64,000 bases of DNA, from positions 107,910 to 171,909 of the forward strand of contig JAKAID010000001.1 of NCBI GenBank assembly GCA_021814545.1, in the 5' to 3' direction. The stretch comes from a bacterium. Its GTDB lineage: Bacteria; Patescibacteriota; Minisyncoccia; UBA6257; GWB1-50-10. Each line of letters begins with the position of its first letter. Within the stretch, counting starts at the first letter, position 1. The notes beneath the pieces are model-generated. The model had not been told where the DNA came from. It saw nothing but the letters and a program-made list of their open reading frames with translations, and made no database searches. Positions 1-64,000 of this stretch are shown here, one piece after another. The translations under genes and the position numbers were made by a program.

Positions 1-1
1 T

Positions 2-1372
2 GATTTTTCTGTGCGCAACGGCTGGAAAGTCACGCTCATGGGCCAGAACGGTGCGGGCAAAAGCACCATTTTTTCGCTTATCACGGGCGCCGCACACCCC
101 GAATCCGGTTCGGTACATATCACGAAGGGTATGTCGATAGCGATCGCGCGCCAAGTCATTCCCCGCGATGAGCTCGACCTTACCGTGCGCGAGTTTTTCG
201 AAAAATGTTTTTCTAAAAAAGTGTACGATATTGACCCTCGCATCGACGAGGTTCTCGAAGTGGTGAACGTGAAGGCACCCCACGACCGCATCGTGCGCTC
301 ATTTTCCGGCGGCCAGCAGGCGCGCCTCCTCCTTGCCTCCGCGCTCATCCAGAAGCCGGACCTTCTTTTGCTCGACGAGCCGACGAACAACCTTGATAAG
401 GCGGGCATCGCGCACCTCACGCAATTCCTCATGGATTATAAAAAGACCTGCATCGTCATTTCTCACGACGCGCAGTTCTTGAACGCATTCACGAAGGGTG
501 TGCTCTACCTCGATATTCATACGCGGAAAATCGAGCAGTACGTCGGCAATTATACCGACGTGGTTGCTGACATCGCGGCGCGTATCGAAAAAGAGAACCG
601 CAAGAATGCACTGCTCGCAAAAGAGATACAGGAAAACAAAGATAAGGCGAACTTCTTCGCACATAAGGGCGGACAGATGCGCCTTGTCGCGAAGAAAATG
701 AGGGAGAAGGTTGAGGAGATGGAAGAGCAGATCGTCGATGTCCGCAAAGAAGATAAAACCATCCGTCCCTTTGTCATCCCCGCACAGCCAGAGGTTGTGG
801 GCGAGATACTGAAGATACACGCCTATACGATTTTCAAAGATCACAAGCCCGTTACCAAGAAGGCGAATGTTTCGGTGAAAAAGAACCAGCACCTCCTCCT
901 TTCCGGCCCCAACGGTATCGGCAAGAGTACGCTCCTTGAGTCCGTCGCGAAAGGCGGCAAGGGCTCTTCCATCGCCGAGGGCGTGCGCGTGGGTTACTAT
1001 CGCCAGGATTTCTCAACGCTCAATTTTGACGATACGGTATATCACGCGCTTGCGTCCGTGAAAGAAAGCGTGGGTGAGGAAGAACTCCGCTCAACCGCCG
1101 CAGGATTTCTCATAGATGAAACGCTCATGAAGAAGCGCATTGGGACGCTTTCGGAGGGCCAGAAAGGCTTGGTGGCGCTGGCACAGCTTGTACTCCTCCG
1201 CCCCGGGCTTCTCATTCTCGACGAGCCGACGAACCACATGAATTTCCGCCACTTGCCGGTCATCGCCGCCGCACTCAATAAATATGATGGCGCAATGGTA
1301 TTAGTAAGCCACGTGCCGGAATTCGTAGCGCAGATACGCATCGACGAAGAGCTCAATATCGGAAAAGAATAA
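2..1372 (+). CDS. ABC-F family ATPase (tandem ABC domains; Uup/EttA-like), 5' end probably outside window
   Basis: Two Walker A motifs (GQNGAGKST; GPNGIGKST), two signature motifs (LSGGQQARL; LSEGQKGLV), two Walker B motifs (LLLLDEPTNNLD; LILDEPTNHMD) and a charged inter-domain linker. The first Walker A sits only ~12 aa after the first in-window start (GTG at 11), with no upstream in-frame stop. Confidence 0.85.
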   Translation, partial: DFSVRNGWKVTLMGQNGAGKSTIFSLITGAAHPESGSVHITKGMSIAIARQVIPRDELDLTVREFFEKCFSKKVYDIDPRIDEVLEVVNVKAPHDRIVRSFSGGQQARLLLASALIQKPDLLLLDEPTNNLDKAGIAHLTQFLMDYKKTCIVISHDAQFLNAFTKGVLYLDIHTRKIEQYVGNYTDVVADIAARIEKENRKNALLAKEIQENKDKANFFAHKGGQMRLVAKKMREKVEEMEEQIVDVRKEDKTIRPFVIPAQPEVVGEILKIHAYTIFKDHKPVTKKANVSVKKNQHLLLSGPNGIGKSTLLESVAKGGKGSSIAEGVRVGYYRQDFSTLNFDDTVYHALASVKESVGEEELRSTAAGFLIDETLMKKRIGTLSEGQKGLVALAQLVLLRPGLLILDEPTNHMNFRHLPVIAAALNKYDGAMVLVSHVPEFVAQIRIDEELNIGKE

Positions 1373-1403
1373 GCATAAAACCCCCGCGTTGCGGAGGTTT
1401 TTA

Positions 1404-2669
1404 TTATTCGCTATGGCGTGGGCCGCGATGACGGAAGCGTGGCGGACGTCGTCCGCGGAAGTGGCTGCGGTCCATATGCGGGAAATGATGGCGATGGCTG
1501 CGCTCTTCACGTTCCGCAGGAATGCCTGTTTTTACTTTCGGCAACGGCTGCGGAAGCTCAGGGAGTCTGCTTACCGGTAAGCTCGCGCGGATGAGGCGTT
1601 CGATAGAGCGGATGTCGTCGCGTTGGTTCGGCCGTGCGAAAGAAATGGCATGGCCGCTTACCCCTGCCCTACCCGTGCGCCCGATGCGGTGCACGTAATC
1701 CTCGGCATTTTCAGGAAGGTCGTAATTAATGACAAGTTCGATGTTGCTCACGTCAATGCCGCGTGCTGCAATATCGGTCGCGACCAGCACGCGGTAGCGC
1801 CCCGTTTTGAACCCCTCAAGCGCCTCGCGCCGCTGGCCGAGCGAGCGATTCGAATGTATCTCCGCTGCGGTGTGACCCAAAAAGCGTACGGTTGCTGCGA
1901 TGCGTTTCGCGTTATGCTTGGTACGCGAGAATACGAGCACCGAGCCGCGATAATCCTGCAGGATTTTTTCCAAAAGGCGAGATTTGTCTTCCTGTGGGAC
2001 GATGAACAATTCTTGCGAAACATCTTTTGCGGTACTTCCCGGGCGCGCGATTTCGACGCGGATAGGAAGTTTCATGTAGGAGCGCGCGATGGCCACTATC
2101 TCTTCCGGCATGGTTGCTGAAAAGAGCATTGTTTGACGCTCCGCGGGAACCGCTGCGACGATCTGTTTTAGCTGCGGCGCAAATCCCATGTCGAGCATGC
2201 GGTCTGCCTCGTCGAGCACTAGCATGTGTACGTTCGCCAGCGATACCGTGCGCTGGTCGAGGTGGTCTATCATGCGTCCCGGCGTGCAGATGATGATATC
2301 AGGTTTCCGTGCGAGGCTGCGAAGCTGTCGCGGCATGGGCTCGCCTCCGATAAGTACCGCGGTCTTTACACCAAGCGGCTGGCCTATTTTTTGGAGCGAT
2401 TCCGCTACCTGAAGCGCCAGTTCGCGCGTGGGAACCACAATAAGGCCGAGGCCTGCGCCGCCCAAAACGCGCTGGAGCATCGGAATGCCGAATGCGTAGG
2501 TCTTTCCTGTACCCGTTTGTGCGATACCCATCACGTCCCTGCCCTCGATGCCTGCCGGTATCGATTGCTCCTGGATAGGGGTAGGAGAAGTGAGGTTATG
2601 TTTTACAAGAACAGAAAGGATGCCGGGGGCAATACCGAGTCCCGCAAAGGTTTTCTTGTCATTATTCAT
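1404..2669 (-). CDS. DEAD-box ATP-dependent RNA helicase with Arg-rich C-terminal tail
   Basis: Motifs AQTGTGKT, PTRELA, DEAD, SAT and HRIGRTGRAG; the tail is R/H-rich (RGRRPPRFRHRGPRH). Confidence 0.9.
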   Translation of the reverse strand: MNNDKKTFAGLGIAPGILSVLVKHNLTSPTPIQEQSIPAGIEGRDVMGIAQTGTGKTYAFGIPMLQRVLGGAGLGLIVVPTRELALQVAESLQKIGQPLGVKTAVLIGGEPMPRQLRSLARKPDIIICTPGRMIDHLDQRTVSLANVHMLVLDEADRMLDMGFAPQLKQIVAAVPAERQTMLFSATMPEEIVAIARSYMKLPIRVEIARPGSTAKDVSQELFIVPQEDKSRLLEKILQDYRGSVLVFSRTKHNAKRIAATVRFLGHTAAEIHSNRSLGQRREALEGFKTGRYRVLVATDIAARGIDVSNIELVINYDLPENAEDYVHRIGRTGRAGVSGHAISFARPNQRDDIRSIERLIRASLPVSRLPELPQPLPKVKTGIPAEREERSHRHHFPHMDRSHFRGRRPPRFRHRGPRHSE

Positions 2670-2716
2670 AGCCGACCCATTCTATCACGTTGACAAAAAT
2701 AAAGATAGTATGCGGG

Positions 2717-3445
2717 CTATCGCGCTGAAAATGACGCGGTGCGCACGATGCGGTCAAGGAGCCCGCGTACGCGATTCTCATCGAACTCATGCAGGCCGAA
2801 CGAGGCGGGATAATTTTCAAGATACGTCGAGTGGATGACGTATTCGAGCACCACGCACTGGCCGTTGTGTACAGTTGCGTAGGTGGTGGTGTCATAACGA
2901 TTCCCCGCGGCAGCACCGGAATCTTTTGAGATGCGATACGGCACGCCATTTATTGTTTCGTTCGAAATGCTCGAACGGTATTGGTCGGGCAGTTGGTATT
3001 CAAGGCACTGCGTGACCGCAGTGGGGTCATCACTCTCACCTACCGTCAATGTTGCATCAAGAAAATTGGACATCGGCTCGAATAATTTCGGCACGGTAAT
3101 AGAGAGGAGTTTCACGCCGCTTACGCCGTTCGAATCTCTGCGCCATTCGCTCGTATCCATCCATCCGAATTCCTCGAGTGGAAGATCGATGGGGCTTTTA
3201 ATGGAAAAATGAGCACGGTCTATGTCGAACTCGCTCCACTGCGACTGGTCCGCGTAGCTCGGCGGCGCAATAGCTGCGCAGCGGAACGGCGTGAGTATCC
3301 GCTCTTTTTCTGCGCCATACCTGACACCAAGGAAAAACCCGAGTAGTGGCAATACTACAAGCATACCGAGCGCAAGAAGTTTTGAGTACCATGTTACTCT
3401 GCTCCATGCTGGGTGTGCGTGGAGGAATTTACGGAGCTTATTCAT
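2717..3445 (-). CDS. hypothetical membrane-anchored protein (single N-terminal TM, extracytoplasmic domain)
   Basis: Hydrophobic segment LLALGMLVVLPLLGFFLGV. Sits downstream of and co-directional with the ABC permease. Start chosen at MNKLRKF (ATGAATAA overlap with the upstream stop); the longer 3481 start is also possible. Confidence 0.5.
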   Translation of the reverse strand: MNKLRKFLHAHPAWSRVTWYSKLLALGMLVVLPLLGFFLGVRYGAEKERILTPFRCAAIAPPSYADQSQWSEFDIDRAHFSIKSPIDLPLEEFGWMDTSEWRRDSNGVSGVKLLSITVPKLFEPMSNFLDATLTVGESDDPTAVTQCLEYQLPDQYRSSISNETINGVPYRISKDSGAAAGNRYDTTTYATVHNGQCVVLEYVIHSTYLENYPASFGLHEFDENRVRGLLDRIVRTASFSAR

Positions 3446-4643
3446 AGCGTAAGGCTTCTGCCGCATCCATTTTTGCCGCACGACGTGCGGGGAAAAATCC
3501 TGCGACCATGCCTGTGATGAATGTTATCACAAGAATAACCGCAAGTCCCAAAAAATCGAGCGCAGCGAACGAAAAAAGTCCGCCGATGCCAAGGCCTTCC
3601 GCTGTGAGTCCGATAAGATATGCAATGAAAATTCCTATTATCTCCCCTATTATGCCGCCGAAAAGTCCGATGATGCCTGCCTCGAAAAGGAAGAGCGCCA
3701 AAATACTTTCGCTCGAGGCGCCAACTGCTTTTAAGATGCCTATTTGTTTTGTGCGCTCAAGCACCGAGGTATACATGGTGTTCATTACGCCGACGGCACC
3801 CACGATGAGCGAAACGAGCGCCACCACGATGAGTACGAACTCGATGATGCCGAGCACACTCCCCACCAGGCGGTTCGCCTTCATCGAAGTAAACACGGCA
3901 AAATCCCTCACCACTTCCTGACGTTCAAGGCGTGCGCGTATCTGGCGTGCAATGACGTTGATGTTGTACTGCGGGTCTATTTTTACGATGGCAGAGATGA
4001 CGCCACGCCTGTCGGTCAGCAGGTGGAAGTTGTCGAGCGAGAGATAGGCAGAATTGTCGTCTTCTTGGCTGCCGATTCTATCGAGCACGCCCGACACGAT
4101 AATGCGCTTCGAGGAACCGAAGATTATCTCGTCCCCCGCGTGCACGCGTTTATTGAAAAGTTCCGTTGCTGAAAGATAGCCAAGCACTACTTTATTCTCT
4201 GCGTCGTTGTCCGGCCACGCGCCCTCGATAAGTTTTGCTCCCTGCATCTCCTCAAATACGGTGCGCATGCTCTTCCAGCGCACGCCGTGCACCATCATTG
4301 TTTCTTTCTGCCCATTGAACTCTACATTGAACATTGCAATGTCAACCGGCGAAGCGAGCCGGACTCCTGGAACAGTCTCGAGGTCCATAATGTCCCGCTC
4401 CCTGAACCTTTGGCCGCCGAAGAGTGCGTTCACGGGGTTCGTTTCCTTTCCTGGGAAGATGGCTATCATATCGGAGCCGAACATGCTCAATGCCTTGGAA
4501 ACCGCATTTTGGACGCCGGAGCCGAGCGCAAAAATGCACACGACGAGCATCACCGCGATGACAATGCCGAGTACGGTGAGCCAGCTCCTGAGGGGCCGGT
4601 AGCGGATGCCTTTCAACGTGAGTAGTATGAAATCTTCGAACAT
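3438..4643 (-). CDS. ABC transporter permease, FtsX/MacB-like (periplasmic MacB_PCD-type domain plus C-terminal 3-4 TM)
   Basis: N-terminal TM (LTVLGIVIAVMLVV), large extracytoplasmic domain, C-terminal FtsX-type TM bundle; co-operonic with ABC ATPase and HlyD adaptor. Confidence 0.85.
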   Translation of the reverse strand: MFEDFILLTLKGIRYRPLRSWLTVLGIVIAVMLVVCIFALGSGVQNAVSKALSMFGSDMIAIFPGKETNPVNALFGGQRFRERDIMDLETVPGVRLASPVDIAMFNVEFNGQKETMMVHGVRWKSMRTVFEEMQGAKLIEGAWPDNDAENKVVLGYLSATELFNKRVHAGDEIIFGSSKRIIVSGVLDRIGSQEDDNSAYLSLDNFHLLTDRRGVISAIVKIDPQYNINVIARQIRARLERQEVVRDFAVFTSMKANRLVGSVLGIIEFVLIVVALVSLIVGAVGVMNTMYTSVLERTKQIGILKAVGASSESILALFLFEAGIIGLFGGIIGEIIGIFIAYLIGLTAEGLGIGGLFSFAALDFLGLAVILVITFITGMVAGFFPARRAAKMDAAEALRYE

Positions 4644-4644
4644 A

Positions 4645-5517
4645 CTATTCGGTATATGTTGCTTTGTGCACGTGGTGGTCGGGTACCAATGCGCCGTCTT
4701 TCAGCGTTATTATTTCATCGGCTTTTTCCGCAATGTCTTTGTCGTGGGTCACCACCACGAGCGTCTTACTTTGGGTCCGATTCAGCCTAATGAGAGAATC
4801 AAGGAGCATATTGCCGGTTTTCGAATCAAGGTTGCCCGTTGGCTCGTCGCCGAAGATGATGGCGGGGTCGTTCGCCAAGGCGCGGATAAGCGCTACGCGT
4901 TGTTGCTCGCCGCCGGAAAGTTCTGTGGGGTGGTGCATGAGCCGTTCGCCGAGGCCCATTTCAGCAAATCGCTTCCGCGTGTGTTCCATGCGTTCGCCGT
5001 GCGCGTCTCGCGCAAAAATAAGCGGTATTGTCGCGTTCTCGTAGGCATTGAGCCACGGGATAAGGTTATATTGCTGGAACACGAAGCCGAACACGGTCGA
5101 GCGCAAGGATGCCGTTTCTTCTTCGGACATCGTTGATGTGTCTACTCCGCGCACGAATACTTTCCCCTTCGTCGGTTTATCGAGAAGGCCCATGATGTTT
5201 AAGAGTGTGCTTTTCCCCGAGCCGCTCGGGCCGATAATAGAAACAAAATCGCCCTCCCAAATGTGCACATCAACGTCGTGTAAGATGCGCGTTTCAAGCC
5301 TCCCCGTGGTAAACGACTTGTACACGCCATCAAGATGAATGAACGGCGTTCCTAAATATTTTTTCGGATTTTTCTTGAAACGCTCAAGGCAGCCCTCTCC
5401 GCAGAAGTGATACTCCTTCCCTTCGTGCGCATAGGGAAGCGCCTGCGGGAATGTCTGAAGGTGCATCCCGCACACCAGGTCTATCTTTTTTGAGATGCGT
5501 TCGTGTTCAGCGTGCAT
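4645..5517 (-). CDS. ABC transporter ATP-binding protein (MacB/LolD-type) with N-terminal YHS/TRASH-like Cys motif
   Basis: N-terminal CGMH...YHFCGEGCLERF (YHS-like metal-binding signature), then Walker [10 protein letters not shown], signature LSGGEQQRVALIRAL and Walker [13 protein letters not shown]. Confidence 0.85.
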   Translation of the reverse strand: MHAEHERISKKIDLVCGMHLQTFPQALPYAHEGKEYHFCGEGCLERFKKNPKKYLGTPFIHLDGVYKSFTTGRLETRILHDVDVHIWEGDFVSIIGPSGSGKSTLLNIMGLLDKPTKGKVFVRGVDTSTMSEEETASLRSTVFGFVFQQYNLIPWLNAYENATIPLIFARDAHGERMEHTRKRFAEMGLGERLMHHPTELSGGEQQRVALIRALANDPAIIFGDEPTGNLDSKTGNMLLDSLIRLNRTQSKTLVVVTHDKDIAEKADEIITLKDGALVPDHHVHKATYTE

Positions 5518-5526
5518 TGCGCGCGG

Positions 5527-7095
5527 CTATTGATTCGCGGGCACCTGGACGATATCACCCGCATTGAGACCTTCCGTTATTTCCGTGTCCTCATTGTCCG
5601 AAATGCCGGACTTAACTTCCGTTTCTTTGGCAACGCCGTTTACCACGCGCAATACATACGTGCGCTCATCTTTTTTGTAGATGGCGACAGAGGGGATTTT
5701 TATCACATCATTTTTTGCGATGCCCGCGATAACAAGGTCGGCGCGCATTCCCGAACGCACAATGTTGCCTTCCGCCGCGGCAACCGAGGGGTCAAAAAAG
5801 ATATTCACACGGTAGAACGTATCCCCTTCTTTGATTATTTCTTTGGGGTCTATCGAAATAACTTGTCCTTCGTAGGCGGCGCCAGGGAAGGCATCGAATT
5901 TGATAGTGACCCTGCCCCCATCGTTCGGGCGTACTTTGCCGATATCGAGCTCGGATACGTCCGACTGCATTTTAAGCTCTGCCATCGAAAGCGTGATTGC
6001 CGGTTTTCCCGGGACGAATACTTCGCGCCGCTCGTAGCCGATGTCGGAAATGGTGCCATTCGCGGGTGCGTAGAGTGTTGCCTTTGCGCGGCGGTCTTCT
6101 GCTGCGCCTATCTCGCTCTTTACCTCGTCTATCTGTGCGATGGCAATGGCAATTTCTTCTGCGCGTGTTCCTGCGCGCTTTAACGTCAGCTCATTCTCCG
6201 CAATAGTAAGCGCTGCCCGCGCCGCCGCAATTTTTTCCTTCGCTGACGCGAGATTAGTTATTGCTACGCCCACGCTCAATCTGCCCGCGGACACATTTGT
6301 TCTCCATGTATCGATGGTGGTTTGTGCGACCGCCGCATTGGGCTGGAGCGTATTCAATATTTGCGTCGCCTTGTCGCTCAGGGCGCGTGCGAGCGTGAGT
6401 CCGGTATCTGCCATCGTGGTTGCCGCGGTAAGGTCACTCGAAGTCGTAAGCGATGAGATTGCAGCGTTCCATGTTTTGAGGCGCGATTCGAGCGCGAGAC
6501 GGAGTGCCTCGATGTCTATTTTGGTTTGCGGATCGCTTGGCGAGAATGATAGCTGTGGCGAGGTGTTCGGGTTGTTGAACAGCGGGTCTATCTTATTGCG
6601 TACGGTATCGTCGGCTCGCGTGAATGCGTCCGTGAGCGCCGTCACAAGGACGGTTTTCGCACTTTCGTATTCTGCCTGCGCACGTTCTACGTTCGCTTGG
6701 GAAACGCCTTCGTCCTCAAGCGTGGCGCCCGCTTTCAATTTGTTCAGATTCGCTTGGCTTTGCGTTAATACCGCATCCAACCTTGAGAGTTCGAAATCGA
6801 TATCCTTCGTTTCAAGCTTCATGAGCGCCTCGCCACGCGTGATTTTGTCGCCTTTCGCCACAAAAATGCGGTCGATGATGCCAGAGTAAGGAAATTCAAG
6901 GCTGAATTCCTTAACGGGAACCACCTCGCCCCTCACATTCACGATTTCTTGAATGGGGCCCCGTTCTGCTTTGAATGTAATGACCTCGGATACGGGAGCA
7001 GAAAAATACTTGTGGTAGACCCAATATCCCGTAAGCGCAACGCCCAAAAACACGATTACCCCGAGATACATCGTTATCCTTCTCATTGCCTTCAT
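5527..7095 (-). CDS. HlyD/MacA-family periplasmic adaptor (membrane fusion protein) with long coiled coil
   Basis: N-terminal TM, biotinyl/lipoyl-like beta segments (VVPVKEFSLEFPYSGII..GDKITRGEALMKL), extended alpha-helical hairpin, C-terminal beta-barrel; first gene of the MFP-ATPase-permease operon. Confidence 0.8.
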   Translation of the reverse strand: MKAMRRITMYLGVIVFLGVALTGYWVYHKYFSAPVSEVITFKAERGPIQEIVNVRGEVVPVKEFSLEFPYSGIIDRIFVAKGDKITRGEALMKLETKDIDFELSRLDAVLTQSQANLNKLKAGATLEDEGVSQANVERAQAEYESAKTVLVTALTDAFTRADDTVRNKIDPLFNNPNTSPQLSFSPSDPQTKIDIEALRLALESRLKTWNAAISSLTTSSDLTAATTMADTGLTLARALSDKATQILNTLQPNAAVAQTTIDTWRTNVSAGRLSVGVAITNLASAKEKIAAARAALTIAENELTLKRAGTRAEEIAIAIAQIDEVKSEIGAAEDRRAKATLYAPANGTISDIGYERREVFVPGKPAITLSMAELKMQSDVSELDIGKVRPNDGGRVTIKFDAFPGAAYEGQVISIDPKEIIKEGDTFYRVNIFFDPSVAAAEGNIVRSGMRADLVIAGIAKNDVIKIPSVAIYKKDERTYVLRVVNGVAKETEVKSGISDNEDTEITEGLNAGDIVQVPANQ

Positions 7096-7160
7096 TATAA
7101 CAAGTTCAGAGTTCTGAATGTTATAATGTGGTAAAGGTCGTTAATAATTATTCATGCCCT

Positions 7161-7385
7161 ATGAAAGCATTGCATGTCGCCACGTTCATCCTTCTGCTTA
7201 TCGGGGGATTGAACTGGCTCGTGGTTGCGATCGCCGAACTCGTGTACGGCCAGCAGTTTGACCTTGTTACCTGGCTTTTCGGTTCATGGCCGGCAGTAGT
7301 GAACGTAGTCTATCTTGCGGTCGGCTTGTCCGCGGTGTACCAGGCGTGGTCTCATCCGAGGGACTGCAAGGTTTGCTCGATGTAG
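7161..7385 (+). CDS. DUF378-family small membrane protein
   Basis: MKALHVATFILLLIGGLNWLVVAI.. matches the DUF378 GGLNWGLVG-type motif; two TM helices. The 7128 start is also possible. Confidence 0.6.
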   Translation: MKALHVATFILLLIGGLNWLVVAIAELVYGQQFDLVTWLFGSWPAVVNVVYLAVGLSAVYQAWSHPRDCKVCSM

Positions 7386-7394
7386 GCGGAAAAA

Positions 7395-7417
7395 CACGGC
7401 CGTACGGCCGTGTTTTT
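7395..7417. terminator. bidirectional intrinsic terminator (perfect palindrome CACGGCCG-TA-CGGCCGTG flanked by A5/T5)
   Basis: Seen in sequence between the convergent DUF378 gene and the pseudouridine synthase gene. Confidence 0.6.
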
Positions 7418-8120
7418 ACTTTGTTTCTTTTATTGCGGCGACCTCTTCTTCGGTAAGAGGCCGGAACTTGCCCGATTCGATACCCTTCAAAGTAATCGGC
7501 CCCACGCGCAATCGCTTGAGCTGGTGGATGGTGAGGTGGAGCGCATCGCACATACGACGTATTTGGTGTTTTCGCCCCTCTTTCAAGGTGAGCTTGAACG
7601 TGTGCGGACTCACGAGGCGTGCCCTTGCGGGGAGCGTTTTTCCGTCAGAGAGCATAATACCTTCTTCCATTTTACGGAGCTTGCTCGGAGAGAGCGGCTC
7701 TGCCACCGTTACCTCATATTCCTTTTCAATACGGTGGTCAATGCCCGTGACTGTCGATGTTATCGTGCCGTCATTCGAGAGCAGAAGGAGCCCCTCGCTT
7801 TCCTTGTCGAGCCTTCCCACGGTATTCAAATATGTGTACTGCGGAAGAAGGTCGAATACGGTCGGGCCTTCGGATTTTATTTTTGACGAAACGATACCGC
7901 GTGGCTTATTGAACGCGAGCGTAAGTTTTTTACCGAGCGCGGGCGCCGCTTCCTTTACTATCTCCACCCTATCCCTTTCCGGGTCAATTTGCGTGCCCAA
8001 CTCGCGCACCACCACGCCGTTCACTGTAATAAAACCCTTCCGCATGAAGTCCTCAGCTTCCCTGCGTGAGAGTATTTTGCGTTCCGAAAGGTATTTTTGA
8101 ATGCGCATCATTTCGCTCAT
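7416..8120 (-). CDS. rRNA pseudouridine synthase, RsuA/RluB family (S4 domain plus PseudoU_synth_2)
   Basis: N-terminal S4 motif (MRIQKYLSERKILSRREAEDFMRKGFITVNG) and catalytic Asp motif GRLDKESEGLLLLSNDG. Confidence 0.85.
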   Translation of the reverse strand: MSEMMRIQKYLSERKILSRREAEDFMRKGFITVNGVVVRELGTQIDPERDRVEIVKEAAPALGKKLTLAFNKPRGIVSSKIKSEGPTVFDLLPQYTYLNTVGRLDKESEGLLLLSNDGTITSTVTGIDHRIEKEYEVTVAEPLSPSKLRKMEEGIMLSDGKTLPARARLVSPHTFKLTLKEGRKHQIRRMCDALHLTIHQLKRLRVGPITLKGIESGKFRPLTEEEVAAIKETK

Positions 8121-8190
8121 TATCCTACTTGATGCGATAAAAAATGGAAAGCGGGCAGCGCAAAATGCGCCGCCCGCTTGAGATACGGGG

Positions 8191-8445
8191 TTAGGCCTTC
8201 CCGCGGTAGCGGCGGAAGAACTTGCCCTCCATGGGCCTCGTCTCGCCCTTCACGTCGAGCATGATGTGCTGCTTGTAGGGCAGCCCCGCCGCGAGGGGGA
8301 TGTTCTCGACGGCGCAGACGAGGAAAGGCCCCTCGCTGCCGAGCTGCTTCTTCAGCTGCCAGAGCTTCTTCGCGTCCATGCTGTTCGGGTCAAGCTCCAC
8401 GAGCGTGTGATTCGTGAACTGCTTCATGCGCAGCTCTTCGGACAT
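8191..8445 (-). CDS. hypothetical small protein, very high GC3 (compositionally atypical)
   Basis: ORF with strong SD (GGGAGG 8 nt upstream of ATG at 8445). Codon third positions are almost all G/C, unlike neighbouring genes. No recognisable domain. Confidence 0.45.
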   Translation of the reverse strand: MSEELRMKQFTNHTLVELDPNSMDAKKLWQLKKQLGSEGPFLVCAVENIPLAAGLPYKQHIMLDVKGETRPMEGKFFRRYRGKA

Positions 8446-8503
8446 TCCCCTGCCTCCCTTTTGGGTCAAGTGTGTTAATGCAGCTGTTCACCAGCCTAAA
8501 AAA

Positions 8504-9487
8504 TCAGCGCGTTTTTGTCAATTTATGCATTTTTATGACCGCGTCCACTTCTTCTGCGCGGTGAGTCCCCATAAGCGCCACCCGGAGCTCTTTTGCTCCG
8601 TCAAAGCCGTGTGCGTATGCCTTGAAATGCTTTTTCATAATGTCGAAATTCTTTATTCCCTTGTACATTTTTTCGTAGAGCGTTACGTGTTCCGCAAGAA
8701 CGCGCAGCCTCTCTTTCGTTGTGGGGACTTTTTTCCGCTTTTTTTCGTTGAAAAGCCAGGGGTTCCCGAAAATGCCGCGGCCTATCATAACGCCGTCAAG
8801 CCCGTAGCGTTCCGCCTTTTCTTTCGCCTCGCTAAGGTTTTTTACATCGCCGTTTCCCAGGATGAGCGTGTGTCCGCGCGGCGTGCCGTATTTTTTCGCA
8901 AGCATCGCCGCACCTTCAAGCGCATCCCAATGCGCAGGGACTTTTGACATCTCCTTGCGCGTACGCGCATGGATAACGATTGCCGCCGGTTCGGCCTCAA
9001 GGAGTGCGGGAAGCCACGTACTCATCGTATTTTCTCTGTAGCCGATGCGGGTTTTAACGGACACGGGGATGTCTCCCGCGCCGCGCTTCGCCGCCGCGAT
9101 AAGCTCCGCGGCAAGTTCTGGGTTCTTTATGAGCGCTGCACCCGCCCCCTGCTTTTCTATCGCGCGGTCAGGACACCCCATATTAATATCAACCCCATCA
9201 AAGCCGAGCTCTACTACAAGCGCCGCAGACTCTTCCATTTGCTCCGGGTCTGCGCCAAAAAGCTGCGCTACGATGGGGCGTTCGCTTTTGTGGTAGAGAA
9301 GGTCGATGCATAATCGCTTCCTCCCCTTTTCCGAACAAAGGCCCGCCGAGGAGACGAATTCGGTGTACATAACATCCGGCTTTCCGTATTTCGCGATAAT
9401 GCGCCGGAATGCCGCATCCGTAACATCCGCCATCGGCGCAAGCGCCACGATGGGCCTTTTTAATTTCTCCCAAAACCCGCGTACCAT
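8504..9487 (-). CDS. dus: tRNA-dihydrouridine synthase
   Basis: IVALAPMADVTDAAFRRI.. Dus TIM-barrel signature, conserved Cys (MGCP) and FMN-binding residues. Confidence 0.85.
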   Translation of the reverse strand: MVRGFWEKLKRPIVALAPMADVTDAAFRRIIAKYGKPDVMYTEFVSSAGLCSEKGRKRLCIDLLYHKSERPIVAQLFGADPEQMEESAALVVELGFDGVDINMGCPDRAIEKQGAGAALIKNPELAAELIAAAKRGAGDIPVSVKTRIGYRENTMSTWLPALLEAEPAAIVIHARTRKEMSKVPAHWDALEGAAMLAKKYGTPRGHTLILGNGDVKNLSEAKEKAERYGLDGVMIGRGIFGNPWLFNEKKRKKVPTTKERLRVLAEHVTLYEKMYKGIKNFDIMKKHFKAYAHGFDGAKELRVALMGTHRAEEVDAVIKMHKLTKTR

Positions 9488-9493
9488 AGGCTG

Positions 9494-10834
9494 TTACACC
9501 GCGCGAAGCCCGCGTATCTTCGCGGCAAGCTCTTTCCGCTTTACCTCTTCTTGGGTGCGTTTTTCCATGTCCTTTACGATAACGACCTTCTTCTCGCGTT
9601 CGGGTGAACCCATAATAAGCACGATGGGAATTTCCGTAGAAACCGCATACGAGAGCTGTGCCTTGAGGTTGCGTTCGTCTCCCGCGTAAAGTTCTGCGCG
9701 TATATTTTGCGTACGGAGCTCGTGAACGATTTCTAAGAGGTCTCTTGTGCACGACTCATCAATGTTGAGCGCCATCACCTCGGTTACCGTCTTTTTTCTT
9801 TTAATGAGCCCGAGCTGCTCCATTGCGGCAAAAAGACGATCGATGCCCACTGATGCCCCCACCGCGGGGATACTCATTCCGCCAAACCGTTCCACGAGAT
9901 TGTCGTACCTTCCTCCAGAAAACACGCTGCCGATATTAGGAAGCCCCGTAAGCACGGTCTCGAATATCGTGCCCGTGTAGTAGCTTAAGCCGCGCGCGAC
10001 CGAGGGGTCGATGGCCCAAGCGGTTTCTGGCACGCCAAGACGCGCTACGTACTCTGTAACTTCCTTCAATTCGTTCACTCCCTGTTCGGCGGAAGCTATT
10101 CCCTTCGTTAGCTTTTCGATTTCTTCGAGGGTTTCTTTTGCACTATGTTTTTTTACGCCCACAAAATGCTTTATCTTTCCGACCGCTTCGTCATCAAGGA
10201 ATGCGCCCTTCTCGCTCTTCAGTTCTTTCGCCACCTCGTCCCAGGAGAGTTTGTCGAGCTTGTCCAGCGCGCGGAGCACCGGCTCAATTTTCCATGTATC
10301 GAACCCCGCATATTCGGGGAGGCCATTCAGTATCTTTCGGTTGTTCACGCGAATGAGAAAACCGGAGATGCCAAGCTCATTCATCACCGCGTTCATGAGC
10401 GCAATTATCTCTGCGTCCGCAATACGCGAGCGCGCGCCCACGATATCCGCATCGCACTGGAGAAATTCCCGGTAACGCCCGGCTTGCGGCCGCTCGCCGC
10501 GCCATACCTTGCCGCATTCATATCGCTTGAACGGACGTTTTATCCCGATTATATTCGCTGCGACTGCGCGGGCAAGAGGCACCGTGAGGTCGAATCGAAG
10601 CGAGAGCTCGTTCTCGTCGCCCCCTTGGGACGCAACGCCATATATCTGCTTTTTGAAATGCGGGTCGCCGCCGGTCAGTACATCGGTACGTTCCACGTTC
10701 GCCGTATCAAGCGGCGCAAATCCGTAGCGCTCGAAGACGCGCCGTACGGTATCAATAAGTGCCTGGCGCGGGACCATATCTTCTGGAAGATAATCCCGGA
10801 ATCCTCCCGGGAGTTTCGGCTCGATGTGTGCCAT
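9494..10834 (-). CDS. hisS: histidyl-tRNA synthetase
   Basis: MAHIEPKLPGGFRDYLPED start, class II motifs, HisRS-specific motifs and C-terminal anticodon-binding domain. ORF-track start at 10888 trimmed to the conserved N-terminus. Confidence 0.9.
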   Translation of the reverse strand: MAHIEPKLPGGFRDYLPEDMVPRQALIDTVRRVFERYGFAPLDTANVERTDVLTGGDPHFKKQIYGVASQGGDENELSLRFDLTVPLARAVAANIIGIKRPFKRYECGKVWRGERPQAGRYREFLQCDADIVGARSRIADAEIIALMNAVMNELGISGFLIRVNNRKILNGLPEYAGFDTWKIEPVLRALDKLDKLSWDEVAKELKSEKGAFLDDEAVGKIKHFVGVKKHSAKETLEEIEKLTKGIASAEQGVNELKEVTEYVARLGVPETAWAIDPSVARGLSYYTGTIFETVLTGLPNIGSVFSGGRYDNLVERFGGMSIPAVGASVGIDRLFAAMEQLGLIKRKKTVTEVMALNIDESCTRDLLEIVHELRTQNIRAELYAGDERNLKAQLSYAVSTEIPIVLIMGSPEREKKVVIVKDMEKRTQEEVKRKELAAKIRGLRAV

Positions 10835-10879
10835 ATCTATAAGTATGCAACATTGAATATATTTTTTGAAGTACAAAAA

Positions 10880-10898
10880 CCCGCACATTATGTGCGGG
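10880..10898 (-). terminator. intrinsic terminator after the CDP-alcohol phosphatidyltransferase gene (palindrome CCCGCACA-TTA-TGTGCGGG then T-run on minus strand)
   Basis: Seen in sequence. Confidence 0.55.
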
Positions 10899-10906
10899 TC
10901 TTCCCT

Positions 10907-11617
10907 TCAGCGCTTCGCGATATCCGCAGTCTTGCGAATGGCGCTTGCGAGCGCGAACGGCGTTGCGAACATGAAGAATGTAGAGGCGAGCCCCACGAAG
11001 TTCAACGTGAGGAAACTCATGCCGAACACTTCGAGCGTGAACTTAGTTTTGCCATAAATGTTCGCGGTAAGCTTCGTTTCGCGCCTCATCTTCCCCCTGT
11101 GTATCGCGTACACCGCCGCGATGACGATGACGAGGAGCCATGCCTCTATCGTGAGAAGGAGCGCAATGGCCGGCCAATGCAACCGACCGATGTCCGGGAG
11201 CACGATGAACATGAGCGCAAACTTGTCACAGATGGGGTCCAAAATTTCACCGAAGCGGGTGTGGCCGTCGAGCAGCGCCCACGCGCCATCGAGCTTGTCC
11301 GTGAGCATCGCGACCGCAAAAACGGTGGCGACTATCCAGGTTGGCACGCCATAGAGCCGCATGGGCATGATGATGAGTGCGAGGATCGGCCGCAACACCG
11401 AGAGAAGGTTCGGCACGGTGACCACCTCTTCCCCCGCAATCCTGAAATTCAGGATGCGCGCAATACGTCTTGCGCGCACAGAATCTCGCCGCGCCTTGTG
11501 ATACTGCATCCACGCCCTCACCCGCGGCACGATGCCTGCAAGCCGGGTGTTCACGGCAGCATTCACGCCGTTGTAGACGCGCGTAAGCGCGCTCTCAAGC
11601 TCCAACACTATTGCCAT
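10907..11617 (-). CDS. CDP-alcohol phosphatidyltransferase (PgsA-like)
   Basis: D-G-x2-A-R-x8-G-x3-D-x3-D motif (DKLDGAWALLDGHTRFGEILDPICDKFA), multiple TM helices. ORF-track 5' extension to 11752 rejected because it runs through tRNA-Gly. Confidence 0.8.
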   Translation of the reverse strand: MAIVLELESALTRVYNGVNAAVNTRLAGIVPRVRAWMQYHKARRDSVRARRIARILNFRIAGEEVVTVPNLLSVLRPILALIIMPMRLYGVPTWIVATVFAVAMLTDKLDGAWALLDGHTRFGEILDPICDKFALMFIVLPDIGRLHWPAIALLLTIEAWLLVIVIAAVYAIHRGKMRRETKLTANIYGKTKFTLEVFGMSFLTLNFVGLASTFFMFATPFALASAIRKTADIAKR

Positions 11618-11692
11618 GCGCCTTTCCTCAATTCTTTTGTGGGTTAAACAGCTATGCGGGAGCTTAACGGTTTCCCCGATGCGCGTCAATTT

Positions 11693-11766
11693 TGGTGCGG
11701 GATACGGGAATCGAACCCGTGCATCTTGCTTGGGAAGCAAGCGTACTGCCACTGTACTAATCCCGC
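11693..11766 (-). tRNA. tRNA-Gly(CCC), CCA encoded
   Basis: Manual cloverleaf: acceptor GCGGGAT/ATCCCGC, anticodon stem CTTGC/GCAAG with loop TTCCCAA, T-arm ACGGG-TTCGATT-CCCGT, then ACCA. Confidence 0.85.
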
Positions 11767-12048
11767 CTATGGCGTTGTGCTCGCAGTTTCAGGGACGACG
11801 ATTATCATCTGCTCGCCGTCAGCCTTGTAATTAAAGCGCGCCTTTGAGACCTTAAGCAGGTTCGCAGGATTTTTGTAATACTCGATATCCCGCTTGAGGC
11901 CGTCATTCTCATCGCTCAGTTTTTTAACCGCCGCCGAAAGCTCTCCTATTTCAGCGACTGCCCCATTCCGTTGCTCGAGCAGAGTATACCCCGTCACCCC
12001 AAGCAGCGCAACGAGTACAAGGATAATGGCCCATCTCTGAATATTCAT
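11767..12048 (-). CDS. septum formation initiator FtsB/DivIC-like protein (TM plus coiled coil)
   Basis: N-terminal TM (WAIILVLVALLGVTGY), coiled coil, and YYKNP..LE..AR motif typical of the FtsB family. Confidence 0.55.
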   Translation of the reverse strand: MNIQRWAIILVLVALLGVTGYTLLEQRNGAVAEIGELSAAVKKLSDENDGLKRDIEYYKNPANLLKVSKARFNYKADGEQMIIVVPETASTTP

Positions 12049-12281
12049 GCTTCCGCGTGATAGAGATCGTTGCTGATATGTTTCGCCCACACGACCAAGA
12101 AAAGCGTAACGAGAAGGTGTACTACCACAATGACCTGTTTTGATGCGTAGAGCGTTACCGTGAACGAAGGAATGAACTCGATAATGCCATAGATGATGAC
12201 GAGCTCGGCGATAAATTGCGCGAGAATAAAAATGATTGAGGTAAGAAAAAGCGCGATTTGCTCCTTCAATTTCGGCGTCAT
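12045..12281 (-). CDS. hypothetical small membrane protein (2 TM)
   Basis: Strongly hydrophobic 78-aa ORF directly upstream of the ftsB-like gene with a 4-nt overlap. Confidence 0.45.
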   Translation of the reverse strand: MTPKLKEQIALFLTSIIFILAQFIAELVIIYGIIEFIPSFTVTLYASKQVIVVVHLLVTLFLVVWAKHISNDLYHAEA

Positions 12282-12313
12282 AGAACCATTATAGCGGATT
12301 TCTTGCGCGGAAC

Positions 12314-14137
12314 CTAACGTTTGAGGAGCTCTTTAAATACTTCCGGGGCGATCTGCACCTGCGCCCGTTCGGCAAGTTTCTTCTTGCCGCGCTGCTGCTT
12401 TTTCCAAAGCTTCATTTTGCGCGTACGGTCGCCGCCATAGAGGTAGCCGGTAACGTCTTTGCGCATCGCAGCGATATCGTCTCGCGCGATTATCTTCCCC
12501 TCTGCCTGCGCCTGAATAGGCTGGCTCCACTGCTGGCGCGGCAGGTGTGCCTTGAGTTTTTCCACCATTGTACGCGCCTCACGCTCGATGCCGTCTTTGG
12601 GGAGGAAGCGGCTCAGGCCCGGCACGAGTTCGTGCGAGAGGAGCACATCAACGCGCGCCACATCGGCGCGGACATATTCCTCGAAATCGTACGCGAACGA
12701 GGCCATGCCCTTCGTTGCCGACTTTATCTGGTCATCGAAGTCACTCACGAGTTCGGAGAGCGGCATGCGGGTGATAAGGCGCACCCGGTCACCCAAGGTT
12801 TCCGTATGTAAATCGGAGAAGCGGAATTTTTTCTGGAGCGCTAATACGCTCGAAAGATATTCGTTCGGGAGGATGATGTCCACTTTGATGACGGGCTCCC
12901 ATATCTCGTCGTATTCGTGCGGCAATTCTTCCGGTTTTACGATGGTGAGCCATTCGCTTCCCCTCTTTACGCGGTAGAGCACTGAAGGGAAGGTGTTCAC
13001 GGTAGGCACGTTGAATTCGCGGCGAAGGCGCTCCGCGGTTATCTCGAAATGGAGGCGCCCCAAAAAGCCCACCTTGAACCCGCGCCCGAGTACTTCGTTC
13101 TGATCGGGCTCGATGTGGAGCGCGGAATCGTTCAGCTTCAATTTTTGCAAGCCCTTAGCGAGGAGCTCGTAGTCATCGCTCTCTTCCGGATAGAACGAAA
13201 CGAACACGACTGGCATTGCTTCCTTGTAACCATGGAGCGCGAGTGAGGTGGGGTCTTTGATGTGTTTCCCCGCAAGCACGGTATCACCAATGCGTATTTT
13301 TTCTGGGTCACGGATGCCCGTCGCAATATAGCCTATCTCGCCAGCGGTCAATGCGCCCGTCGCCGTGGGGAGCGCCACAAGTTGTGGCGTGAAGTGGCCG
13401 ATTTCCTTGATGCGCGACGTAGTGTTCGTCGCGACGAGGTGAATTTCTCCCTCGCCGCCCACCACTCCATCGAACATGCGCACGGAGGCGACCACCCCCT
13501 TGTGGTCGTCATAAAAAGAATCAAATACGAGCGCGCGGCCCACCTCCAATTCCGAGCGGCGGGGCGCGGGCACCCTGTCTATCATTGCCTCAAGCAGCTC
13601 CCTCACCCCCTCGCCTGTTTTCCCCGAAACGTGGCGTATTTCGGCAACAGGCACGCCGATGAGGCTTGCGAGGTCTTCGCGAATACGCACGAGGCGCTCA
13701 TTCCCGAGGTCTATCTCCCCCTTTTCGTTCTTGAAAAAATCTACTTTGTTCAGCGCCCCTACGACCGTAAGGCCCGCCGCTTTTGCGAGGCGGTGGTTCG
13801 CGAGTGTTTGTGCCTGGATACCCTGCGTCGCATCCACCAAAAGCACTGCCCCCTCGACCGCATAGAGGGCGCGAGAAACTTCGTATGAAAAATCCGAGTG
13901 CCCCGGCGTGTCGATGAGGTTCAAAATATATTCGGCGCCCCCGTACGCGTATCGCATGCGCACCGGCGCCATTTTTATGGTAATGCCGCGTTCGCGTTCA
14001 AGTTCAAGCTGGTCGAGATACTGCTCCTTCATTTTTCTCTTCTCCACCGTCCCCGTGACCTCCAAAAAACGATCGGCAAGCGTGCTCTTGCCGTGATCTA
14101 CATGGGCGATAATGACGAAGTTCCTGATTTGTTTCAT
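12314..14137 (-). CDS. lepA: elongation factor 4 (LepA)
   Basis: MKQIRNFVIIAHVDHGKSTLADRFLE.. G-domain motifs, DTPGH, NKVD, LepA C-terminal domain. Confidence 0.95.
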   Translation of the reverse strand: MKQIRNFVIIAHVDHGKSTLADRFLEVTGTVEKRKMKEQYLDQLELERERGITIKMAPVRMRYAYGGAEYILNLIDTPGHSDFSYEVSRALYAVEGAVLLVDATQGIQAQTLANHRLAKAAGLTVVGALNKVDFFKNEKGEIDLGNERLVRIREDLASLIGVPVAEIRHVSGKTGEGVRELLEAMIDRVPAPRRSELEVGRALVFDSFYDDHKGVVASVRMFDGVVGGEGEIHLVATNTTSRIKEIGHFTPQLVALPTATGALTAGEIGYIATGIRDPEKIRIGDTVLAGKHIKDPTSLALHGYKEAMPVVFVSFYPEESDDYELLAKGLQKLKLNDSALHIEPDQNEVLGRGFKVGFLGRLHFEITAERLRREFNVPTVNTFPSVLYRVKRGSEWLTIVKPEELPHEYDEIWEPVIKVDIILPNEYLSSVLALQKKFRFSDLHTETLGDRVRLITRMPLSELVSDFDDQIKSATKGMASFAYDFEEYVRADVARVDVLLSHELVPGLSRFLPKDGIEREARTMVEKLKAHLPRQQWSQPIQAQAEGKIIARDDIAAMRKDVTGYLYGGDRTRKMKLWKKQQRGKKKLAERAQVQIAPEVFKELLKR

Positions 14138-16239
14138 TGTCGTGCGAGGGTAAGCGTGATATCGATTTTACCGTCGATGTCCGCATTCGTGTAGGAATAG
14201 GTCGGCGTACCGGACTCTTTCCATACGAAGCCGATGGGGGCATTTATTGTTGCAGAAAGCGCCGTGGGTACCCCTGACTGGCGTTCATAGATGAAGCGAT
14301 ACGACGAACCCTCATCTATTGAAGTATGAGCAGTATTGTCCGTATGGTACCGCATCGTCAAGGCGCCCGATTTGCCCGCAGGGATATTGAACCATGTCGC
14401 GAATGCGGTTTTCCCAAACTCTTCCATGACCCAGGCGTTCATGCCGGCGAGCGCCACCCGGCTCCCGTCTATTGCCGCAAGGTCAGGGTTCGCCGTGTAG
14501 CCGCCCGTCTCATAGTTGAACGTAGGGATTATTTTTTTCACGGAGTTACCGCTCATTGATACGAGTTTGGAGCCCGGGTTTGCAAGCACCTGGATAAAAT
14601 TCTTGTTCTCCGTGTTCCACCACGGGTCCTTTTTGCCGCCCCCTTTGTGATCGCGCGTTATGGTGAGGTCGGTAAGCGACGCGCCTGCGGTGTCCACGTT
14701 TATCGTTGCGGTGACCGATTGTGCGACGAGCGCATCAGTTTTCCCACCCGCTACGTTCGCATCAACGACCGCAAGGTAGCTTCCTTCGAAATCTTGCGAG
14801 AGTTCGTGCACGGCACCCCCCATGCCTGCATCAAGAATGTAGCGCATGAGTGCGGGGTCTTTCGCGTAGAACATAATATCCTTCTTCGCGATACGTTCAC
14901 CGAGCTCTTTAATGAATGCGCGTTGCGCATCGGGCCCGAGCTCCTTCATTTTTTCGAGCAGGAGCGGCGCCAAAACCTTCAATATTTTTTTCGGATGTCC
15001 TGCGGCCTTATCCTTGCCCGCTTCCACCTCTCGCTGCACCTCGGCCAGGAAATTATTTTGGTCGATGATGAGTTTATATTCGGGGAGTTCAATGGGGCCG
15101 GTTGCTTCGAGCATGCTCTGCATGACCGGAATGTTTATCGCAATCGCACCGTCGAAGGTGATACCTTTCTCTGCGTACATGCGCGATGCCTCAAGGAAGT
15201 TCACGACTGTTTTTGCGGAGGTCGGAAAATCGAAGAACCAGTTCGCATCGCGCGCGCCCCAATTTTCACTCACCGTTTGCAGTTGATAGGGCGGTATCAC
15301 CTTGTCGAGGAACCAGCCGTCCGGGTCATAAATATCCCGAACGTCGATATTTTTCATCACTCCCTGCCCTATCGTCACATCCGCATAGCTGCCGATAAAG
15401 CCGCCGCCGGGGCGTATTTCTGCGGGATTCTGAAAAAGAAAGAGGATGTGGCGGTCGGCATCGGTATTGAGAAGCCCTATGAGCTGGCCGAGGAAGGCGT
15501 CGGCACGGTAGAGGTCGGCGCTGTGCGTGACATATTTGGAGCCTATCGCGTCATCGATAGAATTAAAGTATGAAGAAACAAGGCGGAGATTCGCGGTGGC
15601 GTTCTTTGCTGTTCGCGCTTCGTCGATGATGGCGCGTATCGCGCTCCGCACGCCGGTGAGCTCAGCGAGGAACGCGGGGCCGTTCGACTGGAAATCGGAA
15701 AACCCGTGCTGTTTTAACTCAACCGTCGCCTCCGCAAGACGCAAAAAATAGACATTGAGAAGCGTTACGGAACGGAGAAGCGCGTTCCCCTCTTTAAATG
15801 CGGGGATAATACTGCCGAGTATCCCCATTACTCCATCTGCGTGGCTCCGCGCGAGAACCGCATTCACCTTTCCAAGCTCTGCCGCATTGTCCTTTAGCGC
15901 CGCCGCCGCGCGTTCGGGGTCGAGGTCTTGGAGTGCATCAACCGAGTGCGTAAAATTCGCGCTTATCTTCGCGCTGGAATTCTGGAGAAGCTCTTTTGCA
16001 CTCACGAGCGTATACGCATTCCATGCGCCGAATATGAGGATGATGAGAAACGCACTTCCCAAAAATACCTTGAGGAAAAGTCCGATGTCCTTCGCGATAT
16101 GCGAATTGCGCAGAGGAGCTTTTCTCAAATTCAGCGTAGTGTTGTGCGCTGACCACGAGTAATTCATGTGGGGATTTTTCACGTCCACCATCATCGGGTC
16201 GATATTCTTTTTCGGTACGTGCTCTCGAGTATTTGTCAC
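14134..16239 (-). CDS. DUF4012 domain-containing protein (N-terminal TM, large extracytoplasmic domain)
   Basis: Hallmark NPAEIRPGGGFIGSYADV motif. The family is typically found beside glycosyltransferases in CPR/Gram-positive surface-polysaccharide loci. Confidence 0.8.
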   Translation of the reverse strand: MTNTREHVPKKNIDPMMVDVKNPHMNYSWSAHNTTLNLRKAPLRNSHIAKDIGLFLKVFLGSAFLIILIFGAWNAYTLVSAKELLQNSSAKISANFTHSVDALQDLDPERAAAALKDNAAELGKVNAVLARSHADGVMGILGSIIPAFKEGNALLRSVTLLNVYFLRLAEATVELKQHGFSDFQSNGPAFLAELTGVRSAIRAIIDEARTAKNATANLRLVSSYFNSIDDAIGSKYVTHSADLYRADAFLGQLIGLLNTDADRHILFLFQNPAEIRPGGGFIGSYADVTIGQGVMKNIDVRDIYDPDGWFLDKVIPPYQLQTVSENWGARDANWFFDFPTSAKTVVNFLEASRMYAEKGITFDGAIAINIPVMQSMLEATGPIELPEYKLIIDQNNFLAEVQREVEAGKDKAAGHPKKILKVLAPLLLEKMKELGPDAQRAFIKELGERIAKKDIMFYAKDPALMRYILDAGMGGAVHELSQDFEGSYLAVVDANVAGGKTDALVAQSVTATINVDTAGASLTDLTITRDHKGGGKKDPWWNTENKNFIQVLANPGSKLVSMSGNSVKKIIPTFNYETGGYTANPDLAAIDGSRVALAGMNAWVMEEFGKTAFATWFNIPAGKSGALTMRYHTDNTAHTSIDEGSSYRFIYERQSGVPTALSATINAPIGFVWKESGTPTYSYTNADIDGKIDITLTLARQ

Positions 16240-17372
16240 GATAGTTCAGAAAAAATGTTGCGGAGCGAACGGGCTGCAGCCTTCCACGTGAAGCGCTTCA
16301 CGTTCTCGCTCCCTTTGTTAATAAGACGCTCTTTCAAAGCGCTTCCTTTCAAGAGCATGCGTATCGCATCGGCGAGTTCTCCCACCTTCCACGGGTCTAC
16401 CAGGAGCGCGGAATCCCGCACTATTTCTGGCAGCGAGGAGCGATTCGAAGTAATTACCGACGTTCCGCATGCCTGCGCCTCGAGCGGCGGGAATCCGAAC
16501 CCTTCAAAAAACGAGGGGTACACGAATGCCTCGGCAAGATTGTAGAGTATGCGCAGCTCTTCATGCGACGCCTCGCCCCAAAATATAATATCGTCTTTCC
16601 ATTTCGCCCGCGCGGCGTCTCTAAAAATTGTATCACACAGCCAGCCCCGCTTCCCCGCAATTACGAGGCGCAATTCTCTTAAATAGGGGTCGCTTTTCAC
16701 CACGTCGAACGCGCGTATGAGCCCCGAGATGTTCTTCCTCGGCTCGAGCGTTCCCACGAAGAGCAAAAAGGGGCGTGCAAGGCGCCAGTCGCGCATCATT
16801 GCCACATGTTTCGGGTCATCCGGCGCGAGCTTTCGGTAAAACGGATTCACCCCCGAATACACCGTGCGCACCTTTGTTTCGTGAAGTCCGAACGCGCTCA
16901 TAAGGTCGCGCCGCGTAAATTCCGATACTGCGACAAGCATATCCGCTTCGCGCGCCTGAGTCTTATAACCCTGAAGCCAGTGCCAAAATCGCTTCCGCGC
17001 AGGATAGAATTCCGGAAAATGGAGGAAGGAGAGGTCGTGAAAGGTAATGACCCGTTTTGCAGTACGCGGCTTGGGAAGCGCGTTGAAGTGCGGACTGAAC
17101 ACCACGTCCGCATCACGCGGTTCGATGTGCGGCATACCAAGCAGGCGTATCGACGCATCAAGAAACCTATTAGGAATGCCCCACACGCGCACGGACGTAT
17201 TCTCGCGTATCCAGTTTTCGGGGAGTGGTGCGCGGGAGAGGCCGCTCGAGAAGAATTCGTATTGGTCTCCCGTATTTTCCTGAAGGAGCGCATCCACCAT
17301 GTGGCGCGTATATTCCTCTACTCCCGAAACGTTGCCCCTCCCCAGAACGCGCGTATCAACGACTATTTTCAT
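16236..17372 (-). CDS. glycosyltransferase family 4 (GT-B)
   Basis: C-terminal E-x7-E motif region (EASHEELRILYNLAEAFVYPSFFEGFGFPPLEAQACG). Start set at MKIVVDTRVL; the ORF-track start at 17429 would overlap the upstream gene by 50 nt. Confidence 0.85.
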   Translation of the reverse strand: MKIVVDTRVLGRGNVSGVEEYTRHMVDALLQENTGDQYEFFSSGLSRAPLPENWIRENTSVRVWGIPNRFLDASIRLLGMPHIEPRDADVVFSPHFNALPKPRTAKRVITFHDLSFLHFPEFYPARKRFWHWLQGYKTQAREADMLVAVSEFTRRDLMSAFGLHETKVRTVYSGVNPFYRKLAPDDPKHVAMMRDWRLARPFLLFVGTLEPRKNISGLIRAFDVVKSDPYLRELRLVIAGKRGWLCDTIFRDAARAKWKDDIIFWGEASHEELRILYNLAEAFVYPSFFEGFGFPPLEAQACGTSVITSNRSSLPEIVRDSALLVDPWKVGELADAIRMLLKGSALKERLINKGSENVKRFTWKAAARSLRNIFSELS

Positions 17373-17379
17373 ACGGGAT

Positions 17380-18495
17380 TCATGCGACGTGAGAGAACCC
17401 GAGCGAGCGCACGACGTCGCGCAGGGCACGTACGAACTTCTCCTTCGAAAAACGCTGCGCTTCGCGCGCGATGGCTTTTCTGTCGAACGACATGGCCTCG
17501 AACTCCCGCACGGCCGACTCTATCGCCTCCGGCGTCTGTTCGTTGAACAAGAGACCGGTGCGTTTATGTGTTACTATCTCCCCTCCGCCCCCCACGCGAT
17601 ACGCGAGCACCGGGAGACCGCATGCCTGCGCCTCGGCCGCCACGAGACCGAAGTCTTCGATTTGCGGGAAAATGAGCGCCTTCGCGTTCGAGTAGAGTTT
17701 TCGGAGCTCTGCATCGGAAATGTCGGTCAAAAATTCTATCTTTCCCGAATTCGCAAGCGCGCGCAGCTTTGCCGCTTCCGGGCCCGCACCTACTATCTTC
17801 AATGGTTTTTTAAGCTTATTAAACGCTTTTATTGCGATATCGAACCCTTTGTAATAGAGCAGGCGGCCCGCCATAAGGTAGTAATCGCCACCCTTGCCGT
17901 CCATTTCGGGGTAGAACACGTCGGTCGCAACGGGTGGATGAATAACCTGCGCCTCGCGCCAATAGTATGAACGCACCTTGTCGGCGATGTACTTCGAGTT
18001 CGCTACAAATACGTTCACGTGCGTCGACGCGTGCACGTCCCATTTCCGCAGCCAGCCCGCAATAGGGCTTATCACGAATTCTTTGAGCATCCACGGCGCG
18101 AATGAGAGGTTCTTCAGATACTCTATCTCCCACGCGTAACGGAGCGGGCTGTGGCAATAGCAAATGTGGTAGGTACCTTTTACATGGAACCCCTTCGCAT
18201 ACCCGGCAGTCGAGGAAATAATGAGGTCGTAGTGCTCATCGCTTGTGACGAGGTCTGACGCAAGGGGCATGAGAGGAATGAACGCGCGGTGCTTCCGGCG
18301 CACGAGCGGTATATCAAGAAAGCTTGTCTTTTTTATATTCCGTTCAAAAATGCCGAACGTGCGGTCGCGGTCGTAGAGCAGCGTATAAATGTCCGCATCA
18401 GGGAACACTTCAAGCATCGTCTGGAGCACGCGTTCCGCGCCCCCGAACTGATTCAGATAATCATGTAGTATCGCGACCCGCATTCCCCTCATCAT
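17380..18495 (-). CDS. glycosyltransferase family 4 (GT-B)
   Basis: MRVAILHDYL.. N-terminal GT4 domain and C-terminal FPQIEDFGLVAAEAQACGLPVLAYRVGG; the exact start (18483/18495/18519) is uncertain. Confidence 0.85.
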   Translation of the reverse strand: MMRGMRVAILHDYLNQFGGAERVLQTMLEVFPDADIYTLLYDRDRTFGIFERNIKKTSFLDIPLVRRKHRAFIPLMPLASDLVTSDEHYDLIISSTAGYAKGFHVKGTYHICYCHSPLRYAWEIEYLKNLSFAPWMLKEFVISPIAGWLRKWDVHASTHVNVFVANSKYIADKVRSYYWREAQVIHPPVATDVFYPEMDGKGGDYYLMAGRLLYYKGFDIAIKAFNKLKKPLKIVGAGPEAAKLRALANSGKIEFLTDISDAELRKLYSNAKALIFPQIEDFGLVAAEAQACGLPVLAYRVGGGGEIVTHKRTGLLFNEQTPEAIESAVREFEAMSFDRKAIAREAQRFSKEKFVRALRDVVRSLGFSHVA

Positions 18496-18534
18496 ACCCG
18501 CGACCGCGCGCGAGCACAATAAATTGCAGCACCA

Positions 18535-19122
18535 TTACACGCCGGTGGGGTCGAAAAACAGTATCCACACCGTGCGGAATAATATCGAAGCGTCGAGCAG
18601 GAGCGAACGGTGCTCTACGTAATATTTATCGAGTTCCAATTCTTTCTTGAACGGCAAACTCGACGCCCCGCTCACCTGCGAGAGGCCGGTAAGCCCCGCC
18701 CTTGCGAGCGAAAGCGACTTGAATTCTTTCGGATACTGCGCAAGCTCTCCCGGCTCGTGCGGACGCGGGCCGACCATCGAAAGGTCGCCCATGAGCACAT
18801 TCACGAATTGAGGGAATTCATCGATGCGGAACTTGCGGAGCACTTTCCCCACCCGCGTGAGGCGCGGGTCATTTTTTATCTTGAAGAGTGGGCCGTCTTT
18901 CCGTTCGTTTAAGGGCTGAAGGCCGCACTTCATCGCGTGCGCGCCCCGCACCATAGAGCGAAATTTGAATACGCGAATGCGTTTTCCGCCGCTCACCCGC
19001 TCGAGCGCCACGAACACAGGGAAGCCGCTCTCAAGCACGATGGCGGCCCCTACGAACGGCGTCACCGCCGCAAGGAGCGCTATCCCCAGGAGTGCCCCCA
19101 GTATGTCGAATACGCGCTTCAT
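18535..19122 (-). CDS. polyprenyl-phosphate sugar-1-phosphate transferase (bacterial sugar transferase family, WbaP/WcaJ C-terminal-domain type)
   Basis: MKRVFDILGALLGIALL.. TM helix, then KFRSM motif, PLFKIKNDPRLTRVGKVLRKFRIDEFPQFVNVLMGDLSMVGPRP. Start trimmed to 19122. Confidence 0.85.
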   Translation of the reverse strand: MKRVFDILGALLGIALLAAVTPFVGAAIVLESGFPVFVALERVSGGKRIRVFKFRSMVRGAHAMKCGLQPLNERKDGPLFKIKNDPRLTRVGKVLRKFRIDEFPQFVNVLMGDLSMVGPRPHEPGELAQYPKEFKSLSLARAGLTGLSQVSGASSLPFKKELELDKYYVEHRSLLLDASILFRTVWILFFDPTGV

Positions 19123-19143
19123 CACCTCATGTATAATACTATT

Positions 19144-19419
19144 ATGGAAGGAAAAGACTACCTCATGGAATTTTACGGGGAAGAATGCCCCCACTGTGAA
19201 AAAATGAAGCCGCTCGTCGAGCAGCTTGAGCGCGAATTGGATATCACGGTCGCAAAATACGAGGTGTGGCACAACGACACGAACCGCGAAATGATGACGA
19301 AGCTCGACGTCGAACGTTGTGATGGGGTGCCCTTCTTTTATAATACGCGCTCGAAGCGTTCTATCTGCGGCGAGGCAGAATACGCCGACCTTCTCGCGTG
19401 GGCCTCTGCCGAGCAGTAA
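19144..19419 (+). CDS. thioredoxin-family protein (CPHC active site)
   Basis: EFYGEECPHCEKM.. CxxC motif at the N-terminus of a thioredoxin fold; alternative start at 19129. Confidence 0.7.
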   Translation: MEGKDYLMEFYGEECPHCEKMKPLVEQLERELDITVAKYEVWHNDTNREMMTKLDVERCDGVPFFYNTRSKRSICGEAEYADLLAWASAEQ

Positions 19420-20133
19420 CTACTCTCCGGCAACCACCACCGCGAATTCCCCTCTCGATTCTCCCTCTTCGCCGCCGAACCGGCCGGCGGCTTCTTTTAC
19501 CGTGCCGGTAAAGATTTCTTCGTGCACCTTTGTAAGCTCGCGCCCCACAATAAGGCGCCGTTCGTCGCCTAACACTTCGCGGATGCTCGCGAGCGCCTTC
19601 CCGATGCGGTGGGGCGATTCATAGAACACTGCGGGCCAGATAGTATTTGTTGTTAGGTTTTCAAAAAATGTTTTCCTGCCCTTCTTGTGCGGGGGGAATC
19701 CCAGGAATACGAACTGGTCCGCGGAGAGACCGGATACGGAAAGCAATGTCGTTATCGCGGAAGCTCCGGGAATGGGTATAATGTTCGCCGCAGGCTCCTC
19801 GGCGCGCACACGCGCCACGAGGCGGCTCCCAGGGTCAGCGATACCTGGCGTGCCCGCGTCAGAAACAAAGACAACGCGCTTTCCTTCACGCAGAAAACGT
19901 AGCACTTCTTCCGACGCTCGTTCGTGGGCGTGCTCGTCGTAGCGCAACAGGCTCTTCCTTATTTCGTAGTGCGCAAGAAGACGCGCAATAACCCGCGTAT
20001 CTTCTGCAAAAATAACATCAGCCGCCTTGAGGGAATCGAGTGCGCGGAGGGTAATATCCCCGAGATTGCCGATGGGGGTTGCCACTATCGCAAGTTCTCC
20101 GTGTTTTTCTTCCATGGTTTCCTTATTCATCAT
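19420..20133 (-). CDS. rsmI: 16S rRNA (cytidine1402-2'-O)-methyltransferase
   Basis: LAIVATPIGNLGDITLRALDSLKAADVIFAEDTRV.. tetrapyrrole-methylase-fold RsmI signature. Confidence 0.85.
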   Translation of the reverse strand: MMNKETMEEKHGELAIVATPIGNLGDITLRALDSLKAADVIFAEDTRVIARLLAHYEIRKSLLRYDEHAHERASEEVLRFLREGKRVVFVSDAGTPGIADPGSRLVARVRAEEPAANIIPIPGASAITTLLSVSGLSADQFVFLGFPPHKKGRKTFFENLTTNTIWPAVFYESPHRIGKALASIREVLGDERRLIVGRELTKVHEEIFTGTVKEAAGRFGGEEGESRGEFAVVVAGE

Positions 20134-20135
20134 AC

Positions 20136-20156
20136 AAAAACCCCCGCGGAAGCGGG
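20136..20156 (-). terminator. intrinsic terminator after rplS (CCCGC-GGAA-GCGGG hairpin plus T-run on minus strand)
   Basis: Seen in sequence. Confidence 0.55.
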
Positions 20157-20166
20157 AGTTCGTTCA

Positions 20167-20499
20167 TTATTTCGTCGCCGTAAGCCTCTCGCGCGTCTTC
20201 TTGCTCGAGAAATCGCGGATATAGTAGAGCTTTGATTTGTGCACCTTCTTCGGCGTTGCAAGTACCTCGATCTTTGCAATGTTCGGTGAGTGCACGGGGA
20301 ACACCTTCTCCACGCCTACCTCCTGGAGGATCGCGCGGACCGTGAAGGTCGCGCCCGCCTCTGCTCCATGCTTATGCGCAAGCACAAGGCCCTCGAACGC
20401 GCTCTGGCGCTCCTTGTCGCCCTCTTTGATGCGTTCCCATACGCGCACCTTCGCTCCGGGACGGATTTTTGAGATCAAGTCTTTATCCATAACGTACAC
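20167..20499 (-). CDS. rplS: 50S ribosomal protein L19
   Basis: VRVWERIKEGDKERQSAFEGLVLAHKHGAEAGATFTVRAILQEVGVEKVFPVHSP.. matches the L19 consensus. Confidence 0.9.
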   Translation of the reverse strand: MYVMDKDLISKIRPGAKVRVWERIKEGDKERQSAFEGLVLAHKHGAEAGATFTVRAILQEVGVEKVFPVHSPNIAKIEVLATPKKVHKSKLYYIRDFSSKKTRERLTATK

Positions 20500-20526
20500 A
20501 AAGTGTAGAAGATTATGCCAAAAAAA

Positions 20527-21273
20527 TCAAGTCCGGTGGCGCTCCGCCTCCAGGGCATCGATGACCTTCTGGAGCTCGGGCGGCAGCTCCGCTTCCAGCC
20601 TTACTCGATTGCCGTCCGGCGTCGAAAATTCGATGGATTCCGCGTGGAGGAACTGGCGCTCAAGCCCAAGGCCATTCGCCTTTGGTCCGTAGAGAGTATC
20701 GCCCACGATGGGGTGGCCGATGGATGCCAAATGCACGCGTATCTGGTGGGTGCGCCCCGTGCGCGGCGTAACCCGCACGAGCGAATAGTATGTCGCTCCG
20801 CGCCCCTCGAGCACGCTCTTCTGGTACACCTTCACCACCTCGTACTCGGTCACCGCCTCTTTCACCATTTTCATATCGCGCGCCCGCGTGCTCCGCTTTA
20901 CTGTACCCGGCTTTAACCCAATGGGCAGGTCTACCACACCCTTCCCGAGAAGCCTGCCGTTCACGAGCGCGAGATAGGTCTTTTTCACCTGGTGGTTCTG
21001 GAAGAGGTGCTTCATAAAGCTGAAAAAGGCCTGATTCCGTGCTATCACAATGACGCCCGAGGTATCCTTGTCGAGTCGGTGCACTATGCCCGGGCGCGTC
21101 GCGGGGTCGTCGCCCACGCGGCTGATTTCCGGGTAGTCCTTCACCGCACGGTCGGCCACCGTGTGGCCCGCAGTCCGTTCCTCAAAGCCTTTGATACCGT
21201 GCACAAGCATGCCCGCCGGTTTGTTGAACGCTACGTAGTCTTTTGTGGCGTGAATGACCCTCAACATAATCAT
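20527..21273 (-). CDS. RluA-family pseudouridine synthase
   Basis: HRLDKDTSGVIVIARN catalytic motif; no S4 domain. Confidence 0.85.
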   Translation of the reverse strand: MIMLRVIHATKDYVAFNKPAGMLVHGIKGFEERTAGHTVADRAVKDYPEISRVGDDPATRPGIVHRLDKDTSGVIVIARNQAFFSFMKHLFQNHQVKKTYLALVNGRLLGKGVVDLPIGLKPGTVKRSTRARDMKMVKEAVTEYEVVKVYQKSVLEGRGATYYSLVRVTPRTGRTHQIRVHLASIGHPIVGDTLYGPKANGLGLERQFLHAESIEFSTPDGNRVRLEAELPPELQKVIDALEAERHRT

Positions 21274-21348
21274 TCAGAACACTATACCAGAAAGCCCCAA
21301 ATAGCTCAATAAATATGCGGGTTTTTCTGCTTCCCCCTTGCCAAAACC

Positions 21349-21377
21349 TTGAGGGTATGCTAAGCTATGCGCATAAT
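21349..21377 (+). promoter_or_regulatory. putative sigma70-like promoter (TTGAGG-17-CATAAT) for the 3D-domain gene
   Basis: Hexamers seen in sequence, spacing 17; weak -35. Confidence 0.3.
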
Positions 21378-21399
21378 CCCTGCGTGAGGGGTTTTTTAT

Positions 21400-21852
21400 A
21401 TGACATTAAAACTTATTCCGATCGTATTGAGTGCGGTCATTATGACCTTCCCTATCCCTTCGGAGATACCGGTCATAGGCAGCCACACCATCATGAAAGA
21501 GGCGGTTATGAAGGTTGCGGAAGCGGCAGTTGCTCCGAAGAAGAGTGATGACGCCCTCGCTACCACCATCCGCAAGATGTGGGTTACCGCATACGCGAGC
21601 ACCCCGGAGGAGACCGACGACACGCCGTTCATTACGGCGAACGGCACCGAGGTCCGCGATGGCATCGTGGCGACCAACATGCTTCCCTTCCACACAAAAG
21701 TGATGATTCCTCGCCTTTTCGGCAACAAGGTCTTCACGGTGGAGGATCGCATGCACCCCCGCAAGAAGAACTTCATCGACGTCTGGATGCCGACCAAGCA
21801 GAAGGCGCTCGATATGGGCATCGGCTATCTCGATGTGGTCGTCTTGAACTAA
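21400..21852 (+). CDS. 3D-domain protein (YuiC/MltA-like cell-wall-associated domain) with N-terminal signal/TM
   Basis: WVTAYASTPEETDDTPFITANGTEVRDGIVATNMLPFHTKVMIP...FTVEDRMHPRKKNFIDVWMP with conserved Asp residues of the 3D fold; N-terminal hydrophobic segment. Confidence 0.65.
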   Translation: MTLKLIPIVLSAVIMTFPIPSEIPVIGSHTIMKEAVMKVAEAAVAPKKSDDALATTIRKMWVTAYASTPEETDDTPFITANGTEVRDGIVATNMLPFHTKVMIPRLFGNKVFTVEDRMHPRKKNFIDVWMPTKQKALDMGIGYLDVVVLN

Positions 21853-21864
21853 TCAAAGCTAAAA

Positions 21865-21898
21865 ATACCGCTCCCGCAAAAAGGGGCGGTATTTTTTT
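21865..21898 (+). terminator. intrinsic terminator after the 3D-domain gene (ATACCGCtCCCgc..GGGGCGGTAT hairpin plus T7)
   Basis: Seen in sequence. Confidence 0.65.
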
Positions 21899-21924
21899 AT
21901 CCCGGGGGGTGGTAAAATGAGCAC

Positions 21925-23220
21925 ATGAATTTTGAAATCGATGGCGGAAAAACGCTTTCCGGTTCTATTTCCATAAACGCTTCGAAAAATTCCGCAGTGG
22001 GGCTTCTTTGCGCCTCGCTGCTGAATAAGGGCACGACCACGCTCCTCAATATGCCCAAAATCGAGGAGGTATACCGCATTATTGAAGTCCTGGAAAGTGT
22101 CGGCGTAAAAACCGCCTGGAATGGCTCGACGCTTATCATCACGCCGCCCCGCAAGCTGAAATTGCAGCACCTGAACGCGGAGTCAGCCGCAAAAACGAGG
22201 AGCATCGTTATGTTCATGGGGCCACTCGTCCATCTTTTCCCTTCGTTCTCCATCCCACAAACCGGCGGCTGCAAACTCGGCTCACGCACTGTTCAGCCGC
22301 ATCTTTTTGCGCTCGAAAAGCTCGGTGTGCGTATCAAAACAAAAGCGAATGAATACGCAGTAAGCGCAAAAAAGCTCAATCCCGCGGATATCGTTCTCTA
22401 CGAATCTGGCGACACCGTAACCGAGAACGTGCTCATGGCGGCCTCAAAGATTCAAGGGAAAACCGTAATAAAACTCGCGTCCGCGAACTATATGGTGCAG
22501 GACCTCTGCCGCTTCCTCGAACTCTTCGGCGTGAAGATGGAAGGCATCGGTACCACGACGCTCACTATCCATGGCGTGAAAGAAATGAATAAGCCCGTTT
22601 CGTTTGCATTGAGCGAAGATCCGATTGAGGCGATGCTCTTTCTCTCTATTGCTGCAACCACCCGCTCGCACATTACCATCAAACGCTGCCCTATCGACTT
22701 TCTTGAGCTCGAACTCCTGAAACTCGAGAAAATGGGGTTTAAGTACAAAGCGACGAAGCGGTATAAATCCGCAAACGGCCACACCGACCTCGTCGACATC
22801 GAAACATTCCCGTCGAACCTCACGGCGCTCGATGAGAAGATTTACGGGCGTCCCTTCCCTGGCCTCAACATCGACAACCTCCCCTTCTTTGTGCCCATCG
22901 CTGCGGTCGCGAAAGGTCAGACGCTCATTCATGACTGGGTGTACGAGAACCGCGCCCTCTACTACCTCGAACTTTCCAAGCTCAACGTAAATCTTCTTCT
23001 CGCCGACCCGCACCGCGTGTTCGTAACCGGCCCCACGCAATTCAAGCCTGCTGAGGTCATTTGCCCTCCCGCGTTGCGCCCCGCCGCTATTATTCTTATC
23101 GCAATGCTCGCGGCCCCGGGAAAATCACTCTTGCGGAACGTCTATTCCATCAATCGCGGCTATGAGGACCTTGCGACACGCCTCCGCAAGCTTGGTGCAC
23201 GCATAAAAATAGTCACGTAA
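21925..23220 (+). CDS. murA: UDP-N-acetylglucosamine 1-carboxyvinyltransferase
   Basis: MNFEIDGGKTLSGSISINASKNSAVGLLCASLL.. EPSP-synthase fold, catalytic Cys region (GGCKLGSRTV). Confidence 0.9.
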   Translation: MNFEIDGGKTLSGSISINASKNSAVGLLCASLLNKGTTTLLNMPKIEEVYRIIEVLESVGVKTAWNGSTLIITPPRKLKLQHLNAESAAKTRSIVMFMGPLVHLFPSFSIPQTGGCKLGSRTVQPHLFALEKLGVRIKTKANEYAVSAKKLNPADIVLYESGDTVTENVLMAASKIQGKTVIKLASANYMVQDLCRFLELFGVKMEGIGTTTLTIHGVKEMNKPVSFALSEDPIEAMLFLSIAATTRSHITIKRCPIDFLELELLKLEKMGFKYKATKRYKSANGHTDLVDIETFPSNLTALDEKIYGRPFPGLNIDNLPFFVPIAAVAKGQTLIHDWVYENRALYYLELSKLNVNLLLADPHRVFVTGPTQFKPAEVICPPALRPAAIILIAMLAAPGKSLLRNVYSINRGYEDLATRLRKLGARIKIVT

Positions 23221-23227
23221 CAAAAAA

Positions 23228-23256
23228 CCCGCCCTCAATCGAGGGGGCGGGTTTTT
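23228..23256. terminator. bidirectional terminator (CCCGCCC..GGGCGGG hairpin flanked by A6/T5) between murA and the mazG-like gene
   Basis: Seen in sequence. Confidence 0.6.
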
Positions 23257-23257
23257 A

Positions 23258-23587
23258 TTACCGGTAGTCACCATTCCCATGAAGCTGCCTGCGCTCTTTT
23301 CGCGAACGCAGTTTTTCAATGTTCGCGTTCGCAACCTCGTCGAGCGTGGTCCCGAATTCAATCGCGGTGCGCGAAAGGAACCAGAGCACATCACCCAACT
23401 CCATTTTTATTGCCGCGCGTACCTCGTCGTTCAAAACGCCCTTTAGGTCGCGCTCTATCTTCGAGACTTTCCCCGCAACCTCACCTGCTTCGCCCGCAAG
23501 GCCAAGCGTCGGATACACATGGTTTCGGCCCACATTCGGGTACACCGCGGTTTCTCCCGCCTGTGCGTCATATTCGTCGAACGTCAT
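23258..23587 (-). CDS. MazG-like nucleotide pyrophosphohydrolase (all-alpha NTP-PPase)
   Basis: EAGEVAGKV...E-x2-E..ELGDVLWFL.. pattern of the MazG/HisE-like NTP pyrophosphatase domain. Confidence 0.7.
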   Translation of the reverse strand: MTFDEYDAQAGETAVYPNVGRNHVYPTLGLAGEAGEVAGKVSKIERDLKGVLNDEVRAAIKMELGDVLWFLSRTAIEFGTTLDEVANANIEKLRSRKERRQLHGNGDYR

Positions 23588-23596
23588 AAATCGTTT

Positions 23597-24220
23597 TTAT
23601 TTCACTAATCCGCGTATCGCCGCGCGGTAATGCTCGTTCACCGCATCCCAATTTACCACGTTCCACCAGGCCTCGACGTATTCAGGCCTCCTATTCTGGA
23701 ACTTGAGATAGTACGCATGTTCCCACGCATCACAGTTCATGATCGGCGTAAATCCAGCCGAGAGCGGGTTGTCCTGATTCGGGAGTGCCAGAATCGACAT
23801 CTTTCCGTCCTTATCCACCACAAGCCACGCCCACCCGCTTCCAAAAATTCCGAGCGTCGCCTTCGTGAATGTTTCCTTAAACGCCGCAAAACTTCCGAAT
23901 GTCTCATCCATCTTCAATGCGAAGCCGCCGGCGGGCTCCCCTCCCTTTTGGGGCGCCATGATGCTCCAAAAAAGCGTGTGGCTCGCATGGCCGCCGCCGT
24001 GATTCTTCACCGCAGCGCGGACGTCCTCGGGGACCGCAGCGAGGTCGCGGAGCAGCTCCTCGACCGGCTTATCCCTCAGCGCAGAGTGTTTTTCCACCGC
24101 CTCGTTAAGCTTTGCAACATATGTTGCATGATGCTTATCATGGTGGACCTCCAATGTACGCGCATCGAGGTGTGGCTCGAGTGCATCAAACGCGTACGGG
24201 AGTTTTGGTAATGTATGCAT
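23597..24220 (-). CDS. Fe/Mn superoxide dismutase
   Basis: LPKLPYAFDALEPHLDARTLEVHHDKHHATYV.. and C-terminal DAWEHAYY metal-ligand motif. Confidence 0.9.
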   Translation of the reverse strand: MHTLPKLPYAFDALEPHLDARTLEVHHDKHHATYVAKLNEAVEKHSALRDKPVEELLRDLAAVPEDVRAAVKNHGGGHASHTLFWSIMAPQKGGEPAGGFALKMDETFGSFAAFKETFTKATLGIFGSGWAWLVVDKDGKMSILALPNQDNPLSAGFTPIMNCDAWEHAYYLKFQNRRPEYVEAWWNVVNWDAVNEHYRAAIRGLVK

Positions 24221-24232
24221 ACCGGTATTATA

Positions 24233-24913
24233 TCACCGTACTCGTTTCGGCGTCTTATAGCGAATGGCGAGCGCCACCGCATCTTTTTTCGCAAACTCTC
24301 CCACGCGCGTGCGTTCAAGACTTGCAAGATAGCCACCCACCCGCAACTTCTCCCCGATATCGCGCGCGAGGGCGCGGATGTAGACGCCGGGCCCAGTCAC
24401 GATGCGGAATTTGAGGTAGGGCCACCGGTACGAAATAAACTCGAGCTCTTTCACAAGCGCCGGGCGTGCCTTCATTTCCACGAGCTCGCCCCTCCTTGCG
24501 CGTGCGTAGGCCGCCATTCCTTTTACTTTCAGCGCGCTGAATGCCGGCGGGCGCTGCATCGTAATGCCCACAAAGGAATCGAGCGCGCTTCGAATATCGA
24601 CGAGCGGCGGATGCCTTTTTGAAACGAACGTTTTTTCTCCTTCTCCATCATCTGTCGAGCTTTTTGCGCCAAGCCTTACCGAAGCTCGGTATTCTTTTTC
24701 TTTCGCGACCTCCTCGGCGATGCGCGTTGTCGCCTCGCGCCCCACCGCAACCACGATGATGCCGGCGGCCCTGGGGTCGAGCGTACCCGCATGGCCGATT
24801 TTCTTTTCGGCGATGCGGTGCTTTAACTCGCGTATCACATCGTATGAACTCGGGCCCTTCGGTTTCCAAATGCCCACAAAACCTCTAAAATCTTTTCCTA
24901 TTTTTTTAGCCAT
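24233..24913 (-). CDS. truB: tRNA pseudouridine(55) synthase
   Basis: GFVGIWKPKGPSSYDVIRELK..GHAGTLDPRAAGIIVVAVG motif with catalytic Asp. Confidence 0.9.
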   Translation of the reverse strand: MAKKIGKDFRGFVGIWKPKGPSSYDVIRELKHRIAEKKIGHAGTLDPRAAGIIVVAVGREATTRIAEEVAKEKEYRASVRLGAKSSTDDGEGEKTFVSKRHPPLVDIRSALDSFVGITMQRPPAFSALKVKGMAAYARARRGELVEMKARPALVKELEFISYRWPYLKFRIVTGPGVYIRALARDIGEKLRVGGYLASLERTRVGEFAKKDAVALAIRYKTPKRVR

Positions 24914-25499
24914 TTTTCTTCACGAGTTCCCTTGCGAGTTTCGCCGCATCGCGCGCTTTTAAAAGATAGTTTGCGGCGGCGCGCATGCGTACGCGCGTAA
25001 CCTCATAGAGCACAATACCCGCGGTGACCGACAAATTAAGGCTTTGCACCATACCTCGCATCGGTATCGTAAGGAATACGTCGGCGTATGCGCGCATTTC
25101 TTCCGAAATACCGCGCGCCTCATTCCCGAATACGAGCGCGAGCTTTGTACCGGTGAGTTTCGCGCGATAGATGGATACCGCTTTCGCATCGAGCGCGGTC
25201 GCCACCACGAAATAGCCCCGCTTTTTGAGCTCGCGAATGCACGCCTCCGGCGTATCGAACGAACGGAACGCAACCCATTTATTCCCTGAAGAAGACGATT
25301 TTTTGCCGATGCGGCGAGGATTAAAGCGCGCTTCTTTGTTGAATACGAACCACACTTCAGGTATGCCGAATGCTTCCGCACTCCGTACGACCGCTTCTGC
25401 GTTGTGCGGGTCATGAATATCTTCAAGCACCACTATCAGTCCCGCCTGGCGCGCTTCAGCAACTTTTTTTATCTTTGCTATACGTTCTTTTGTTGGCAT
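24906..25499 (-). CDS. SpoU/TrmH-family RNA 2'-O-methyltransferase
   Basis: LIVVLEDIHDPHNAEAVVRSAEAFG.., LVFGNEARGISEE, IPMRGMVQSLNLSVTAGIVLYE SPOUT motifs. Start trimmed to MPTKERIAK. Confidence 0.8.
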   Translation of the reverse strand: MPTKERIAKIKKVAEARQAGLIVVLEDIHDPHNAEAVVRSAEAFGIPEVWFVFNKEARFNPRRIGKKSSSSGNKWVAFRSFDTPEACIRELKKRGYFVVATALDAKAVSIYRAKLTGTKLALVFGNEARGISEEMRAYADVFLTIPMRGMVQSLNLSVTAGIVLYEVTRVRMRAAANYLLKARDAAKLARELVKKNG

Positions 25500-26191
25500 A
25501 CAAGATAGCTCGCCACCGTTGCGGCGGTCTCTGCGCGCAGCATAAGTGCGCCAAGGCTCATCACCGCGCACCCCGCACCCCGCATCGCCGCAAGCTCTTC
25601 CTCGCTCCACCCTCCCTCGGGTCCCACAAAGAGCGCTGCCTCGTCCGCAATGTCGCGCGCGAGCGCAGAAAACGGCTCCCCCGATGCATCACATGCGATA
25701 ACGGTGCGGCCCACCGCTTGCGCATCGACAATGGCTTCGCTGAACGGCATCACTTCCCCTACCGCGGGAACGGTCGTCCTGCCGCTCTGCTCTGCCGCCT
25801 CCTTCACGATTTTCTCGAGACGCACATGGTTGAGATTTTGCTTTATGGTTCGTTCGGTACGTACCGGAACGATGCGCGCTACCCCTGCCTCGGTTGCTTT
25901 TTGTGCAACGAACTCGAAATTGTCACGCTTCAGTGCCGCACAGTAGAGCGCGACGCTCCGCAATGCTTCGGCCGGAGCGGGGGCGTGCTCAAGAACCTCC
26001 ACCTCAAGAAACGCATCGCCCAGGTTCGTAATACTACAGCGTGCTTCACCCGCTCCGCGCTCTACGAGCATAAGAAAATCGCCTACACCGAGCCGTAACA
26101 CGTTCCGAACCTGGCGTATCGTCTCGTTATCGGTGAGCCGCAGTTTCTTTTGCGAAAGGTCGTAATCGCCGATGAACCGGTGAAGTCTCAT
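25478..26191 (-). CDS. rsmE: 16S rRNA (uracil1498-N3)-methyltransferase
   Basis: MRLHRFIGDYDL.. PUA-like N-terminus and C-terminal SPOUT domain (LFVGPEGGWSEEE). Confidence 0.8.
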   Translation of the reverse strand: MRLHRFIGDYDLSQKKLRLTDNETIRQVRNVLRLGVGDFLMLVERGAGEARCSITNLGDAFLEVEVLEHAPAPAEALRSVALYCAALKRDNFEFVAQKATEAGVARIVPVRTERTIKQNLNHVRLEKIVKEAAEQSGRTTVPAVGEVMPFSEAIVDAQAVGRTVIACDASGEPFSALARDIADEAALFVGPEGGWSEEELAAMRGAGCAVMSLGALMLRAETAATVASYLVCQQKNV

Positions 26192-26202
26192 AGTTTCACC
26201 CT

Positions 26203-26247
26203 ACAATAAAAACAGCGTCCGCGACAGCGGACGCCTGTTTTCTTTTA
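26203..26247. terminator. bidirectional terminator (CGTCCGC-GACA-GCGGACG hairpin flanked by A/T runs) between rsmE and the glutaredoxin gene
   Basis: Seen in sequence. Confidence 0.55.
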
Positions 26248-26478
26248 TATTCCGAGCGCTTCGTTGATGGCGCCTTTATCAAATCCGATTATGATAGAGC
26301 CTCCGATGTCGAGCACGGGAACACCGAGCTGGCCGGTCTTTTTTATCATTTCCTCGCGCGCAACCTCGTCCACCATCACGTCTTTATCGATATATTGTAC
26401 GCCCTTTTGATCAAAGTAGGCTTTCGCCATTTTGCAATAGACGCACGACGGAGTGGAATACACTGTTACTGTTTTCAT
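26245..26478 (-). CDS. glutaredoxin (NrdH/Grx-like, CVYC active site)
   Basis: VTVYSTPSCVYCKMAKAYFDQKGVQYIDKDV...GVPVL glutaredoxin fold. Confidence 0.8.
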   Translation of the reverse strand: MKTVTVYSTPSCVYCKMAKAYFDQKGVQYIDKDVMVDEVAREEMIKKTGQLGVPVLDIGGSIIIGFDKGAINEALGI

Positions 26479-26506
26479 ATTTTTATTCTACCACGCGTGT
26501 CAAGGC

Positions 26507-26890
26507 CTATTGGACCAGATATTGTCTCATCGTGGTATCGAGAAGCTGTTGGTCATGCTGAGAGAAGAAGGTCGTCGTCATATCGGTGCCGCACACGAAC
26601 ACGTCCCCGCCGGAATGCGTAAGGCGAAGCTGGGTTACGTCGTATCGCTTCCCCTGAATGGTCACTATACAACGATTATCGGGCTTCGGCGCGGGGGCGG
26701 GAGCAGGCTGGGGGGCGGGACGCTCGTGAGAAGCTGCTCCCGATACCGCAGTACTGGTCGCGAATGTGGCCGGCGTGGGTACGATGGAGGTCTGGTTGCT
26801 CTTCGCCGCCATTTGCCAACCTATTACAATGCCCGCCACGACGGCAAAATTTACGAGCGCAATGGTAGTTATGGTTCTTATGTTATTCAT
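26507..26890 (-). CDS. membrane-anchored cytochrome b5-like heme/steroid-binding domain protein
   Basis: N-terminal TM, Pro-rich linker (PAPQPAPAPAPKPD), then CIVTIQGKRYDVTQLRLTHSGGDVFVCGTDMTTTF..QH resembling the Cyt-b5 HPGG..aGkDaT..f pattern. Confidence 0.55.
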   Translation of the reverse strand: MNNIRTITTIALVNFAVVAGIVIGWQMAAKSNQTSIVPTPATFATSTAVSGAASHERPAPQPAPAPAPKPDNRCIVTIQGKRYDVTQLRLTHSGGDVFVCGTDMTTTFFSQHDQQLLDTTMRQYLVQ

Positions 26891-28185
26891 CCTAAAAATG
26901 AGAACTCTTCAAAAATTATATTGTGCTTCGGCACGTGATAAATATCCTCAAAATCGCGTGCGAGGCCCTCCACCATTCCTTGTGGGCCACAAAGCAAGAT
27001 GATTTTGTCCTTCGGGTCCCCCGCAATGCGCGCGACATGCTCGCTCGTGATGCGCCCTTCTATGTCCGAGCAAAAATCAAGCACATTAAACTTCGGGTTC
27101 GCCCGAGCGTGCGCAAGCTCCTCGGCGTAAAGCGCCTCATCCATATTCTTTACGCAATAAAAAACAGTTATGGTGCCGGTATTCCCCCGTGCGCTTAAAA
27201 ATTTCGCGAGGCTCAAGAATGGCGTTACGCCGATACCACCCGCTATCCATATCTGGTCTTTTGCGGACGCAAGCGCCTTCTCGCCGAATTTCCCGTATGG
27301 CCCATACACGTATACCTTGTCACCCTCCCTCACCACTTCAAGCTTCGAGGTATAGTCACCGAGCGATTTGATGGAAAACCGAAGCGCTGTTTCGGTCGGC
27401 GAAGAAACGATGGTGAACGGATGTTTCTCCCGCGCAAGCCACTTATTCTCGAGTGAAATGAACGCGAATTGGCCAGCCTCATACGGCAGACGGCCTGCGG
27501 TGGGCATAAGCGTGAGCTCGGTAATGGCTCCCGCGCGCATCACGAGTGAAACCGTGTACTCGTAACGAGGCCCAAAATATGTATACAAAAAACGCTTGTA
27601 ACTATACGCGGCGAGTGCCGCGAACGTGAGCCCCAAAGTCCATACCCGTAGGGGCAAATAAGCGGAAATGTCGCTCGTAATAAAGAGCATATGGAGCAGC
27701 ATGAACACGAGCGGGATTCCCATAAGAATGTGGGTCGCCTTCCAGATGTGATAGGGCAATTTCACGTAAAGCGTAAGAAAGATGAGAACGAGGAACGAAT
27801 AGAATGCAAAGATGCCGTAATCATACGAAAGAATGGAGGAAGGGATGATAAGGTTCATCGCCGCCCTTACGTTCGGGAGCGCATTCACCAACAGAAAGAG
27901 CGGATGGTAGACAATAAGCGCAAACCCGGAGCCGCCGAGTATGCGGTGCGCGTGATACACCTTATCGAGCCCGCCGAACCACTTTTCTACGAGTCTAATA
28001 CGCGCGGCGAGAATAAACTCGAACGCGAGAAGCACCGTGCCAAGAAGCGCGGTGATTTGGCCGAGGCTTTTGAGCGGAGCTGTAAAAACAGCGCCCGGCG
28101 TCGGCTTTGAAAGTATCCAGAGGTTCAACGTAAAAATAAGCGCACCAAAAACCACGACCCACCCCGTCTTCTTCATTGATACCAT
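26887..28185 (-). CDS. NOX/ferric-reductase-family transmembrane flavocytochrome (FRE transmembrane domain plus FAD- and NAD(P)H-binding domains)
   Basis: Six TM helices with bis-heme His pairs (HAHRILGGSGFALIVYH; HILMGIPLVFMLLH), FAD motif HPFTIVS, NAD(P)H motifs GGIGVTPF and CGPQGM. Confidence 0.85.
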   Translation of the reverse strand: MVSMKKTGWVVVFGALIFTLNLWILSKPTPGAVFTAPLKSLGQITALLGTVLLAFEFILAARIRLVEKWFGGLDKVYHAHRILGGSGFALIVYHPLFLLVNALPNVRAAMNLIIPSSILSYDYGIFAFYSFLVLIFLTLYVKLPYHIWKATHILMGIPLVFMLLHMLFITSDISAYLPLRVWTLGLTFAALAAYSYKRFLYTYFGPRYEYTVSLVMRAGAITELTLMPTAGRLPYEAGQFAFISLENKWLAREKHPFTIVSSPTETALRFSIKSLGDYTSKLEVVREGDKVYVYGPYGKFGEKALASAKDQIWIAGGIGVTPFLSLAKFLSARGNTGTITVFYCVKNMDEALYAEELAHARANPKFNVLDFCSDIEGRITSEHVARIAGDPKDKIILLCGPQGMVEGLARDFEDIYHVPKHNIIFEEFSFLG

Positions 28186-28191
28186 TATACC

Positions 28192-28542
28192 CTATTTCGC
28201 GAGCACGCCCACGACAGGATACTCGCGTTTAATTATTTCACCGCCGATGAGGTCAAGCTCTTTTGAAGAATCTCTGCCTGCAAGATAATGGTACGAGCCG
28301 CCTGTTATGTAATACTCCTTTCCCTTTGATACGTCGTATACATATCCATCGAGACCGATATAAATAGGTTTGTCTGCGTTCGAGCCGTCGAATGGTGCCA
28401 GGTCCGCCTCGTGGTAGTGCGGAAGATTTTGAGGAACCCCGCTCACCATTTGCCGCTTCGCTATAAAATACGTCGAACCTATCGCAACCCCCAGAACAAT
28501 TACGAAAAGCGCTATTATTTTTTTATTCATCACGGTGCGCAT
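28192..28542 (-). CDS. membrane-anchored cytochrome b5/MAPR-like heme-binding domain protein
   Basis: N-terminal TM. DLAPFDGSNADKPIYIGLDGYVYDVSKGKEYYITGGSYHYLAGRDSSKEL closely parallels the MAPR/Cyt-b5 family core (..FDGSN.KPIY.AVNG.VYDVT...YGPGGPY..FAGRDASR). Confidence 0.65.
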   Translation of the reverse strand: MRTVMNKKIIALFVIVLGVAIGSTYFIAKRQMVSGVPQNLPHYHEADLAPFDGSNADKPIYIGLDGYVYDVSKGKEYYITGGSYHYLAGRDSSKELDLIGGEIIKREYPVVGVLAK

Positions 28543-28550
28543 ACAGTTGG

Positions 28551-28823
28551 TTAGTCATCATCGCCAAAATTTGGCGGTAGCGTAGGAAGAGGAGTAGATG
28601 TAGACGCGGGCCGCCGGGGCGGCGTGGTTACGCGCAGAAAAACCTGTTTTGGAATTCCCGGCGCGCGTGGGGCAACGGATTCGTTCGGGGGCGTTTGTGC
28701 GGCCGCCAATTTGTATGTCGCCACGCCCGTAGTAACGGTCGTCGCTGCAAGTAAAACTGCCACAATAAGGTGGGGAATCGCTTTCGCAAATAATCGCACC
28801 AATCTCATATATATATGACGCAT
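28551..28823 (-). CDS. hypothetical Pro-rich membrane-anchored/secreted protein
   Basis: N-terminal TM (IPHLIVAVLLAATTVTTGVA) followed by a low-complexity Pro/Thr-rich tail. Confidence 0.4.
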   Translation of the reverse strand: MRHIYMRLVRLFAKAIPHLIVAVLLAATTVTTGVATYKLAAAQTPPNESVAPRAPGIPKQVFLRVTTPPRRPASTSTPLPTLPPNFGDDD

Positions 28824-28838
28824 TTACACATTTTTTCT

Positions 28839-28861
28839 TACAAAAATTCGCCTTGCGGCGA
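28839..28861 (-). terminator. intrinsic terminator downstream of the tRNA-Ile/tRNA-Cys pair (TTCGCC-ttgc-GGCGAA hairpin plus T-run on minus strand)
   Basis: Seen in sequence. Confidence 0.5.
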
Positions 28862-28870
28862 ATGTATTTG

Positions 28871-28943
28871 TGGACCCGACCGGATTTGAACCGGTGACCT
28901 CCTCATTGCAAATGAGGCGCTCTACCAGCTAAGCTACGGGCCC
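28871..28943 (-). tRNA. tRNA-Cys(GCA)
   Basis: Manual cloverleaf: acceptor GGGCCCG/CGGGTCC (one G-U), anticodon stem CTCAT/ATGAG with loop TTGCAAT, T-arm ACCGG-TTCAAAT-CCGGT; no encoded CCA. Confidence 0.85.
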
Positions 28944-28955
28944 TTGTTCCGACGG

Positions 28956-29027
28956 TGGGCGTGGAAGGAATCGAACCTTCGACCTCTGTCTTATCAGGAC
29001 AGCGTTCTACCACTGAACTACACGCCC
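28956..29027 (-). tRNA. tRNA-Ile(GAU)
   Basis: Acceptor GGGCGTG/CACGCCC, anticodon stem CTGTC/GACAG with loop CTGATAA, T-loop TTCGATT; no encoded CCA. Confidence 0.85.
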
Positions 29028-29031
29028 ATAT

Positions 29032-29256
29032 TTACAGTGATTGTAACTTTAATGCCTCAAAGCCTTTGATGTCAAACCGTTGTTCCGGTGCGCCCCGTCC
29101 GCTTATTTCGAACGCAATATCCATTTTTGACACGAGAAAGCCAATCGCCGTGACAACAAAGAATATGAGCAGGCCTGTCATTGCGATCGCAAGAACGGAG
29201 AAGAGCGTTTGCCGCGATAATCGGAATCGTGAAAATTTTGATAGAAAATTATTCAT
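29032..29256 (-). CDS. hypothetical small membrane protein
   Basis: 74-aa ORF with one TM helix, 9 nt downstream of the PilO-like gene. It may overlap the tRNA promoter region, so it could be spurious. Confidence 0.3.
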   Translation of the reverse strand: MNNFLSKFSRFRLSRQTLFSVLAIAMTGLLIFFVVTAIGFLVSKMDIAFEISGRGAPEQRFDIKGFEALKLQSL

Positions 29257-29265
29257 AGCGCGGTA

Positions 29266-29817
29266 TTAATTTGCACCCTGGGCGGGCTCTTCGTGATAAT
29301 ACACTATTCCGCTAAGACCCATTGTGCTCTTCGCACCGCCCCGGGTAATTGAAAACCCTCGGAAATCGGAAAGATAGCGAAAGCGCTGGAGCGTATCAAT
29401 GAACGAAACAAGCTTGTCGAAATCGCCGGTGAGGTCGAGGCGGAAATTGTACGCACCGAAGGATGCGGCGGTCGGCGCCGTATCGCTCAAAAATGTGTAC
29501 GAGATAGCAAGGTCGCTTTTCGCCGCAAGTACCTGGAACTCCTGCCGGAGGTTAATGAGCTGTTCCTCGGTCGGCACATACAAACTCATTGCGGCAAGGT
29601 CCGCCTGTGCTTTTGTCCGATATTCGGAACGAAGCGCCGCCAAGGAGTTCAACGCGTGCGAACGTTGCGCAAGCTCGCGCCGAAGCGCTGCGATTTCATC
29701 GGAATTGTTCCCTATCTCACTCCCGAAATAAATAATACCGCCAAGCAATGCGAGAATGATCGCTAACGTACTGCCGCCCTGAATCAATAATTTTTTTTGG
29801 AACGCATCGAGCTGCAT
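29266..29817 (-). CDS. hypothetical membrane protein with coiled coil (PilO/PilN-like topology)
   Basis: N-terminal TM (STLAIILALLGGIIYF), a coiled-coil stretch, then a C-terminal alpha/beta domain; the family assignment is tentative. Confidence 0.35.
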   Translation of the reverse strand: MQLDAFQKKLLIQGGSTLAIILALLGGIIYFGSEIGNNSDEIAALRRELAQRSHALNSLAALRSEYRTKAQADLAAMSLYVPTEEQLINLRQEFQVLAAKSDLAISYTFLSDTAPTAASFGAYNFRLDLTGDFDKLVSFIDTLQRFRYLSDFRGFSITRGGAKSTMGLSGIVYYHEEPAQGAN

Positions 29818-29841
29818 CGTGTATACTTATTTTATCATACT

Positions 29842-30714
29842 ATGGACTTCCCCATACGGACCGTCTCCAAGCGTGATGCGGAATATCCTCCCCTGCTTCT
29901 TGAATCCGTGGGCCATCCCGCGGAACTTCATTTTCGCGGGAGTCTTCCCGCGCCCCATGACCAGTGCGTGGCTATCGTCGGCACGCGCAAGGCGACACGC
30001 GAAGGGCGCGCGCTTGCCTTTGCGACCGCAGAAACGCTCGCGCGGCGGGGGTTTGTTATCGTGAGCGGACTCGCGCTCGGTATCGATGGCGCTGCCCACG
30101 ATGGCGCGCTTGCGGGCAACGGGCGCACTATTGCCGTACTTGCAAATGGACTCGATTCCATTTATCCGCGGCAACACGAGCGTCTTGCAGAAGATATCCT
30201 TGAGCATGATGGCTGCCTTATCTCGGAATATCCGGATGAAACACCCTCATACCCGAGCCAATTCCTTGAACGCAACCGCATTGTAAGCGGGCTCTCCATC
30301 GCAACCGTCGTTATCGAAGCTCCTTTGCGTTCAGGTTCGCTTGCGACCGCACGGAACGCCATCGAGCAGGGCCGCGAGGTATTTGTGTTTCCCGGAAACG
30401 TCCACCATGGGAATTACAAAGGCTCGCACAAACTTATCCGCGAGGGCGCGCGCCTTGTTGCGAGCGCGGACGACATTCTCGAAGACCTTGGGCTTGCCGA
30501 TGAGGCCCCTATCGAGATGGCCATGCCGCACGCAGAGGATGATGCGGAGGCAACGATCCTTGAGGTGCTCCGCAACGCAAAAGAGCCGGTCTCAATTGAC
30601 AGAATGTGCGAACTCACTACACTGGAGCCACGCATAATAAGCGAAAAGCTCACGATGCTTACCGTTCGTGGCATAATCAAAGAGCACGCGAACGGATTCA
30701 CGCTCAACACATGA
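29842..30714 (+). CDS. dprA: DNA-processing protein DprA (Smf)
   Basis: VAIVGTRKATREGRALAFATAETLARRGFVIVSGLALGIDGAAHDGAL.. Rossmann-like DprA core and C-terminal winged-helix-like tail. Confidence 0.9.
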   Translation: MDFPIRTVSKRDAEYPPLLLESVGHPAELHFRGSLPAPHDQCVAIVGTRKATREGRALAFATAETLARRGFVIVSGLALGIDGAAHDGALAGNGRTIAVLANGLDSIYPRQHERLAEDILEHDGCLISEYPDETPSYPSQFLERNRIVSGLSIATVVIEAPLRSGSLATARNAIEQGREVFVFPGNVHHGNYKGSHKLIREGARLVASADDILEDLGLADEAPIEMAMPHAEDDAEATILEVLRNAKEPVSIDRMCELTTLEPRIISEKLTMLTVRGIIKEHANGFTLNT

Positions 30715-32906
30715 AACTGGTTATCGTAGAAAGTCCCGCAAAAGCGAAGACTATCGAAAAATATCTGAAGGGCGAATATAAGGTCATCGCAAGCATTGGC
30801 CATATTCGCGACCTTCCGAAAAGCAATAAGAAGGCCATCGATATTCCGGCCGGTTTCGTGCCGCACTATGAAGTATCGAAGGGGAAGGAGAAGGTCGTTG
30901 AGGAAATAAAGAAACTCGCAAAGAAAGCGGATGAGGTGCTCCTCGCGACCGACCCTGACCGTGAGGGTGAGGCTATCGCATGGCACATTAAAGAAGCGAT
31001 AGGGCTCAAATCCCCCAAACGCGTCGCCTTCCATGAAATAACCGAGCCTGCTATCCAGGATGCTATCAAACACCCCCGCGCCATCGACGAGGACCTTCGC
31101 AGAGCGCAGGAGGCGCGGCGCGTACTTGACCGTCTTGTGGGTTACGACCTCTCCGGGCTCCTCTGGACCAAAATGTGGTACGGCGCACTTTCCGCCGGGC
31201 GCGTACAGTCGCCCGCACTTCGCATTATTATGGAAAAGGAGCGCGAAATTCGCGCCTTTGTCCCCGAACATTATTCGGTCATCACGGGGCGCTTCACCAC
31301 AAAAGGAAAGGAGGAACTCGCCCTCGTGTGCGAAAAAGAACCACGCGAAGCAGAACGAACCGCCGCCATCCTTGCGGCCGCAAAGCGCGGACGCTGGTCA
31401 GTCGTTGAAATAAAACAGACCGAAGCGCGCCGCTCGCCGAAACCCCCATTCACCACCTCCACGCTCCAGCAGACCGCGAGCTCGCGGCTCGGCTATTCGC
31501 CCTCGCGCACCATGGGCATCGCCCAGAAGCTCTATGAAGCGGGGCATATCACCTATATGCGCACCGACAGCGTGAACCTAAGTGAGGTTGCGCGTACAGA
31601 TATTTTTGCAACAATAGAAAAAATATACGGGCGCGAGCATGTAGTTCCCCGCGTGTTCGCCACAAAGAGCAAGAACGCACAGGAGGCGCACGAGGCGGTT
31701 CGCCCCACTAAGGCTGGCGTGCGGAGCGCGGGCACAACCGATGAACAAAAGCGGCTCTACCGGCTTATCTGGCAACGCGCGGTTGCCTCGCAGATGATCG
31801 ATGCGAAAGTTTTGCGTACGAAGATTAGCGCGAATATCGACGAACCCGATGCCATTCCCAATTTCTCCGTGAACGGCACTGTGGTTGTAGTACCCGGCTG
31901 GCTCTCTGCCGACCCCGACGCGCGCGGAGAAGATGTTGAACTGCCCCAGGTCGCTAAGGGAGAACCGCTCGCCCTTCGTACGGTGGACGCTGAGGGCAAG
32001 GAAACCGAGCCGCCCGCGCGCTACACGGAAGCGGGGCTCGTGAAAGAGCTTGAGAAGCGCGATATCGGCCGCCCGAGCACCTACGCATCCATTATTAAGA
32101 CACTCCAAGACCGCGCGTACGTCGAAAAAATCGGCAAGGCGCTCCACCCGACCGCGGTCGGCGAGGTGGTCAGCAATTATATGGAAAAGAAGTTCGCCGA
32201 TTATATTAGCGATTCTTTTACTGCGGAAATGGAAAATGACCTCGACGAGATAGCGGCGGGAAAACGCGATTACGAAAAGACACTCAAGGCGTTCTACGGC
32301 CCGTTTTCAAAACAGATAGCTGCTGCCAAGAAAGAAGAGGGAAAAATCACCGACCTCGGACCCGGCCCCGAAGTTTTCGCATGCCCCGTCGACCCCGCTC
32401 ACGGACGCATGACGATAAAACTTGGCAGGAGCGGCACCTTCTTGAGTTGCTCGCATTTCCCCGACTGCCTTGGCGCACGCAAAATCGACGGCTCCATTAT
32501 GGAAGGACCGAAAATTCTTGAGGAGCAGTGCCCAGAGTGCGGCGGCGCGCTTGTGGAGCGCGAAGGACGCTTCGGCAAGTTCATCGCATGCAGCAATTGG
32601 AAACGCGGCAAGAAGGGCTGCCACTACATCAAGCAAAGCCCCGAAGAGGAGGCGAAGAAACGCACGGGCGTGAAATGCCCCGATTGCAAGACGGGCGATA
32701 TTGTGGAGCGCCGCGGCAGGTTCGGCCCCTTTTACAGCTGTTCAAATTATCCTTCGTGCAAGTTCATCATCAAATCCCGTCCCACCGGCAACGTCTGCTC
32801 GCTCTGCGGCGCGCTTATGATGGAGGGCACGAAAACTATTCCCGAACGCTGCTCGAGCAAAAATTGTCCGAATCATAACCCGCACAAACTTGAGGAAAAG
32901 AAGTAA
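30711..32906 (+). CDS. topA: DNA topoisomerase I with C-terminal zinc-ribbon repeats
   Basis: MKLVIVESPAKAKTIEKYLKG.. TOPRIM, DPDREGE, catalytic Tyr region (ITYMRTDS), three C4 zinc ribbons at the C-terminus; ATGA overlap with the dprA stop. Confidence 0.95.
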   Translation: MKLVIVESPAKAKTIEKYLKGEYKVIASIGHIRDLPKSNKKAIDIPAGFVPHYEVSKGKEKVVEEIKKLAKKADEVLLATDPDREGEAIAWHIKEAIGLKSPKRVAFHEITEPAIQDAIKHPRAIDEDLRRAQEARRVLDRLVGYDLSGLLWTKMWYGALSAGRVQSPALRIIMEKEREIRAFVPEHYSVITGRFTTKGKEELALVCEKEPREAERTAAILAAAKRGRWSVVEIKQTEARRSPKPPFTTSTLQQTASSRLGYSPSRTMGIAQKLYEAGHITYMRTDSVNLSEVARTDIFATIEKIYGREHVVPRVFATKSKNAQEAHEAVRPTKAGVRSAGTTDEQKRLYRLIWQRAVASQMIDAKVLRTKISANIDEPDAIPNFSVNGTVVVVPGWLSADPDARGEDVELPQVAKGEPLALRTVDAEGKETEPPARYTEAGLVKELEKRDIGRPSTYASIIKTLQDRAYVEKIGKALHPTAVGEVVSNYMEKKFADYISDSFTAEMENDLDEIAAGKRDYEKTLKAFYGPFSKQIAAAKKEEGKITDLGPGPEVFACPVDPAHGRMTIKLGRSGTFLSCSHFPDCLGARKIDGSIMEGPKILEEQCPECGGALVEREGRFGKFIACSNWKRGKKGCHYIKQSPEEEAKKRTGVKCPDCKTGDIVERRGRFGPFYSCSNYPSCKFIIKSRPTGNVCSLCGALMMEGTKTIPERCSSKNCPNHNPHKLEEKK

Positions 32907-32908
32907 CG

Positions 32909-33796
32909 CTACCGCGTGAGCGTAGAAAACTGCTTTTCGTAATTCAGCACGAAGTGGAATTCCAGTTCCGCATCGCCAATCACCACCCGCTCGCCCTCTC
33001 CTTTACGCGCAAGATACGCATGAAGCCGCTTCATGGCGATAGGGCGTGCCACACGCGCCTCGAATACGTCGCCCAGTTTTCCCGAGAAGAGCCGCTCCAG
33101 TGCACGGGCAATTACTGATTTTCCTTTCGCGATGCGGTGCGCATCAAGCAGCGCAAGGCGCGGCATGCGCGCCCACGCATTTTTTGAAATAAATTTACTT
33201 AGCGTTTCTTCATCCCCCCAGAGCGGGACAAGGTTTCGATAGAGCTCGCCGCGATAATAATTGTGCGGCTCCTTTTCATATGTCGCTTCGGTCACAAAGT
33301 GATTGAAGCACAGTTTATCGGGGCTGCTCTCCTGCAAATCGTCGAGGCGGCGGGCGTTCAAAAGCGAAAAGAGCGCGCTCACGAAGTAGCGCGTCATAAA
33401 AATACGCCCCGCGCGAACGCCCGTTACCACATCGAAATCGGAGCGCTCGTGTACGTTCCCCATTGATATCGAACCGCTTACGAATACGAACTCGACGAAA
33501 GGAATGTGCCTGAACCAGCGCGCGAGCGATTCGAGCTTCTTCCACTTGTGGTCGCGCAACAGGTCCTGCGTTCTGCGCGCAAAACTGCCGCACGCGCGTG
33601 CGCGTGGCGAATAAAATCCTTCTTCCTCAGCGAATTGCCCTCGTGCTACGCCGCGCTCGAGAATGCGCGCGACATCCTCCGGCGTCGCAAGTTCTGGAGG
33701 AATGCCTCCGCAAATCTCAACAAAGGTAAGGGGGCGCCCCAATGCGCCGTACATTGAAAGGAGTGTCGCGACCGCGGCGGGGCTATCCTTCTTCAC
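32909..33796 (-). CDS. hypothetical protein with Pol-beta-superfamily nucleotidyltransferase-like motif
   Basis: FVFVSGSISMGNVHERSDFDVVTG resembles the minimal nucleotidyltransferase GS-x9-13-DxD signature; the remainder is alpha-helical. Confidence 0.4.
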   Translation of the reverse strand: MKKDSPAAVATLLSMYGALGRPLTFVEICGGIPPELATPEDVARILERGVARGQFAEEEGFYSPRARACGSFARRTQDLLRDHKWKKLESLARWFRHIPFVEFVFVSGSISMGNVHERSDFDVVTGVRAGRIFMTRYFVSALFSLLNARRLDDLQESSPDKLCFNHFVTEATYEKEPHNYYRGELYRNLVPLWGDEETLSKFISKNAWARMPRLALLDAHRIAKGKSVIARALERLFSGKLGDVFEARVARPIAMKRLHAYLARKGEGERVVIGDAELEFHFVLNYEKQFSTLTR

Positions 33797-34853
33797 GATG
33801 AAGCGGGAGTTCGAGCGCGGCGGGCTCGACCTTCGAGGTCCCGTCGGTTATCTTCATCACGTCCTTGTCTATCTTCGCGAATTCTTTGTATGCCGAATTG
33901 TAGGTATTCACCGAGGTCCCCAAGTGGTTCCCCAGTTTTTTAAGCGTTGTTTCGTAACTTGCGATGTGGCGCCCGAGCTCCTCGACGCGCTTCACGATAT
34001 CTTTGGCGGTTTCTTCTATCTTCAGCGCCTTAAGGCCCTGCAATACCGTCTGGAGATATGCAAGGAACGACGTCGGCGAAACGATAATGACGCGCTTCTC
34101 CTTGAACGCGTACTCGATAAGGTCGCGCGTCGCGACTTTTACCGCGCCCACCTGTGCTATCAAAAGGTCGTAGTAAATCGCCTCGTGCGGGATGAACATG
34201 AACGCAAAATCCATGGTGCCCCTCGTCGGTCGCACGTACTTCGCGGTTTCATCAATGCGATTCTTAAGGTCGGCTTTGAAGAGCTTCTCGAGGCGTTCGC
34301 GTTCCACCGGGTCTTTTTCTTCGACCACGCGATTATAATTTTCGAGCGAGAACTTCGAATCGATGGGAATAATTTTGTCTTTCACGAATACGACCGCGTC
34401 CACGATAAGCTCCTTTCCGGTTTTCTCGTCCACGCCCATTTGATATTGCGTTTCATAGCTTCCGGGCGGGAGCACGTTCTTTAAGAGCGCCTCAAGATAG
34501 TATTCGCCGAGTACGCCGCGCTGTTTCGGATTTTTCAAAATGTCCTGGAGCGATTGGAGCTGGTCGGCAAAATTCACCACCTGCCGATTCGTTTCATCGA
34601 GCTTCGTGAGTTTTTCCGTTACGTCGCGGATAAGCTTGGACGATTCGCTGTGCTGATACTGAATGAACTTCGTCGATTCTCCCAATTTTGCATCGAGCGT
34701 GCGGTTCAGCTCCTGTATCTGATTTTGCAACAACAGAAGCGAACTCATCTCCTCGGGATTTTTCTCGCTCTTTTTTTGAATGGCTTGATAGAGCACGTAA
34801 AACCCCACCGCGATAACCGCGATACCGGCAATGAATACGAAAAGCGTTCCCAT
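33783..34853 (-). CDS. rmuC: DNA recombination protein RmuC
   Basis: N-terminal TM plus long coiled coil, and a C-terminal RmuC nuclease-like domain (..FAFMFIPHEAIYYDLL..). Confidence 0.8.
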   Translation of the reverse strand: MGTLFVFIAGIAVIAVGFYVLYQAIQKKSEKNPEEMSSLLLLQNQIQELNRTLDAKLGESTKFIQYQHSESSKLIRDVTEKLTKLDETNRQVVNFADQLQSLQDILKNPKQRGVLGEYYLEALLKNVLPPGSYETQYQMGVDEKTGKELIVDAVVFVKDKIIPIDSKFSLENYNRVVEEKDPVERERLEKLFKADLKNRIDETAKYVRPTRGTMDFAFMFIPHEAIYYDLLIAQVGAVKVATRDLIEYAFKEKRVIIVSPTSFLAYLQTVLQGLKALKIEETAKDIVKRVEELGRHIASYETTLKKLGNHLGTSVNTYNSAYKEFAKIDKDVMKITDGTSKVEPAALELPLHREEG

Positions 34854-34856
34854 ACG

Positions 34857-35201
34857 TTAGTTTACGGTTACCATTACGCCGACCGAAATGAGAGCAATGA
34901 GCGAGATGAGTACGTTCGCGCCAAGGTAGAGATACGCGAGAAATCGCTCGCGGTTGTAAAACTCATACGCGAGACCGCCATTCAAAATGTTCATCGTAAG
35001 CCCCAACGCCCACATACCCCAGATGCTCGCGCGCGTGCCGAACGTGTCGACGCCGTGGAGCGCGTCGAAGTGGAGCACGATAAGCGGCGCGAGGCGACCG
35101 TAGTTTGTATACGTCAAAATCCCTGATGTGAGCATCAGCACAAAAGAAATTGCCAATATCACCGTTATCGCTTTATGCGCCAGTACTATTCGTTTCATCA
35201 T
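34857..35201 (-). CDS. hypothetical polytopic membrane protein
   Basis: Four predicted TM helices; no recognisable motif. Confidence 0.45.
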   Translation of the reverse strand: MMKRIVLAHKAITVILAISFVLMLTSGILTYTNYGRLAPLIVLHFDALHGVDTFGTRASIWGMWALGLTMNILNGGLAYEFYNRERFLAYLYLGANVLISLIALISVGVMVTVN

Positions 35202-35338
35202 TTACTCTATTGTACCTTGCGCCCACCTATTCTCAAAACAGAACACTATTGCAAGAATTGTGCGATATATTGACTTTTCAGCTTATTTGTGCTATCGTTT
35301 TGTTAGTTCCAAACAACGCCAAAACAAAGGAGTAGCGC

Positions 35339-35791
35339 ATGCTGAAGCGAATCGTCGCCTGCATCCCCCTCTTCCTCGTCGTGGTCTTCGCGGTCGTCAT
35401 CGTGAACGACCACCTCCTCATGAGCGCACGGGTCGCGCCCGTGGCGGAGCGCTTCAACAAGCTGGTCGACGAGCACTACACGGCCGGCACGCCCTTTTCG
35501 GGGCGCATCGACCGGCTCATCGCCGAGCGGAACGAGGTGCTGCGCAAGGCGCACTACCTCTGGCTCGGCTCCTGGAGCGCCGACGACCACGGACAGCTCG
35601 CGTTGTACCTCAACGCGGGGTGGATGCCGGAGAAGATGTACCAGTACGTCTGGACAGCGGCGGCGCACGGCTCGCAGAGCCTCGCCTCTTCGCTCATCCT
35701 CTGCTTCTCTATTCCCGCCACGTTTTTTGTGTTCGCGGGAGCGATCGCCGCTTCTGTCGTCCTCGTGCGCCTTGCCTACCGCGGACGCTGA
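35339..35791 (+). CDS. hypothetical membrane protein, very high GC3 (compositionally atypical)
   Basis: N- and C-terminal TM helices. Codon third positions are nearly all G/C. Followed by a strong terminator. Confidence 0.5.
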   Translation: MLKRIVACIPLFLVVVFAVVIVNDHLLMSARVAPVAERFNKLVDEHYTAGTPFSGRIDRLIAERNEVLRKAHYLWLGSWSADDHGQLALYLNAGWMPEKMYQYVWTAAAHGSQSLASSLILCFSIPATFFVFAGAIAASVVLVRLAYRGR

Positions 35792-35816
35792 CGCGGGAGA
35801 CCGTTCGGCTTCATAA

Positions 35817-35848
35817 AGAGCATCCAAAATATCGGATGCTCTTTTTTA
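35817..35848 (+). terminator. intrinsic terminator (AGAGCATCC..GGATGCTCT 9-bp stem plus T6)
   Basis: Seen in sequence. Confidence 0.7.
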
Positions 35849-35897
35849 TTACATAAAAAGCCGCAGGAATATCATCCTACGGCTTGGCCACGACAAC

Positions 35898-36007
35898 TCA
35901 GGAGATGACCGCCTCGCGCACATGGTCCCAGATGAGGCGATGCGCAAAGCGCGGATCGCTGGGGTTGCTCGAGGCAATGAGCTTCCCCTCCCGGTAGAGG
36001 CCCGTCC
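35898..36007 (-). pseudogene. possible C-terminal gene remnant, high GC (..GLYREGKLIASSNPSDPRFAHRLIWDHVREAVIS*)
   Basis: Protein-like reading frame of ~36 codons with no start codon, between a terminator and tRNA-Leu; the composition matches the high-GC3 cohort. Confidence 0.2.
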
Positions 36008-36010
36008 TCC

Positions 36011-36040
36011 GCACAAGTCAACACAAAAACCCCGCATAAG
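36011..36040 (-). terminator. intrinsic terminator downstream of tRNA-Leu (CCCC..GGGG hairpin plus T-run on minus strand)
   Basis: Seen in sequence. Confidence 0.5.
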
Positions 36041-36045
36041 GGGTT

Positions 36046-36129
36046 TTTATTTGTGCGCAGGAGAGGATTTGAACCTCCATACCCTTGCGGGTGCTACCAC
36101 CTCAAGGTAGTGCGTCTGCCAGTTTCGCC
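36046..36129 (-). tRNA. tRNA-Leu(GAG) with long variable arm
   Basis: Acceptor GCGCAGG/CCTGCGC, anticodon stem CTACC/GGTAG with loop TTGAGGT, long variable arm (CACCCGCAAGGGTAT), T-loop TTCAAAT; no encoded CCA. Confidence 0.85.
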
Positions 36130-36308
36130 ACCTGCGCAAAAACTGCTCATACAGTATACAAAAATATTGAAAAATATCAACACTATTGCGAGCACTTTTC
36201 TATCACTATGGGCGCGGGTGCGCGCTCCCCCGCCATAAGATACCCGAACGCGAATCCGGTACTCCCCACAAGGAACAGCACTCCCGCTACTATCGCTATC
36301 TGCATGGT

Positions 36309-36339
36309 TGACATAAAGGCGATGTTTAGACTATTATAT
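36309..36339 (+). promoter_or_regulatory. putative promoter for rpmA (-35 TTGACA; -10 TATTAT region), followed by a 5'-UTR hairpin ACCGCC..GGCGGT
   Basis: Hexamers seen in sequence; the exact spacing is ambiguous. Confidence 0.35.
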
Positions 36340-36383
36340 ACGGGTATCAGAAAACCGCCACGCAGGCGGTTCCCATAACAGCC

Positions 36384-36656
36384 ATGGCACATACAAAAGC
36401 TAAAGGTTCAACTAAATTAGGACGTGAATCAGAGTCTAAGCGCCTCGGCGTAAAGCTCTTCGACGGGCAGCCGGTCAACGCGGGCGGGGTTATCATTCGC
36501 CAGCGCGGTACGAAGTTCTTTCCAGGCACGAACGTGGTGCGCGGCGGCGACGACACTCTCTATGCGAAGAAGGCGGGCACCGTCAAATTCGCAACGAAAA
36601 AGAAGAACCACTTTGATGGTTCGAAGAAGTTCGTTCGCGTAGTGAACGTTCTCTAA
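36384..36656 (+). CDS. rpmA: 50S ribosomal protein L27
   Basis: [48 protein letters not shown] matches the L27 consensus. Confidence 0.95.
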
Positions 36657-36661
36657 GCGGG

Positions 36662-37102
36662 CTACTTCTCTTCTTTTACTTCCACTTGGAGCATCGCGCG
36701 AATGTTGTCGCCGAACTCCACCGGCACTCGGCAAAGCCCGAGTGTTTTTATCGGGTGTTCCAATACCACCTTTCCTTCGGACGCCTCAAAGCGCACAAGC
36801 TCCTTCTCTATATCCTTTGCCGAAACCGAACCGAACAGCTCGCCCTTCTCCCCTGCACGGAGCGCAAAGTGGAGCTTCATGCCATCGATAGATTTTGCGC
36901 GCGCAGAGAGCCGCGCCACGCGTGCGGCGTGCGCCTTTTCTTTGTCCGCGGCAAGTTTTGAGACGATGGAAACCGTGGAGCTCGTCGCCAATGCGGCGAG
37001 CTTCTTCGGCAGCAGGGCGTTACGCGCATAACCGTCGTTCACCTCTTTTATCTCACCCTTCTTGCCGATGCCTTTTACGTCTTTCAGCAATACAACTCTC
37101 AT
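36662..37102 (-). CDS. rplI: 50S ribosomal protein L9
   Basis: [35 protein letters not shown] matches the L9 N-terminal domain. Confidence 0.9.
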
Positions 37103-37107
37103 GTGCG

Positions 37108-38325
37108 TTATTGTTTCGCCACCAATTCCGATTCGATAACCTGGAGCGCCTTATCCATCTGCGGGTCGCGCTTCTTCGTGTAATCCTCTTCCGACATTTT
37201 CACTTCAATATCGGGTTTGAGGCCAAGCTTGTCTATCTTCGTGCCGTTCGGCGTATACCAGTGCGCGATCGTTATCTTAATTTCCGCATCATTCGACATC
37301 GTTGTAATTTCCTGTACGCTTCCCTTGCCGAAGGTCTTTTCGCCGATGAGTTTCGCGCCGCGGATATCGCGTATCGCGCCTGCAAGAATTTCCGAGGCGG
37401 ACGCGGAGCCGTTATTTACGAGCACCACGACCGGGATGTTCGCAAGCGCCGCATTGCCGTGCGCCACGAGCGTATCGCCCGCGCCATCGCGTTTCTTCTC
37501 CCGCACTACGACCGAACCATCTTTTAAGAACCACCCCGCAAGATTCGTTGCGACATCAAGGAAACCGCCCGGATTGCTGCGCAAGTCGAGAATGACGCCC
37601 TGCGCTCCGCCCTGGAGCGCCGCAACGGACGCGTTGTAGAAGAGCTGCGGCACGTTCGCATTGAAGTTGTAGAGCTTCATTACCGCCACCTTCTCGCCGG
37701 ACTTCAGCGTTTTTATTTCCGAATCAAGCGTGGGAACCTGAATAATCGCGCGGGTAATTTTATAATCTTTCGCTTCACGCCAGCCATCGCGATAAATGGA
37801 AAGCGTAACCACTGTTCCCGGTTCTCCGCGAATGAGTTTTACCGCCTCCTCAACCGCAAGCCCGGTCGTGTCTTTGCCGTTTATCTTCCAAATCCTATCC
37901 ATGGGGCGCAAGCCTGCCGCCTCCGCGGGGTTGCCCTTAAGCGGCGAAATCACAAGGAGCTGCTCGTCGCGGATGCCTATCTCTGCGCCGATGCCGCCGA
38001 AACTGCCGTTCAAATCATCTTGGAACTTTTTCGCATCACTCGGATTGAAGAACACCGTGTACGAGTCACCGAGCGCTCCCAGCATTCCCTTGATGGCGCC
38101 GTTCATAAGCTGCTCGTCGCTTACGTCTTTAATATCAACATACTTCGCCTTTGCAGTGTCGACCGCCTCCCAAAAGAGATTGAAGTCGGCGTTCAAAAGC
38201 TGACGGCTGTCCGTGATACGGATAGAGTGCGAATAGCCGAAGCGATATCCTCCGTATGCGGCGCCGCCAAGCGCGGCCGCAGCAACAAGAATAAGGGCGC
38301 CGATGGATAAAATGCGTTTTTTCAT
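37108..38325 (-). CDS. S41-family carboxyl-terminal processing peptidase with PDZ domain
   Basis: N-terminal TM, PDZ domain, and S41 catalytic region (..[21 protein letters not shown]..). Confidence 0.85.
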
Positions 38326-38339
38326 GTGCTGTTATTTAA

Positions 38340-38909
38340 TCAGATTTTCTCCTCCCGCGCCAATCGTACGAGCGAGGAGTATTGCGACCCCGCGGTGCTC
38401 TGTTTTGATTCCCAAAGTTCGAATGCATACTCGTTGCAATGGTTCGCGTGGGCGACCCTAAGCGCGCCGAGCGCCTCTGCGGGCGCCTCAGGAAGCCGCG
38501 CAAGCGTAATGTGGCCGCGGAATGTCTGCACATCATCCCTCCACGCCACGCCACGCGCTTTCAGTTCCGCCGCGAGGCGCTCGCGCAATTTTCCGAAATA
38601 TTCCGAAGAGCGTTTTGAGAGCGTAAGCCATATCATGCGCGGGTGGTGGGGCGGCGCATACGTAATGTCTTCCGTAATGAGCGGCTGCCAATCGAAACCG
38701 TCAAGCGCTGCCTCCATCGCTTCCCGTACGTTCGCTATCATACCGTCATCCTGCGCTCCTAAAAACAGGAGCGTCATATGCCACTTTTCTTTCGGCTCGA
38801 ACCGTATCGCGCTCTCTCCATAACGAGAACGTACGGTATCCAGTTCGCGGTCAACCATGCTAATGACCGCTTCCGGAAGCGTGAGTGCGATGAATAATCG
38901 CCTTTTCAT
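38340..38909 (-). CDS. thpR: RNA 2',3'-cyclic phosphodiesterase (2H phosphoesterase, LigT/ThpR-like)
   Basis: Two H-x-T/S-x motifs (HMTLLFLG; HITLAR). Confidence 0.8.
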   Translation of the reverse strand: MKRRLFIALTLPEAVISMVDRELDTVRSRYGESAIRFEPKEKWHMTLLFLGAQDDGMIANVREAMEAALDGFDWQPLITEDITYAPPHHPRMIWLTLSKRSSEYFGKLRERLAAELKARGVAWRDDVQTFRGHITLARLPEAPAEALGALRVAHANHCNEYAFELWESKQSTAGSQYSSLVRLAREEKI

Positions 38910-38937
38910 TCACCTCATAATACCATACAATAGTGAA

Positions 38938-39219
38938 ATGCCGCCGTTCGATGCGAATTACCTCAAGGCCTTGCGCGAACGGGCGCACACGAGCAGAATA
39001 TACCGCAAATATCAGCTCACCGGCATCTCCCTTGCGGGGATACTGGGGGACGAGGAGCACAAGGCTCTCTATATCAAACTCGCAAAAATGCACGACGCGG
39101 ACAAGCTCCTTACGCTCGCCCGGCGCATTGCAGACATGAAGCGCGTAAAGAACAAGGGCGCCTACTTCATGCGGGTATTCTTTTCAAAAGATGACAAAGC
39201 CGATAGTCACCGTAACTAA
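38938..39219 (+). CDS. hypothetical small protein (93 aa) overlapping the def start
   Basis: ORF with no recognisable motif; overlaps the def start by 29 nt. Confidence 0.3.
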   Translation: MPPFDANYLKALRERAHTSRIYRKYQLTGISLAGILGDEEHKALYIKLAKMHDADKLLTLARRIADMKRVKNKGAYFMRVFFSKDDKADSHRN

Positions 39220-39694
39220 AAAAGAAGATGAGCGCTTTCTCCGCACCAAAACGGAGGCGTTTGATTTTTCGAATTACAAAAAAAGAGAACTGCAGGAAAT
39301 CGTGCGGTCCATGCGCGAAACCATGAAAAAGGCGAATGGCGTAGGCTTGAGTGCCAACCAAATCGGCCGTAATGAGCGGTTTTTCGTGGCGCAGGTCCCT
39401 GACACGCAGGGCCGGCAGCACTTTTATGCGATTTTCAACCCCGTTATTACAAAAACTTCGGACGATATGGAGACCATCGAGGAGGGATGCCTCAGCGTCC
39501 CCGATGTGTACGGGCCGACACCGCGCCACTACCGCGTCACGCTCGAGGGGCTCGATATCCACGAACGAAAGGTAAAAATAAGGGCGTGGGGCCTTCTTGC
39601 GCGCGTCTTCCAGCACGAAGTGGACCACTTAAACGGCGGGCTCTTCCTCGACAAAGCCCGTTCGGTCACTAAACTTCTTCCTAAAGAAAAATAG
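39191..39694 (+). CDS. def: peptide deformylase
   Basis: GVGLSANQIG, EGCLSVP and HEVDHLNG motifs. Confidence 0.95.
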   Translation: MTKPIVTVTKKEDERFLRTKTEAFDFSNYKKRELQEIVRSMRETMKKANGVGLSANQIGRNERFFVAQVPDTQGRQHFYAIFNPVITKTSDDMETIEEGCLSVPDVYGPTPRHYRVTLEGLDIHERKVKIRAWGLLARVFQHEVDHLNGGLFLDKARSVTKLLPKEK

Positions 39695-39702
39695 CCAACT
39701 AA

Positions 39703-40560
39703 ATGAAGTACGCGTTCTTCGGCTCTCCGGAATTCGCCGCTATCATCCTCGAGCGGCTCATCGGTGCGGATATGCCCCCCGCGCTTTTGGTGTGCAACCC
39801 CGACAGACCCGTCGGGCGAAAGAAAATCCTCACCGCTCCCGCCGCGAAACAAAGCGTGCTCGCGCAAGACGAATCCGTGCGCGAACGGATTGAAGTGGCA
39901 CAGCCCGAAAAGCCGAAAGAAATCGAAGAGATGCTCCGCAAGGGAAATTTCGACCTTTTTATCGTTGCCGCGTACGGAAATATTATTCCCAAGTCAGTAC
40001 TCTCCATCCCCCGCCTCGGCACCGTGGGCGTGCACCCCTCGCTCCTCCCCAAATTCCGCGGCGCGACGCCCATTCAATCCGCACTTATCTCGGGCGAGGA
40101 ACAGACCGGCGTCTCCCTTTTCGTCGTGGACGAAAAAGTGGACCACGGCGCCATTTTGAACATGGAAACACTCGAGGAATCGTTGCATGCAATGAACTAC
40201 GCGACGCTCCACGACGCGCTGGCCCGCCTCGGTGCCGATATGCTTATAAAAACACTGCCCCGCATTGAGCGGGCACTTGAAGACGCACTCCCGCAAAACG
40301 AGTCCGCGGCGACCTTCACGAAAAAATTCGAGAGCCAGGACGGCTTCGTTGACGAAAAAGACCTTGAGGCGGCCACCTCGGGCGCAAACAAAGCAAAGGC
40401 TATCGAACTCGACCGGAAAATCCGTGCCCTAAACCCCGAGCCTGGCGTATACACCATAAAAGACGGCGTGCGCACGAAGCTCCTTGAGGCGGATATTATT
40501 GACGGGAAATTAGTGCTCCGCGTTATCCAGGTCGCAGGCAAAACTCCAAAGGCTCTCTAA
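39703..40560 (+). CDS. fmt: methionyl-tRNA formyltransferase
   Basis: MKYAFFGSPEFAAIILERL.. N-terminal formyltransferase domain (SLLP motif: HPSLLPKFRGATPIQ) and C-terminal domain. Confidence 0.9.
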   Translation: MKYAFFGSPEFAAIILERLIGADMPPALLVCNPDRPVGRKKILTAPAAKQSVLAQDESVRERIEVAQPEKPKEIEEMLRKGNFDLFIVAAYGNIIPKSVLSIPRLGTVGVHPSLLPKFRGATPIQSALISGEEQTGVSLFVVDEKVDHGAILNMETLEESLHAMNYATLHDALARLGADMLIKTLPRIERALEDALPQNESAATFTKKFESQDGFVDEKDLEAATSGANKAKAIELDRKIRALNPEPGVYTIKDGVRTKLLEADIIDGKLVLRVIQVAGKTPKAL

Positions 40561-40656
40561 CACTCTTGGCTCACTACGCCACATTGACAATGTGCTATTT
40601 TTTTGCTATTTTATTTTACGAACCTTAACAACCTATCGCTATACAAGGAGACGAGA

Positions 40657-41826
40657 ATGCGACTCGTGAATCTGAAGGTGGCGGCGGTGGCGCTTGCGTG
40701 TACTGCCCTGTCGGCGCGTGCCGACGAGGGAATGACGTTCAAGTTCGGCTACTCGCCGAACGAGAAGTACTCCTGGGCATCCCCTCGGAGTGCCGTTGGC
40801 GCCTACGACGTGCTCGCGACGAGCATCGACCGCTACTTCGGCCACTCCCCGCTCGCGCGGGGTACCACGATGGTGCTCGATGAGTTCGTTGGGTTTCACC
40901 TCAGCCAATTCGGCCACGAGTACGGGGGCCACGCTGAAGCGTTCTACGAGACAACGGGGCGGACCGCCTCGGTGACGCTCGGGCTCTTCAACCAGAGCCA
41001 CACGGACGCCTGGATCGATGGTAACGACCGCGAGGCGCTCCGAAAGTTCTGCAATGAGGGCGGCAGGGTTATCCTCACCGTGGCAGGCCTCAACTACCAG
41101 ATGCACGTCGGCGAGCTTCTCTCGCGGCGTATGCTCGGCAAGGAGGTCTACGCGCGCGAGCATCTCATGAGGCTCACGAACGACCTCGCACTCCTCGCCT
41201 ACATGATTCCCACGGCGCGCCCGCACGGGAGCACGGCGGCGGCCAAGGGGGACCTCACGGACTTCATGGGCAGCGTGACCGGTCCGCAGCTCCACCGCGT
41301 GAACAGGCTCTACAACCAGCTCTACGCGGGTGCTGCCTGGCAGGCGCTCGGCTCGTGGGTCGACTTCTACGGTGCGGGCATCTACCTGCTCTACGGAGAC
41401 CGGCTCGTGATGCCGAGAAACTGGGTGAGGCCCGAGACCATCCTCACGCCCTACGGCGTGGAATATGGGCTTATGGCCTCATTCCTCGACATCCCGGGGC
41501 TCGGCGAGAGCGCGATGCACTTCTTCGTGGGCGGCGGCGAGAGCTTGAGCGCCGACTCGAAGAACATGCTCCGCATGAAGACCGAGCTCGACGGCTTCGT
41601 GCTTCCGAACATCGGCACCAAGGTCAGCCTTGGCGTCGAGTACTATCGGAACAGCGCGGAGGGGTTCGCCTTCCGCGCTGAGGCCATCCAGCCGCTCACG
41701 AAGCGCGTGGGTCTCGGCTTTGAGGCGCGGGTGAAGCCCTTCCGCGGGTTCAGCGCCGACTTCGTCACCCTGCCGAACCAGGCCTGGAGCGCGCGTTACA
41801 CCGTACTCCTCGCCGTCACCCCGTAG
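40657..41826 (+). CDS. hypothetical secreted protein, very high GC3 (compositionally atypical); signal peptide
   Basis: Strong SD (AAGGAG) 7 nt upstream. Signal peptide MRLVNLKVAAVALACTALSARA. The C-terminal third shows alternating hydrophobic beta-strand-like segments. ~66% GC versus ~57% in flanking genes. Confidence 0.6.
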   Translation: MRLVNLKVAAVALACTALSARADEGMTFKFGYSPNEKYSWASPRSAVGAYDVLATSIDRYFGHSPLARGTTMVLDEFVGFHLSQFGHEYGGHAEAFYETTGRTASVTLGLFNQSHTDAWIDGNDREALRKFCNEGGRVILTVAGLNYQMHVGELLSRRMLGKEVYAREHLMRLTNDLALLAYMIPTARPHGSTAAAKGDLTDFMGSVTGPQLHRVNRLYNQLYAGAAWQALGSWVDFYGAGIYLLYGDRLVMPRNWVRPETILTPYGVEYGLMASFLDIPGLGESAMHFFVGGGESLSADSKNMLRMKTELDGFVLPNIGTKVSLGVEYYRNSAEGFAFRAEAIQPLTKRVGLGFEARVKPFRGFSADFVTLPNQAWSARYTVLLAVTP

Positions 41827-41833
41827 CACACAA

Positions 41834-41863
41834 CCCCGTGGTTCATACCGCGGGGTTTTTATT
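41834..41863. terminator. bidirectional terminator (CCCCGTGG..CCGCGGGG 8-bp stem plus T5ATTT)
   Basis: Seen in sequence. Confidence 0.65.
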
Positions 41864-41968
41864 TACAACGTTTTGAACATCGCCACCTCTGGCCAAAACA
41901 GTATGCCAAACAAGACAATGGTAATGCCGATGAGCCAGAGCCAAAGGTGCGAATGGGGGTGCTTCATA

Positions 41969-42334
41969 TTATTCTCCAAAAAGATGGAAGTGACGAACGG
42001 TGAAAATATAGGCGCCAGCGAGAATGAAAAAGGCGAGCAACCCTGCCAGAATGGCATATTTCGAACCAAGCCTTGGGGCGAGATATGCCACAAGGAGCAT
42101 ATACGGCACCCATGAAACGAGGGTGCCGAGGAGCACGAACCATGCGTGCTCCCCGACCGCCGCGCCACCCCTTGATTCGCCGATAAATAAGTAGGCAACG
42201 AGGGTAAAAACAGGCACCAATGTAGCGAACCCCGAGAGGAGCCGCGAGCCGTTCTCCTCAAGCGCTACAATGGCAACGGTAAAGATGCCGCCCGTGAGGA
42301 AGTAGATGAGATAATTTTTAAGCGTTGCCCACAT
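41969..42334 (-). CDS. hypothetical polytopic membrane protein (4 TM)
   Basis: Consistently hydrophobic helices. A 34-codon hydrophobic ORF (41863-41967) follows and may be a small membrane peptide. Confidence 0.5.
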   Translation of the reverse strand: MWATLKNYLIYFLTGGIFTVAIVALEENGSRLLSGFATLVPVFTLVAYLFIGESRGGAAVGEHAWFVLLGTLVSWVPYMLLVAYLAPRLGSKYAILAGLLAFFILAGAYIFTVRHFHLFGE

Positions 42335-42335
42335 T

Positions 42336-42992
42336 TTAATTTTTCACACATGTTCCGCCCACATCACCGAACGGCAGCAGGACACCGGCAGCGGGCGCAC
42401 AATGAAATCCGTCAGTACATATCGGCGCGCCCAACATGTTTCCTCCGCAGCGCATCCCCTCGCCTACGACTGCGCGTGACTGCACGAGGTTGGCGCCCTG
42501 AATTTTCAAATATTTACTCACGCCTATCGAGGGCTGCACCGCCATCGGGTCTTTCGGCGCCCGGTCGGCGTAATTCACGATGATCTCTCCGTTCCTGAAC
42601 TCTATCGTTTGCGGCGCAACCCGATCGCCGAGCAAAATGGCATTCGTGCCCGAGTATCCGCTCGCCGTTCCCAGCGCTGCCGTTACGTAGAAAAACGTGC
42701 CGCTCCCTCCGCCTGTTTGCGTCATAATAAATGCCACGTCCTGCCTGCCGTCGCCATTGAAGTCACCCACTGCCTCATTTCCGAAAAACTGCGTTACGGT
42801 TTTTGAGGCCGAACCAGGCGCACTCTCCTCCTCCGCGGAGCCGTTCACAAGCGTTACGAGCTTGCCATCTATTTTGTAGGCGGCGTTCTTGTAATCCGTA
42901 ATGATTACTCTCGGCTTTGCCTTTGTGTTTACGAGTGCAAGAAGCGCAACGCAGACGACGAGTAACCCGATTATTATTGAGTATTTTTTCAT
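42336..42992 (-). CDS. hypothetical secreted protein with C-terminal Cys-rich module
   Basis: Signal peptide/TM (IIIGLLVVCVALLALV), Gly-rich beta region, and a C-terminal cysteine cluster (RCGGNMLGAPICTDGFHCAPAAG..GGTCV). Confidence 0.5.
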   Translation of the reverse strand: MKKYSIIIGLLVVCVALLALVNTKAKPRVIITDYKNAAYKIDGKLVTLVNGSAEEESAPGSASKTVTQFFGNEAVGDFNGDGRQDVAFIMTQTGGGSGTFFYVTAALGTASGYSGTNAILLGDRVAPQTIEFRNGEIIVNYADRAPKDPMAVQPSIGVSKYLKIQGANLVQSRAVVGEGMRCGGNMLGAPICTDGFHCAPAAGVLLPFGDVGGTCVKN

Positions 42993-43030
42993 GCGATTAG
43001 TGTTTATGCCTTATTCAGTATACCAAAAAA

Positions 43031-43279
43031 TCACGCCTTCCCGTGCTTTACCAGCTCGAGCTTCCTCTCCCTCTTCCAGCTCTTGATTTCCGCCTCCCGT
43101 TTTGATGCTTTTGAGCGGTTCTTGTGCTTTTCGGCGTAGAGAAGCTTCACAACCCTATGCGCACGGGTATATTTCGCGCCCTTCTTCGCGGCATGCTCTT
43201 CAAACCTGCGCGCCACATCGGTCGTGAGCCCTGTATAGATACTCCCGCCCTCGCATTCTATAAGATAGACGAAGTACAC
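43031..43279 (-). CDS. GIY-YIG nuclease-family small protein (UPF0213/YhbQ-like)
   Basis: MYFVYLIECEGGSIYTGLTTDVARRFEEH..R.WK GIY-YIG core. Confidence 0.8.
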   Translation of the reverse strand: MYFVYLIECEGGSIYTGLTTDVARRFEEHAAKKGAKYTRAHRVVKLLYAEKHKNRSKASKREAEIKSWKRERKLELVKHGKA

Positions 43280-43389
43280 TATTTAGATTTTAACAAAACC
43301 GGTTCGGCGACAGATTGAACTCACCTTGGGCCCGGCCGCCTCAATGGTTGTTATGCCTAGACAGTGAAAGGGATCGGTGATAAAATAGT

Positions 43390-44454
43390 ATGGTGAAAAC
43401 CTCACACAAGCTCCTGCTCCAAGACGCGCGAAATTTGATTGGAATCAAGTCCGAAAGCGTGGATCTTGTTGTTACGTCTCCGCCATACCCAATGATCCAA
43501 ATGTGGGATGCGGTTTTTTCAGAATTAAATCCAGCTATTGCCGCCGCGTTGAAAGAGGAAAATGGAAATTTGGCATTTGAGCTCATGCATAAGGAGCTCG
43601 ACAGCACATGGAGAGAAATTTTCCGTGTTTTAAAAGATGGCGGCATTGCCTGCATAAATATTGGAGATTCCACCCGAACAATCGGGGGGAAATTTCAATT
43701 GTTCCCAAACCATTCGCGCATTTCAAAATCTTGTTTTGAAATTGGCTTCCATTGTCTCCCTGAAATCTTATGGCGCAAACAGACAAACGCCCCTAATAAA
43801 TTCATGGGGTCGGGAATGCTGCCCGTAGGAGCCTACGTGACTTTGGAGCATGAGTATATTTTAGTTTTGCGCAAAAATGGAAAACGCTTGTTTAATACAG
43901 AAAATGAAAAGAATCTTCGGCAAGAAAGTGCCTTTTTTTGGGAGGAGAGGAATCAATGGTTCTCCGATGTATGGGCAGACGTCAAGGGAGTTTTTCAAAA
44001 GCAGCACCAAAATGAAACCGATCGAAGAAGTGCCGCGTATCCAATAGAAATACCCTATCGTTTAATAAATATGTTTTCTTTGAAAGGAGATGTGGTTCTC
44101 GACCCGTATCTTGGCACCGGCACAACAATGGCGGCAGCCGTAATCGCAGAAAGAAATAGCATCGGGCTTGAAATTGATAAAAAATTTGCGAATGTGATCG
44201 TCAATAAAATTAAGGATGTTCCGCAAAATTATAACGGAGCTGCCAAAAAGCGACTCGAGAAGCACTTAAAGTTCGTCCAGGAGAGACAGGAAGAGAAAGG
44301 AGTCTCCGTTTTCAAATACACGAATAAAAACTACAAGCTCCCGGTAATGACTCGGCAGGAAACCGAAATCTTTTTTAGAGAGCCCACGAAAGTCAATCAA
44401 AAAAAGGAGGCTAACACTTTTGAAGTTGAATACAAAGAGTTCCGGATTAAATAG
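43390..44454 (+). CDS. DNA methyltransferase, beta-class N4-cytosine/N6-adenine family (motif IV SPPY before motif I)
   Basis: DLVVTSPPYP (motif IV) near the N-terminus and VLDPYLGTGTTMAAA (motif I) near the C-terminus; ~38% GC versus ~57% flanks. Confidence 0.85.
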   Translation: MVKTSHKLLLQDARNLIGIKSESVDLVVTSPPYPMIQMWDAVFSELNPAIAAALKEENGNLAFELMHKELDSTWREIFRVLKDGGIACINIGDSTRTIGGKFQLFPNHSRISKSCFEIGFHCLPEILWRKQTNAPNKFMGSGMLPVGAYVTLEHEYILVLRKNGKRLFNTENEKNLRQESAFFWEERNQWFSDVWADVKGVFQKQHQNETDRRSAAYPIEIPYRLINMFSLKGDVVLDPYLGTGTTMAAAVIAERNSIGLEIDKKFANVIVNKIKDVPQNYNGAAKKRLEKHLKFVQERQEEKGVSVFKYTNKNYKLPVMTRQETEIFFREPTKVNQKKEANTFEVEYKEFRIK

Positions 44455-45042
44455 CTAAGAGTCAAACTCGATAACTATTCCATCCTTTTTCTTCTCGTAA
44501 TATACGATTCTGTAGTTAATGCTTTCAGGGAGCGCCGCCTTAGTCTTATAGGTTGTGGGCTTTATGCTGACCGGATCATTACCCACATATCCGTCTATCC
44601 CCCGCGATTCTTCTTCCGGAGTCGCGAGTCTGTAGTTTTCTCCAACGTCTTCTGCAATCCTTTTTATGATCGCCTCTTGGAATTTTAACCCCGCAAATGT
44701 TTTAACAATAACGAGATCGGTAACCCACTCTCTAATCATATCTTTGTTGATCTTCCCAATAGAGTCCTTCAATTTCTCAACCATATCGGAAATTTTTTCT
44801 ATTGCCCGTTCAATCCCATCGGGTTCTTTACCCTTGTACCACTTCTCCCAATTTTTGAGCCCCCCTCCCTTAAATTCTTTAATTAGCTCACTCAGCTGCC
44901 CAACAACCGATGGACGCGTACCTTGAGCATTCTGATTGGCCAAGTTCAGGATCTGCGTTGAATATTTCGGAAAAGAGGGGCTACCGCCCGACAAGAGCTG
45001 CGCAATTTCTTTGTTCGATATTTTGATTTTCTTTAAAGCCAT
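44455..45042 (-). CDS. candidate restriction endonuclease cognate to the adjacent methyltransferase (195 aa, family unassigned)
   Basis: Convergent and abutting tail-to-tail with the MTase (stop codons adjacent), same AT-rich composition, acidic/Lys-rich. No confidently recognised catalytic motif. Confidence 0.4.
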   Translation of the reverse strand: MALKKIKISNKEIAQLLSGGSPSFPKYSTQILNLANQNAQGTRPSVVGQLSELIKEFKGGGLKNWEKWYKGKEPDGIERAIEKISDMVEKLKDSIGKINKDMIREWVTDLVIVKTFAGLKFQEAIIKRIAEDVGENYRLATPEEESRGIDGYVGNDPVSIKPTTYKTKAALPESINYRIVYYEKKKDGIVIEFDS

Positions 45043-45158
45043 GGATTCGGGTCTGCGCCAATCGCTTTGCGTGTTTTCCCCTGGTTATATTTGTAGGTAA
45101 TTCTATCCCTGATATAACTTCCTGTAAAACAGTTTTTCTCGGGCCGGATTCTAACCGA

Positions 45159-45187
45159 TTGAAAAAAAGGCTGGGATGGGGTATAAT
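45159..45187 (+). promoter_or_regulatory. sigma70-like promoter for tRNA-Gln (TTGAAA-17-TATAAT)
   Basis: Near-consensus hexamers 10 nt upstream of the tRNA 5' end. Confidence 0.55.
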
Positions 45188-45197
45188 TGCTTTTAAT

Positions 45198-45268
45198 TGC
45201 GGGATCGTCTAATGGTAGGACGCCTGACTCTGAATCAGGTAATCTTGGTTCGAATCCAGGTCCCGCAG
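45198..45268 (+). tRNA. tRNA-Gln(CUG)
   Basis: Acceptor TGCGGGA/TCCCGCA, anticodon stem CCTGA/TCAGG with loop CTCTGAA, T-loop TTCGAAT, discriminator G; no encoded CCA. Confidence 0.85.
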
Positions 45269-45373
45269 CAAAAAACGGAAGCAACCGCCTCCCAGTTTCA
45301 CTCACTCCGCTTGACCATAGGACTGAGGACTCTGAATTCACTGCTTGGCGAAATTCACCCTCCCCAACTCAGA

Positions 45374-46150
45374 ATGAAACGAAAAGAATTAGTAAATCAA
45401 ACGGAAGGAGCGTATTTACGTAAGGATTATCTTGAGGCCTTTGTAATTCAAAGTGCATATATTGAGAGTATTTTAAGAGAATTTATAAGCAATAAATTCC
45501 ATCAGCATCTCTCTGATGGTCTTTGTCAGTCTTGTGAATTTATGAACGCAGTACGAAAAAAGGTTATTGGAATTTCATTGCACGGTCTGATTGAATTGCT
45601 ATACGAGGGTAAATATATCGACTCGGGACAGAAAGCAAAAATGCAAGTATACAAAAATAGACGAAATAATATTTTGCATGAATTGCTCAAACATATTTCT
45701 AATCCAACTTTTGAAAAAGAGCTTTCTGCCGCCTACGAAGCCGGTAAGGAAGTTTTAGATGATAAAAGGCTTAAATGGATCGAGGAATTAATTGACGCAA
45801 GAGAAGAACATAATATTCTTAATGGTAAAATTATTCAGGAATCGCTTACTGATTTCTCGATAATAAATAAATTTACCGCTATGGGATATAGTCTTATTCA
45901 AAAAGAAAATCCAGCGGATAATTTACACGAATATCACGTACTCGCAGTTAATGACTGGCTTCCACTCCTCCAAAAATATCTCAAAGAGGGATGGTTTGCA
46001 TATTTTTGGAATGAAACTAAATTAAAAATTGTATTTTCAAGTAAGATATTTGAAGTTGACCCCCATCGAGAAGAAACCTGGAAGTCGGCGATAGATTATG
46101 GCTTATCAAAGCAAATCCCTATAGAAATGCTTAAGTTTCCCATGAAATAG
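45374..46150 (+). CDS. hypothetical AT-rich protein with HEPN-like R-x4-H motif (candidate abortive-infection/RNase-type defense protein)
   Basis: ~31% GC. All-helical N-terminal ~110 aa ending in YKNRRNNILHELLKH (R-N-x3-H). Start trimmed to 45374 because the longer ORF runs through tRNA-Gln. Confidence 0.5.
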   Translation: MKRKELVNQTEGAYLRKDYLEAFVIQSAYIESILREFISNKFHQHLSDGLCQSCEFMNAVRKKVIGISLHGLIELLYEGKYIDSGQKAKMQVYKNRRNNILHELLKHISNPTFEKELSAAYEAGKEVLDDKRLKWIEELIDAREEHNILNGKIIQESLTDFSIINKFTAMGYSLIQKENPADNLHEYHVLAVNDWLPLLQKYLKEGWFAYFWNETKLKIVFSSKIFEVDPHREETWKSAIDYGLSKQIPIEMLKFPMK

Positions 46151-46173
46151 CCCGATATATTGCCCAAACAAAA

Positions 46174-46196
46174 ACACGCCATTATGGCGTGTTTTT
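46174..46196. terminator. bidirectional terminator (ACACGCC-ATTA-GGCGTGT plus T5, A5 upstream)
   Basis: Seen in sequence. Confidence 0.65.
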
Positions 46197-46214
46197 CGCT
46201 GCTTATGGAGCGCC

Positions 46215-47336
46215 TTACGCTAACTTCGACCTCATCACCTCCGCAACCGCGCCAAGCGAGACGAGGAAGATTATGGCGCAGGCGAGCCATCCGATTACCG
46301 GAATGAGGCCGAGCACGCCAAGAATGAGCGCGCTACCCAGGAGGTGGTACCACTTGAGGTCCAGGTGCCCTTTCTTGAAGACCGCCATAATAAACGACGA
46401 AGTAACGATAACCGAGACTGGGGCCGTGAGCGTGAGCAAGATGCAGTAGAGCGCAAGCATCACCATCCCAGGAATCCAGCCAATTATCGTCGACATAAGC
46501 ACGATTCCCGCGATAGGAGCAAGGATGAGCACCGCAAATCCAGCGACTAACCTGTTCCAGAAATGGGTGTGCACACCTGCGACTGCCGCGGTTACGTCAC
46601 GGCGGCGGAGGAACCACAAGAGATACGCTGCGGTAAGTACCGCGAGCAGTTTTACTACGAGCGCCACGCCCGCAAGCGCCGCAAACAACTTCGGGCGCAC
46701 TCCCTGCCTTAAGCTATCCACCTTCGTGAACACGGGCGCCGACGCGAGCTGCGCGCCCTCGCTTACAACCGCCTCCACTGGCGCTGAATATTCGACTGCA
46801 CCCTTTACGCGCGCGTTCGGACCGAATGAAACCTTCTCCGCGCGTTTGATTTTCACATTTCCGTTCACCGTTCCATCGATGCGCACGTCGCCGCCCACGA
46901 TGGTAAGGTTACCGCTTTCCGAACCTGAAAAGATAACTAATCCGCCAAAAAGGTAGGAGTCTTTCACCACGGTGGTTTCGGGCGTTACGGTAAGCTGGCC
47001 TCCTGCCGCGGCGATTTCACCGTTTACTTTTCCGCTAATCGTGATATTGCCGCCTGCCACGCGGACGTCTTCTGCAGACCCGCCGACAATATTCACCGTG
47101 CCGCCAACCGCCATAATATCCTTATCTACCTTCCCGGAGATAAGCACATTGCCGCCCGCCGCAATAACATCACCCGCTACGGGGTTCGGGACATTCACCG
47201 TCCCCCCTGCGAGGTACACGTTCTGCGCTATCGGCACCGCAGGAGTCGAAGCGTTATTCCCCGCTTCCACGTACGCGGCAAGTGCTACGACGGGCACGAA
47301 TGCCGCAACAACCCCCAACATTACTAACTTTTTCAT
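46215..47336 (-). CDS. membrane protein with N-terminal bactofilin-like (polymer-forming cytoskeletal-type) beta-helical repeats fused to a C-terminal polytopic membrane domain
   Basis: Signal/TM, then repeated G-G-x-V-x-I/V-x-G motifs (AGGTVNVPNPVAGDVIAAGGNVLISGKVDKDIMAVGGTVNIVGG...), then 4-5 TM helices. Start at MKKLVML with SD AAGGGT. Confidence 0.55.
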   Translation of the reverse strand: MKKLVMLGVVAAFVPVVALAAYVEAGNNASTPAVPIAQNVYLAGGTVNVPNPVAGDVIAAGGNVLISGKVDKDIMAVGGTVNIVGGSAEDVRVAGGNITISGKVNGEIAAAGGQLTVTPETTVVKDSYLFGGLVIFSGSESGNLTIVGGDVRIDGTVNGNVKIKRAEKVSFGPNARVKGAVEYSAPVEAVVSEGAQLASAPVFTKVDSLRQGVRPKLFAALAGVALVVKLLAVLTAAYLLWFLRRRDVTAAVAGVHTHFWNRLVAGFAVLILAPIAGIVLMSTIIGWIPGMVMLALYCILLTLTAPVSVIVTSSFIMAVFKKGHLDLKWYHLLGSALILGVLGLIPVIGWLACAIIFLVSLGAVAEVMRSKLA

Positions 47337-47366
47337 ACCCTTAGCATACCACACGCCGCGCACGCG

Positions 47367-48269
47367 TTAGGCATTCATGAACCAGACGCCGGCAAGGATA
47401 AACACGATAGAAACGACCTTAATGAATACCGTTCCCTTCTCAATATTTTCCTTCACGATATGCGGGAACCAAACCGAGAGGACAAGGCCTATCACGAGCG
47501 CAAAGAACGGCATGGTGCTGATAAGCGACGAGGCGAGCGCGAGCGCAGGTGCTATCGCGATGGCGTAATACCCCACGAGCGCGGCACCGAGATAGAGCAC
47601 CTCATTTGCGATAATAATGCCCCACGCAGACGGCTTGATGGCCGGGATATCGAGCACGAAGCCACGCCTGAACGCAGGCACAAAGAATAGCGCGAAGGCA
47701 CCTAAGGCCACACCCACATATTCGTACGCGACCGCAGTCGAATAGCTGTATTGCCCCGAAATATACCGCAGAATAACCGATGGCGTCGCCCACATCACGC
47801 TCGCGAGCAAAACCCAGCCGGATGACTTCCGCAAATGGAATAGATACGCACCCTTCCTGCCAACCGAAACAAGGTAGGCACCGAGGAGCACGAGCGCTGC
47901 GCCCGCAAGTTCGTTCGCCGAGAGCCGCTCGCCCAAAAACACATACGACATCGCATACACCATGACGGGGATAATCTGAAACGCGGGCGTCACCTGCGAC
48001 ACATCATCAATGAGTATCGCCTTTACGTACGGAAGGAGCGCCAATTCAACAAGCACGCCCGCCACTACCATAAGCGCCGCGTTCTGCCAGATGATGGGGG
48101 GCACGCGCTGGGTAATAAATACGAGAAGCGAGAAGGGTACCGCGAGAAAGCCGCCCAGGATAACGTAGGTCGAATAATGCTTTATTTGCTTCTCCACCAT
48201 GTACTTATCGATAAAACTCGAAGAAGCGTAGAGCACGGGGGCGAGAAGCGCGAAGAAGAGCCAGGACAT
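47367..48269 (-). CDS. EamA/DMT-superfamily transporter (10 TM)
   Basis: Two EamA-like repeats of 4-5 TM helices. Confidence 0.75.
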   Translation of the reverse strand: MSWLFFALLAPVLYASSSFIDKYMVEKQIKHYSTYVILGGFLAVPFSLLVFITQRVPPIIWQNAALMVVAGVLVELALLPYVKAILIDDVSQVTPAFQIIPVMVYAMSYVFLGERLSANELAGAALVLLGAYLVSVGRKGAYLFHLRKSSGWVLLASVMWATPSVILRYISGQYSYSTAVAYEYVGVALGAFALFFVPAFRRGFVLDIPAIKPSAWGIIIANEVLYLGAALVGYYAIAIAPALALASSLISTMPFFALVIGLVLSVWFPHIVKENIEKGTVFIKVVSIVFILAGVWFMNA

Positions 48270-48321
48270 AGTTTAATTGTAGCGAATTTACCGCGCTGCG
48301 GTATGGTATGCTTAGAATATT

Positions 48322-48774
48322 ATGAATCATGCAACAAAGGTGACCGCACTCCTGCTGCGTCTCACGCTTGGGACGATGTTTTTTGCAACGGGGTTCGTAA
48401 AGGTGCTTGACCCGCTCTGGTCGGCCGCCGGCTACCTGAAACACGCGCAGACCTTTGCTGCATTCTATGGCTGGCTTGGCTCCGCACAAAATGCGGGCTG
48501 GGTGAGCTCGTTGAACGCCTGGGGCCTTACTCTTATCGGCCTCTCGCTCCTTGTGGGCGCCCTTGTGCGCTGGTCATCAGTCTGCGGCGCCGCGATGATG
48601 CTCCTTTACTACTTCCCCATTCTCACCTTCCCCTACGTTGGCAGGGGCACCTTCCTTTTCGACGAGCACATCATTTTTTCGCTTGTCTTCGTACTCCTCT
48701 TTACTGTGCGCGCGGGAGAATACTTTGGCCTTGATAGCTTACTCAAAAAGACCGCGTTGAAACGCGTTGTATAA
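48322..48774 (+). CDS. DoxX-family membrane protein
   Basis: LLRLTLGTMFFATGFVKVLDP.. four TM helices characteristic of DoxX. Confidence 0.7.
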   Translation: MNHATKVTALLLRLTLGTMFFATGFVKVLDPLWSAAGYLKHAQTFAAFYGWLGSAQNAGWVSSLNAWGLTLIGLSLLVGALVRWSSVCGAAMMLLYYFPILTFPYVGRGTFLFDEHIIFSLVFVLLFTVRAGEYFGLDSLLKKTALKRVV

Positions 48775-48777
48775 ATA

Positions 48778-48813
48778 AAAACCCGCGCTTTGGACGTATC
48801 CAAAACGCGGGAA
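48778..48813. terminator. terminator hairpin (CCCGCGcTTTGGA..TCCAAAaCGCGGG), A-run upstream (T-run for the minus-strand paralog gene)
   Basis: Seen in sequence. Confidence 0.5.
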
Positions 48814-48817
48814 TGAA

Positions 48818-49426
48818 TCAGATGTCCACCTCGACAAGGCGGTACACCGCGGCAGCCGTGTGGCTCATCCAGTCCGACTGGACCGGCGAATGCCCCATGA
48901 CCCACTTCGCGCCGTTCCACGCGAGGTAGCGCACGCACGGCGAGCCGTCCGCCATCCGGTAGAGCGTTCCCCAGAAGTAGATGAGCGGATAGCAGCCGTG
49001 CACCCGCTCTTTCCAGTTCTCCGGAATGAGCCCCTGGTTTCCGAGGAGGAAGTCGAGAACGTTCGCGTTCCAGGCGACGGTTCTTTTCATCTCCTCGAAG
49101 AGGCGGCTGCCGCTCACGAGACTTCCGCGGCGCTGCTCTTCCATCTGGAAGAGGCTTACCGCACGCGGGTCCCAAGCAAACACGCCTTCGCCGTCGTGCT
49201 TCATGAGCGTGAGGCCGCGCGGAACGAGAGGCCTTGCCCCGAGATCGATGACGGGGCCAGGCGCGCCGCGGAGCTTCTTGCGCACGACCTTCAGCAACAC
49301 CTCGAGCACCTGCGGATTGTCCGCAAGAATGTCGAGCTCTTCGGGGGTGAAGCCGACCGCCTCGGCAGCGAGGCACAGCTTGTGCGCTACGCCAAGCACG
49401 TAGAACTGCGAGCTTTTGCTTGCCAT
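48818..49426 (-). CDS. hypothetical protein, paralog A of a tandem pair, very high GC3
   Basis: Shares ..NANVLDFLLGNQ.(F/L)IPE...G..LCFWGTLY....VRYL.W.G..W.. with the downstream-encoded paralog B; no known domain recognised. Confidence 0.6.
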   Translation of the reverse strand: MASKSSQFYVLGVAHKLCLAAEAVGFTPEELDILADNPQVLEVLLKVVRKKLRGAPGPVIDLGARPLVPRGLTLMKHDGEGVFAWDPRAVSLFQMEEQRRGSLVSGSRLFEEMKRTVAWNANVLDFLLGNQGLIPENWKERVHGCYPLIYFWGTLYRMADGSPCVRYLAWNGAKWVMGHSPVQSDWMSHTAAAVYRLVEVDI

Positions 49427-49453
49427 GCCCTGCTCCTTTCCTTCAATGTGAAT

Positions 49454-49468
49454 GTCCGCATTGCGGAC
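49454..49468. repeat. perfect 15-bp palindrome GTCCGCA-T-TGCGGAC ~30 nt upstream of paralog A start (candidate operator)
   Basis: Seen in sequence. Confidence 0.4.
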
Positions 49469-49540
49469 ATGTGAAATATCTGGCTTTACCGTACCACCAT
49501 TTTGTTAGGTTGTCCAGAGCAATAAAATTGCCAATAAAAT

Positions 49541-49596
49541 CCCGTAGTAGAGCGAACTCACTACGGGATAAAAAGCCCGCGCTGATACGCGCGGGC
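49541..49596 (-). terminator. two tandem hairpins (CCCGTAGT..ACTACGGG; GCCCGCGC-tgatac-GCGCGGGC) each followed by a T-rich run on the minus strand; terminators after paralog B
   Basis: Seen in sequence. Confidence 0.55.
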
Positions 49597-49602
49597 ATGT
49601 TG

Positions 49603-50190
49603 CTACTTGTCGATGCTCATGATGCGGATGGCGGCATAGAACTCGCTCATCCACACCTCGTCGATGCACCGGTAGAAGGAATCCCACCGATTGCCGCTCC
49701 AGAAGAGGTAGCGCACCACGATGCGGTTGCTCGCCGTCTTGTAGAGCGTGCCCCAGAAGCAGAGGCCGAGCATCGCACCGCGCGGACCCGCCTTCAGCGA
49801 CTCCGGGATGAACCGCTGGTTTCCGAGAAGGAAGTCGAGAACGTTCGCGTTCAAGAGCACGTGCGTCCGCAGCTCCGCGAACACCTCGCGCCCCGTCACG
49901 GTGACGCCCCGCTCCTGCCCCTCCGTGAGAAGGGGCGCTATTGCGTCCTTCCCCCAGTGGAACATGCCGCCGGGCTCGTGCTTCACGACCGCGAGCTTGC
50001 CGGGGGCAGCCGGAGCCCTGGTGCAGTCCACGATGCGCCTCTTCTCCTCCTCGGGGTTGCCCTCGAGAGCGAACTTCACGCTCTCCCTGAGCTTCCTCGC
50101 GGCAGCCTCGGCCGTCTCGCCGACGTTCTTTCTGAACGCGCCGAGCGCCCTGTCGAGCGCAAGGTCCACTTCCTTCGCGACTTCACTCAT
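49603..50190 (-). CDS. hypothetical protein, paralog B of a tandem pair, very high GC3
   Basis: See paralog A; the shared C-terminal ~90 aa has conserved Trp/Tyr positions. Confidence 0.6.
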   Translation of the reverse strand: MSEVAKEVDLALDRALGAFRKNVGETAEAAARKLRESVKFALEGNPEEEKRRIVDCTRAPAAPGKLAVVKHEPGGMFHWGKDAIAPLLTEGQERGVTVTGREVFAELRTHVLLNANVLDFLLGNQRFIPESLKAGPRGAMLGLCFWGTLYKTASNRIVVRYLFWSGNRWDSFYRCIDEVWMSEFYAAIRIMSIDK

Positions 50191-50264
50191 TTTCTTCCTG
50201 CCTTTCTTGGCTTGAGGAACTGCTCTTAATTTAACACTTTATAAGGCTGGTGTCAATTTATCCG

Positions 50265-50681
50265 CTATCGCTGCGGCGGCACCGCCGGCCTCAACTGAAT
50301 GGCCTGCGCAGTAATACTCCCGTCAGCATTCGCGGTACCTCCTACGGTCACCTGCTTCCCCGCTGCAAGGTCATCAGCGGTGCCGTCAACGGACTTTGAA
50401 ACTTTCGTTGAGGCGGAGAAAAATACGAAACGCGTGCTTCCGTCCTGCATCTTCACGGTAATACTCTTATCGTCTTTGCTCTGTATCTCACCTGTAACGA
50501 ATCCGCCGCTCATGAAATTCCCACCTCTCCGCCCCGCGCCGCCCATGCGTTGGCCGTTCCTATCAAAAACGTTTCCGCTCACGGATGAACTGCCATACTG
50601 CATACCACCCCAAAAGAGCGCCACACCCACGACCACCGCACCCGCCGCATACATCGCAACCGTTTTGTTCAATTTTTTCAT
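50265..50681 (-). CDS. small secreted/membrane-anchored beta-rich protein with Gly-rich linker (DUF5666-like?)
   Basis: N-terminal TM/signal, Gly-rich low complexity (GGAGRRGGNFMSGG), then a beta-rich ~70-aa domain ending ..GSITAQAIQLRP; paralogous to 54277-54780. Confidence 0.5.
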   Translation of the reverse strand: MKKLNKTVAMYAAGAVVVGVALFWGGMQYGSSSVSGNVFDRNGQRMGGAGRRGGNFMSGGFVTGEIQSKDDKSITVKMQDGSTRFVFFSASTKVSKSVDGTADDLAAGKQVTVGGTANADGSITAQAIQLRPAVPPQR

Positions 50682-50690
50682 ATATTTTGG

Positions 50691-51914
50691 TTATTCGTAT
50701 CGTAGTGCCTCTATCGGATTCAAACCCGCCGCGCGCCGCGCGGGATAATATCCGAACACGATGCCAATGCCCGCCGACACGCCGAACGCGAGCAGGACCG
50801 ACGACCAAGAAATGCTTGTGGCAATTCCCGCAAATGCGGTAACCGCCCACGCAATGGCCCACCCGAGGAGCACTCCGATCACGCCGCCCGTGAACGTGAG
50901 CATCACTGACTCGGCAAGGAATTGCGTACTAATGTCCCTGCGTTTTGCCCCTATCGCCTTGCGCAACCCTATCTCGCGCGTGCGCTCCGTAACGGTCGTG
51001 AGCATCATATTCATGATGCCGATACCGCCCACAAGGAGTGAAATACCCGCGATGGCGCCGAGCAGCATCGTAAACACTCCCGTGATAGAGGAGGCGGTCG
51101 CCACCACATCGGATTGGTTCAAAATATTAAAGTCTGCCTGGCTCGGGTCCGTTATCTTGTGACGTGCAAGAAGGAGGTCGCGCACCTGCTGCTGAATAAT
51201 GGCCATCGACTGCGTATCCTGCGCCGCAATACTTATCGCCGTTACGTACGTGTCGCCCGCAAGATAGCGCTGCGCGGTGGAGAGCGGTACGAATACCATG
51301 TCGTCCTGGCTTCCGAAACCGCTCGTGCCCTTCGCCGCCGTAATGCCGATAACCTTAAACTCTACCTTGTTGATTTTGATGGTCTCACCTACCGCATCCG
51401 CGTCCGCACCAAAGAGGTCATCGCGTGCGGTGGGGCCGAGCACCGCCACGCGCGCCATGCTGCGCACCTGGGAATCTGAAATGAAGGAACCGTTCGCGAT
51501 TTCAATGTTCCTTACGTCGGGGTATGCCGGCACGGTGCCGACAACCTGCGTGTTCGTATTCGTTCCTTTCGCCGTGATTTGATACCGCCGCGATATCTCC
51601 GGTGCCACGCCTTTTGCGAGTGAAACTTCTTTCGTGATGGCGTCCGCATCCTCCTGCTTCAGCGATTGCGCGGTGCCGCGCCCCTGGCTTACCTGCACGC
51701 CGGGACCGCGCTGCGCCCCCGGCGAAACAATGAGCAGGTTAGAGCCGATGGATTTAATGTTCGCCTCGATAGTACTCTGCGCACCCTGGCCTATCGAGAC
51801 CATGGCAATGACCGAGCCGATGCCGATAACAATGCCGAGCATGGTGAGCCCCGTGCGCACCTTGTTCACCGTAAGCGATGAATATGTTTCTTCCGCGATA
51901 TCAAGAATGGTCAT
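50691..51914 (-). CDS. ABC transporter permease, FtsX/MacB-like
   Basis: N-terminal TM, extracytoplasmic MacB_PCD-like domain, C-terminal FtsX TM bundle (..GISLLVGGIGIMNMMLTTVTERTREIGLRKAIGA..). Confidence 0.85.
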   Translation of the reverse strand: MTILDIAEETYSSLTVNKVRTGLTMLGIVIGIGSVIAMVSIGQGAQSTIEANIKSIGSNLLIVSPGAQRGPGVQVSQGRGTAQSLKQEDADAITKEVSLAKGVAPEISRRYQITAKGTNTNTQVVGTVPAYPDVRNIEIANGSFISDSQVRSMARVAVLGPTARDDLFGADADAVGETIKINKVEFKVIGITAAKGTSGFGSQDDMVFVPLSTAQRYLAGDTYVTAISIAAQDTQSMAIIQQQVRDLLLARHKITDPSQADFNILNQSDVVATASSITGVFTMLLGAIAGISLLVGGIGIMNMMLTTVTERTREIGLRKAIGAKRRDISTQFLAESVMLTFTGGVIGVLLGWAIAWAVTAFAGIATSISWSSVLLAFGVSAGIGIVFGYYPARRAAGLNPIEALRYE

Positions 51915-52627
51915 TCGTGTGCGTGATGATTTGCGGAACGCCTGTGGTGATTCTTGCCGTCCTCTACGATATATCCGTCTTTAATATGAATAATGCGGTC
52001 AGCGTGCTCGGCGACGTATTGTTCGTGCGTAATGAGCACGATGGTGTGCGCGTGGTTTTCATTAAGCTTCTCGAATGTGCCGAGTACTATCTCGCCCGTT
52101 CGCGTATCCAAATTCCCCGTAGGCTCATCCGCGAGCACGATACGGGGATTATTTACGAGCGACCGCGCGATGGCCACGCGCTGCATCTGCCCCCCCGAGA
52201 GCTGATTCGAGAGATGATTCCAGCGGCTCTCCTCAAGCCCAGATGCCGCGAGTGCGCGCCCCGCGCGCGCCCCGCGCTCTGCTTTCGGCACGCCCGCATA
52301 GAGGAGCGGCAGCATGACGTTGCGCAACACGGTCGCACGCGGGAGCAGGTTGAACGCCTGGAAAACAAAACCGATCTTTCCCTCGCGCACCCCGGCAAGT
52401 TCGTCGTCCGAAAGTTTCGACACGTCGCGCCCATCGAGCTTGTACGTGCCCGAGGTCGGGCTGTCGAGCGCGCCCAAAATATGCATCAGGGTAGATTTTC
52501 CGGAACCGGAGGGGCCCATAATAGCAACGTATTCACCGTCCTCGATGGTGAACGAAACTCCTTTCAATACCTCCGTTGCTACCCCTCCGTTCGTATAGGT
52601 CTTCGTAATATTCTTGCACTCGATCAT
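51911..52627 (-). CDS. ABC transporter ATP-binding protein (MacB/LolD-type)
   Basis: Walker [11 protein letters not shown]-loop, signature [15 protein letters not shown], Walker [14 protein letters not shown]-loop; C-terminal His-rich tail. Start trimmed to [11 protein letters not shown]. Confidence 0.9.
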
Positions 52628-52634
52628 ATGCGCA

Positions 52635-54251
52635 TTACCGACCCACCCCGCCCAGTCCGGGCAATCGCAACCCGCCACCCTGGGATTGCGAGGTGGAGTT
52701 CGTGGTCGCAATGACGCTCCGCACTACCACCACGTCGCCCTCGTTCAGCCCTTTGGTTATTTCGGTCATGGTGTCGTTCGATGCACCCACCTCGACCGGC
52801 CGCCGCTCGGTTGCCACGGTGCCGCTCATTACCCCTGTCGAAGTGCCCGCGCTTGGCGCTCCGCCGCTCACTATTTCAACGTAGCGTTCGTTCCCCTGCG
52901 TTTTGACGGCCGCGCTCGGCACCAAGACCACGTCCTGGCGCACATCGGTGATGATAGACGCGGATACGCTCATGCCGGGGCGCACGCGTGCATCGTCACC
53001 CTGAAACCCTATCTTCACGTTATAAGTAACTACGCCCTGCGTGACCGTGCCAATGGTGTCTATCTCGATAACTTTTCCGGTGAGGCTCAACCCGTCAATG
53101 GCCTCGAACGTGAGTGTCGCTTTTTGGCCCAGCGCCACCCTTGAAACATCAACCTCGTTCAATGAAACACTCGCGTATCTGCTCGGCGAGATGATAGTGG
53201 CGAATATGGCCGAGGGTGAAACAGTGTCGCCCACTTTCGGAGAAATGCTCGCGATAGTTCCGGAGAATGGCGCACGAATGACATAATTCGCGATAGCCTC
53301 GTTCGCGTCCGCAAGCGCATTTTCGCGCTGTCTTACCGCAAGCTCCTGCGATGCGATGTTGTAGGGTGCGTTCGTGATGGAGGCGATATCAGAAGCAAGC
53401 GATGCGATGTGCGGATTCACCGCTGCGGTGTAGTTCGAAAGGTCTGATTTATGCTTCGTGACCAGTGCGGCGTATGGCGACGGTATAGTACGGCCGCGCT
53501 GCGTGTAATAATCATTCACATAGTCGATAATGTTCGTCGTATTTTTAATAGCATCCGCGGTTTTTGTCGCCACATCCACCGTCTCATTCGCAAAGGCGAT
53601 TATCACGTCCTGTGCGTCGGTGCGGCTCAAGGTGTGGTATTGTGCGAACGCAGCATCGTACGCGCTCCTCGCGCTCTGATAGCTTGCCTCGGCGCTGTTC
53701 ACCAGGACCGTAATGCCATCTCTGTCCTGCGGGTCGATAAGATTCAGATACGACACGATGACCTTGTCGTGGAGCGCGTCATTCAACCCCGTCATTACCG
53801 TGGGAAGATCGAGGAACGTGTTCGAGAGCTCGTTGTAGGTATTAGAAACTAACGTATCAACATTCGCCCCTGACTCTTTGAGGATGGTGAGCTGCAACTT
53901 TGCCGATTCCACATTCACTGCCGCATCACGTATTGCCTTCCCCGCATCTTCGGTATCAAGCCTACCCAATATTTGCCCCGCCGCTACCCGCTGCCCATTC
54001 AAGACGGGAATGGCAATAATGCGGCCAGAAGCCTCCGGCTTCACGTCGATTTGGTTGAGGGCTGAAACCTGCCCCGAGCCGGATACCGAAACTACAAGCG
54101 TTCCTTTCTCTGCGACCGCAGTAACGTATTGGGCAGAGGCGGTGCTCTTCGTATACTTCGAGTATCCGTAATAGCCTCCGCCTGCGATTGCCAAAAGTGC
54201 GATGGCCGCGGCGACTTTATGCGCGCCGACCCAGTTCAAAAATGGTTTCAT
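52635..54251 (-). CDS. HlyD/MacA-family periplasmic adaptor (membrane fusion protein)
   Basis: N-terminal TM, lipoyl-like beta segments, long helical hairpin, C-terminal beta-barrel/MP domain; Gly-rich tail (GGGLRLPGLGGVGR). Confidence 0.8.
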   Translation of the reverse strand: MKPFLNWVGAHKVAAAIALLAIAGGGYYGYSKYTKSTASAQYVTAVAEKGTLVVSVSGSGQVSALNQIDVKPEASGRIIAIPVLNGQRVAAGQILGRLDTEDAGKAIRDAAVNVESAKLQLTILKESGANVDTLVSNTYNELSNTFLDLPTVMTGLNDALHDKVIVSYLNLIDPQDRDGITVLVNSAEASYQSARSAYDAAFAQYHTLSRTDAQDVIIAFANETVDVATKTADAIKNTTNIIDYVNDYYTQRGRTIPSPYAALVTKHKSDLSNYTAAVNPHIASLASDIASITNAPYNIASQELAVRQRENALADANEAIANYVIRAPFSGTIASISPKVGDTVSPSAIFATIISPSRYASVSLNEVDVSRVALGQKATLTFEAIDGLSLTGKVIEIDTIGTVTQGVVTYNVKIGFQGDDARVRPGMSVSASIITDVRQDVVLVPSAAVKTQGNERYVEIVSGGAPSAGTSTGVMSGTVATERRPVEVGASNDTMTEITKGLNEGDVVVVRSVIATTNSTSQSQGGGLRLPGLGGVGR

Positions 54252-54276
54252 GCGTGTTCGTAATGCAGACCGTTCC

Positions 54277-54780
54277 CTATTGCGCGAACGACGGATACCC
54301 TTGCATCATGCTCGGGAGCACCCGAATAAGCCGCGCCTCAATAACGCCGCTCGCGTCCGGCGAGCCGATTACCATCACTGACATTCCCGCCACAAGCTCT
54401 CCCGCAGACAACGAGCTGTGCATATAGCGAATTGCGGTCGAGCTCGTGACTTCTACTATTTTTTCCGCGCCATCGCGGTCCTGCACCACGAACGTAGGCA
54501 TTGCCACTCTCAATACCGGACCCGCAACTCCGTGCCCCGCAAGAAAATCCTGTGTGGGAAGAAAACCGCCCATCATGCCGCCGCCGTTCATCATACCGCC
54601 GCCGAAACGAGGGCCCATGTACGTGCGATACACGTTCTCACCCCAGCGATACGAATAGCCCGCCTTGCTATACCCCACGAACTCGCCCGCCTTGAACGCG
54701 ATGAGTAACACCACCACCGCACCCGCTATCCAGAGAACCGCTTTCCACGCCGATGATTCCAATACTTGTTTTATTGTCAT
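54277..54780 (-). CDS. small secreted/membrane-anchored beta-rich protein with Gly/Met-rich linker (DUF5666-like?)
   Basis: N-terminal TM, GGGMMNGGGMMGG low-complexity, then a beta-rich domain ending ..GVIEARLIRVLP; paralogous to 50265-50681. Confidence 0.5.
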   Translation of the reverse strand: MTIKQVLESSAWKAVLWIAGAVVVLLIAFKAGEFVGYSKAGYSYRWGENVYRTYMGPRFGGGMMNGGGMMGGFLPTQDFLAGHGVAGPVLRVAMPTFVVQDRDGAEKIVEVTSSTAIRYMHSSLSAGELVAGMSVMVIGSPDASGVIEARLIRVLPSMMQGYPSFAQ

Positions 54781-54791
54781 AATTATTATTT

Positions 54792-55208
54792 TTATAGTGC
54801 AAACGACGACCTACGCGACAGCGCCCGAATATCGCGCGCAAGGTACCGCGTTGAAAGCATGAGCACGAATATGCTCGCCGCGACACCCGCAACCCCGAAT
54901 ACGGGCAGCGCCTCTGCAAGAGAGATAAGGAAGTCCTGCCAATAGACCGCGACAATACCCGCGTCGCTTATGAGGAGCGATAAGAACTGCACAAAGCCCG
55001 ACTGCGTAAATTCTGCGTACAGCTCCCGCAACGCAGGGACCAGCGCGACAAGCGAGAGCAACGCCGCTGTGCCCAACACGCCAATGCGCGCGTAGATAAC
55101 CCCCCGGCGCTCCTCAACCTTCACCTGTGCCAATATGCGTGCAAAAAGCTCGCGGGAAGGTTCTTTTCTCGCGATGCGCTGCAATGCGTTATTGAGGTCA
55201 TTCTGCAT
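54792..55208 (-). CDS. putative anti-sigma factor/membrane protein paired with the ECF sigma
   Basis: Immediately downstream of the ECF sigma gene with the same orientation; has TM segments; no conserved anti-sigma motif verified. Confidence 0.4.
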   Translation of the reverse strand: MQNDLNNALQRIARKEPSRELFARILAQVKVEERRGVIYARIGVLGTAALLSLVALVPALRELYAEFTQSGFVQFLSLLISDAGIVAVYWQDFLISLAEALPVFGVAGVAASIFVLMLSTRYLARDIRALSRRSSFAL

Positions 55209-55255
55209 AGGCTCCTACTATTACTACAATCGCCTATGGCGTTTTGGTGCATCTC

Positions 55256-55816
55256 TTATTTACGGAGCTTTCCCCGTAGGGCGATGAGCGCCCGCCGGTA
55301 CCTGCTTTTTACCGTATCCAGGGACACCTCGCTCATTTCCGCTATCTCGCGAAAAGAGAGCTCTTCGGTGTGGTGGAGCACAATAACCGCCTGCTGCTCG
55401 GGCGGCAGCTCCCGCATCGCTTCCTCTACCCGCGCCACAAGGTCCCGTTCCTCAAAAACCTCCTCAAGGAGCGGCGCTTCATCGGGAATCGTTTCTTCAA
55501 AATCTGCACCGCCTCCCTCGCGCGCGATATCGCCAAAGAGCACGGGCTTCTTCTTTTTCAACCAATTGAGCGAAGCATTCTTGGCAATAGAAAAGAGCCA
55601 CGGCTTGAACGCGCGGCTGCGGTCGAATGCGCGTAGCCCTTTCCACGCATTCATGAACGCGTCTTGAGTGATATCTTCAGCATCCCCCTCGTTCCTTGCG
55701 TAGAGATACACGAAGTTATAGACCGCCTTCATGTAGCGCGCCACAAGCTCCCCGAATGCGCGTGTGTCGCCCTCGAGGTGCCGCGCAACCAATTCATTGT
55801 CAGAAATACCGCTCAT
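55256..55816 (-). CDS. ECF-type RNA polymerase sigma-70 factor
   Basis: Region 2 (..YMKAVYNFVYLYARNEGDAEDITQDAFMNAWKGL..) and region 4 HTH (..LSFREIAEMSEVSLDTVKSRYRRAL..). Confidence 0.85.
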   Translation of the reverse strand: MSGISDNELVARHLEGDTRAFGELVARYMKAVYNFVYLYARNEGDAEDITQDAFMNAWKGLRAFDRSRAFKPWLFSIAKNASLNWLKKKKPVLFGDIAREGGGADFEETIPDEAPLLEEVFEERDLVARVEEAMRELPPEQQAVIVLHHTEELSFREIAEMSEVSLDTVKSRYRRALIALRGKLRK

Positions 55817-55883
55817 GCACGTTTATGATACTCTTCCGGCCTGCTTTGTTAAATTTGCGCGGTTGCTCTACACTAAATACGTT

Positions 55884-56264
55884 ATGGAACACACGCACGA
55901 ATCGACTCCGCGGCACATTGCCCACAGCTTCCGCGATGCGTTTGCCGGCCTTTTCACCGTATGGAGCGAGGAGCGCAATTTCCGCGTTCAGGTTGTGGCG
56001 GCGGTTCTCGTCGGCATCGCTATGTTCTCCCTTGGGTTCGACTATCTTGAAACTGCTATCGTTATCTTCGCGATTGTCTTGGTACTCACCACCGAGGTCG
56101 TGAATACCGCGTTCGAGGATGCAATGAATAAGATAGAACCCCACCACGACCCGCTCGTGGGGCGCATTAAAGACATTGCCGCGGGCGCGGTCATTTTGAG
56201 CGTTATTGGCGCTGTAGTGATAGGAATCCTCGTGTTCGGGCACCACTTCTTCCTCTTCCGCTAA
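55884..56264 (+). CDS. dgkA: diacylglycerol kinase (prokaryotic DgkA family)
   Basis: Three TM helices with ..LTTEVVNTAFEDAMN.. signature. Start trimmed to MEHTHEST at 55884. Confidence 0.8.
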   Translation: MEHTHESTPRHIAHSFRDAFAGLFTVWSEERNFRVQVVAAVLVGIAMFSLGFDYLETAIVIFAIVLVLTTEVVNTAFEDAMNKIEPHHDPLVGRIKDIAAGAVILSVIGAVVIGILVFGHHFFLFR

Positions 56265-56270
56265 CGGGGC

Positions 56271-56660
56271 TTATTTCATTTTACTGATTACCCCCTGCAC
56301 CACCTCTCCTACTCTGAAATCCGCCTTTACAATGTAATCCACTGCGCCAAGCTTCTTCCCCGTGGCGATATCTTTGTCTTGGCTTAAGTTGCTCACGATA
56401 ATGACGGGAACATCTTTCCACCCCTCGAGCTTCTTCATCTCTTGGAGGAGCTCGAACCCGCTCGTCCCGGGAAGCATGAGGTCAAGGAGCACTGCGTTCG
56501 TGGGTTTTTTTGAAAATTGTTTCCGCGCCTCGTCCGCATCGGCTGCCATTACTACTTCCACGCCTTCATTCTCGAAGCGTATCTCATATGCCTTCATGAG
56601 AAACACATCATCCTCGATGATAAGCACTCTTTTTGAATTCTTCCCTTTTGCTGCCATCAT
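56271..56660 (-). CDS. single-domain response regulator (CheY-like receiver)
   Basis: VLIIEDDVFLMK...phospho-acceptor region VLLDLMLPGTSGFELL...conserved Lys region (IVKAD). Start trimmed to MMAAKG. Confidence 0.85.
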   Translation of the reverse strand: MMAAKGKNSKRVLIIEDDVFLMKAYEIRFENEGVEVVMAADADEARKQFSKKPTNAVLLDLMLPGTSGFELLQEMKKLEGWKDVPVIIVSNLSQDKDIATGKKLGAVDYIVKADFRVGEVVQGVISKMK

Positions 56661-56686
56661 TGGTTTATTATAGCACCATACGACCG

Positions 56687-59068
56687 CTACGCCATAAGTC
56701 GCACGTCCCCCTCTTTGGGCTCCACGCCGCGTTTCGGGATGGTGAAGAAGAACGTGGCACCCTTGCCTTCCTCCGATTCGAACCAGATCTTCCCTCCCCA
56801 CCCCTCGATAAGGGTCTTCGCAAGCGAGAGACCGATACCAGAACCGTCGGGTACGAGCCGCACCGCGTTCGGCGCACGATAGAATTTCGTAAAGATATTT
56901 GCCTGCGCCGCCTGCGGGATACCGATGCCCTCATCTTTTACCGCGCATTCGATATCGCCGTCATTTTCGGTGAACGAGACGGTAACCGTTGCGCGTTTCG
57001 GCGAATATTGAAGCGCATTCCCAATGAGGTTTTGCAATACCTGCCAGAGGAAATCGCGGTCCATATTCACCATCATATCGTTCGGCAGCGAAGACTCGAT
57101 TTTTATTTTTTGCATCCCCTTCTTCCGCAAAACCTCGAGCGACTTCGCTACTTCTTTCGCGAGCACCTCGGGTACAATAGGCACCGGCGCCACCTTCACG
57201 CGGCCCGTTTCTACCCGCGCCGTCTGCAGCAAAAAGTTTACGAGGTCGCTCATGCGTTCGGTGGATTTATTTATCTCGCCCGCAAGGTCCGCCTGCTTTT
57301 TATTGAGTTTGCCGCCAATACCTTCGGCGAGCATCTCGCCAAACCAGCGGATGGCGGTGAGGGGGGCGCGCATCTGGTGCGCCGCGACCGAGATGAAGCC
57401 ACTCCTCGCATCCTCAAGTTTCTTTTCTTCGGTCACGTCCCTTACGACCGCGACCACGCCAAGAATGACGGAATCCTGCGAATAGGGCGACACGACGGCC
57501 GAAACGGGAACCTTTTTGCCGCTATTTAGTACCAGTAAAAACCGCTCGCGCAGTATCTTCCCCTCGGTGAGCGACCGCGCCAATATGCTTTGTGAAATAG
57601 GCACGAATGAACCATCATCATACTGGGCCCCCGAAGCGAGCGCACTCGCATCATTTCCGAGCACATCGTCTATTTCCAGGCCAAGCATTTTTGCGGCGCC
57701 CCTGTTCGCGAACACAAGCCTATTCTGCCGGTCGACCACCACCACTGCGTTGTCAATGCTCTCAAGGATAGCCTCGTGTTTTGCGTTCTCTACCTCTATT
57801 TCACGTTTTGCGTCCGCAATCATTATCCGCTGTTGCTCGGATTGACGCACGCGCATAGCGAGGTCCGCGGTCGCGGAACGTATCTTTTCTTCCATGCTGG
57901 TATAGAGGTTATCGAGGCGTTCCACCATTGAATTGAACGCATTGCTCAACGTCTGCACCTCAAACCCGCCATCGATTTCCAGGCGCTCCTTGAAATTCCC
58001 TTCACTGATACGCACAACGGAATCGACAACGCGCGTAATAACCCCGAACGTAGAGCGCATAATGAGCGCCACGCCCGCCAAAACGGCGAGCGAAATCAGC
58101 ATAATAAGCATGGCGAGCATAATCGCAGCATTAATGGCGGTTGCCTCGACGCCACCCATATTTGCCTCATACACGAAATAAAAAGGGTAGTCTCCTACGC
58201 GCGAGATACCGAGCACCTCGGTCGCGCCATCTTCTTTATCAATGACATCTACCGTGGTCGGTTTTTCATAGTGCAGCAATGCATCAAGAACCACATCGTA
58301 CTGCAGCGGGCCTACCTCTATCCCGGGGAAGGTCCGGGCATTCTTGATGCGGGCCAGCGCCTCGGGCGAGAGGACTCCCAAGCTTTTGAATACGCGCGCG
58401 AGGACATTTGATGACACCACTATTCCGTCTTCATTCACCAGCATTATTTTCGGAGAATACGTCCCCGACACATACCCTTCTATCATTTTATTAATGACAT
58501 CCGCATCGCGTTTCATAACTACCACGCCAATCGGATTATTCTTTGCGCCCATAATCGGGGCGGAAAAGTAGTACCCGGGCTGGAGCGAAGTGACACCTAT
58601 CGCCATCAACATGCTCCGCCTGCCCTCCATCGCCTCTTTAAAATAGCTGCGGAATGAGTAATTTTGCCCCATGAACGCCGGGTCGGTCGAGGCAACGGCG
58701 GTGCCCGTAGCATTGAGTAAAAATATCGCTGAATACTGATTATTGATATTAAACGAATCGAAAACCCTTACCATCTGTGCTGATGTGCGTGCCGGTACGC
58801 CATGCGCTATGAATTTTGCCACTGACTCTTGTGCGGCAAGAATGCCCGCGGTCTCTTCTGAATCGGAAAAGAGCCGCGAGAGTTCGTGCGTTTCTTGCCC
58901 GAGCGTCGAGAGCAGATTGCGCCTTTCGAGCGCCGCAAGGTCGCGCAGCGATATTGTGTACACGAGGTACGATGCGATAGCGGCGCCCGCCACAATGACG
59001 CCCGCAATAACAAGCGTGAGACGCGTCGCGGTCGACATCTTTTTTACTGTTTCTGCGATGCGCTCCAT
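56687..59068 (-). CDS. sensor histidine kinase (extracytoplasmic sensor domain, HAMP, coiled coil, PAS, HisKA, HATPase_c)
   Basis: Two TM helices flanking a ~280-aa sensor domain; PAS with ..VVVDRQNRLVFANRGAAKMLG..; H-box ISVAAHQMRAPLTAI; N/G1/G2 boxes (..DEGIGIPQ..; ..GSGIGLSLAKTLIEGWGGKIWFESEEGKGATF..). Confidence 0.9.
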   Translation of the reverse strand: MERIAETVKKMSTATRLTLVIAGVIVAGAAIASYLVYTISLRDLAALERRNLLSTLGQETHELSRLFSDSEETAGILAAQESVAKFIAHGVPARTSAQMVRVFDSFNINNQYSAIFLLNATGTAVASTDPAFMGQNYSFRSYFKEAMEGRRSMLMAIGVTSLQPGYYFSAPIMGAKNNPIGVVVMKRDADVINKMIEGYVSGTYSPKIMLVNEDGIVVSSNVLARVFKSLGVLSPEALARIKNARTFPGIEVGPLQYDVVLDALLHYEKPTTVDVIDKEDGATEVLGISRVGDYPFYFVYEANMGGVEATAINAAIMLAMLIMLISLAVLAGVALIMRSTFGVITRVVDSVVRISEGNFKERLEIDGGFEVQTLSNAFNSMVERLDNLYTSMEEKIRSATADLAMRVRQSEQQRIMIADAKREIEVENAKHEAILESIDNAVVVVDRQNRLVFANRGAAKMLGLEIDDVLGNDASALASGAQYDDGSFVPISQSILARSLTEGKILRERFLLVLNSGKKVPVSAVVSPYSQDSVILGVVAVVRDVTEEKKLEDARSGFISVAAHQMRAPLTAIRWFGEMLAEGIGGKLNKKQADLAGEINKSTERMSDLVNFLLQTARVETGRVKVAPVPIVPEVLAKEVAKSLEVLRKKGMQKIKIESSLPNDMMVNMDRDFLWQVLQNLIGNALQYSPKRATVTVSFTENDGDIECAVKDEGIGIPQAAQANIFTKFYRAPNAVRLVPDGSGIGLSLAKTLIEGWGGKIWFESEEGKGATFFFTIPKRGVEPKEGDVRLMA

Positions 59069-59094
59069 TCCATCATTATTATATCAGTATCGCA

Positions 59095-59125
59095 TTGGCG
59101 CCCGCACGGGCGTACGGGGTATAAT
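59095..59125 (+). promoter_or_regulatory. putative promoter for cdaA with -10 TATAAT ending 6 nt before the ATG (leaderless or near-leaderless transcript)
   Basis: TTGGCG...TATAAT seen in sequence; no room for an SD. Confidence 0.35.
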
Positions 59126-59131
59126 TTTTGC

Positions 59132-59995
59132 ATGGTTCACTCTCTCATCGGGCTCAAGGATGCGGCCGATATCGCCATCGTTGCGTTCCTTGTCTACATC
59201 TTCATCCTCATCGTCCGAAGGACGAACTCTACATATATTTTTTACGGGGTGGGTATTCTCGGCGGCATCTACTTTGCCGCACGCATGTTCAACCTCGCGC
59301 TCACCCGCATCATTTTCCAAACCGCGCTTCCCTTCCTCGTATTCGTTCTCATTGTCATCTTCCAGCGTGAGATACGATTCTTTTTTGAGTGGATGGCAAC
59401 CTGGCCGCTCCTCGGTTTCTTGAAGAAGAAAGATGCGGTCTCTTCCGCGACCCTCAATGACATCATGGCATCGGTTATCCGCCTTGCGGAAACTAAAACG
59501 GGCGCGCTCATTGTTATCTCCGGCCGGCAATCGCTGGGGCGTTTCACGAAGGGCGGCTTCCCGCTCGGCGGGCGTATTTCGGTGCCGCTTCTCTTGAGTA
59601 TCTTTGATGCCTCAACCCCCGGACACGACGGTGCGGTCATTATAAGCCGCGACCGCGTGGAAATATTCGGCACGCGGCTCCCCCTCGCGGAAAAGTTTGA
59701 CTACGAAAACCTGGGCACGCGCCACTGTGCCGCGCTTGGCCTTGCAGAACGCACTGACGCGTTCGTTGTCGTGGTTTCCGAAGAGCGCGGCACCATCTCT
59801 TACGCGTTCGACGACGCCCTCACCACCGTGAACGAGCCAATTGAGCTGAAAGACGCGCTCCAGGCGTTCTTAGCGGATAAATTGCCTGAAGAAGAAAAAA
59901 GCCCGCTCCACACGCTTGTTACGAGGAACGTTCCCGAAAAACTTGCCGCAATCGCGGTCGCACTTGCGGCATGGCTCCTCTATCAGAGCGTATAA
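59132..59995 (+). CDS. cdaA: diadenylate cyclase (CdaA, membrane-anchored DAC domain)
   Basis: Three N-terminal TM helices; DAC motifs ..GALIVISGRQ.., DGAVIIS.., RHCAALGL..; C-terminal extension with TM. Confidence 0.85.
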   Translation: MVHSLIGLKDAADIAIVAFLVYIFILIVRRTNSTYIFYGVGILGGIYFAARMFNLALTRIIFQTALPFLVFVLIVIFQREIRFFFEWMATWPLLGFLKKKDAVSSATLNDIMASVIRLAETKTGALIVISGRQSLGRFTKGGFPLGGRISVPLLLSIFDASTPGHDGAVIISRDRVEIFGTRLPLAEKFDYENLGTRHCAALGLAERTDAFVVVVSEERGTISYAFDDALTTVNEPIELKDALQAFLADKLPEEEKSPLHTLVTRNVPEKLAAIAVALAAWLLYQSV

Positions 59996-59999
59996 CGCG

Positions 60000-61220
60000 C
60001 TACCACCGTATTGCCGTGCGCGGGGTTGCGCCCGCACGGTAGTCGCAGACATCGCACTTCCCGCACTCGTCCGTTTTATATTCCTCGCCAAAATATTTTA
60101 AGAGCATTCTCCGCCGGCAAAACCGCGCGGTACAATACGTTACCATCGTCTCAAGCTGCTGCTCGGCAACACGAATACGCGCGGCGTCCGTCATTTTACT
60201 GATAAAAAACTCGTGCTTCTCTTTGTCGTGGAAACTGAAGAAGAGCACACACTCCGCGGGCTTCCCGTCGCGCCCCGCGCGGCCGGTTTCTTGGTAATAC
60301 CCTTCGATGTTTTTCGGAAGGTCGTGGTGGATAACGAAGCGAATATCGGGCTTGTCGATTCCCATGCCGAACGCAATGGTCGCCGCGATTACCTGCACCT
60401 CGCCCCTCATAAAGAGCTCCTGATTTTTCGCACGCTCTTTGGGCGCAAGGCCTGCATGGTACGGCAATGCTTGAATGCCGTCCGCGGTGAGGTCCTCCGC
60501 CATGCGGTCAACCGAGGCGCGCGAGTGGCAATACACAATTCCTGAGGCTCCCGGACGGTCCTCGATGTAGCTCAATATCTCCGCATAGGCGTTCTGTTTT
60601 GGCCGTATAGAATAGTGGAGATTTTTACGGTCGAAACTTCCGCAGAATGAGCCGTACTCATTGAACGCGAGCTGGCGCACGATATCGGCGCGCACCTTCG
60701 TGGTTGCGGTCGCGGTAAGCGCAATAACGGGAGCTGTGGGGAAAAGGCTCCTCACGAGGGCTATTTTGCGATATTCGGGGCGAAAATCGTGCCCCCACTC
60801 CGATATGCAGTGTGCTTCATCTATCGCGAATAAGGCCACGGGAAGCGTTTTAAGGAACTCCATAAAGCCTTCCTTCATAAGGCGCTCAGGCGCAACATAA
60901 AGAATTTTCAGCTTCCCCTCCTTTAGTTCATCTTTAATGCGCCGTTCCTCGCGAACGCCGAGCGTGCTATTCAGATACGCCGCGGGAATATTGCTCTCCT
61001 CAAGTCCTGCCACCTGGTCTTTCATGAGCGAGATAAGCGGCGAGACCACGAGAGTGAGCCCCGGGAGCATCATTGCGGGCAGCTGATAGCAGAGCGATTT
61101 CCCGCCGCCCGTGGGCAGGAGCGCGAGCGTGTCTCTGCCTGCGAGTACGTTCTCGATTATCGCCTGCTGCATCGGACGAAATTCATCAAATCCGAAATAT
61201 TTTTTTAGCGTTTCACGCAT
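60000..61220 (-). CDS. recQ: RecQ-family ATP-dependent DNA helicase (minimal: helicase core plus Zn-binding, no HRDC)
   Basis: LALLPTGGGKSLCYQLPA (motif I), DEAH, SAT, helicase motifs IV-VI, C-terminal Cys4 Zn-binding (CRRRMLLKYFGEEY..CGKCDVC). Confidence 0.9.
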   Translation of the reverse strand: MRETLKKYFGFDEFRPMQQAIIENVLAGRDTLALLPTGGGKSLCYQLPAMMLPGLTLVVSPLISLMKDQVAGLEESNIPAAYLNSTLGVREERRIKDELKEGKLKILYVAPERLMKEGFMEFLKTLPVALFAIDEAHCISEWGHDFRPEYRKIALVRSLFPTAPVIALTATATTKVRADIVRQLAFNEYGSFCGSFDRKNLHYSIRPKQNAYAEILSYIEDRPGASGIVYCHSRASVDRMAEDLTADGIQALPYHAGLAPKERAKNQELFMRGEVQVIAATIAFGMGIDKPDIRFVIHHDLPKNIEGYYQETGRAGRDGKPAECVLFFSFHDKEKHEFFISKMTDAARIRVAEQQLETMVTYCTARFCRRRMLLKYFGEEYKTDECGKCDVCDYRAGATPRTAIRW

Positions 61221-61307
61221 GAGTTTTGATTATGCTACAAGACCGCACGCACTGCAAAATTTTTCTGTGAATAGCTCATATGCAACTATTCCTTGCAGCA
61301 GAGCTTC

Positions 61308-61376
61308 GTCCGACACCCTTGCGGAGGGTGTCTCCGGGGCGACGCCCAAGTCTTACCCTCCGCAAGGGCGTCGGAC
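61308..61376. repeat. 69-nt nested inverted-repeat element in the recQ/obg divergent intergenic region (two 25-nt arms, each itself a hairpin)
   Basis: Arms GTCCGACACCCTTGCGGAGGGTGTC (61308-61332) and revcomp-related CTTACCCTCCGCAAGGGCGTCGGAC (61352-61376), 22/25 match. Hairpin GACACCC-TTGCGGA-GGGTGTC is an alternative to the 13-bp long-range pairing CCCTTGCGGAGGG/CCCTCCGCAAGGG. Confidence 0.6.
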
Positions 61377-61450
61377 TTCGCCGCACATTATGAGCCTGCT
61401 ATTTAACAAAGCCATAGCAACGTTTATAAAAACCAGGTATCATAACGGCA

Positions 61451-62422
61451 ATGCTTATTGATGATGTCGTTATATCTGTGGCTGCCGGCAACGGCGGCAA
61501 GGGCAAGGTTGCCTTCAATAAGAACCTCATGGAGCTGGGGCCCGTGGGCGGCTCGGGGGGCAATGGCGGGAGCGTCTACTTTGAAGGCGTCTCCGACCTT
61601 GGCGCACTCAATAAATTCCGCTTCAAGAAAGATGTCGCGGCGAAGAGCGGAGAGGACGGCAAAGCGCAATTTAACGATGGCGAGACGGCGCCCGACCTTA
61701 TTCTCCAGGTTCCTGTGGGCACTGTTATCCGCGACCTCGACCGCGACATAACCCACGAAATAGTAAAAATCGGCGAACGGCTTCTTATCGCGAAAGGCGG
61801 CAAGGGTGGCAGGGGTAATTTCCATTTCCGCTCCTCGACGAATACGACGCCGAAATACGCACAGCCCGGACTTCCCGGCGAACAGACTAAGGTGCGCCTG
61901 GAACTTAAGCTCATCGCGGACGTGGGCTTCGTGGGGCTCCCCAATGTGGGCAAATCGAGCCTTTTGAATGTGCTCACTGCCGCGACCGCAAAGGTGGCAA
62001 ATTATCCCTTCACCACGCTCGAGCCAAACCTCGGCGCCTACTACGACCTTATCCTTGCGGACATTCCCGGGCTTATCGAGGGAGCTTCGACCGGCAAAGG
62101 ACTCGGCATCAAATTCCTCCGCCACGTGGAGCGCACCAATACCCTTTTCCATTTCGTTTCCGCAGAATCGGAACATCCCACTGCCGACTACGAGATCATT
62201 CGCAAAGAGCTTGGCGCGTACAATCCTGCACTCCTCGATAAAAAGGAGTATGTATTCGTGAGCAAGAGCGATACCGCAACTGAGGAGCAACTTAAAAAAG
62301 CGATGGCCGCATTGCGGAAGCTAAACCCCCACGTGCTCGCCATATCCATACTCGACGATGAAAGTATGGACGAGGTGCGCAAACTTTTAAACGATATCGC
62401 AAAAGAAAAACACGCTTCCTAA
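61451..62422 (+). CDS. obg: GTPase Obg/CgtA
   Basis: Gly-rich Obg fold (AGNGGKGKVAF..GGSGGNGGSV) plus G-domain (GLPNVGKSS; DIPG; SKSD). Confidence 0.95.
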   Translation: MLIDDVVISVAAGNGGKGKVAFNKNLMELGPVGGSGGNGGSVYFEGVSDLGALNKFRFKKDVAAKSGEDGKAQFNDGETAPDLILQVPVGTVIRDLDRDITHEIVKIGERLLIAKGGKGGRGNFHFRSSTNTTPKYAQPGLPGEQTKVRLELKLIADVGFVGLPNVGKSSLLNVLTAATAKVANYPFTTLEPNLGAYYDLILADIPGLIEGASTGKGLGIKFLRHVERTNTLFHFVSAESEHPTADYEIIRKELGAYNPALLDKKEYVFVSKSDTATEEQLKKAMAALRKLNPHVLAISILDDESMDEVRKLLNDIAKEKHAS

Positions 62423-62436
62423 GAAGCGTGTTTTTT
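62411..62436. terminator. bidirectional terminator (CACGCTTC-CTAA-GAAGCGTG plus T6; A-run upstream) overlapping the obg stop
   Basis: Seen in sequence. Confidence 0.65.
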
Positions 62437-62440
62437 GTTC

Positions 62441-63349
62441 TTATACGTGGAGATAGCGCCGCACTGCGAAGTAACTTGAAGCGACTCCCATACCTACACA
62501 GAACAAGAGTTGGTATGCAAAGAGCGAGAGGAAGTTCCCGCTGAAGTACCCCGCAATATCTACCTCGCCCACGAAACTATTGATAGAAGGAGAGAGAAAA
62601 TTGATGAGCGGAATCATTACAAGGTAACTCACAAGGGATGCAATAATGCCGTAGATAATGCCCTCCACCACGAACGGGCCGCGAATAAACGCATTCGAGG
62701 CGCCCACAAGCCGCATGATGTTTATCTGCTCGCTTGCCGAGAATATCGCAAGGCGGATGGTGTTGAACGTAACGATGATGGCGAGGAACGAGAGGAACAG
62801 TGTGAGCGTGATGCCGCCCTTGCGGAGCGTATCGATAAGCCCGATAAGCCTATCGATAACGATCTGGTTCTGCGCATAGGTCACCTTCTCTATCTGATCT
62901 TTAAGCGTCTGACTCTCTAAATAGCTCGCGATCGCCTTATATTGGCTCGGGTCCTTCGCTTTGATATTCAGCGACGCAAGGAGGGGGTTCTTATCGAGCT
63001 CCTCGACTGCTTGGCTCAAGGCCGAGTCGCTCTCATGACGCTTCTTGAAATCCGCGAGCGCCTGCTCCGAAGAAATGTATTCGACGCTCCGCACCTCATC
63101 AAGGTTCTCGAGCGACTTCTTCATGCTCAAAATATAGTCCTCTGCAGCATTGCTCTTGAAATACACGCTGATATCTATCTTCTCCTGAAGCGAGGCGATG
63201 GTCGCCTTCCCCATCACATTGAAGAGCACCAGCCCCTCGAACACGATAGCAGCGAGTATCATGATGCCGATAGTCGAAACCGAAAGCCAGCCATTCCTTA
63301 TGAATGCCTGAATGCCGTATTTAATGATGCGCGTAAGTGTTACTATCAT
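62441..63349 (-). CDS. ftsX: cell division protein FtsX
   Basis: N-terminal TM, extracytoplasmic domain, C-terminal 3-TM FtsX domain; immediately downstream of ftsE. Confidence 0.85.
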   Translation of the reverse strand: MIVTLTRIIKYGIQAFIRNGWLSVSTIGIMILAAIVFEGLVLFNVMGKATIASLQEKIDISVYFKSNAAEDYILSMKKSLENLDEVRSVEYISSEQALADFKKRHESDSALSQAVEELDKNPLLASLNIKAKDPSQYKAIASYLESQTLKDQIEKVTYAQNQIVIDRLIGLIDTLRKGGITLTLFLSFLAIIVTFNTIRLAIFSASEQINIMRLVGASNAFIRGPFVVEGIIYGIIASLVSYLVMIPLINFLSPSINSFVGEVDIAGYFSGNFLSLFAYQLLFCVGMGVASSYFAVRRYLHV

Positions 63350-63353
63350 ATGC

Positions 63354-63995
63354 TTATTCTAATATGAACCTTCCGTTCGCCTCGTCCTTTATTATCATAC
63401 CGTTCTCGAGCGTAATAACGCGCTGACCCAACGAATTCACCACCTCTTTGTCATGCGTCGCGAGAATGACCGTGCTCCCTAACTCGTTTATCTTTGTGAG
63501 GAGCTTCACCACTTCCCAGGTGTTATAGGGGTCGAGATTGCCCGTTGGCTCATCTGCGATAAGCACATCGGGGCGGTTTATCATCGCGCGGGCAATGGCC
63601 ACACGCTGCTTCTCGCCGCCGGAAAGTTCTGAAGGGAAATTCTTTGCCTTGTCTTTTAACCCCACCATATCGAGCACCTGTGGCACGTATTCATTTATCT
63701 CGGATTGCGGGCGACCCGCCACCTCAAGGGCGAATGCCACATTCTCGAACACGTTCTTTTTCGCAAGGAGCCGAAAATCCTGGAAGATGACGCCGATGTG
63801 GCGACGCAATTCAGGAAGCTCTCCCGATTTCAGCTTGTTCACCTCATAAGGGCCGAAAAATACCTGGCCCTTCGTCGGCTTCTCCTCGCCCGTCAACATC
63901 TTAATGATGGTGGACTTCCCTGCGCCCGAGCGCCCCACAATACACACGAACTCGCCGGGCTGTATCTTGAAATTGACCTTATCGAGCGCGGTCAT
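63354..63995 (-). CDS. ftsE: cell division ATP-binding protein FtsE
   Basis: Walker A GRSGAGKST, signature LSGGEKQRVAIARAM, Walker [12 protein letters not shown]. The start sits near the window edge and may extend. Confidence 0.9.
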   Translation of the reverse strand: MTALDKVNFKIQPGEFVCIVGRSGAGKSTIIKMLTGEEKPTKGQVFFGPYEVNKLKSGELPELRRHIGVIFQDFRLLAKKNVFENVAFALEVAGRPQSEINEYVPQVLDMVGLKDKAKNFPSELSGGEKQRVAIARAMINRPDVLIADEPTGNLDPYNTWEVVKLLTKINELGSTVILATHDKEVVNSLGQRVITLENGMIIKDEANGRFILE

Positions 63996-64000
63996 GCTCC

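Follow-up and report, generated by a model that had tools for sequence, protein, structure and literature searches.

HEPN domains are metal-independent endoribonucleases whose cleavage leaves 2',3'-cyclic phosphate ends, and HEPN RNases form the effector part of many defence and toxin systems, among them Cas13, Csm6, HepT, PrrC and RAZR. The HEPN fold is an up-down bundle of four helices built from two alpha-hairpins. PrrC and RloC are HEPN RNases that cut the anticodon loop of tRNA, and PrrC is physically linked to a type Ic restriction-modification (R-M) system.

The HEPN signature consists of R-x4-6-H at the end of helix 3, with N, D or H following the arginine, of E-x3-[KR] in helix 2, and of a helical insert between helices 2 and 3 (PMC3710099). 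The same source cites R/H mutagenesis of PrrC and RloC, and it places DUF4145 in operons with R-M systems and in fusions with sigma-HTH (PMC3710099). Catalytic activity is absent from many of the HEPN domains that are attached to nucleotidyltransferases, and loss of the R-x4-6-H motif is typical of non-catalytic HEPN domains (PMC3710099). In RAZR (PD-T7-4), a single-gene defence RNase without antitoxin, an N-terminal Cys4 zinc-ribbon is followed by a C-terminal DUF4145 HEPN domain; this domain has been validated by experiment as an RNase, and defence depends on its R and H (PMC13017515).

We analysed a stretch of 64,000 nucleotides from a patescibacterial genome (the window), in which an ORF of 258 codons plus stop codon (45374..46150, + strand) encodes a two-domain protein, as judged from its translation and homologs. 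Its ATG lines up with Met1 of nearly all homologs. Two domain families, both unannotated, are joined in this protein, and the combination is rare: the N-terminal domain (residues 1-147; 45374..45814, + strand) is probably a DUF4145-like helical bundle of the HEPN superfamily, and the C-terminal domain (residues 148-258; 45815..46147, + strand) belongs to an alpha/beta family. An initial sequence-only reading had estimated about 110 residues for the helical part and about 150 for the remainder; the domains measured about 147 and about 111 residues, the second being a discrete unit. The N-terminal region sequence that it had quoted, YKNRRNNILHELLKH, is present in the translated ORF. We read the gene, with a probability of roughly 0.55, as coding for a regulated HEPN endoribonuclease of defence or toxin type, a two-domain accessory protein that was acquired horizontally.

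Searching 5.8 billion sequences, we found a single full-length homolog, P0002 (47% identity, ends conserved). An exhaustive HMM search of 1.84 billion representatives gave 324 matches to the domains at E<=1e-3; among the best 150 of these, 55 belonged to the N family and 87 to the C family, and P0002 alone carried both domains. Each half of the protein has more than 100 relatives among the same representatives, and the term orphan, which had been applied to the protein, thus holds for the full-length architecture but not for its parts. Members of the N family are mostly stand-alone proteins of 150-190 residues (about 160), and a stand-alone form of 110 residues exists in the C family. The N family is rare and patchy, with a few hundred representatives among the 1.84 billion, and appears to be confined to CPR/Patescibacteria-type genomes.

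The predicted catalytic motif of the N domain, R-N-x3-H, is formed by R97-N98-N99-I100-L101-H102 (codons 45662..45679, + strand) near the end of the helix spanning residues 84-107. The sequence-only reading had the spacing right but numbered the two catalytic residues R96 and H101. Upstream, E31-S-I-L-R35 (codons 45464..45478, + strand) corresponds to the E-x3-[KR] element of HEPN helix 2; E31 lies inside the predicted helix 19-46, and the N-family consensus around it is IESLLK. By itself the R-N-x3-H motif is weak evidence, because shuffles of the 258-aa protein yielded R-x4-H in 27% and R-[NDH]-x3-H in 3.7% of cases. It gains meaning from its conservation across the family. In an alignment of 57 N-family members E31 and R97 were invariant and N98 and H102 were conserved in at least 90%, the sole exception noted to retention of the R/N/H motif being P0033; L20, A22, F23, Q26, Y93, L104 and G124 also reached at least 90% in N-family alignments. 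Conservation of the arginine and histidine among homologs, on which the HEPN proposal had been staked, was thus borne out.

An AF2 model of the N domain (pLDDT 91.9) has helices at residues 3-15, 19-46, 55-65, 69-78, 84-107, 111-128 and 131-146, in an order resembling that of HEPN and with a helical insert between H2 and H3. The protein's two cysteines (C51 and C54) both lie in a variable insert. Foldseek returned no significant structural match for this model (best E 0.55), and the matches of highest probability were the HEPN structures 1wwp (probability 0.85, TM 0.46/0.54) and 2q00 (0.72). The helix order of the model is compatible with a HEPN fold, as had been anticipated, but designed helical bundles score alike in Foldseek, so that the fold evidence alone is non-specific.

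Profile comparisons pointed to the same superfamily at the family level only. Among the 57 N-family members, Pfam DUF4145 was matched by 21 (best E 5e-6), HepT-like models by six and HEPN_RiboL-PSP by five; these matches were sub-threshold, and the aligned region spanned the RNxxxH motif. N-family members also gave a weak match to Swt1-HEPN, and in PADLOC the CARF_HEPN models were weakly matched by eight, six and two members and RTasHEPN by one. Similarity to HEPN-clan profiles was thus found in two independent HMM libraries. Searches with the 258-aa protein itself against Pfam, NCBIfam, PADLOC and PHROGs gave no match to a HEPN model, its sole PADLOC match being the uncharacterised PDC-M04B (E 0.018). 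With regard to Pfam DUF4145 (PF13643; gathering threshold 23.1 bits), the protein was without a match, ten individually inspected N-family members scored 15.5-19 bits, and one member reached E 5e-6. Since these scores lie below the threshold, we treat the N family as a sister or divergent family and do not call it a member of DUF4145. Neither domain had a relative among PDB sequences in profile searches; the PDB-sequence matches of one search fell on the DnaA/sigma parts of fusion proteins and were rejected. Taken together, the conserved motif, the modelled helix order and the family-level profile matches make a HEPN-superfamily, DUF4145-like domain probable, for which the conserved residues predict RNase activity.

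Of the described families, DUF4145-like HEPN (PF13643, clan CL0291) was the one whose profile N-family members matched best and most often, and both share R-N-x3-H and the upstream acidic signature. Two further traits of DUF4145 recur here, namely an adjacent R-M pair (in the window) and fusion to sigma70 region 4, which ten of the 57 N-family members carry together with a DnaA C-terminal DNA-binding domain (sigma70_r4 and DnaA_C). However, the 258-aa protein is fused to neither a restriction endonuclease nor a helicase and carries a different, undescribed C domain. The N family also differs from DUF4145 systems in its apparent restriction to CPR-type genomes and its frequent linkage to tRNA genes. 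The architecture of RAZR is not found either, the HEPN domain being N-terminal here and a zinc ribbon being absent.

The HepT/HEPN proteins of MNT-HEPN type VII toxin-antitoxin systems (PF01934, PF05168; 1wwp, 2q00, 5yep, 6m6u, 7ae8) were the top structural neighbours, at non-significant E values. HepT toxins are small single-domain HEPN RNases, and the HepT-like Pfam matches of six N-family members were weak. The HxY extension of the HepT motif is missing from the 258-aa protein (RNNILHELL), and an MNT nucleotidyltransferase gene lay next to the HEPN gene neither in the window nor in those homolog loci that were inspected for gene content. CARF-HEPN and SAVED-HEPN proteins (Csm6/Csx1, Cas13-type HEPN) likewise combine a HEPN RNase with a separate sensor domain in one polypeptide, and the 16 weak CARF_HEPN matches in PADLOC are consistent with this likeness. 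The domain order is opposite, however, with HEPN N-terminal in our protein, the C domain is neither CARF nor SAVED, and no CRISPR or cyclase genes were present near the ORF. PrrC and RloC are paralleled by the R-M pair and the tRNA gene that flank the ORF. In contrast, these proteins consist of an N-terminal ABC-type ATPase and a C-terminal HEPN nuclease, while the 258-aa protein has no P-loop domain; the R-M system of PrrC is type Ic, that of the window type II and of the MjaI kind; and tRNA is the substrate of PrrC and RloC, whereas the tRNA link here is one of gene adjacency. Literature searches turned up no article that treats HEPN in Patescibacteria or a link between HEPN and tRNA-Gln.

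The R-M pair and tRNA precede the gene, as the sequence-only reading had described. The pair consists of a type II N4/N6 DNA methyltransferase (N6_N4 MTase; 43390..44454, + strand, GC 42%) and an MjaI-family restriction endonuclease (44455..45042, - strand, GC 43%), the promoter region of which diverges from that of the tRNA. The tRNA-Gln (anticodon CUG; 45198..45269, + strand; detected by ARAGORN, Rfam tRNA 64 bits) lies 104 nt upstream of the ORF. It is preceded by a sigma-70-like promoter, TTGAAA-17-TATAAT (45159..45187, + strand), which is a consensus match (11/12) and the only good + strand match upstream of the ORF. In the 104-nt spacer between tRNA and ORF (45270..45373, + strand; fold z = -1.6) we found no + strand promoter-like or terminator-like site, no Rfam match and no significant structure, and no Shine-Dalgarno-like purine run stands before the ATG. 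Twenty nucleotides past the stop codon, a perfect 13-bp inverted repeat, AAAAACACGCCAT / ATGGCGTGTTTTT (46170..46196), forms a hairpin with a T-run that is likely a bidirectional intrinsic terminator common to the ORF and the convergent gene at 46215-47363 (- strand). Transcription of the ORF appears to come by read-through from the promoter of tRNA-Gln, in which case tRNA and ORF would be co-transcribed and the transcript would end at this hairpin. The same layout was seen at three homolog loci (L003, L008 and L012).

Codon usage of the ORF is strongly alien. Its GC3 is 0.29 compared with 0.63-0.86 in native neighbours, and its GC content is 0.338 where 0.488 would be expected for the identical protein with host codons. 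The ORF had been called the most AT-rich gene; it is indeed the lowest-GC 777-nt stretch of the entire window, although at 33.8% rather than the approximately 31% that had been given. In 28 of 29 loci the N-family gene had a lower GC content than the DNA on either side. A small GIY-YIG gene (43031..43279, - strand) has native GC, and its homologs adjoin tRNA-Gln at L009 and L018, marking an ancestral neighbourhood. A genomic island integrated at a tRNA would bring an integrase and, at its distal boundary, a direct repeat of the tRNA 3' end. No integrase ORF was present from 40 to 50 kb of the window, no att-type repeat flanked the gene, no repeat of the tRNA 3' end occurred in 42900-46600, and no relatives were detected in IMG/VR viral contigs, INPHARED phages or PLSDB plasmids. 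A tRNA fragment at 45318-45337 (20 nt, 80%, anticodon arm), considered as an island edge, was judged a chance match and has no counterpart in L003 or L001. We therefore infer mobility from composition only, which suggests that the gene was acquired horizontally by a Patescibacteria (CPR) genome. The homolog P0002 is encoded in a defence island among genes for SIR2-like, Nhi/AbiO-like helicase, HNH, MazG and PDC-S23 proteins. Together with the alien codon usage and the adjacent R-M pair, this makes the earlier suggestion of defence-island cargo plausible.

The position behind tRNA-Gln is not peculiar to the window. In seven of 26 distinct loci the N-family gene starts 0-210 nt downstream of a co-oriented tRNA gene (five Gln, one Glu, one Leu), tRNA-Gln lies within 1 kb in seven loci, and two further N-family proteins have translated tRNA as their N-termini. 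At L013 the ATG overlaps the 3' end (CCA) of the tRNA. Loci with this association come from Saccharibacteria, Parcubacteria, Kaiserbacteria and Moranbacteria. Between the window and L003 there is synteny (fmt ... tRNA-Gln followed by the HEPN gene), and the divergence between them is similar for fmt (47%) and the HEPN domain (41%), so that long vertical residence is also compatible with the data. These observations, and the lack of a promoter or terminator between tRNA and gene, would fit a tRNA-linked housekeeping or quality-control RNase serving in processing, surveillance or turnover of tRNA-Gln/Glu or of a tRNA-mRNA precursor rather than a defence toxin. We consider this unlikely. No tRNA is encoded within 1 kb upstream in 17 of the 26 loci (within 250 nt in 19), the sole full-length homolog resides in a defence island without a tRNA, and the distribution is as patchy and the codon usage as foreign as described above. 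Moreover, frameshifted copies are frequent: ahead of the catalytic motif, homologs have been frameshifted or split at least four times independently, which also fits an accessory or toxic gene. Between tRNA-Gln and the N-family gene, L009, L015 and L018 hold variable cargo (a GIY-YIG gene, a PGDYG protein and an uncharacterised gene), and a RelE-like pair follows just downstream at L018, which suggests an insertion hot spot.

The C domain had no Pfam, PADLOC or PDB relative. A Foldseek search with a full-length AF2 model of unusably low confidence (two-sequence alignment, pLDDT 44) returned nothing for the C-terminal part beyond weak, ferredoxin/RRM-like noise. The consensus of the C family is GxIIEESL...WH...WYAHFW...VVF...TW..A..YG...GIP.EQLDF; the 258-aa protein has AYFW and MLKF at two near-invariant positions and thus lacks two near-invariant residues of its own family. 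Elsewhere, the C domain occurs alone or after GNAT, NUDIX, GrpB, ASCH, MazF and P-loop kinase modules, always C-terminal to its partner or encoded downstream of it. Partners of toxin fold are PemK/MazF (P0067), GNAT (P0023, P0072 and P0085) and the HEPN domain of our protein, and at L032 and L033 P-loop kinases with weak zeta-toxin similarity are encoded 6 nt upstream of the C-domain gene. The partners, and the position of the domain relative to them, raise the idea of a fused toxin-antitoxin in which the C domain is a general neutraliser in cis or trans and the HEPN toxin stays inactive until the C domain is degraded or displaced. Stand-alone N-domain genes had no conserved antitoxin-like partner adjacent in the loci examined, and no other candidate antitoxin is thus available there; the same finding makes a constitutively toxic RNase unlikely. 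Antitoxins are normally specific to one toxin fold, however, and a single domain neutralising unrelated enzymes would be unusual. The C domain is furthermore joined to NUDIX, GrpB, ASCH, glyoxalase, SnoaL-like and membrane-anchored coiled-coil proteins, and its gene neighbours often encode small-molecule-modifying enzymes, so that a ligand-binding or regulatory module fits better than an antitoxin. We regard the fused toxin-antitoxin as improbable.

A further alternative is that the N domain is a non-catalytic HEPN-like bundle with a binding or regulatory role, for example as an accessory of transcription factors, and cleaves no RNA. The ten sigma70/DnaA fusions and the non-significant structural matches are compatible with this, and nucleotidyltransferase-attached HEPN domains provide a precedent (PMC3710099). 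Retention of the motif throughout the family, with P0033 as the only exception, speaks against it, and we hold it to be very unlikely. A spurious ORF or a chance motif in an AT-rich spacer, to which the shuffling rate of R-x4-H and the missing Shine-Dalgarno-like sequence might point, was rejected as having a negligible probability in view of the full-length homolog at 47% identity, the hundreds of domain homologs and the confident fold prediction.

In the preferred reading of a regulated HEPN endoribonuclease, E31, R97, N98 and H102 would form the predicted metal-independent endoribonuclease site of a HEPN four-helix bundle; by analogy with other HEPN enzymes, two subunits of a homodimer probably complete this site. 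The C domain would be a portable alpha/beta module that most likely gates or targets the RNase, whether by sensing a signal, by inhibiting in cis or by binding RNA. The protein would most likely act as a conditionally activated RNA-cleaving toxin or abortive-infection effector, encoded in a small variable islet that includes the MjaI-type R-M pair.

A more far-reaching interpretation is that the tRNA adjacency is itself functional. The toxin gene would then be 'tRNA-punctuated', with read-through and processing of a tRNA-Gln/Glu/Leu precursor as the only source of its mRNA. Either transcription or processing of the tRNA would be linked to the output of the HEPN RNase, or that tRNA would be a target of the enzyme; the C module would be an unrecognised sensor or regulatory domain of CPR toxin-type enzymes (MazF, GNAT, zeta-like kinase and HEPN). 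At L013, where AUG and CCA end overlap, a near-leaderless mRNA would be set free as the tRNA matures. We judge this to be decidedly unlikely.

The protein represents a new branch of a well-known class of toxin and defence enzymes, not a new kind of system, and current concepts would change only if a function emerged for the tRNA link or for the C domain. To our knowledge, few defence systems are recognised in CPR/Patescibacteria, and the locus adds an unannotated HEPN family that is apparently confined to them. Its repeated placement behind tRNA genes without integrases is unusual and offers a test case for tRNA-coupled expression of a potentially toxic gene. The second unannotated domain travels with many unrelated small enzymes, and defining it could explain how toxin-like enzymes of CPR bacteria are controlled.

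Apart from the 258-aa protein itself, a word-indexed search through 5.8 billion proteins recovered nothing but a single full-length relative, P0002 (256 aa), which is 47% identical to it and co-linear end to end. When 1.84 billion cluster representatives were searched exhaustively by HMM, 324 proteins matched at E≤1e-3, and these fell into two separate sets: among the top 150 matches, 55 aligned to residues 1-147 and were mostly stand-alone proteins of 150-190 aa, and 87 aligned to residues 148-258 and were mostly stand-alone proteins of 105-125 aa. Both halves occurred together only in P0002 (519 bits; next best match: 112 bits). The protein is thus a rare fusion rather than the orphan for which the sequence-only reading had taken it. 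Searched directly against Pfam, NCBIfam, PADLOC and PDB sequences, neither half gave a relative.

The ORF (45374-46150, + strand) consists of 258 codons and a stop. A mechanical ORF list places its start upstream at 45197, through tRNA-Gln, and the public gene call P0001 (312 aa) makes the same error by starting inside the tRNA. This artefact recurs in the homologs P0014 and P0035, whose N-terminal extensions are translated tRNA; wherever homolog calls reach further N-terminally, the added residues are translated upstream DNA. In the N-domain family alignment Met1 is conserved to at least 90% and, because homologs begin at the aligned Met, the ATG at 45374 is the true start.

According to Anantharaman et al. 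(2013, PMC3710099), HEPN domains are marked by R-x4-6-H at the end of helix 3, where the R usually precedes N, D or H; by another acidic residue, in helix 2 and typically part of E-x3-[KR]; and by an insert, variable and in many cases helical, that separates helices 2 and 3. The catalytic-type motif of the protein is R97-N98-N99-I100-L101-H102; the R-N-x3-H motif had been recognised earlier, but its numbering (R96/H101) was off by one. By itself R-x4-H is weak evidence, as shuffles of the protein contained R-x4-H in 27% and R-[NDH]-x3-H in 3.7% of cases. The family has both HEPN motifs, E31-x3-R35 (consensus IESLLK) and R97-N98-x3-H102. In alignments of 37 and 57 members, E31 and R97 were invariant and L20, A22, F23, Q26, N98, H102, L104 and G124 at least 90% conserved, so that the proposed catalytic R and H are retained among homologs; Y93 was invariant in the smaller alignment and at least 90% conserved in the larger.

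Pfam scans of each member gave weak but coherent HEPN-clan matches, namely DUF4145 (21/57, best E 5e-6), HepT-like (6/57), RiboL-PSP-HEPN (5/57) and, once, Swt1-HEPN, and the RNxxxH region lay within the segment aligned to these models. With PADLOC, CARF_HEPN models gave 16 member-hits and RTasHEPN one. Save for DNA-binding domains of fusion proteins, no unrelated family recurred in the member scans. From the 37-sequence alignment AlphaFold2 produced a confident model of residues 1-147 (pLDDT 91.9, pTM 0.86), with helices at 3-15 (H1), 19-46 (H2, bearing E31), 84-107 (H3, the R-N-x3-H motif near its end) and 111-128 (H4), an insert of two helices (55-65 and 69-78) and an extra helix at 131-146. 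Foldseek found no significant match to this model in PDB (best E 0.55). The top-probability matches, likewise not significant, were the HEPN structures 1wwp (0.85; TM 0.46/0.54) and 2q00 (0.72); the HepT toxins 5yep, 6m6u and 7ae8 were also among the matches, and designed helical bundles scored alike. The modelled fold is compatible with HEPN, short of proof. Since motifs and profiles agree, HEPN membership of the family is well supported, and the N domain very probably belongs to HEPN, as had been proposed from the sequence.

Directly before the ORF, as reported previously, lies tRNA-Gln(CUG) (45198-45269, + strand), 104 nt upstream. A co-oriented tRNA was found 0-210 nt before the N-domain gene in 7 of 26 distinct loci: tRNA-Gln in the window and in the homolog loci L003, L010, L013 and L014, tRNA-Glu in L008 and tRNA-Leu in L012. 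Under a naive binomial null (~45 tRNA genes per Mb, loci treated as independent of ancestry) the 250-nt class has p ~1e-10. Seven loci have tRNA-Gln within 1 kb, for which p, again ignoring ancestry, is far below 1e-10 and somewhat above ~1.5e-18, the value for eight.

A strong promoter-like site (45159-45187) precedes tRNA-Gln in the window, the interval between tRNA and ORF contains no + strand promoter or terminator, and a hairpin of 13 perfectly matched bp, with a T-run, lies past the stop codon. L012 has the same layout, with a promoter-like site before its tRNA and no signal before the gene. In L003 and L008 no + strand promoter- or terminator-like site lies between tRNA and gene, and no promoter-like site was detected upstream of the tRNAs. 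In L013 (3928-4003) tRNA-Gln(CUG) and the HEPN-family gene overlap, the CCA at the tRNA 3' end sharing bases with the ATG (…GCAGCCATGAGA…), so that tRNA 3' processing would release a near-leaderless mRNA. Because of this order of signals in the window and the related layouts elsewhere, the simplest reading of the sequence is that the gene would be co-transcribed with tRNA-Gln.

In the window (43031-43279, − strand), L009 (2140-2400) and L018 (2635-2955), tRNA-Gln has a small GIY-YIG gene as a neighbour, and dnaX lies upstream of the tRNA in L009 and L015. As these neighbours recur in distant CPR genomes, tRNA-Gln sits in a conserved native neighbourhood. In the window, the restriction-modification pair that the sequence-only reading had correctly placed beside the ORF, an N4/N6 methyltransferase (43390-44454, + strand) and an MjaI-family endonuclease (44455-45042, − strand), is inserted between the GIY-YIG gene and tRNA-Gln, just 5' of the tRNA. 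The interval from tRNA-Gln to the HEPN gene is occupied in L015 by an uncharacterised gene, in L018 by the GIY-YIG gene, and in L009 by genes for a PGDYG protein and a further protein with an RNxxxH motif. The latter, an unrelated 189-aa ORF (3376-3945, + strand; EYRNRLTHNSH) without Pfam match immediately 5' of the HEPN-family gene, may be another HEPN-like protein in tandem. Directly 3' of the HEPN-family gene in L018 (3727-4205, + strand) is a pair of genes of 76 and 81 aa; the 81-aa product looks RelE/ParE-like by sequence, and with this pair the stretch behind tRNA-Gln looks more like a toxin/defence islet. The gene order fmt ... tRNA-Gln(CUG), HEPN gene is common to the window and L003, with 47% identity for Fmt and 41% for the HEPN domain, and both HEPN genes have ~30% GC in genomes of 54-57%; this pattern may have arisen through recurrent replacement at a hot spot or through long residence with no amelioration.

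CTAG, the recognition site of MjaI-type enzymes, is nearly missing from the window (1-64000), with 2 sites (2219 and 43357, one of them 33 nt upstream of the methyltransferase start codon) versus ~52 expected from trinucleotide counts. GATC is depleted too (55 versus 214). These counts suggest long exposure to CTAG- and GATC-specific restriction. The window also contains two paralogues in tandem, ORFs of 202 aa (48818-49426) and 195 aa (49603-50190), both on the − strand and with the common motifs NANVLDFLLGNQ.(L/F)IPE, (Y/C)FWGTLY and VRYL.W.G..W, and adjacent tRNA-Ala(UGC) and tRNA-Ile(GAU) (28870-29027, − strand), the usual rRNA-operon spacer arrangement.

The N-family hosts are Patescibacteria (Kaiserbacteria, Saccharibacteria, Moranbacteria, Parcubacteria), plus one MAG labelled Gammaproteobacteria. 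With 33.8% GC the gene is lower than any other 777-nt stretch of the window (average 54%), so its rank as most AT-rich stands and the earlier figure of ~31% does not. Its codon usage is alien (GC3 0.29 versus 0.63-0.86 in native neighbours; overall GC 0.338 versus 0.488 expected for the same protein in host codons), and gene GC is under that of the flanks in 28/29 homolog loci, by up to 28 points. Among ~25 distinct loci there were at least four independent disruptions, each of which puts RNxxxH in another reading frame than the start codon: A-runs have lost 1 nt in L011, L024 and L025 (~3255-3310), L012 (~4282-4310) and L013 (~4282-4333), and the ORFs of L029 and L030 are split. The losses fall in poly-A runs (A8 or A5-6) just 5' of the KRNxxxH codons, and one such frameshift is common to three separate assemblies (51-70x coverage); pseudogenisation, phase variation and transcriptional slippage are candidate explanations. 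The P0002 locus (L006, 5-8200) is a dense candidate defence island encoding RhuM/Fic (PDC-S23, E 5e-53), a SIR2-like 300-aa protein (E 2e-5), an Nhi/AbiO-like SLFN-type helicase (E 1e-15), HNH, MazG-like and nucleoside deoxyribosyltransferase proteins. Viral contigs, phage genomes and plasmids yielded no relative, and neither an integrase nor an att-type repeat flanks the gene. Composition, disruptions and the P0002 setting fit an accessory, potentially costly gene of defence or toxin type, a role to which we give about even odds. A tRNA-linked housekeeping RNase, to which the tRNA adjacency might point, is unlikely; the same three features do not fit a core gene.

We favour, with a probability of about 0.55, a composite reading: the protein would be a HEPN endoribonuclease with a predicted E31/R97/N98/H102 site that works only in certain circumstances, its C-terminal module would gate or target the enzyme, and expression would occur by tRNA-Gln read-through in an islet also bearing the restriction-modification pair.

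The C-domain family (consensus GxIIEESL ... WH ... WYAHFW ... VVF ... TW..A..YG...GIP.EQLDF) occurs alone, C-terminal to GNAT, NUDIX, ASCH/DUF3850, GrpB, PemK/MazF, glyoxalase and SnoaL-like proteins, and at the C-terminus of membrane-anchored coiled-coil proteins. Stand-alone C-domain genes start 6 nt after a P-loop kinase-like gene (AAA_18, weak zeta-toxin similarity) in L032 and L033 and 5 nt after an unknown 130-aa gene in L035. These varied fusions and upstream genes therefore indicate a portable module following a variable enzyme. Pfam scans of individual C-family members gave no recurring match, and the family profile found nothing among PDB sequences. In a poor full-length model, the C part (pLDDT 58-78) has the order beta-alpha-beta-beta-alpha-beta and weak ferredoxin/RRM-like Foldseek neighbours, taken as no more than a hint. 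At two near-invariant positions the protein departs from the consensus (AYFW for AHFW, MLKF for QLDF); should the family prove enzymatic, this copy may do no more than bind. Confidence in any specific role for the C domain is low. A reading that overlaps the composite one, a toxin-antitoxin fusion in which the C domain acts as neutraliser, seems improbable.

The closest known group is the DUF4145-like HEPN clade including the defence protein RAZR, in which DUF4145 is an experimentally validated RNase domain whose R and H are required (PMC13017515). HepT toxins of MNT-HEPN systems come next, and sensor-HEPN fusions such as Csm6 are close in concept. However, the protein has neither RAZR's zinc ribbon nor the CARF/SAVED domain of sensor-HEPN fusions nor the fused ABC ATPase of PrrC/RloC, and no MNT partner was found beside it. 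As the defining features of no specific system were found, it is filed only under the HEPN superfamily; it scores under all family thresholds and is therefore most aptly treated as a new HEPN family of DUF4145-like type. The N domain is probably catalytically competent, as its conserved predicted site suggests; a non-catalytic HEPN-like module, although the fold match is not significant, is quite unlikely. A spurious ORF has next to no probability beside a co-linear full-length relative.

What is new here is a HEPN family, its partner domain and an unusual tRNA-proximal placement. The HEPN assignment will not surprise a specialist; the points of interest are the promiscuous C-terminal module and the linkage to tRNA genes, the latter being the unexpected result of this analysis.

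Follow-up and report, generated by a model that had tools for sequence, protein, structure and literature searches.

What are the two short genes that stand side by side just downstream of an exporter array in this Patescibacteria genome, and what does their unusual base composition tell about their origin? The window, i.e. the whole stretch of 64,000 nucleotides analysed here, is CPR-like in its content, and its housekeeping and transporter proteins best match related MAG loci at 50-70% identity. Within it the two genes, named A and B below, lie 3' of an array of sigma, MFP, ABC, MacB and DUF5666 genes and are co-directional with it. The preliminary description of the locus had noted their position next to an exporter array; it saw in them a tandem pair of paralogs of no assignable family and considered them either as cargo or effectors of the exporter or as acquired foreign genes. 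Our analysis confirms what was observed there, the size of one palindrome excepted; the interpretation is largely superseded, the main point being that both genes belong to a family of target proteins of diversity-generating retroelements (DGRs).

49603 to 50190, minus strand: gene A, an ORF of 195 aa in which a helical segment at the N-terminus precedes the ~140-aa CPR DGR-target module (profile match 315 bits)
48818 to 49426, minus strand: gene B, an ORF of 202 aa with the same architecture as A (profile match 350 bits)

The two products are indeed paralogous: BLASTP aligns them over 162 aa at 38% identity (E=1e-34), and in a rough neighbour-joining (NJ) tree of 80 family members they are mutual sisters on long branches, which fits an old local duplication. 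Along B, the identity rises from 23% in the first 57 residues to 40% both in the core and in the last 30 residues preceding the tail. Both proteins contain the previously described C-terminal block NANVLDFLLGNQ..IPE...FWGTLY...VRYL.W.G..W. At the DNA level A aligns with B (76-77% identity) only in the part that lies ~91-250 nt ahead of the stop codon, and blastn gives no alignment between the last 90 nt of the two genes.

The flanks of the genes hold the following signals:

50228 to 50256, minus strand: promoter-like site upstream of A, TTGACA, 17 nt, TG-TAAATT (10/12 matches in a consensus scan, plus an extended -10 TG)
49575 to 49596, minus strand: intrinsic-terminator-like hairpin 7 nt past the stop codon of A, with 8 G-C pairs, GCCCGCGC-GTATCA-GCGCGGGC, then TTTTTAT
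49539 to 49569, minus strand: second hairpin after A, with a 10-bp stem, ATCCCGTAGT, 11 nt, ACTACGGGAT, then TTTTATTGG
49452 to 49470, no strand assigned: palindrome ATGTCCGCA-T-TGCGGACAT, 25 nt upstream of the ATG of B
48782 to 48811, minus strand: terminator-like hairpin 7 nt past the stop codon of B, with a 13-bp stem and the loop TACG, then TTTTTATTTA, and with no CTT-rich element

The promoter-like site of A sits in the 74-nt gap that follows the DUF5666 gene, and a ribosome-binding site, AAGGAG, precedes the ATG of B by 6 nt. Two tandem terminator-type hairpins had been reported between A and B, and both are found there (49596..49575 and 49569..49539), each with a T-run. The palindrome, reported as a perfect one of 15 bp, does exist, but its size is different: it has 9-bp arms around one central base. 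It occurs only once in the window, where the chance expectation is 0.01, and may represent an operator or a 5'-UTR hairpin.

Searches of curated collections agree with the statement that no known family can be assigned, as neither A nor B has a match in Pfam or NCBIfam, and PDB searches, both with a single sequence and with a profile, returned nothing meaningful. A word-index search with B alone, which found three proteins (B, A and one other), had suggested a rare family; this was overturned by the exhaustive search with a three-sequence HMM built from A, B and P0003. That search, of the kind proposed in the preliminary description, recovered a very large family of 2,960 cluster representatives (50%-identity clusters) at E<=1e-3 and 1,982 at E<=1e-10, almost exclusively from CPR/Patescibacteria. 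Among species-representative genomes it is found at 158 loci, nearly all in CPR MAGs (Saccharibacteria, Paceibacteria, Nomurabacteria, Kaiserbacteria, Falkowbacteria and others). The motifs IDCDA..PF, NANVLDYLL, IPE.WK, FWGTIY and VRYL.W are common to the family consensus. All matches are named "hypothetical protein" in their sources and none has a Pfam domain; a Pfam scan of 132 members gave only weak ScsC_N-like matches to the N-terminal helices of 23 of them (best E=4.8e-4), which we regard as uninformative. Apart from sequences of the same population, no relative above ~40% identity to the pair was found among 15 billion proteins.

Some proteins of the family contain two to four copies of the ~140-aa module (P0004 of 481 aa, P0005 of 804 aa, P0006-P0009 and P0012), and each copy ends in a tail resembling a variable region (VR). 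Taken together with the tandem genes, these fused relatives show that the module duplicates readily, across genes or within them. In the fused proteins the copies are joined in one gene, whereas A and B are separate genes split by two terminator-like hairpins.

It is the surroundings of the relatives that reveal what kind of family this is. At ~22 related loci a copy of the 3'-terminal ~120 nt of the family gene lies 300-450 nt downstream, with 80-93% identity, and the mismatches fall almost only at adenines of the copy (23/23 in locus L012, 19/19 in L064, 19/19 in L021; in L059 the same pattern is seen directly). A downstream copy with adenine-only differences is the defining signature of a DGR. 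In 11 loci the copy, i.e. the template repeat (TR), appears as a short Asn-rich pseudo-ORF directly downstream. In 15 loci an ORF of ~340-370 aa follows two to three genes downstream of the family gene and encodes a reverse transcriptase (RT; RVT_1, E=1.7e-24), and between the two an opposite-strand ORF is bAvd-like at E=1.6e-7, which is below the Pfam cut-off. The adenine-confined mismatches, the bAvd-like gene and the RT together identify the family as one of DGR targets and link it to DGR hypermutation. The same profile of A, B and P0003 picks up the family genes of L012, L040, L059 and other loci with adenine-specific VR/TR pairs, and this homology places A and B within the CPR DGR target-protein family.

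In most relatives the stop codon is also directly followed by a nested hairpin rich in CTT. With a minimum of four CTT within 60 nt of the stop codon as a criterion, we find this element in 18/23 genes with a TR and in 26/40 genes which lack a local TR and are followed by 3 kb or more of sequence, against a background of 2.7%. Rfam has no family for it and returns only sub-threshold sRNA matches. A functional DGR target would have a recognition element (IMH plus inverted repeat) at or beyond the 3' end of the VR; from its distribution we infer that the CTT-rich hairpin is a candidate for this element in the present family.

Do A and B carry these marks themselves? The stretches that correspond to the variable regions of the relatives, aligned to 19 translated TRs, are:

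49627 to 49716, minus strand: stretch of A, 30 codons, VRYLFWSGNRWDSFYRCIDEVWMSEFYAAI
48845 to 48934, minus strand: stretch of B, 30 codons, VRYLAWNGAKWVMGHSPVQSDWMSHTAAAV

No RT is seen in the window either by tblastn with the RT of L012 or by a search of its ORFs for the YxDD motif. An HMM of family-linked RTs, run in six frames over 72.6 kb, i.e. the window and 8.6 kb past its left end (L089), gives nothing at E<=10. There is no match in the window to the Avd of L045 (tblastn), and blastn of both 3' ends against the window returns only the conserved upstream block of the respective paralog, with mismatches at all four bases; neither 3' end recurs there. After the stop codon, A has one CTT and B none, only a plain GC hairpin and a T-run being present.

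We also looked for a footprint of past mutagenesis by aligning 80 C-termini with the 19 translated TRs, which defined 9 columns of TR-Asn (AAY) codons and 19 scaffold columns:

Genes with a TR: 96% of variable-column codons end in C or T; 88% of scaffold residues equal the TR
Genes with no TR and with the CTT element: 96% of variable-column codons end in C or T; 79% of scaffold residues equal the TR
Genes with neither TR nor CTT element: 86% of variable-column codons end in C or T; 70% of scaffold residues equal the TR
A plus B: 7/18 variable-column codons end in C or T; 20/38 scaffold residues (53%) equal the TR

Taken singly, A has 4/9 such codons and keeps 9/19 scaffold residues, and B has 3/9 and keeps 11/19. 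The value of 7/18 for both is close to the one predicted from their own C3+T3 composition, and some of their scaffold changes (W to M/S, W to P/C, P to A/Y) affect positions beyond the reach of adenine mutagenesis. The tails show no difference between the contigs recovered from several samples, which is weak evidence, as these are consensus assemblies of near-clonal populations that are 99.2-100% identical overall; the only protein variant among them, V68I in B of P0272, lies outside the tail. Every DGR hallmark that was sought is absent at A and B within the inspected 72.6 kb. As judged from these sequence features, the two genes would be either long retired from DGR service or members of a branch that was never serviced.

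From the evidence above we suggest, with a probability of about 0.72, that A and B are old local duplicates within a very large, Patescibacteria-specific family of DGR targets, which a DGR has ceased to serve or never served, and which are likely binders of fixed specificity. In the relatives, the template repeat lying 300-450 nt downstream would be reverse-transcribed by the error-prone RT with its bAvd-like partner, and the cDNA copy would then replace the variable region and randomise its AAY (Asn) codons; for A and B such servicing would have been lost or never have existed.

The second half of this alternative, that A and B represent an ancestral branch which was never diversified and that DGRs were recruited only later to the main branch, takes a minor part of the same probability and is in our opinion unlikely, though it survives better than the other explanations. 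It agrees with the position of the pair near the midpoint root, together with the TR-free long-branch members L049, L081, L038, L076, L069 and L072, among which four (L049, L081, L076, L072) have a plain hairpin after the stop codon and two (L038, L069) have no GC-rich terminator hairpin. It agrees also with the codon footprint being wholly absent in A and B. On the other hand, their 30-residue tails have exactly the length and register of variable regions, most TR-free members still carry the footprint, and the grouping of long branches is likely a tree artefact, since an NJ tree cannot separate an early branch from attraction after the loss of the retroelement.

It is improbable that A and B are still active targets of a remote DGR, with its RT and TR outside the inspected 72.6 kb. 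Such an arrangement is not without precedent: DGRs with targets more than 100 kb distant have been documented (PMC5758913), and many genes of the present family that have no TR within 10 kb keep both the CTT element and a 96% footprint, which shows that non-adjacent servicing, or a very recent loss, is common in the family. But A and B have no CTT element, their footprint is only the 7/18 given above, and they differ from the TRs in scaffold residues at non-adenine positions. In locus L029 a tandem pair of targets matches one single TR and the two are 84% identical, whereas the tails of A and B have no DNA similarity to each other; the constancy of each tail in all recovered contigs speaks against ongoing diversification as well.

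The kind of system is already known, while the family itself is unnamed and functionally uncharacterised. The closest known proteins are the DGR targets of Patescibacteria/CPR, from the 'clade 2' DGRs of Roux et al. 2021 (PMC8144416) and from the CPR set with the unknown VR classes UVR1-6 of Wu et al. 2018 (PMC5758913). A and B are clearly homologous, with E values to 1e-70 against the family profile, to proteins that have proven VR/TR pairs, a bAvd-like gene and an RT, and agree with the CPR targets of these two papers in a C-terminal VR, a length of ~190 aa and the lack of a transmembrane (TM) segment, signal peptide or recognisable domain. In the latter study most CPR variable regions were left in the unknown classes UVR1-6 or ungrouped (PMC5758913). 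Unlike those targets, A and B are not accompanied by a TR, RT or Avd in their vicinity, lack both the element flanking the VR and the codon footprint, and have a decayed scaffold. They resemble remote targets of the Treponema and Legionella type in being family copies located away from any RT/TR cassette, but true remote targets differ from their TR at adenines only and keep the recognition sequences, and A and B do neither.

Likeness to two DGR variable proteins of C-type-lectin fold, Mtd (Bordetella phage BPP-1) and TvpA (Treponema denticola), is of a more general nature: a compact alpha/beta module presents its variable residues at the C-terminus, and the element order predicted for the A/B family (beta, alpha, alpha, beta, beta, beta, beta) would be CTLD-like. 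There is, however, no sequence match and no significant structural match to them, the FGE-sulfatase/DUF1566 Pfam signal is absent in the family, and Mtd and TvpA are phage-tail or surface proteins, whereas the A/B family appears cytoplasmic.

The structure prediction that had been proposed for the pair yielded a usable model and no significant fold match. AF2 reached a pLDDT of 87.5 for B with a 123-sequence alignment (with a 3-sequence alignment it was 57, too poor for use), and in the model the helices of the N-terminus are followed by beta strands, by two more helices (106-114 and 121-129) and, at the C-terminus, by five strands on which FWGT, VRYL and the tail are located. A Foldseek search of PDB and BFVD yielded no significant match. 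The best one in PDB was 8oks, at a non-significant E=0.25, and about 12 of the top 50 were C-type lectin domains. The 8oks entry is a trimeric CLec domain for which the only trimer-matching homologue reported is Mtd (PMC10769870), and the uncharacterised VR domains of CPR are expected to be new C-Lec variants (PMC8144416); the share of C-type lectins among our matches agrees with this expectation and is not a proof of it. In the model, the order of secondary-structure elements in the module resembles that of a C-type lectin.

Since the last ~30-40 residues correspond to the stretch that is rewritten by the DGR in the relatives, by analogy they most likely form a ligand-contacting surface. No TM segment and no credible signal peptide is seen in A or B. 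It would be logical to suggest that they are most likely soluble and cytoplasmic and serve in binding, the C-terminal surface of each setting a specificity that is fixed and differs between the two.

The high GC3 of the pair, which had been read as a possible mark of foreign genes, is real: it amounts to 0.90 in A and 0.83 in B against 0.62-0.70 in the exporter genes and other neighbours, and lies 2.4-3.2 sd above the mean of the 71 ORFs of the window (0.63, sd 0.09); total GC is 0.64-0.65 against 0.55 for the window. Two other ORFs of the window are equally extreme in GC3 (8191..8469 at 0.91 and 40603..41826 at 0.86). The proposed check of homologs for phyletic range and GC3 gave a CPR-wide family in which the excess is general: in other genomes the family genes exceed their own neighbours in 62/69 cases (mean 0.63 vs 0.46, Wilcoxon p=5.6e-12), i.e. 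in 90% of members, with genomes that range over 33-62% GC. The family GC3 follows that of the host (r=0.58). The excess is mostly in C3 (+0.12), with A3 and T3 both depleted, and is seen in the first and the second half of the gene alike; neither the RT and Avd genes of the cassettes concerned nor the ribosomal-protein and EF-Tu genes of the same loci share it. The preliminary description had named, as a refutation of its reading, that the paralogs be widespread native genes of this lineage with normal codon usage. This holds by half: widespread and native they are, but their codon usage is not normal.

The excess being family-wide, the high GC3 of A and B does not show a foreign origin. A recent horizontal acquisition of the pair from a GC-richer donor, which would account for its composition and would be in line with the documented horizontal movement of DGR cassettes (PMC5758913), seems to us improbable: the GC3 excess belongs to the family and tracks the host, no close relative of the pair exists among the 15 billion proteins searched, the same population aside, and A and B are sisters, so that any transfer would be older than their divergence to 38% identity, with ample time for amelioration.

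As to the cause of the excess, several candidates were rejected. High expression does not explain it, given that the ribosomal-protein and EF-Tu genes stand at background GC3 in the same loci, and it is therefore not an ordinary expression-linked codon bias. A foreign origin of whole DGR cassettes is contradicted by their RT and Avd genes having no excess, and avoidance of adenine on the coding strand alone by the depletion of T3. We may suggest, as a quite speculative and rather doubtful idea, that the synonymous G+C excess is a lasting by-product of the DGR, caused perhaps by GC-biased repair or gene conversion in repeated cDNA homing or by selection on the target mRNA or DNA, and that A and B are 'fossil' targets which retained this signature after the retroelement was lost; if this were true, retired DGR targets would be recognisable, and perhaps datable, by composition alone.

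There remains the exporter. The 80 related loci have no conserved set of neighbouring gene families: only in 3 of ~80 does a MacB-like gene occur within 5 kb of the family gene, at offsets +7, -3 and -6, and in L001 the family gene adjoins FtsZ. In the window itself another MacB-like array (3438-7095) stands without any family gene next to it. With a terminator on each gene and a promoter-like site at least for A, the pair appears to lie outside the MacAB-like exporter operon. A role of A and B as cargo, effector or accessory subunit of the ECF-sigma/MFP/ABC/MacB-like exporter next to them is very unlikely, in view of the non-conserved linkage, the promoter-like site of A, the terminators on both genes and the missing export signals, even though the genes follow the array immediately and in the same direction, the gap from the DUF5666 gene to A revealed no terminator, and loci L037 and L074 also have exporter genes less than 10 kb from the family gene.

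Two genes of unknown nature are now members of one of the largest uncharacterised families of Patescibacteria, one that has no Pfam or NCBIfam model and is firmly linked with DGR hypermutation. A and B give a clear case of members that do without a DGR and can be useful for questions of what ligands are bound by apparently cytoplasmic variable proteins and how DGR targets are retired or fixed. Taken alone, the pair of this window is ordinary; the by-products of the analysis at the family level are more interesting leads, and the family-wide GC3 excess, the CTT-rich element after the variable regions and the test for the C/T-ending (NNY) codon footprint may become aids for the annotation of DGRs in CPR genomes.

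According to our analysis, a working counterpart of A and B, the window's tandem paralogs, is found at the related locus L029 (9974-13403), where two family genes in tandem, one at 9974-10543 and the other at 10795-11454, match one and the same template repeat (TR, 11790-11912) and differ from it solely at adenines, at 15 and 18 sites, and where an Avd-like gene on the opposite strand and then the RT lie beyond the TR. The same order, namely target with its variable region (VR), TR, opposite-strand bAvd-like gene and RT, is shared by 12 CPR cassettes (L012, L021, L025, L028, L029, L040, L044, L045, L059, L064, L067 and L073), in which the start of the RT ORF is often overlapped by the Avd-like ORF. 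Clear TRs whose mismatches fall at adenines alone are also seen in four further loci, L009, L017, L055 and L052. In the roughly 10 kb of sequence downstream at these loci, phmmer with the L012 RT as query found no RT at E<=1e-5; the enzyme may have diverged, may lie far from the locus or may have been lost. The family also includes fused proteins (P0004, 481 aa; P0005, 804 aa; P0006, P0007, P0008, P0009 and P0012) built of two to four copies of a module of about 140 aa, each copy ending in its own VR-like tail.

A synonymous GC excess is a family-wide property, with GC3 of 0.63 vs 0.46 in neighbours (p=5.6e-12; 69 family genes from L005-L084 and the window), reaching 0.78 vs 0.29 in L031 and 0.89 vs 0.35 in L052, and it is absent from RT, Avd, ribosomal-protein and EF-Tu genes. 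Two further ORFs of the window match A and B in GC3 extremity, neither with a Pfam match:

8191-8469, minus strand, ORF for a 92-aa protein, GC3 0.91
40603-41826, plus strand, ORF for a protein of about 390 aa, GC3 0.86, with a hydrophobic, signal-like N-terminal segment

The window also carries two separate exporter arrays, the second flanked on both sides by small DUF5666-like proteins (54277-54780 and 50265-50681), and a similar sigma/DUF5666/MFP arrangement occurs in L074, a related locus:

3438-7095, minus strand, MFP/ABC/MacB-like exporter array 1
50265-55816, minus strand, MFP/ABC/MacB-like exporter array 2
55256-55816, ECF sigma factor preceding array 2
54792-55208, possible anti-sigma gene preceding array 2

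Positions 43000-46200 form a low-GC island (0.38-0.46 vs 0.55), which looks like a mobile restriction-modification island adjoining a tRNA gene and also holds a 317-aa ORF without assigned function (GC3 0.34):

43390-44454, N6/N4 DNA methyltransferase
44455-45042, MjaI-like restriction enzyme gene
45198-45269, tRNA-Gln

L002, a contig from another sample, differs from the window by 86 mismatches and 13 gaps overall. Its methyltransferase is called as two separate ORFs, of 127 aa and 47 aa, and not as one of 354 aa.

Directly 3' of the stop codon, most family genes of the related loci carry a conserved-looking CTT-rich element of three stacked stems of 4-5 bp with CTT/TTT internal loops between them, for instance GACC-TTTC-GTTCC-TTT-GACC-loop-GGTC-CTT-GGAAC-TT-GGTC, and no Rfam family matches it. 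Examples are:

L059:10489-10545, CTT element
L041:4609-4665, CTT element
L021:3722-3780, CTT element
L045:10430-10488, CTT element

The element stands 3' of the VR and not 3' of the TR, and among 40 family genes lacking a local TR, 26 carry it as well. We suggest that it may be the hairpin or cruciform by which CPR DGRs recognise their targets, and that it may serve as a marker of non-adjacent DGR targets.
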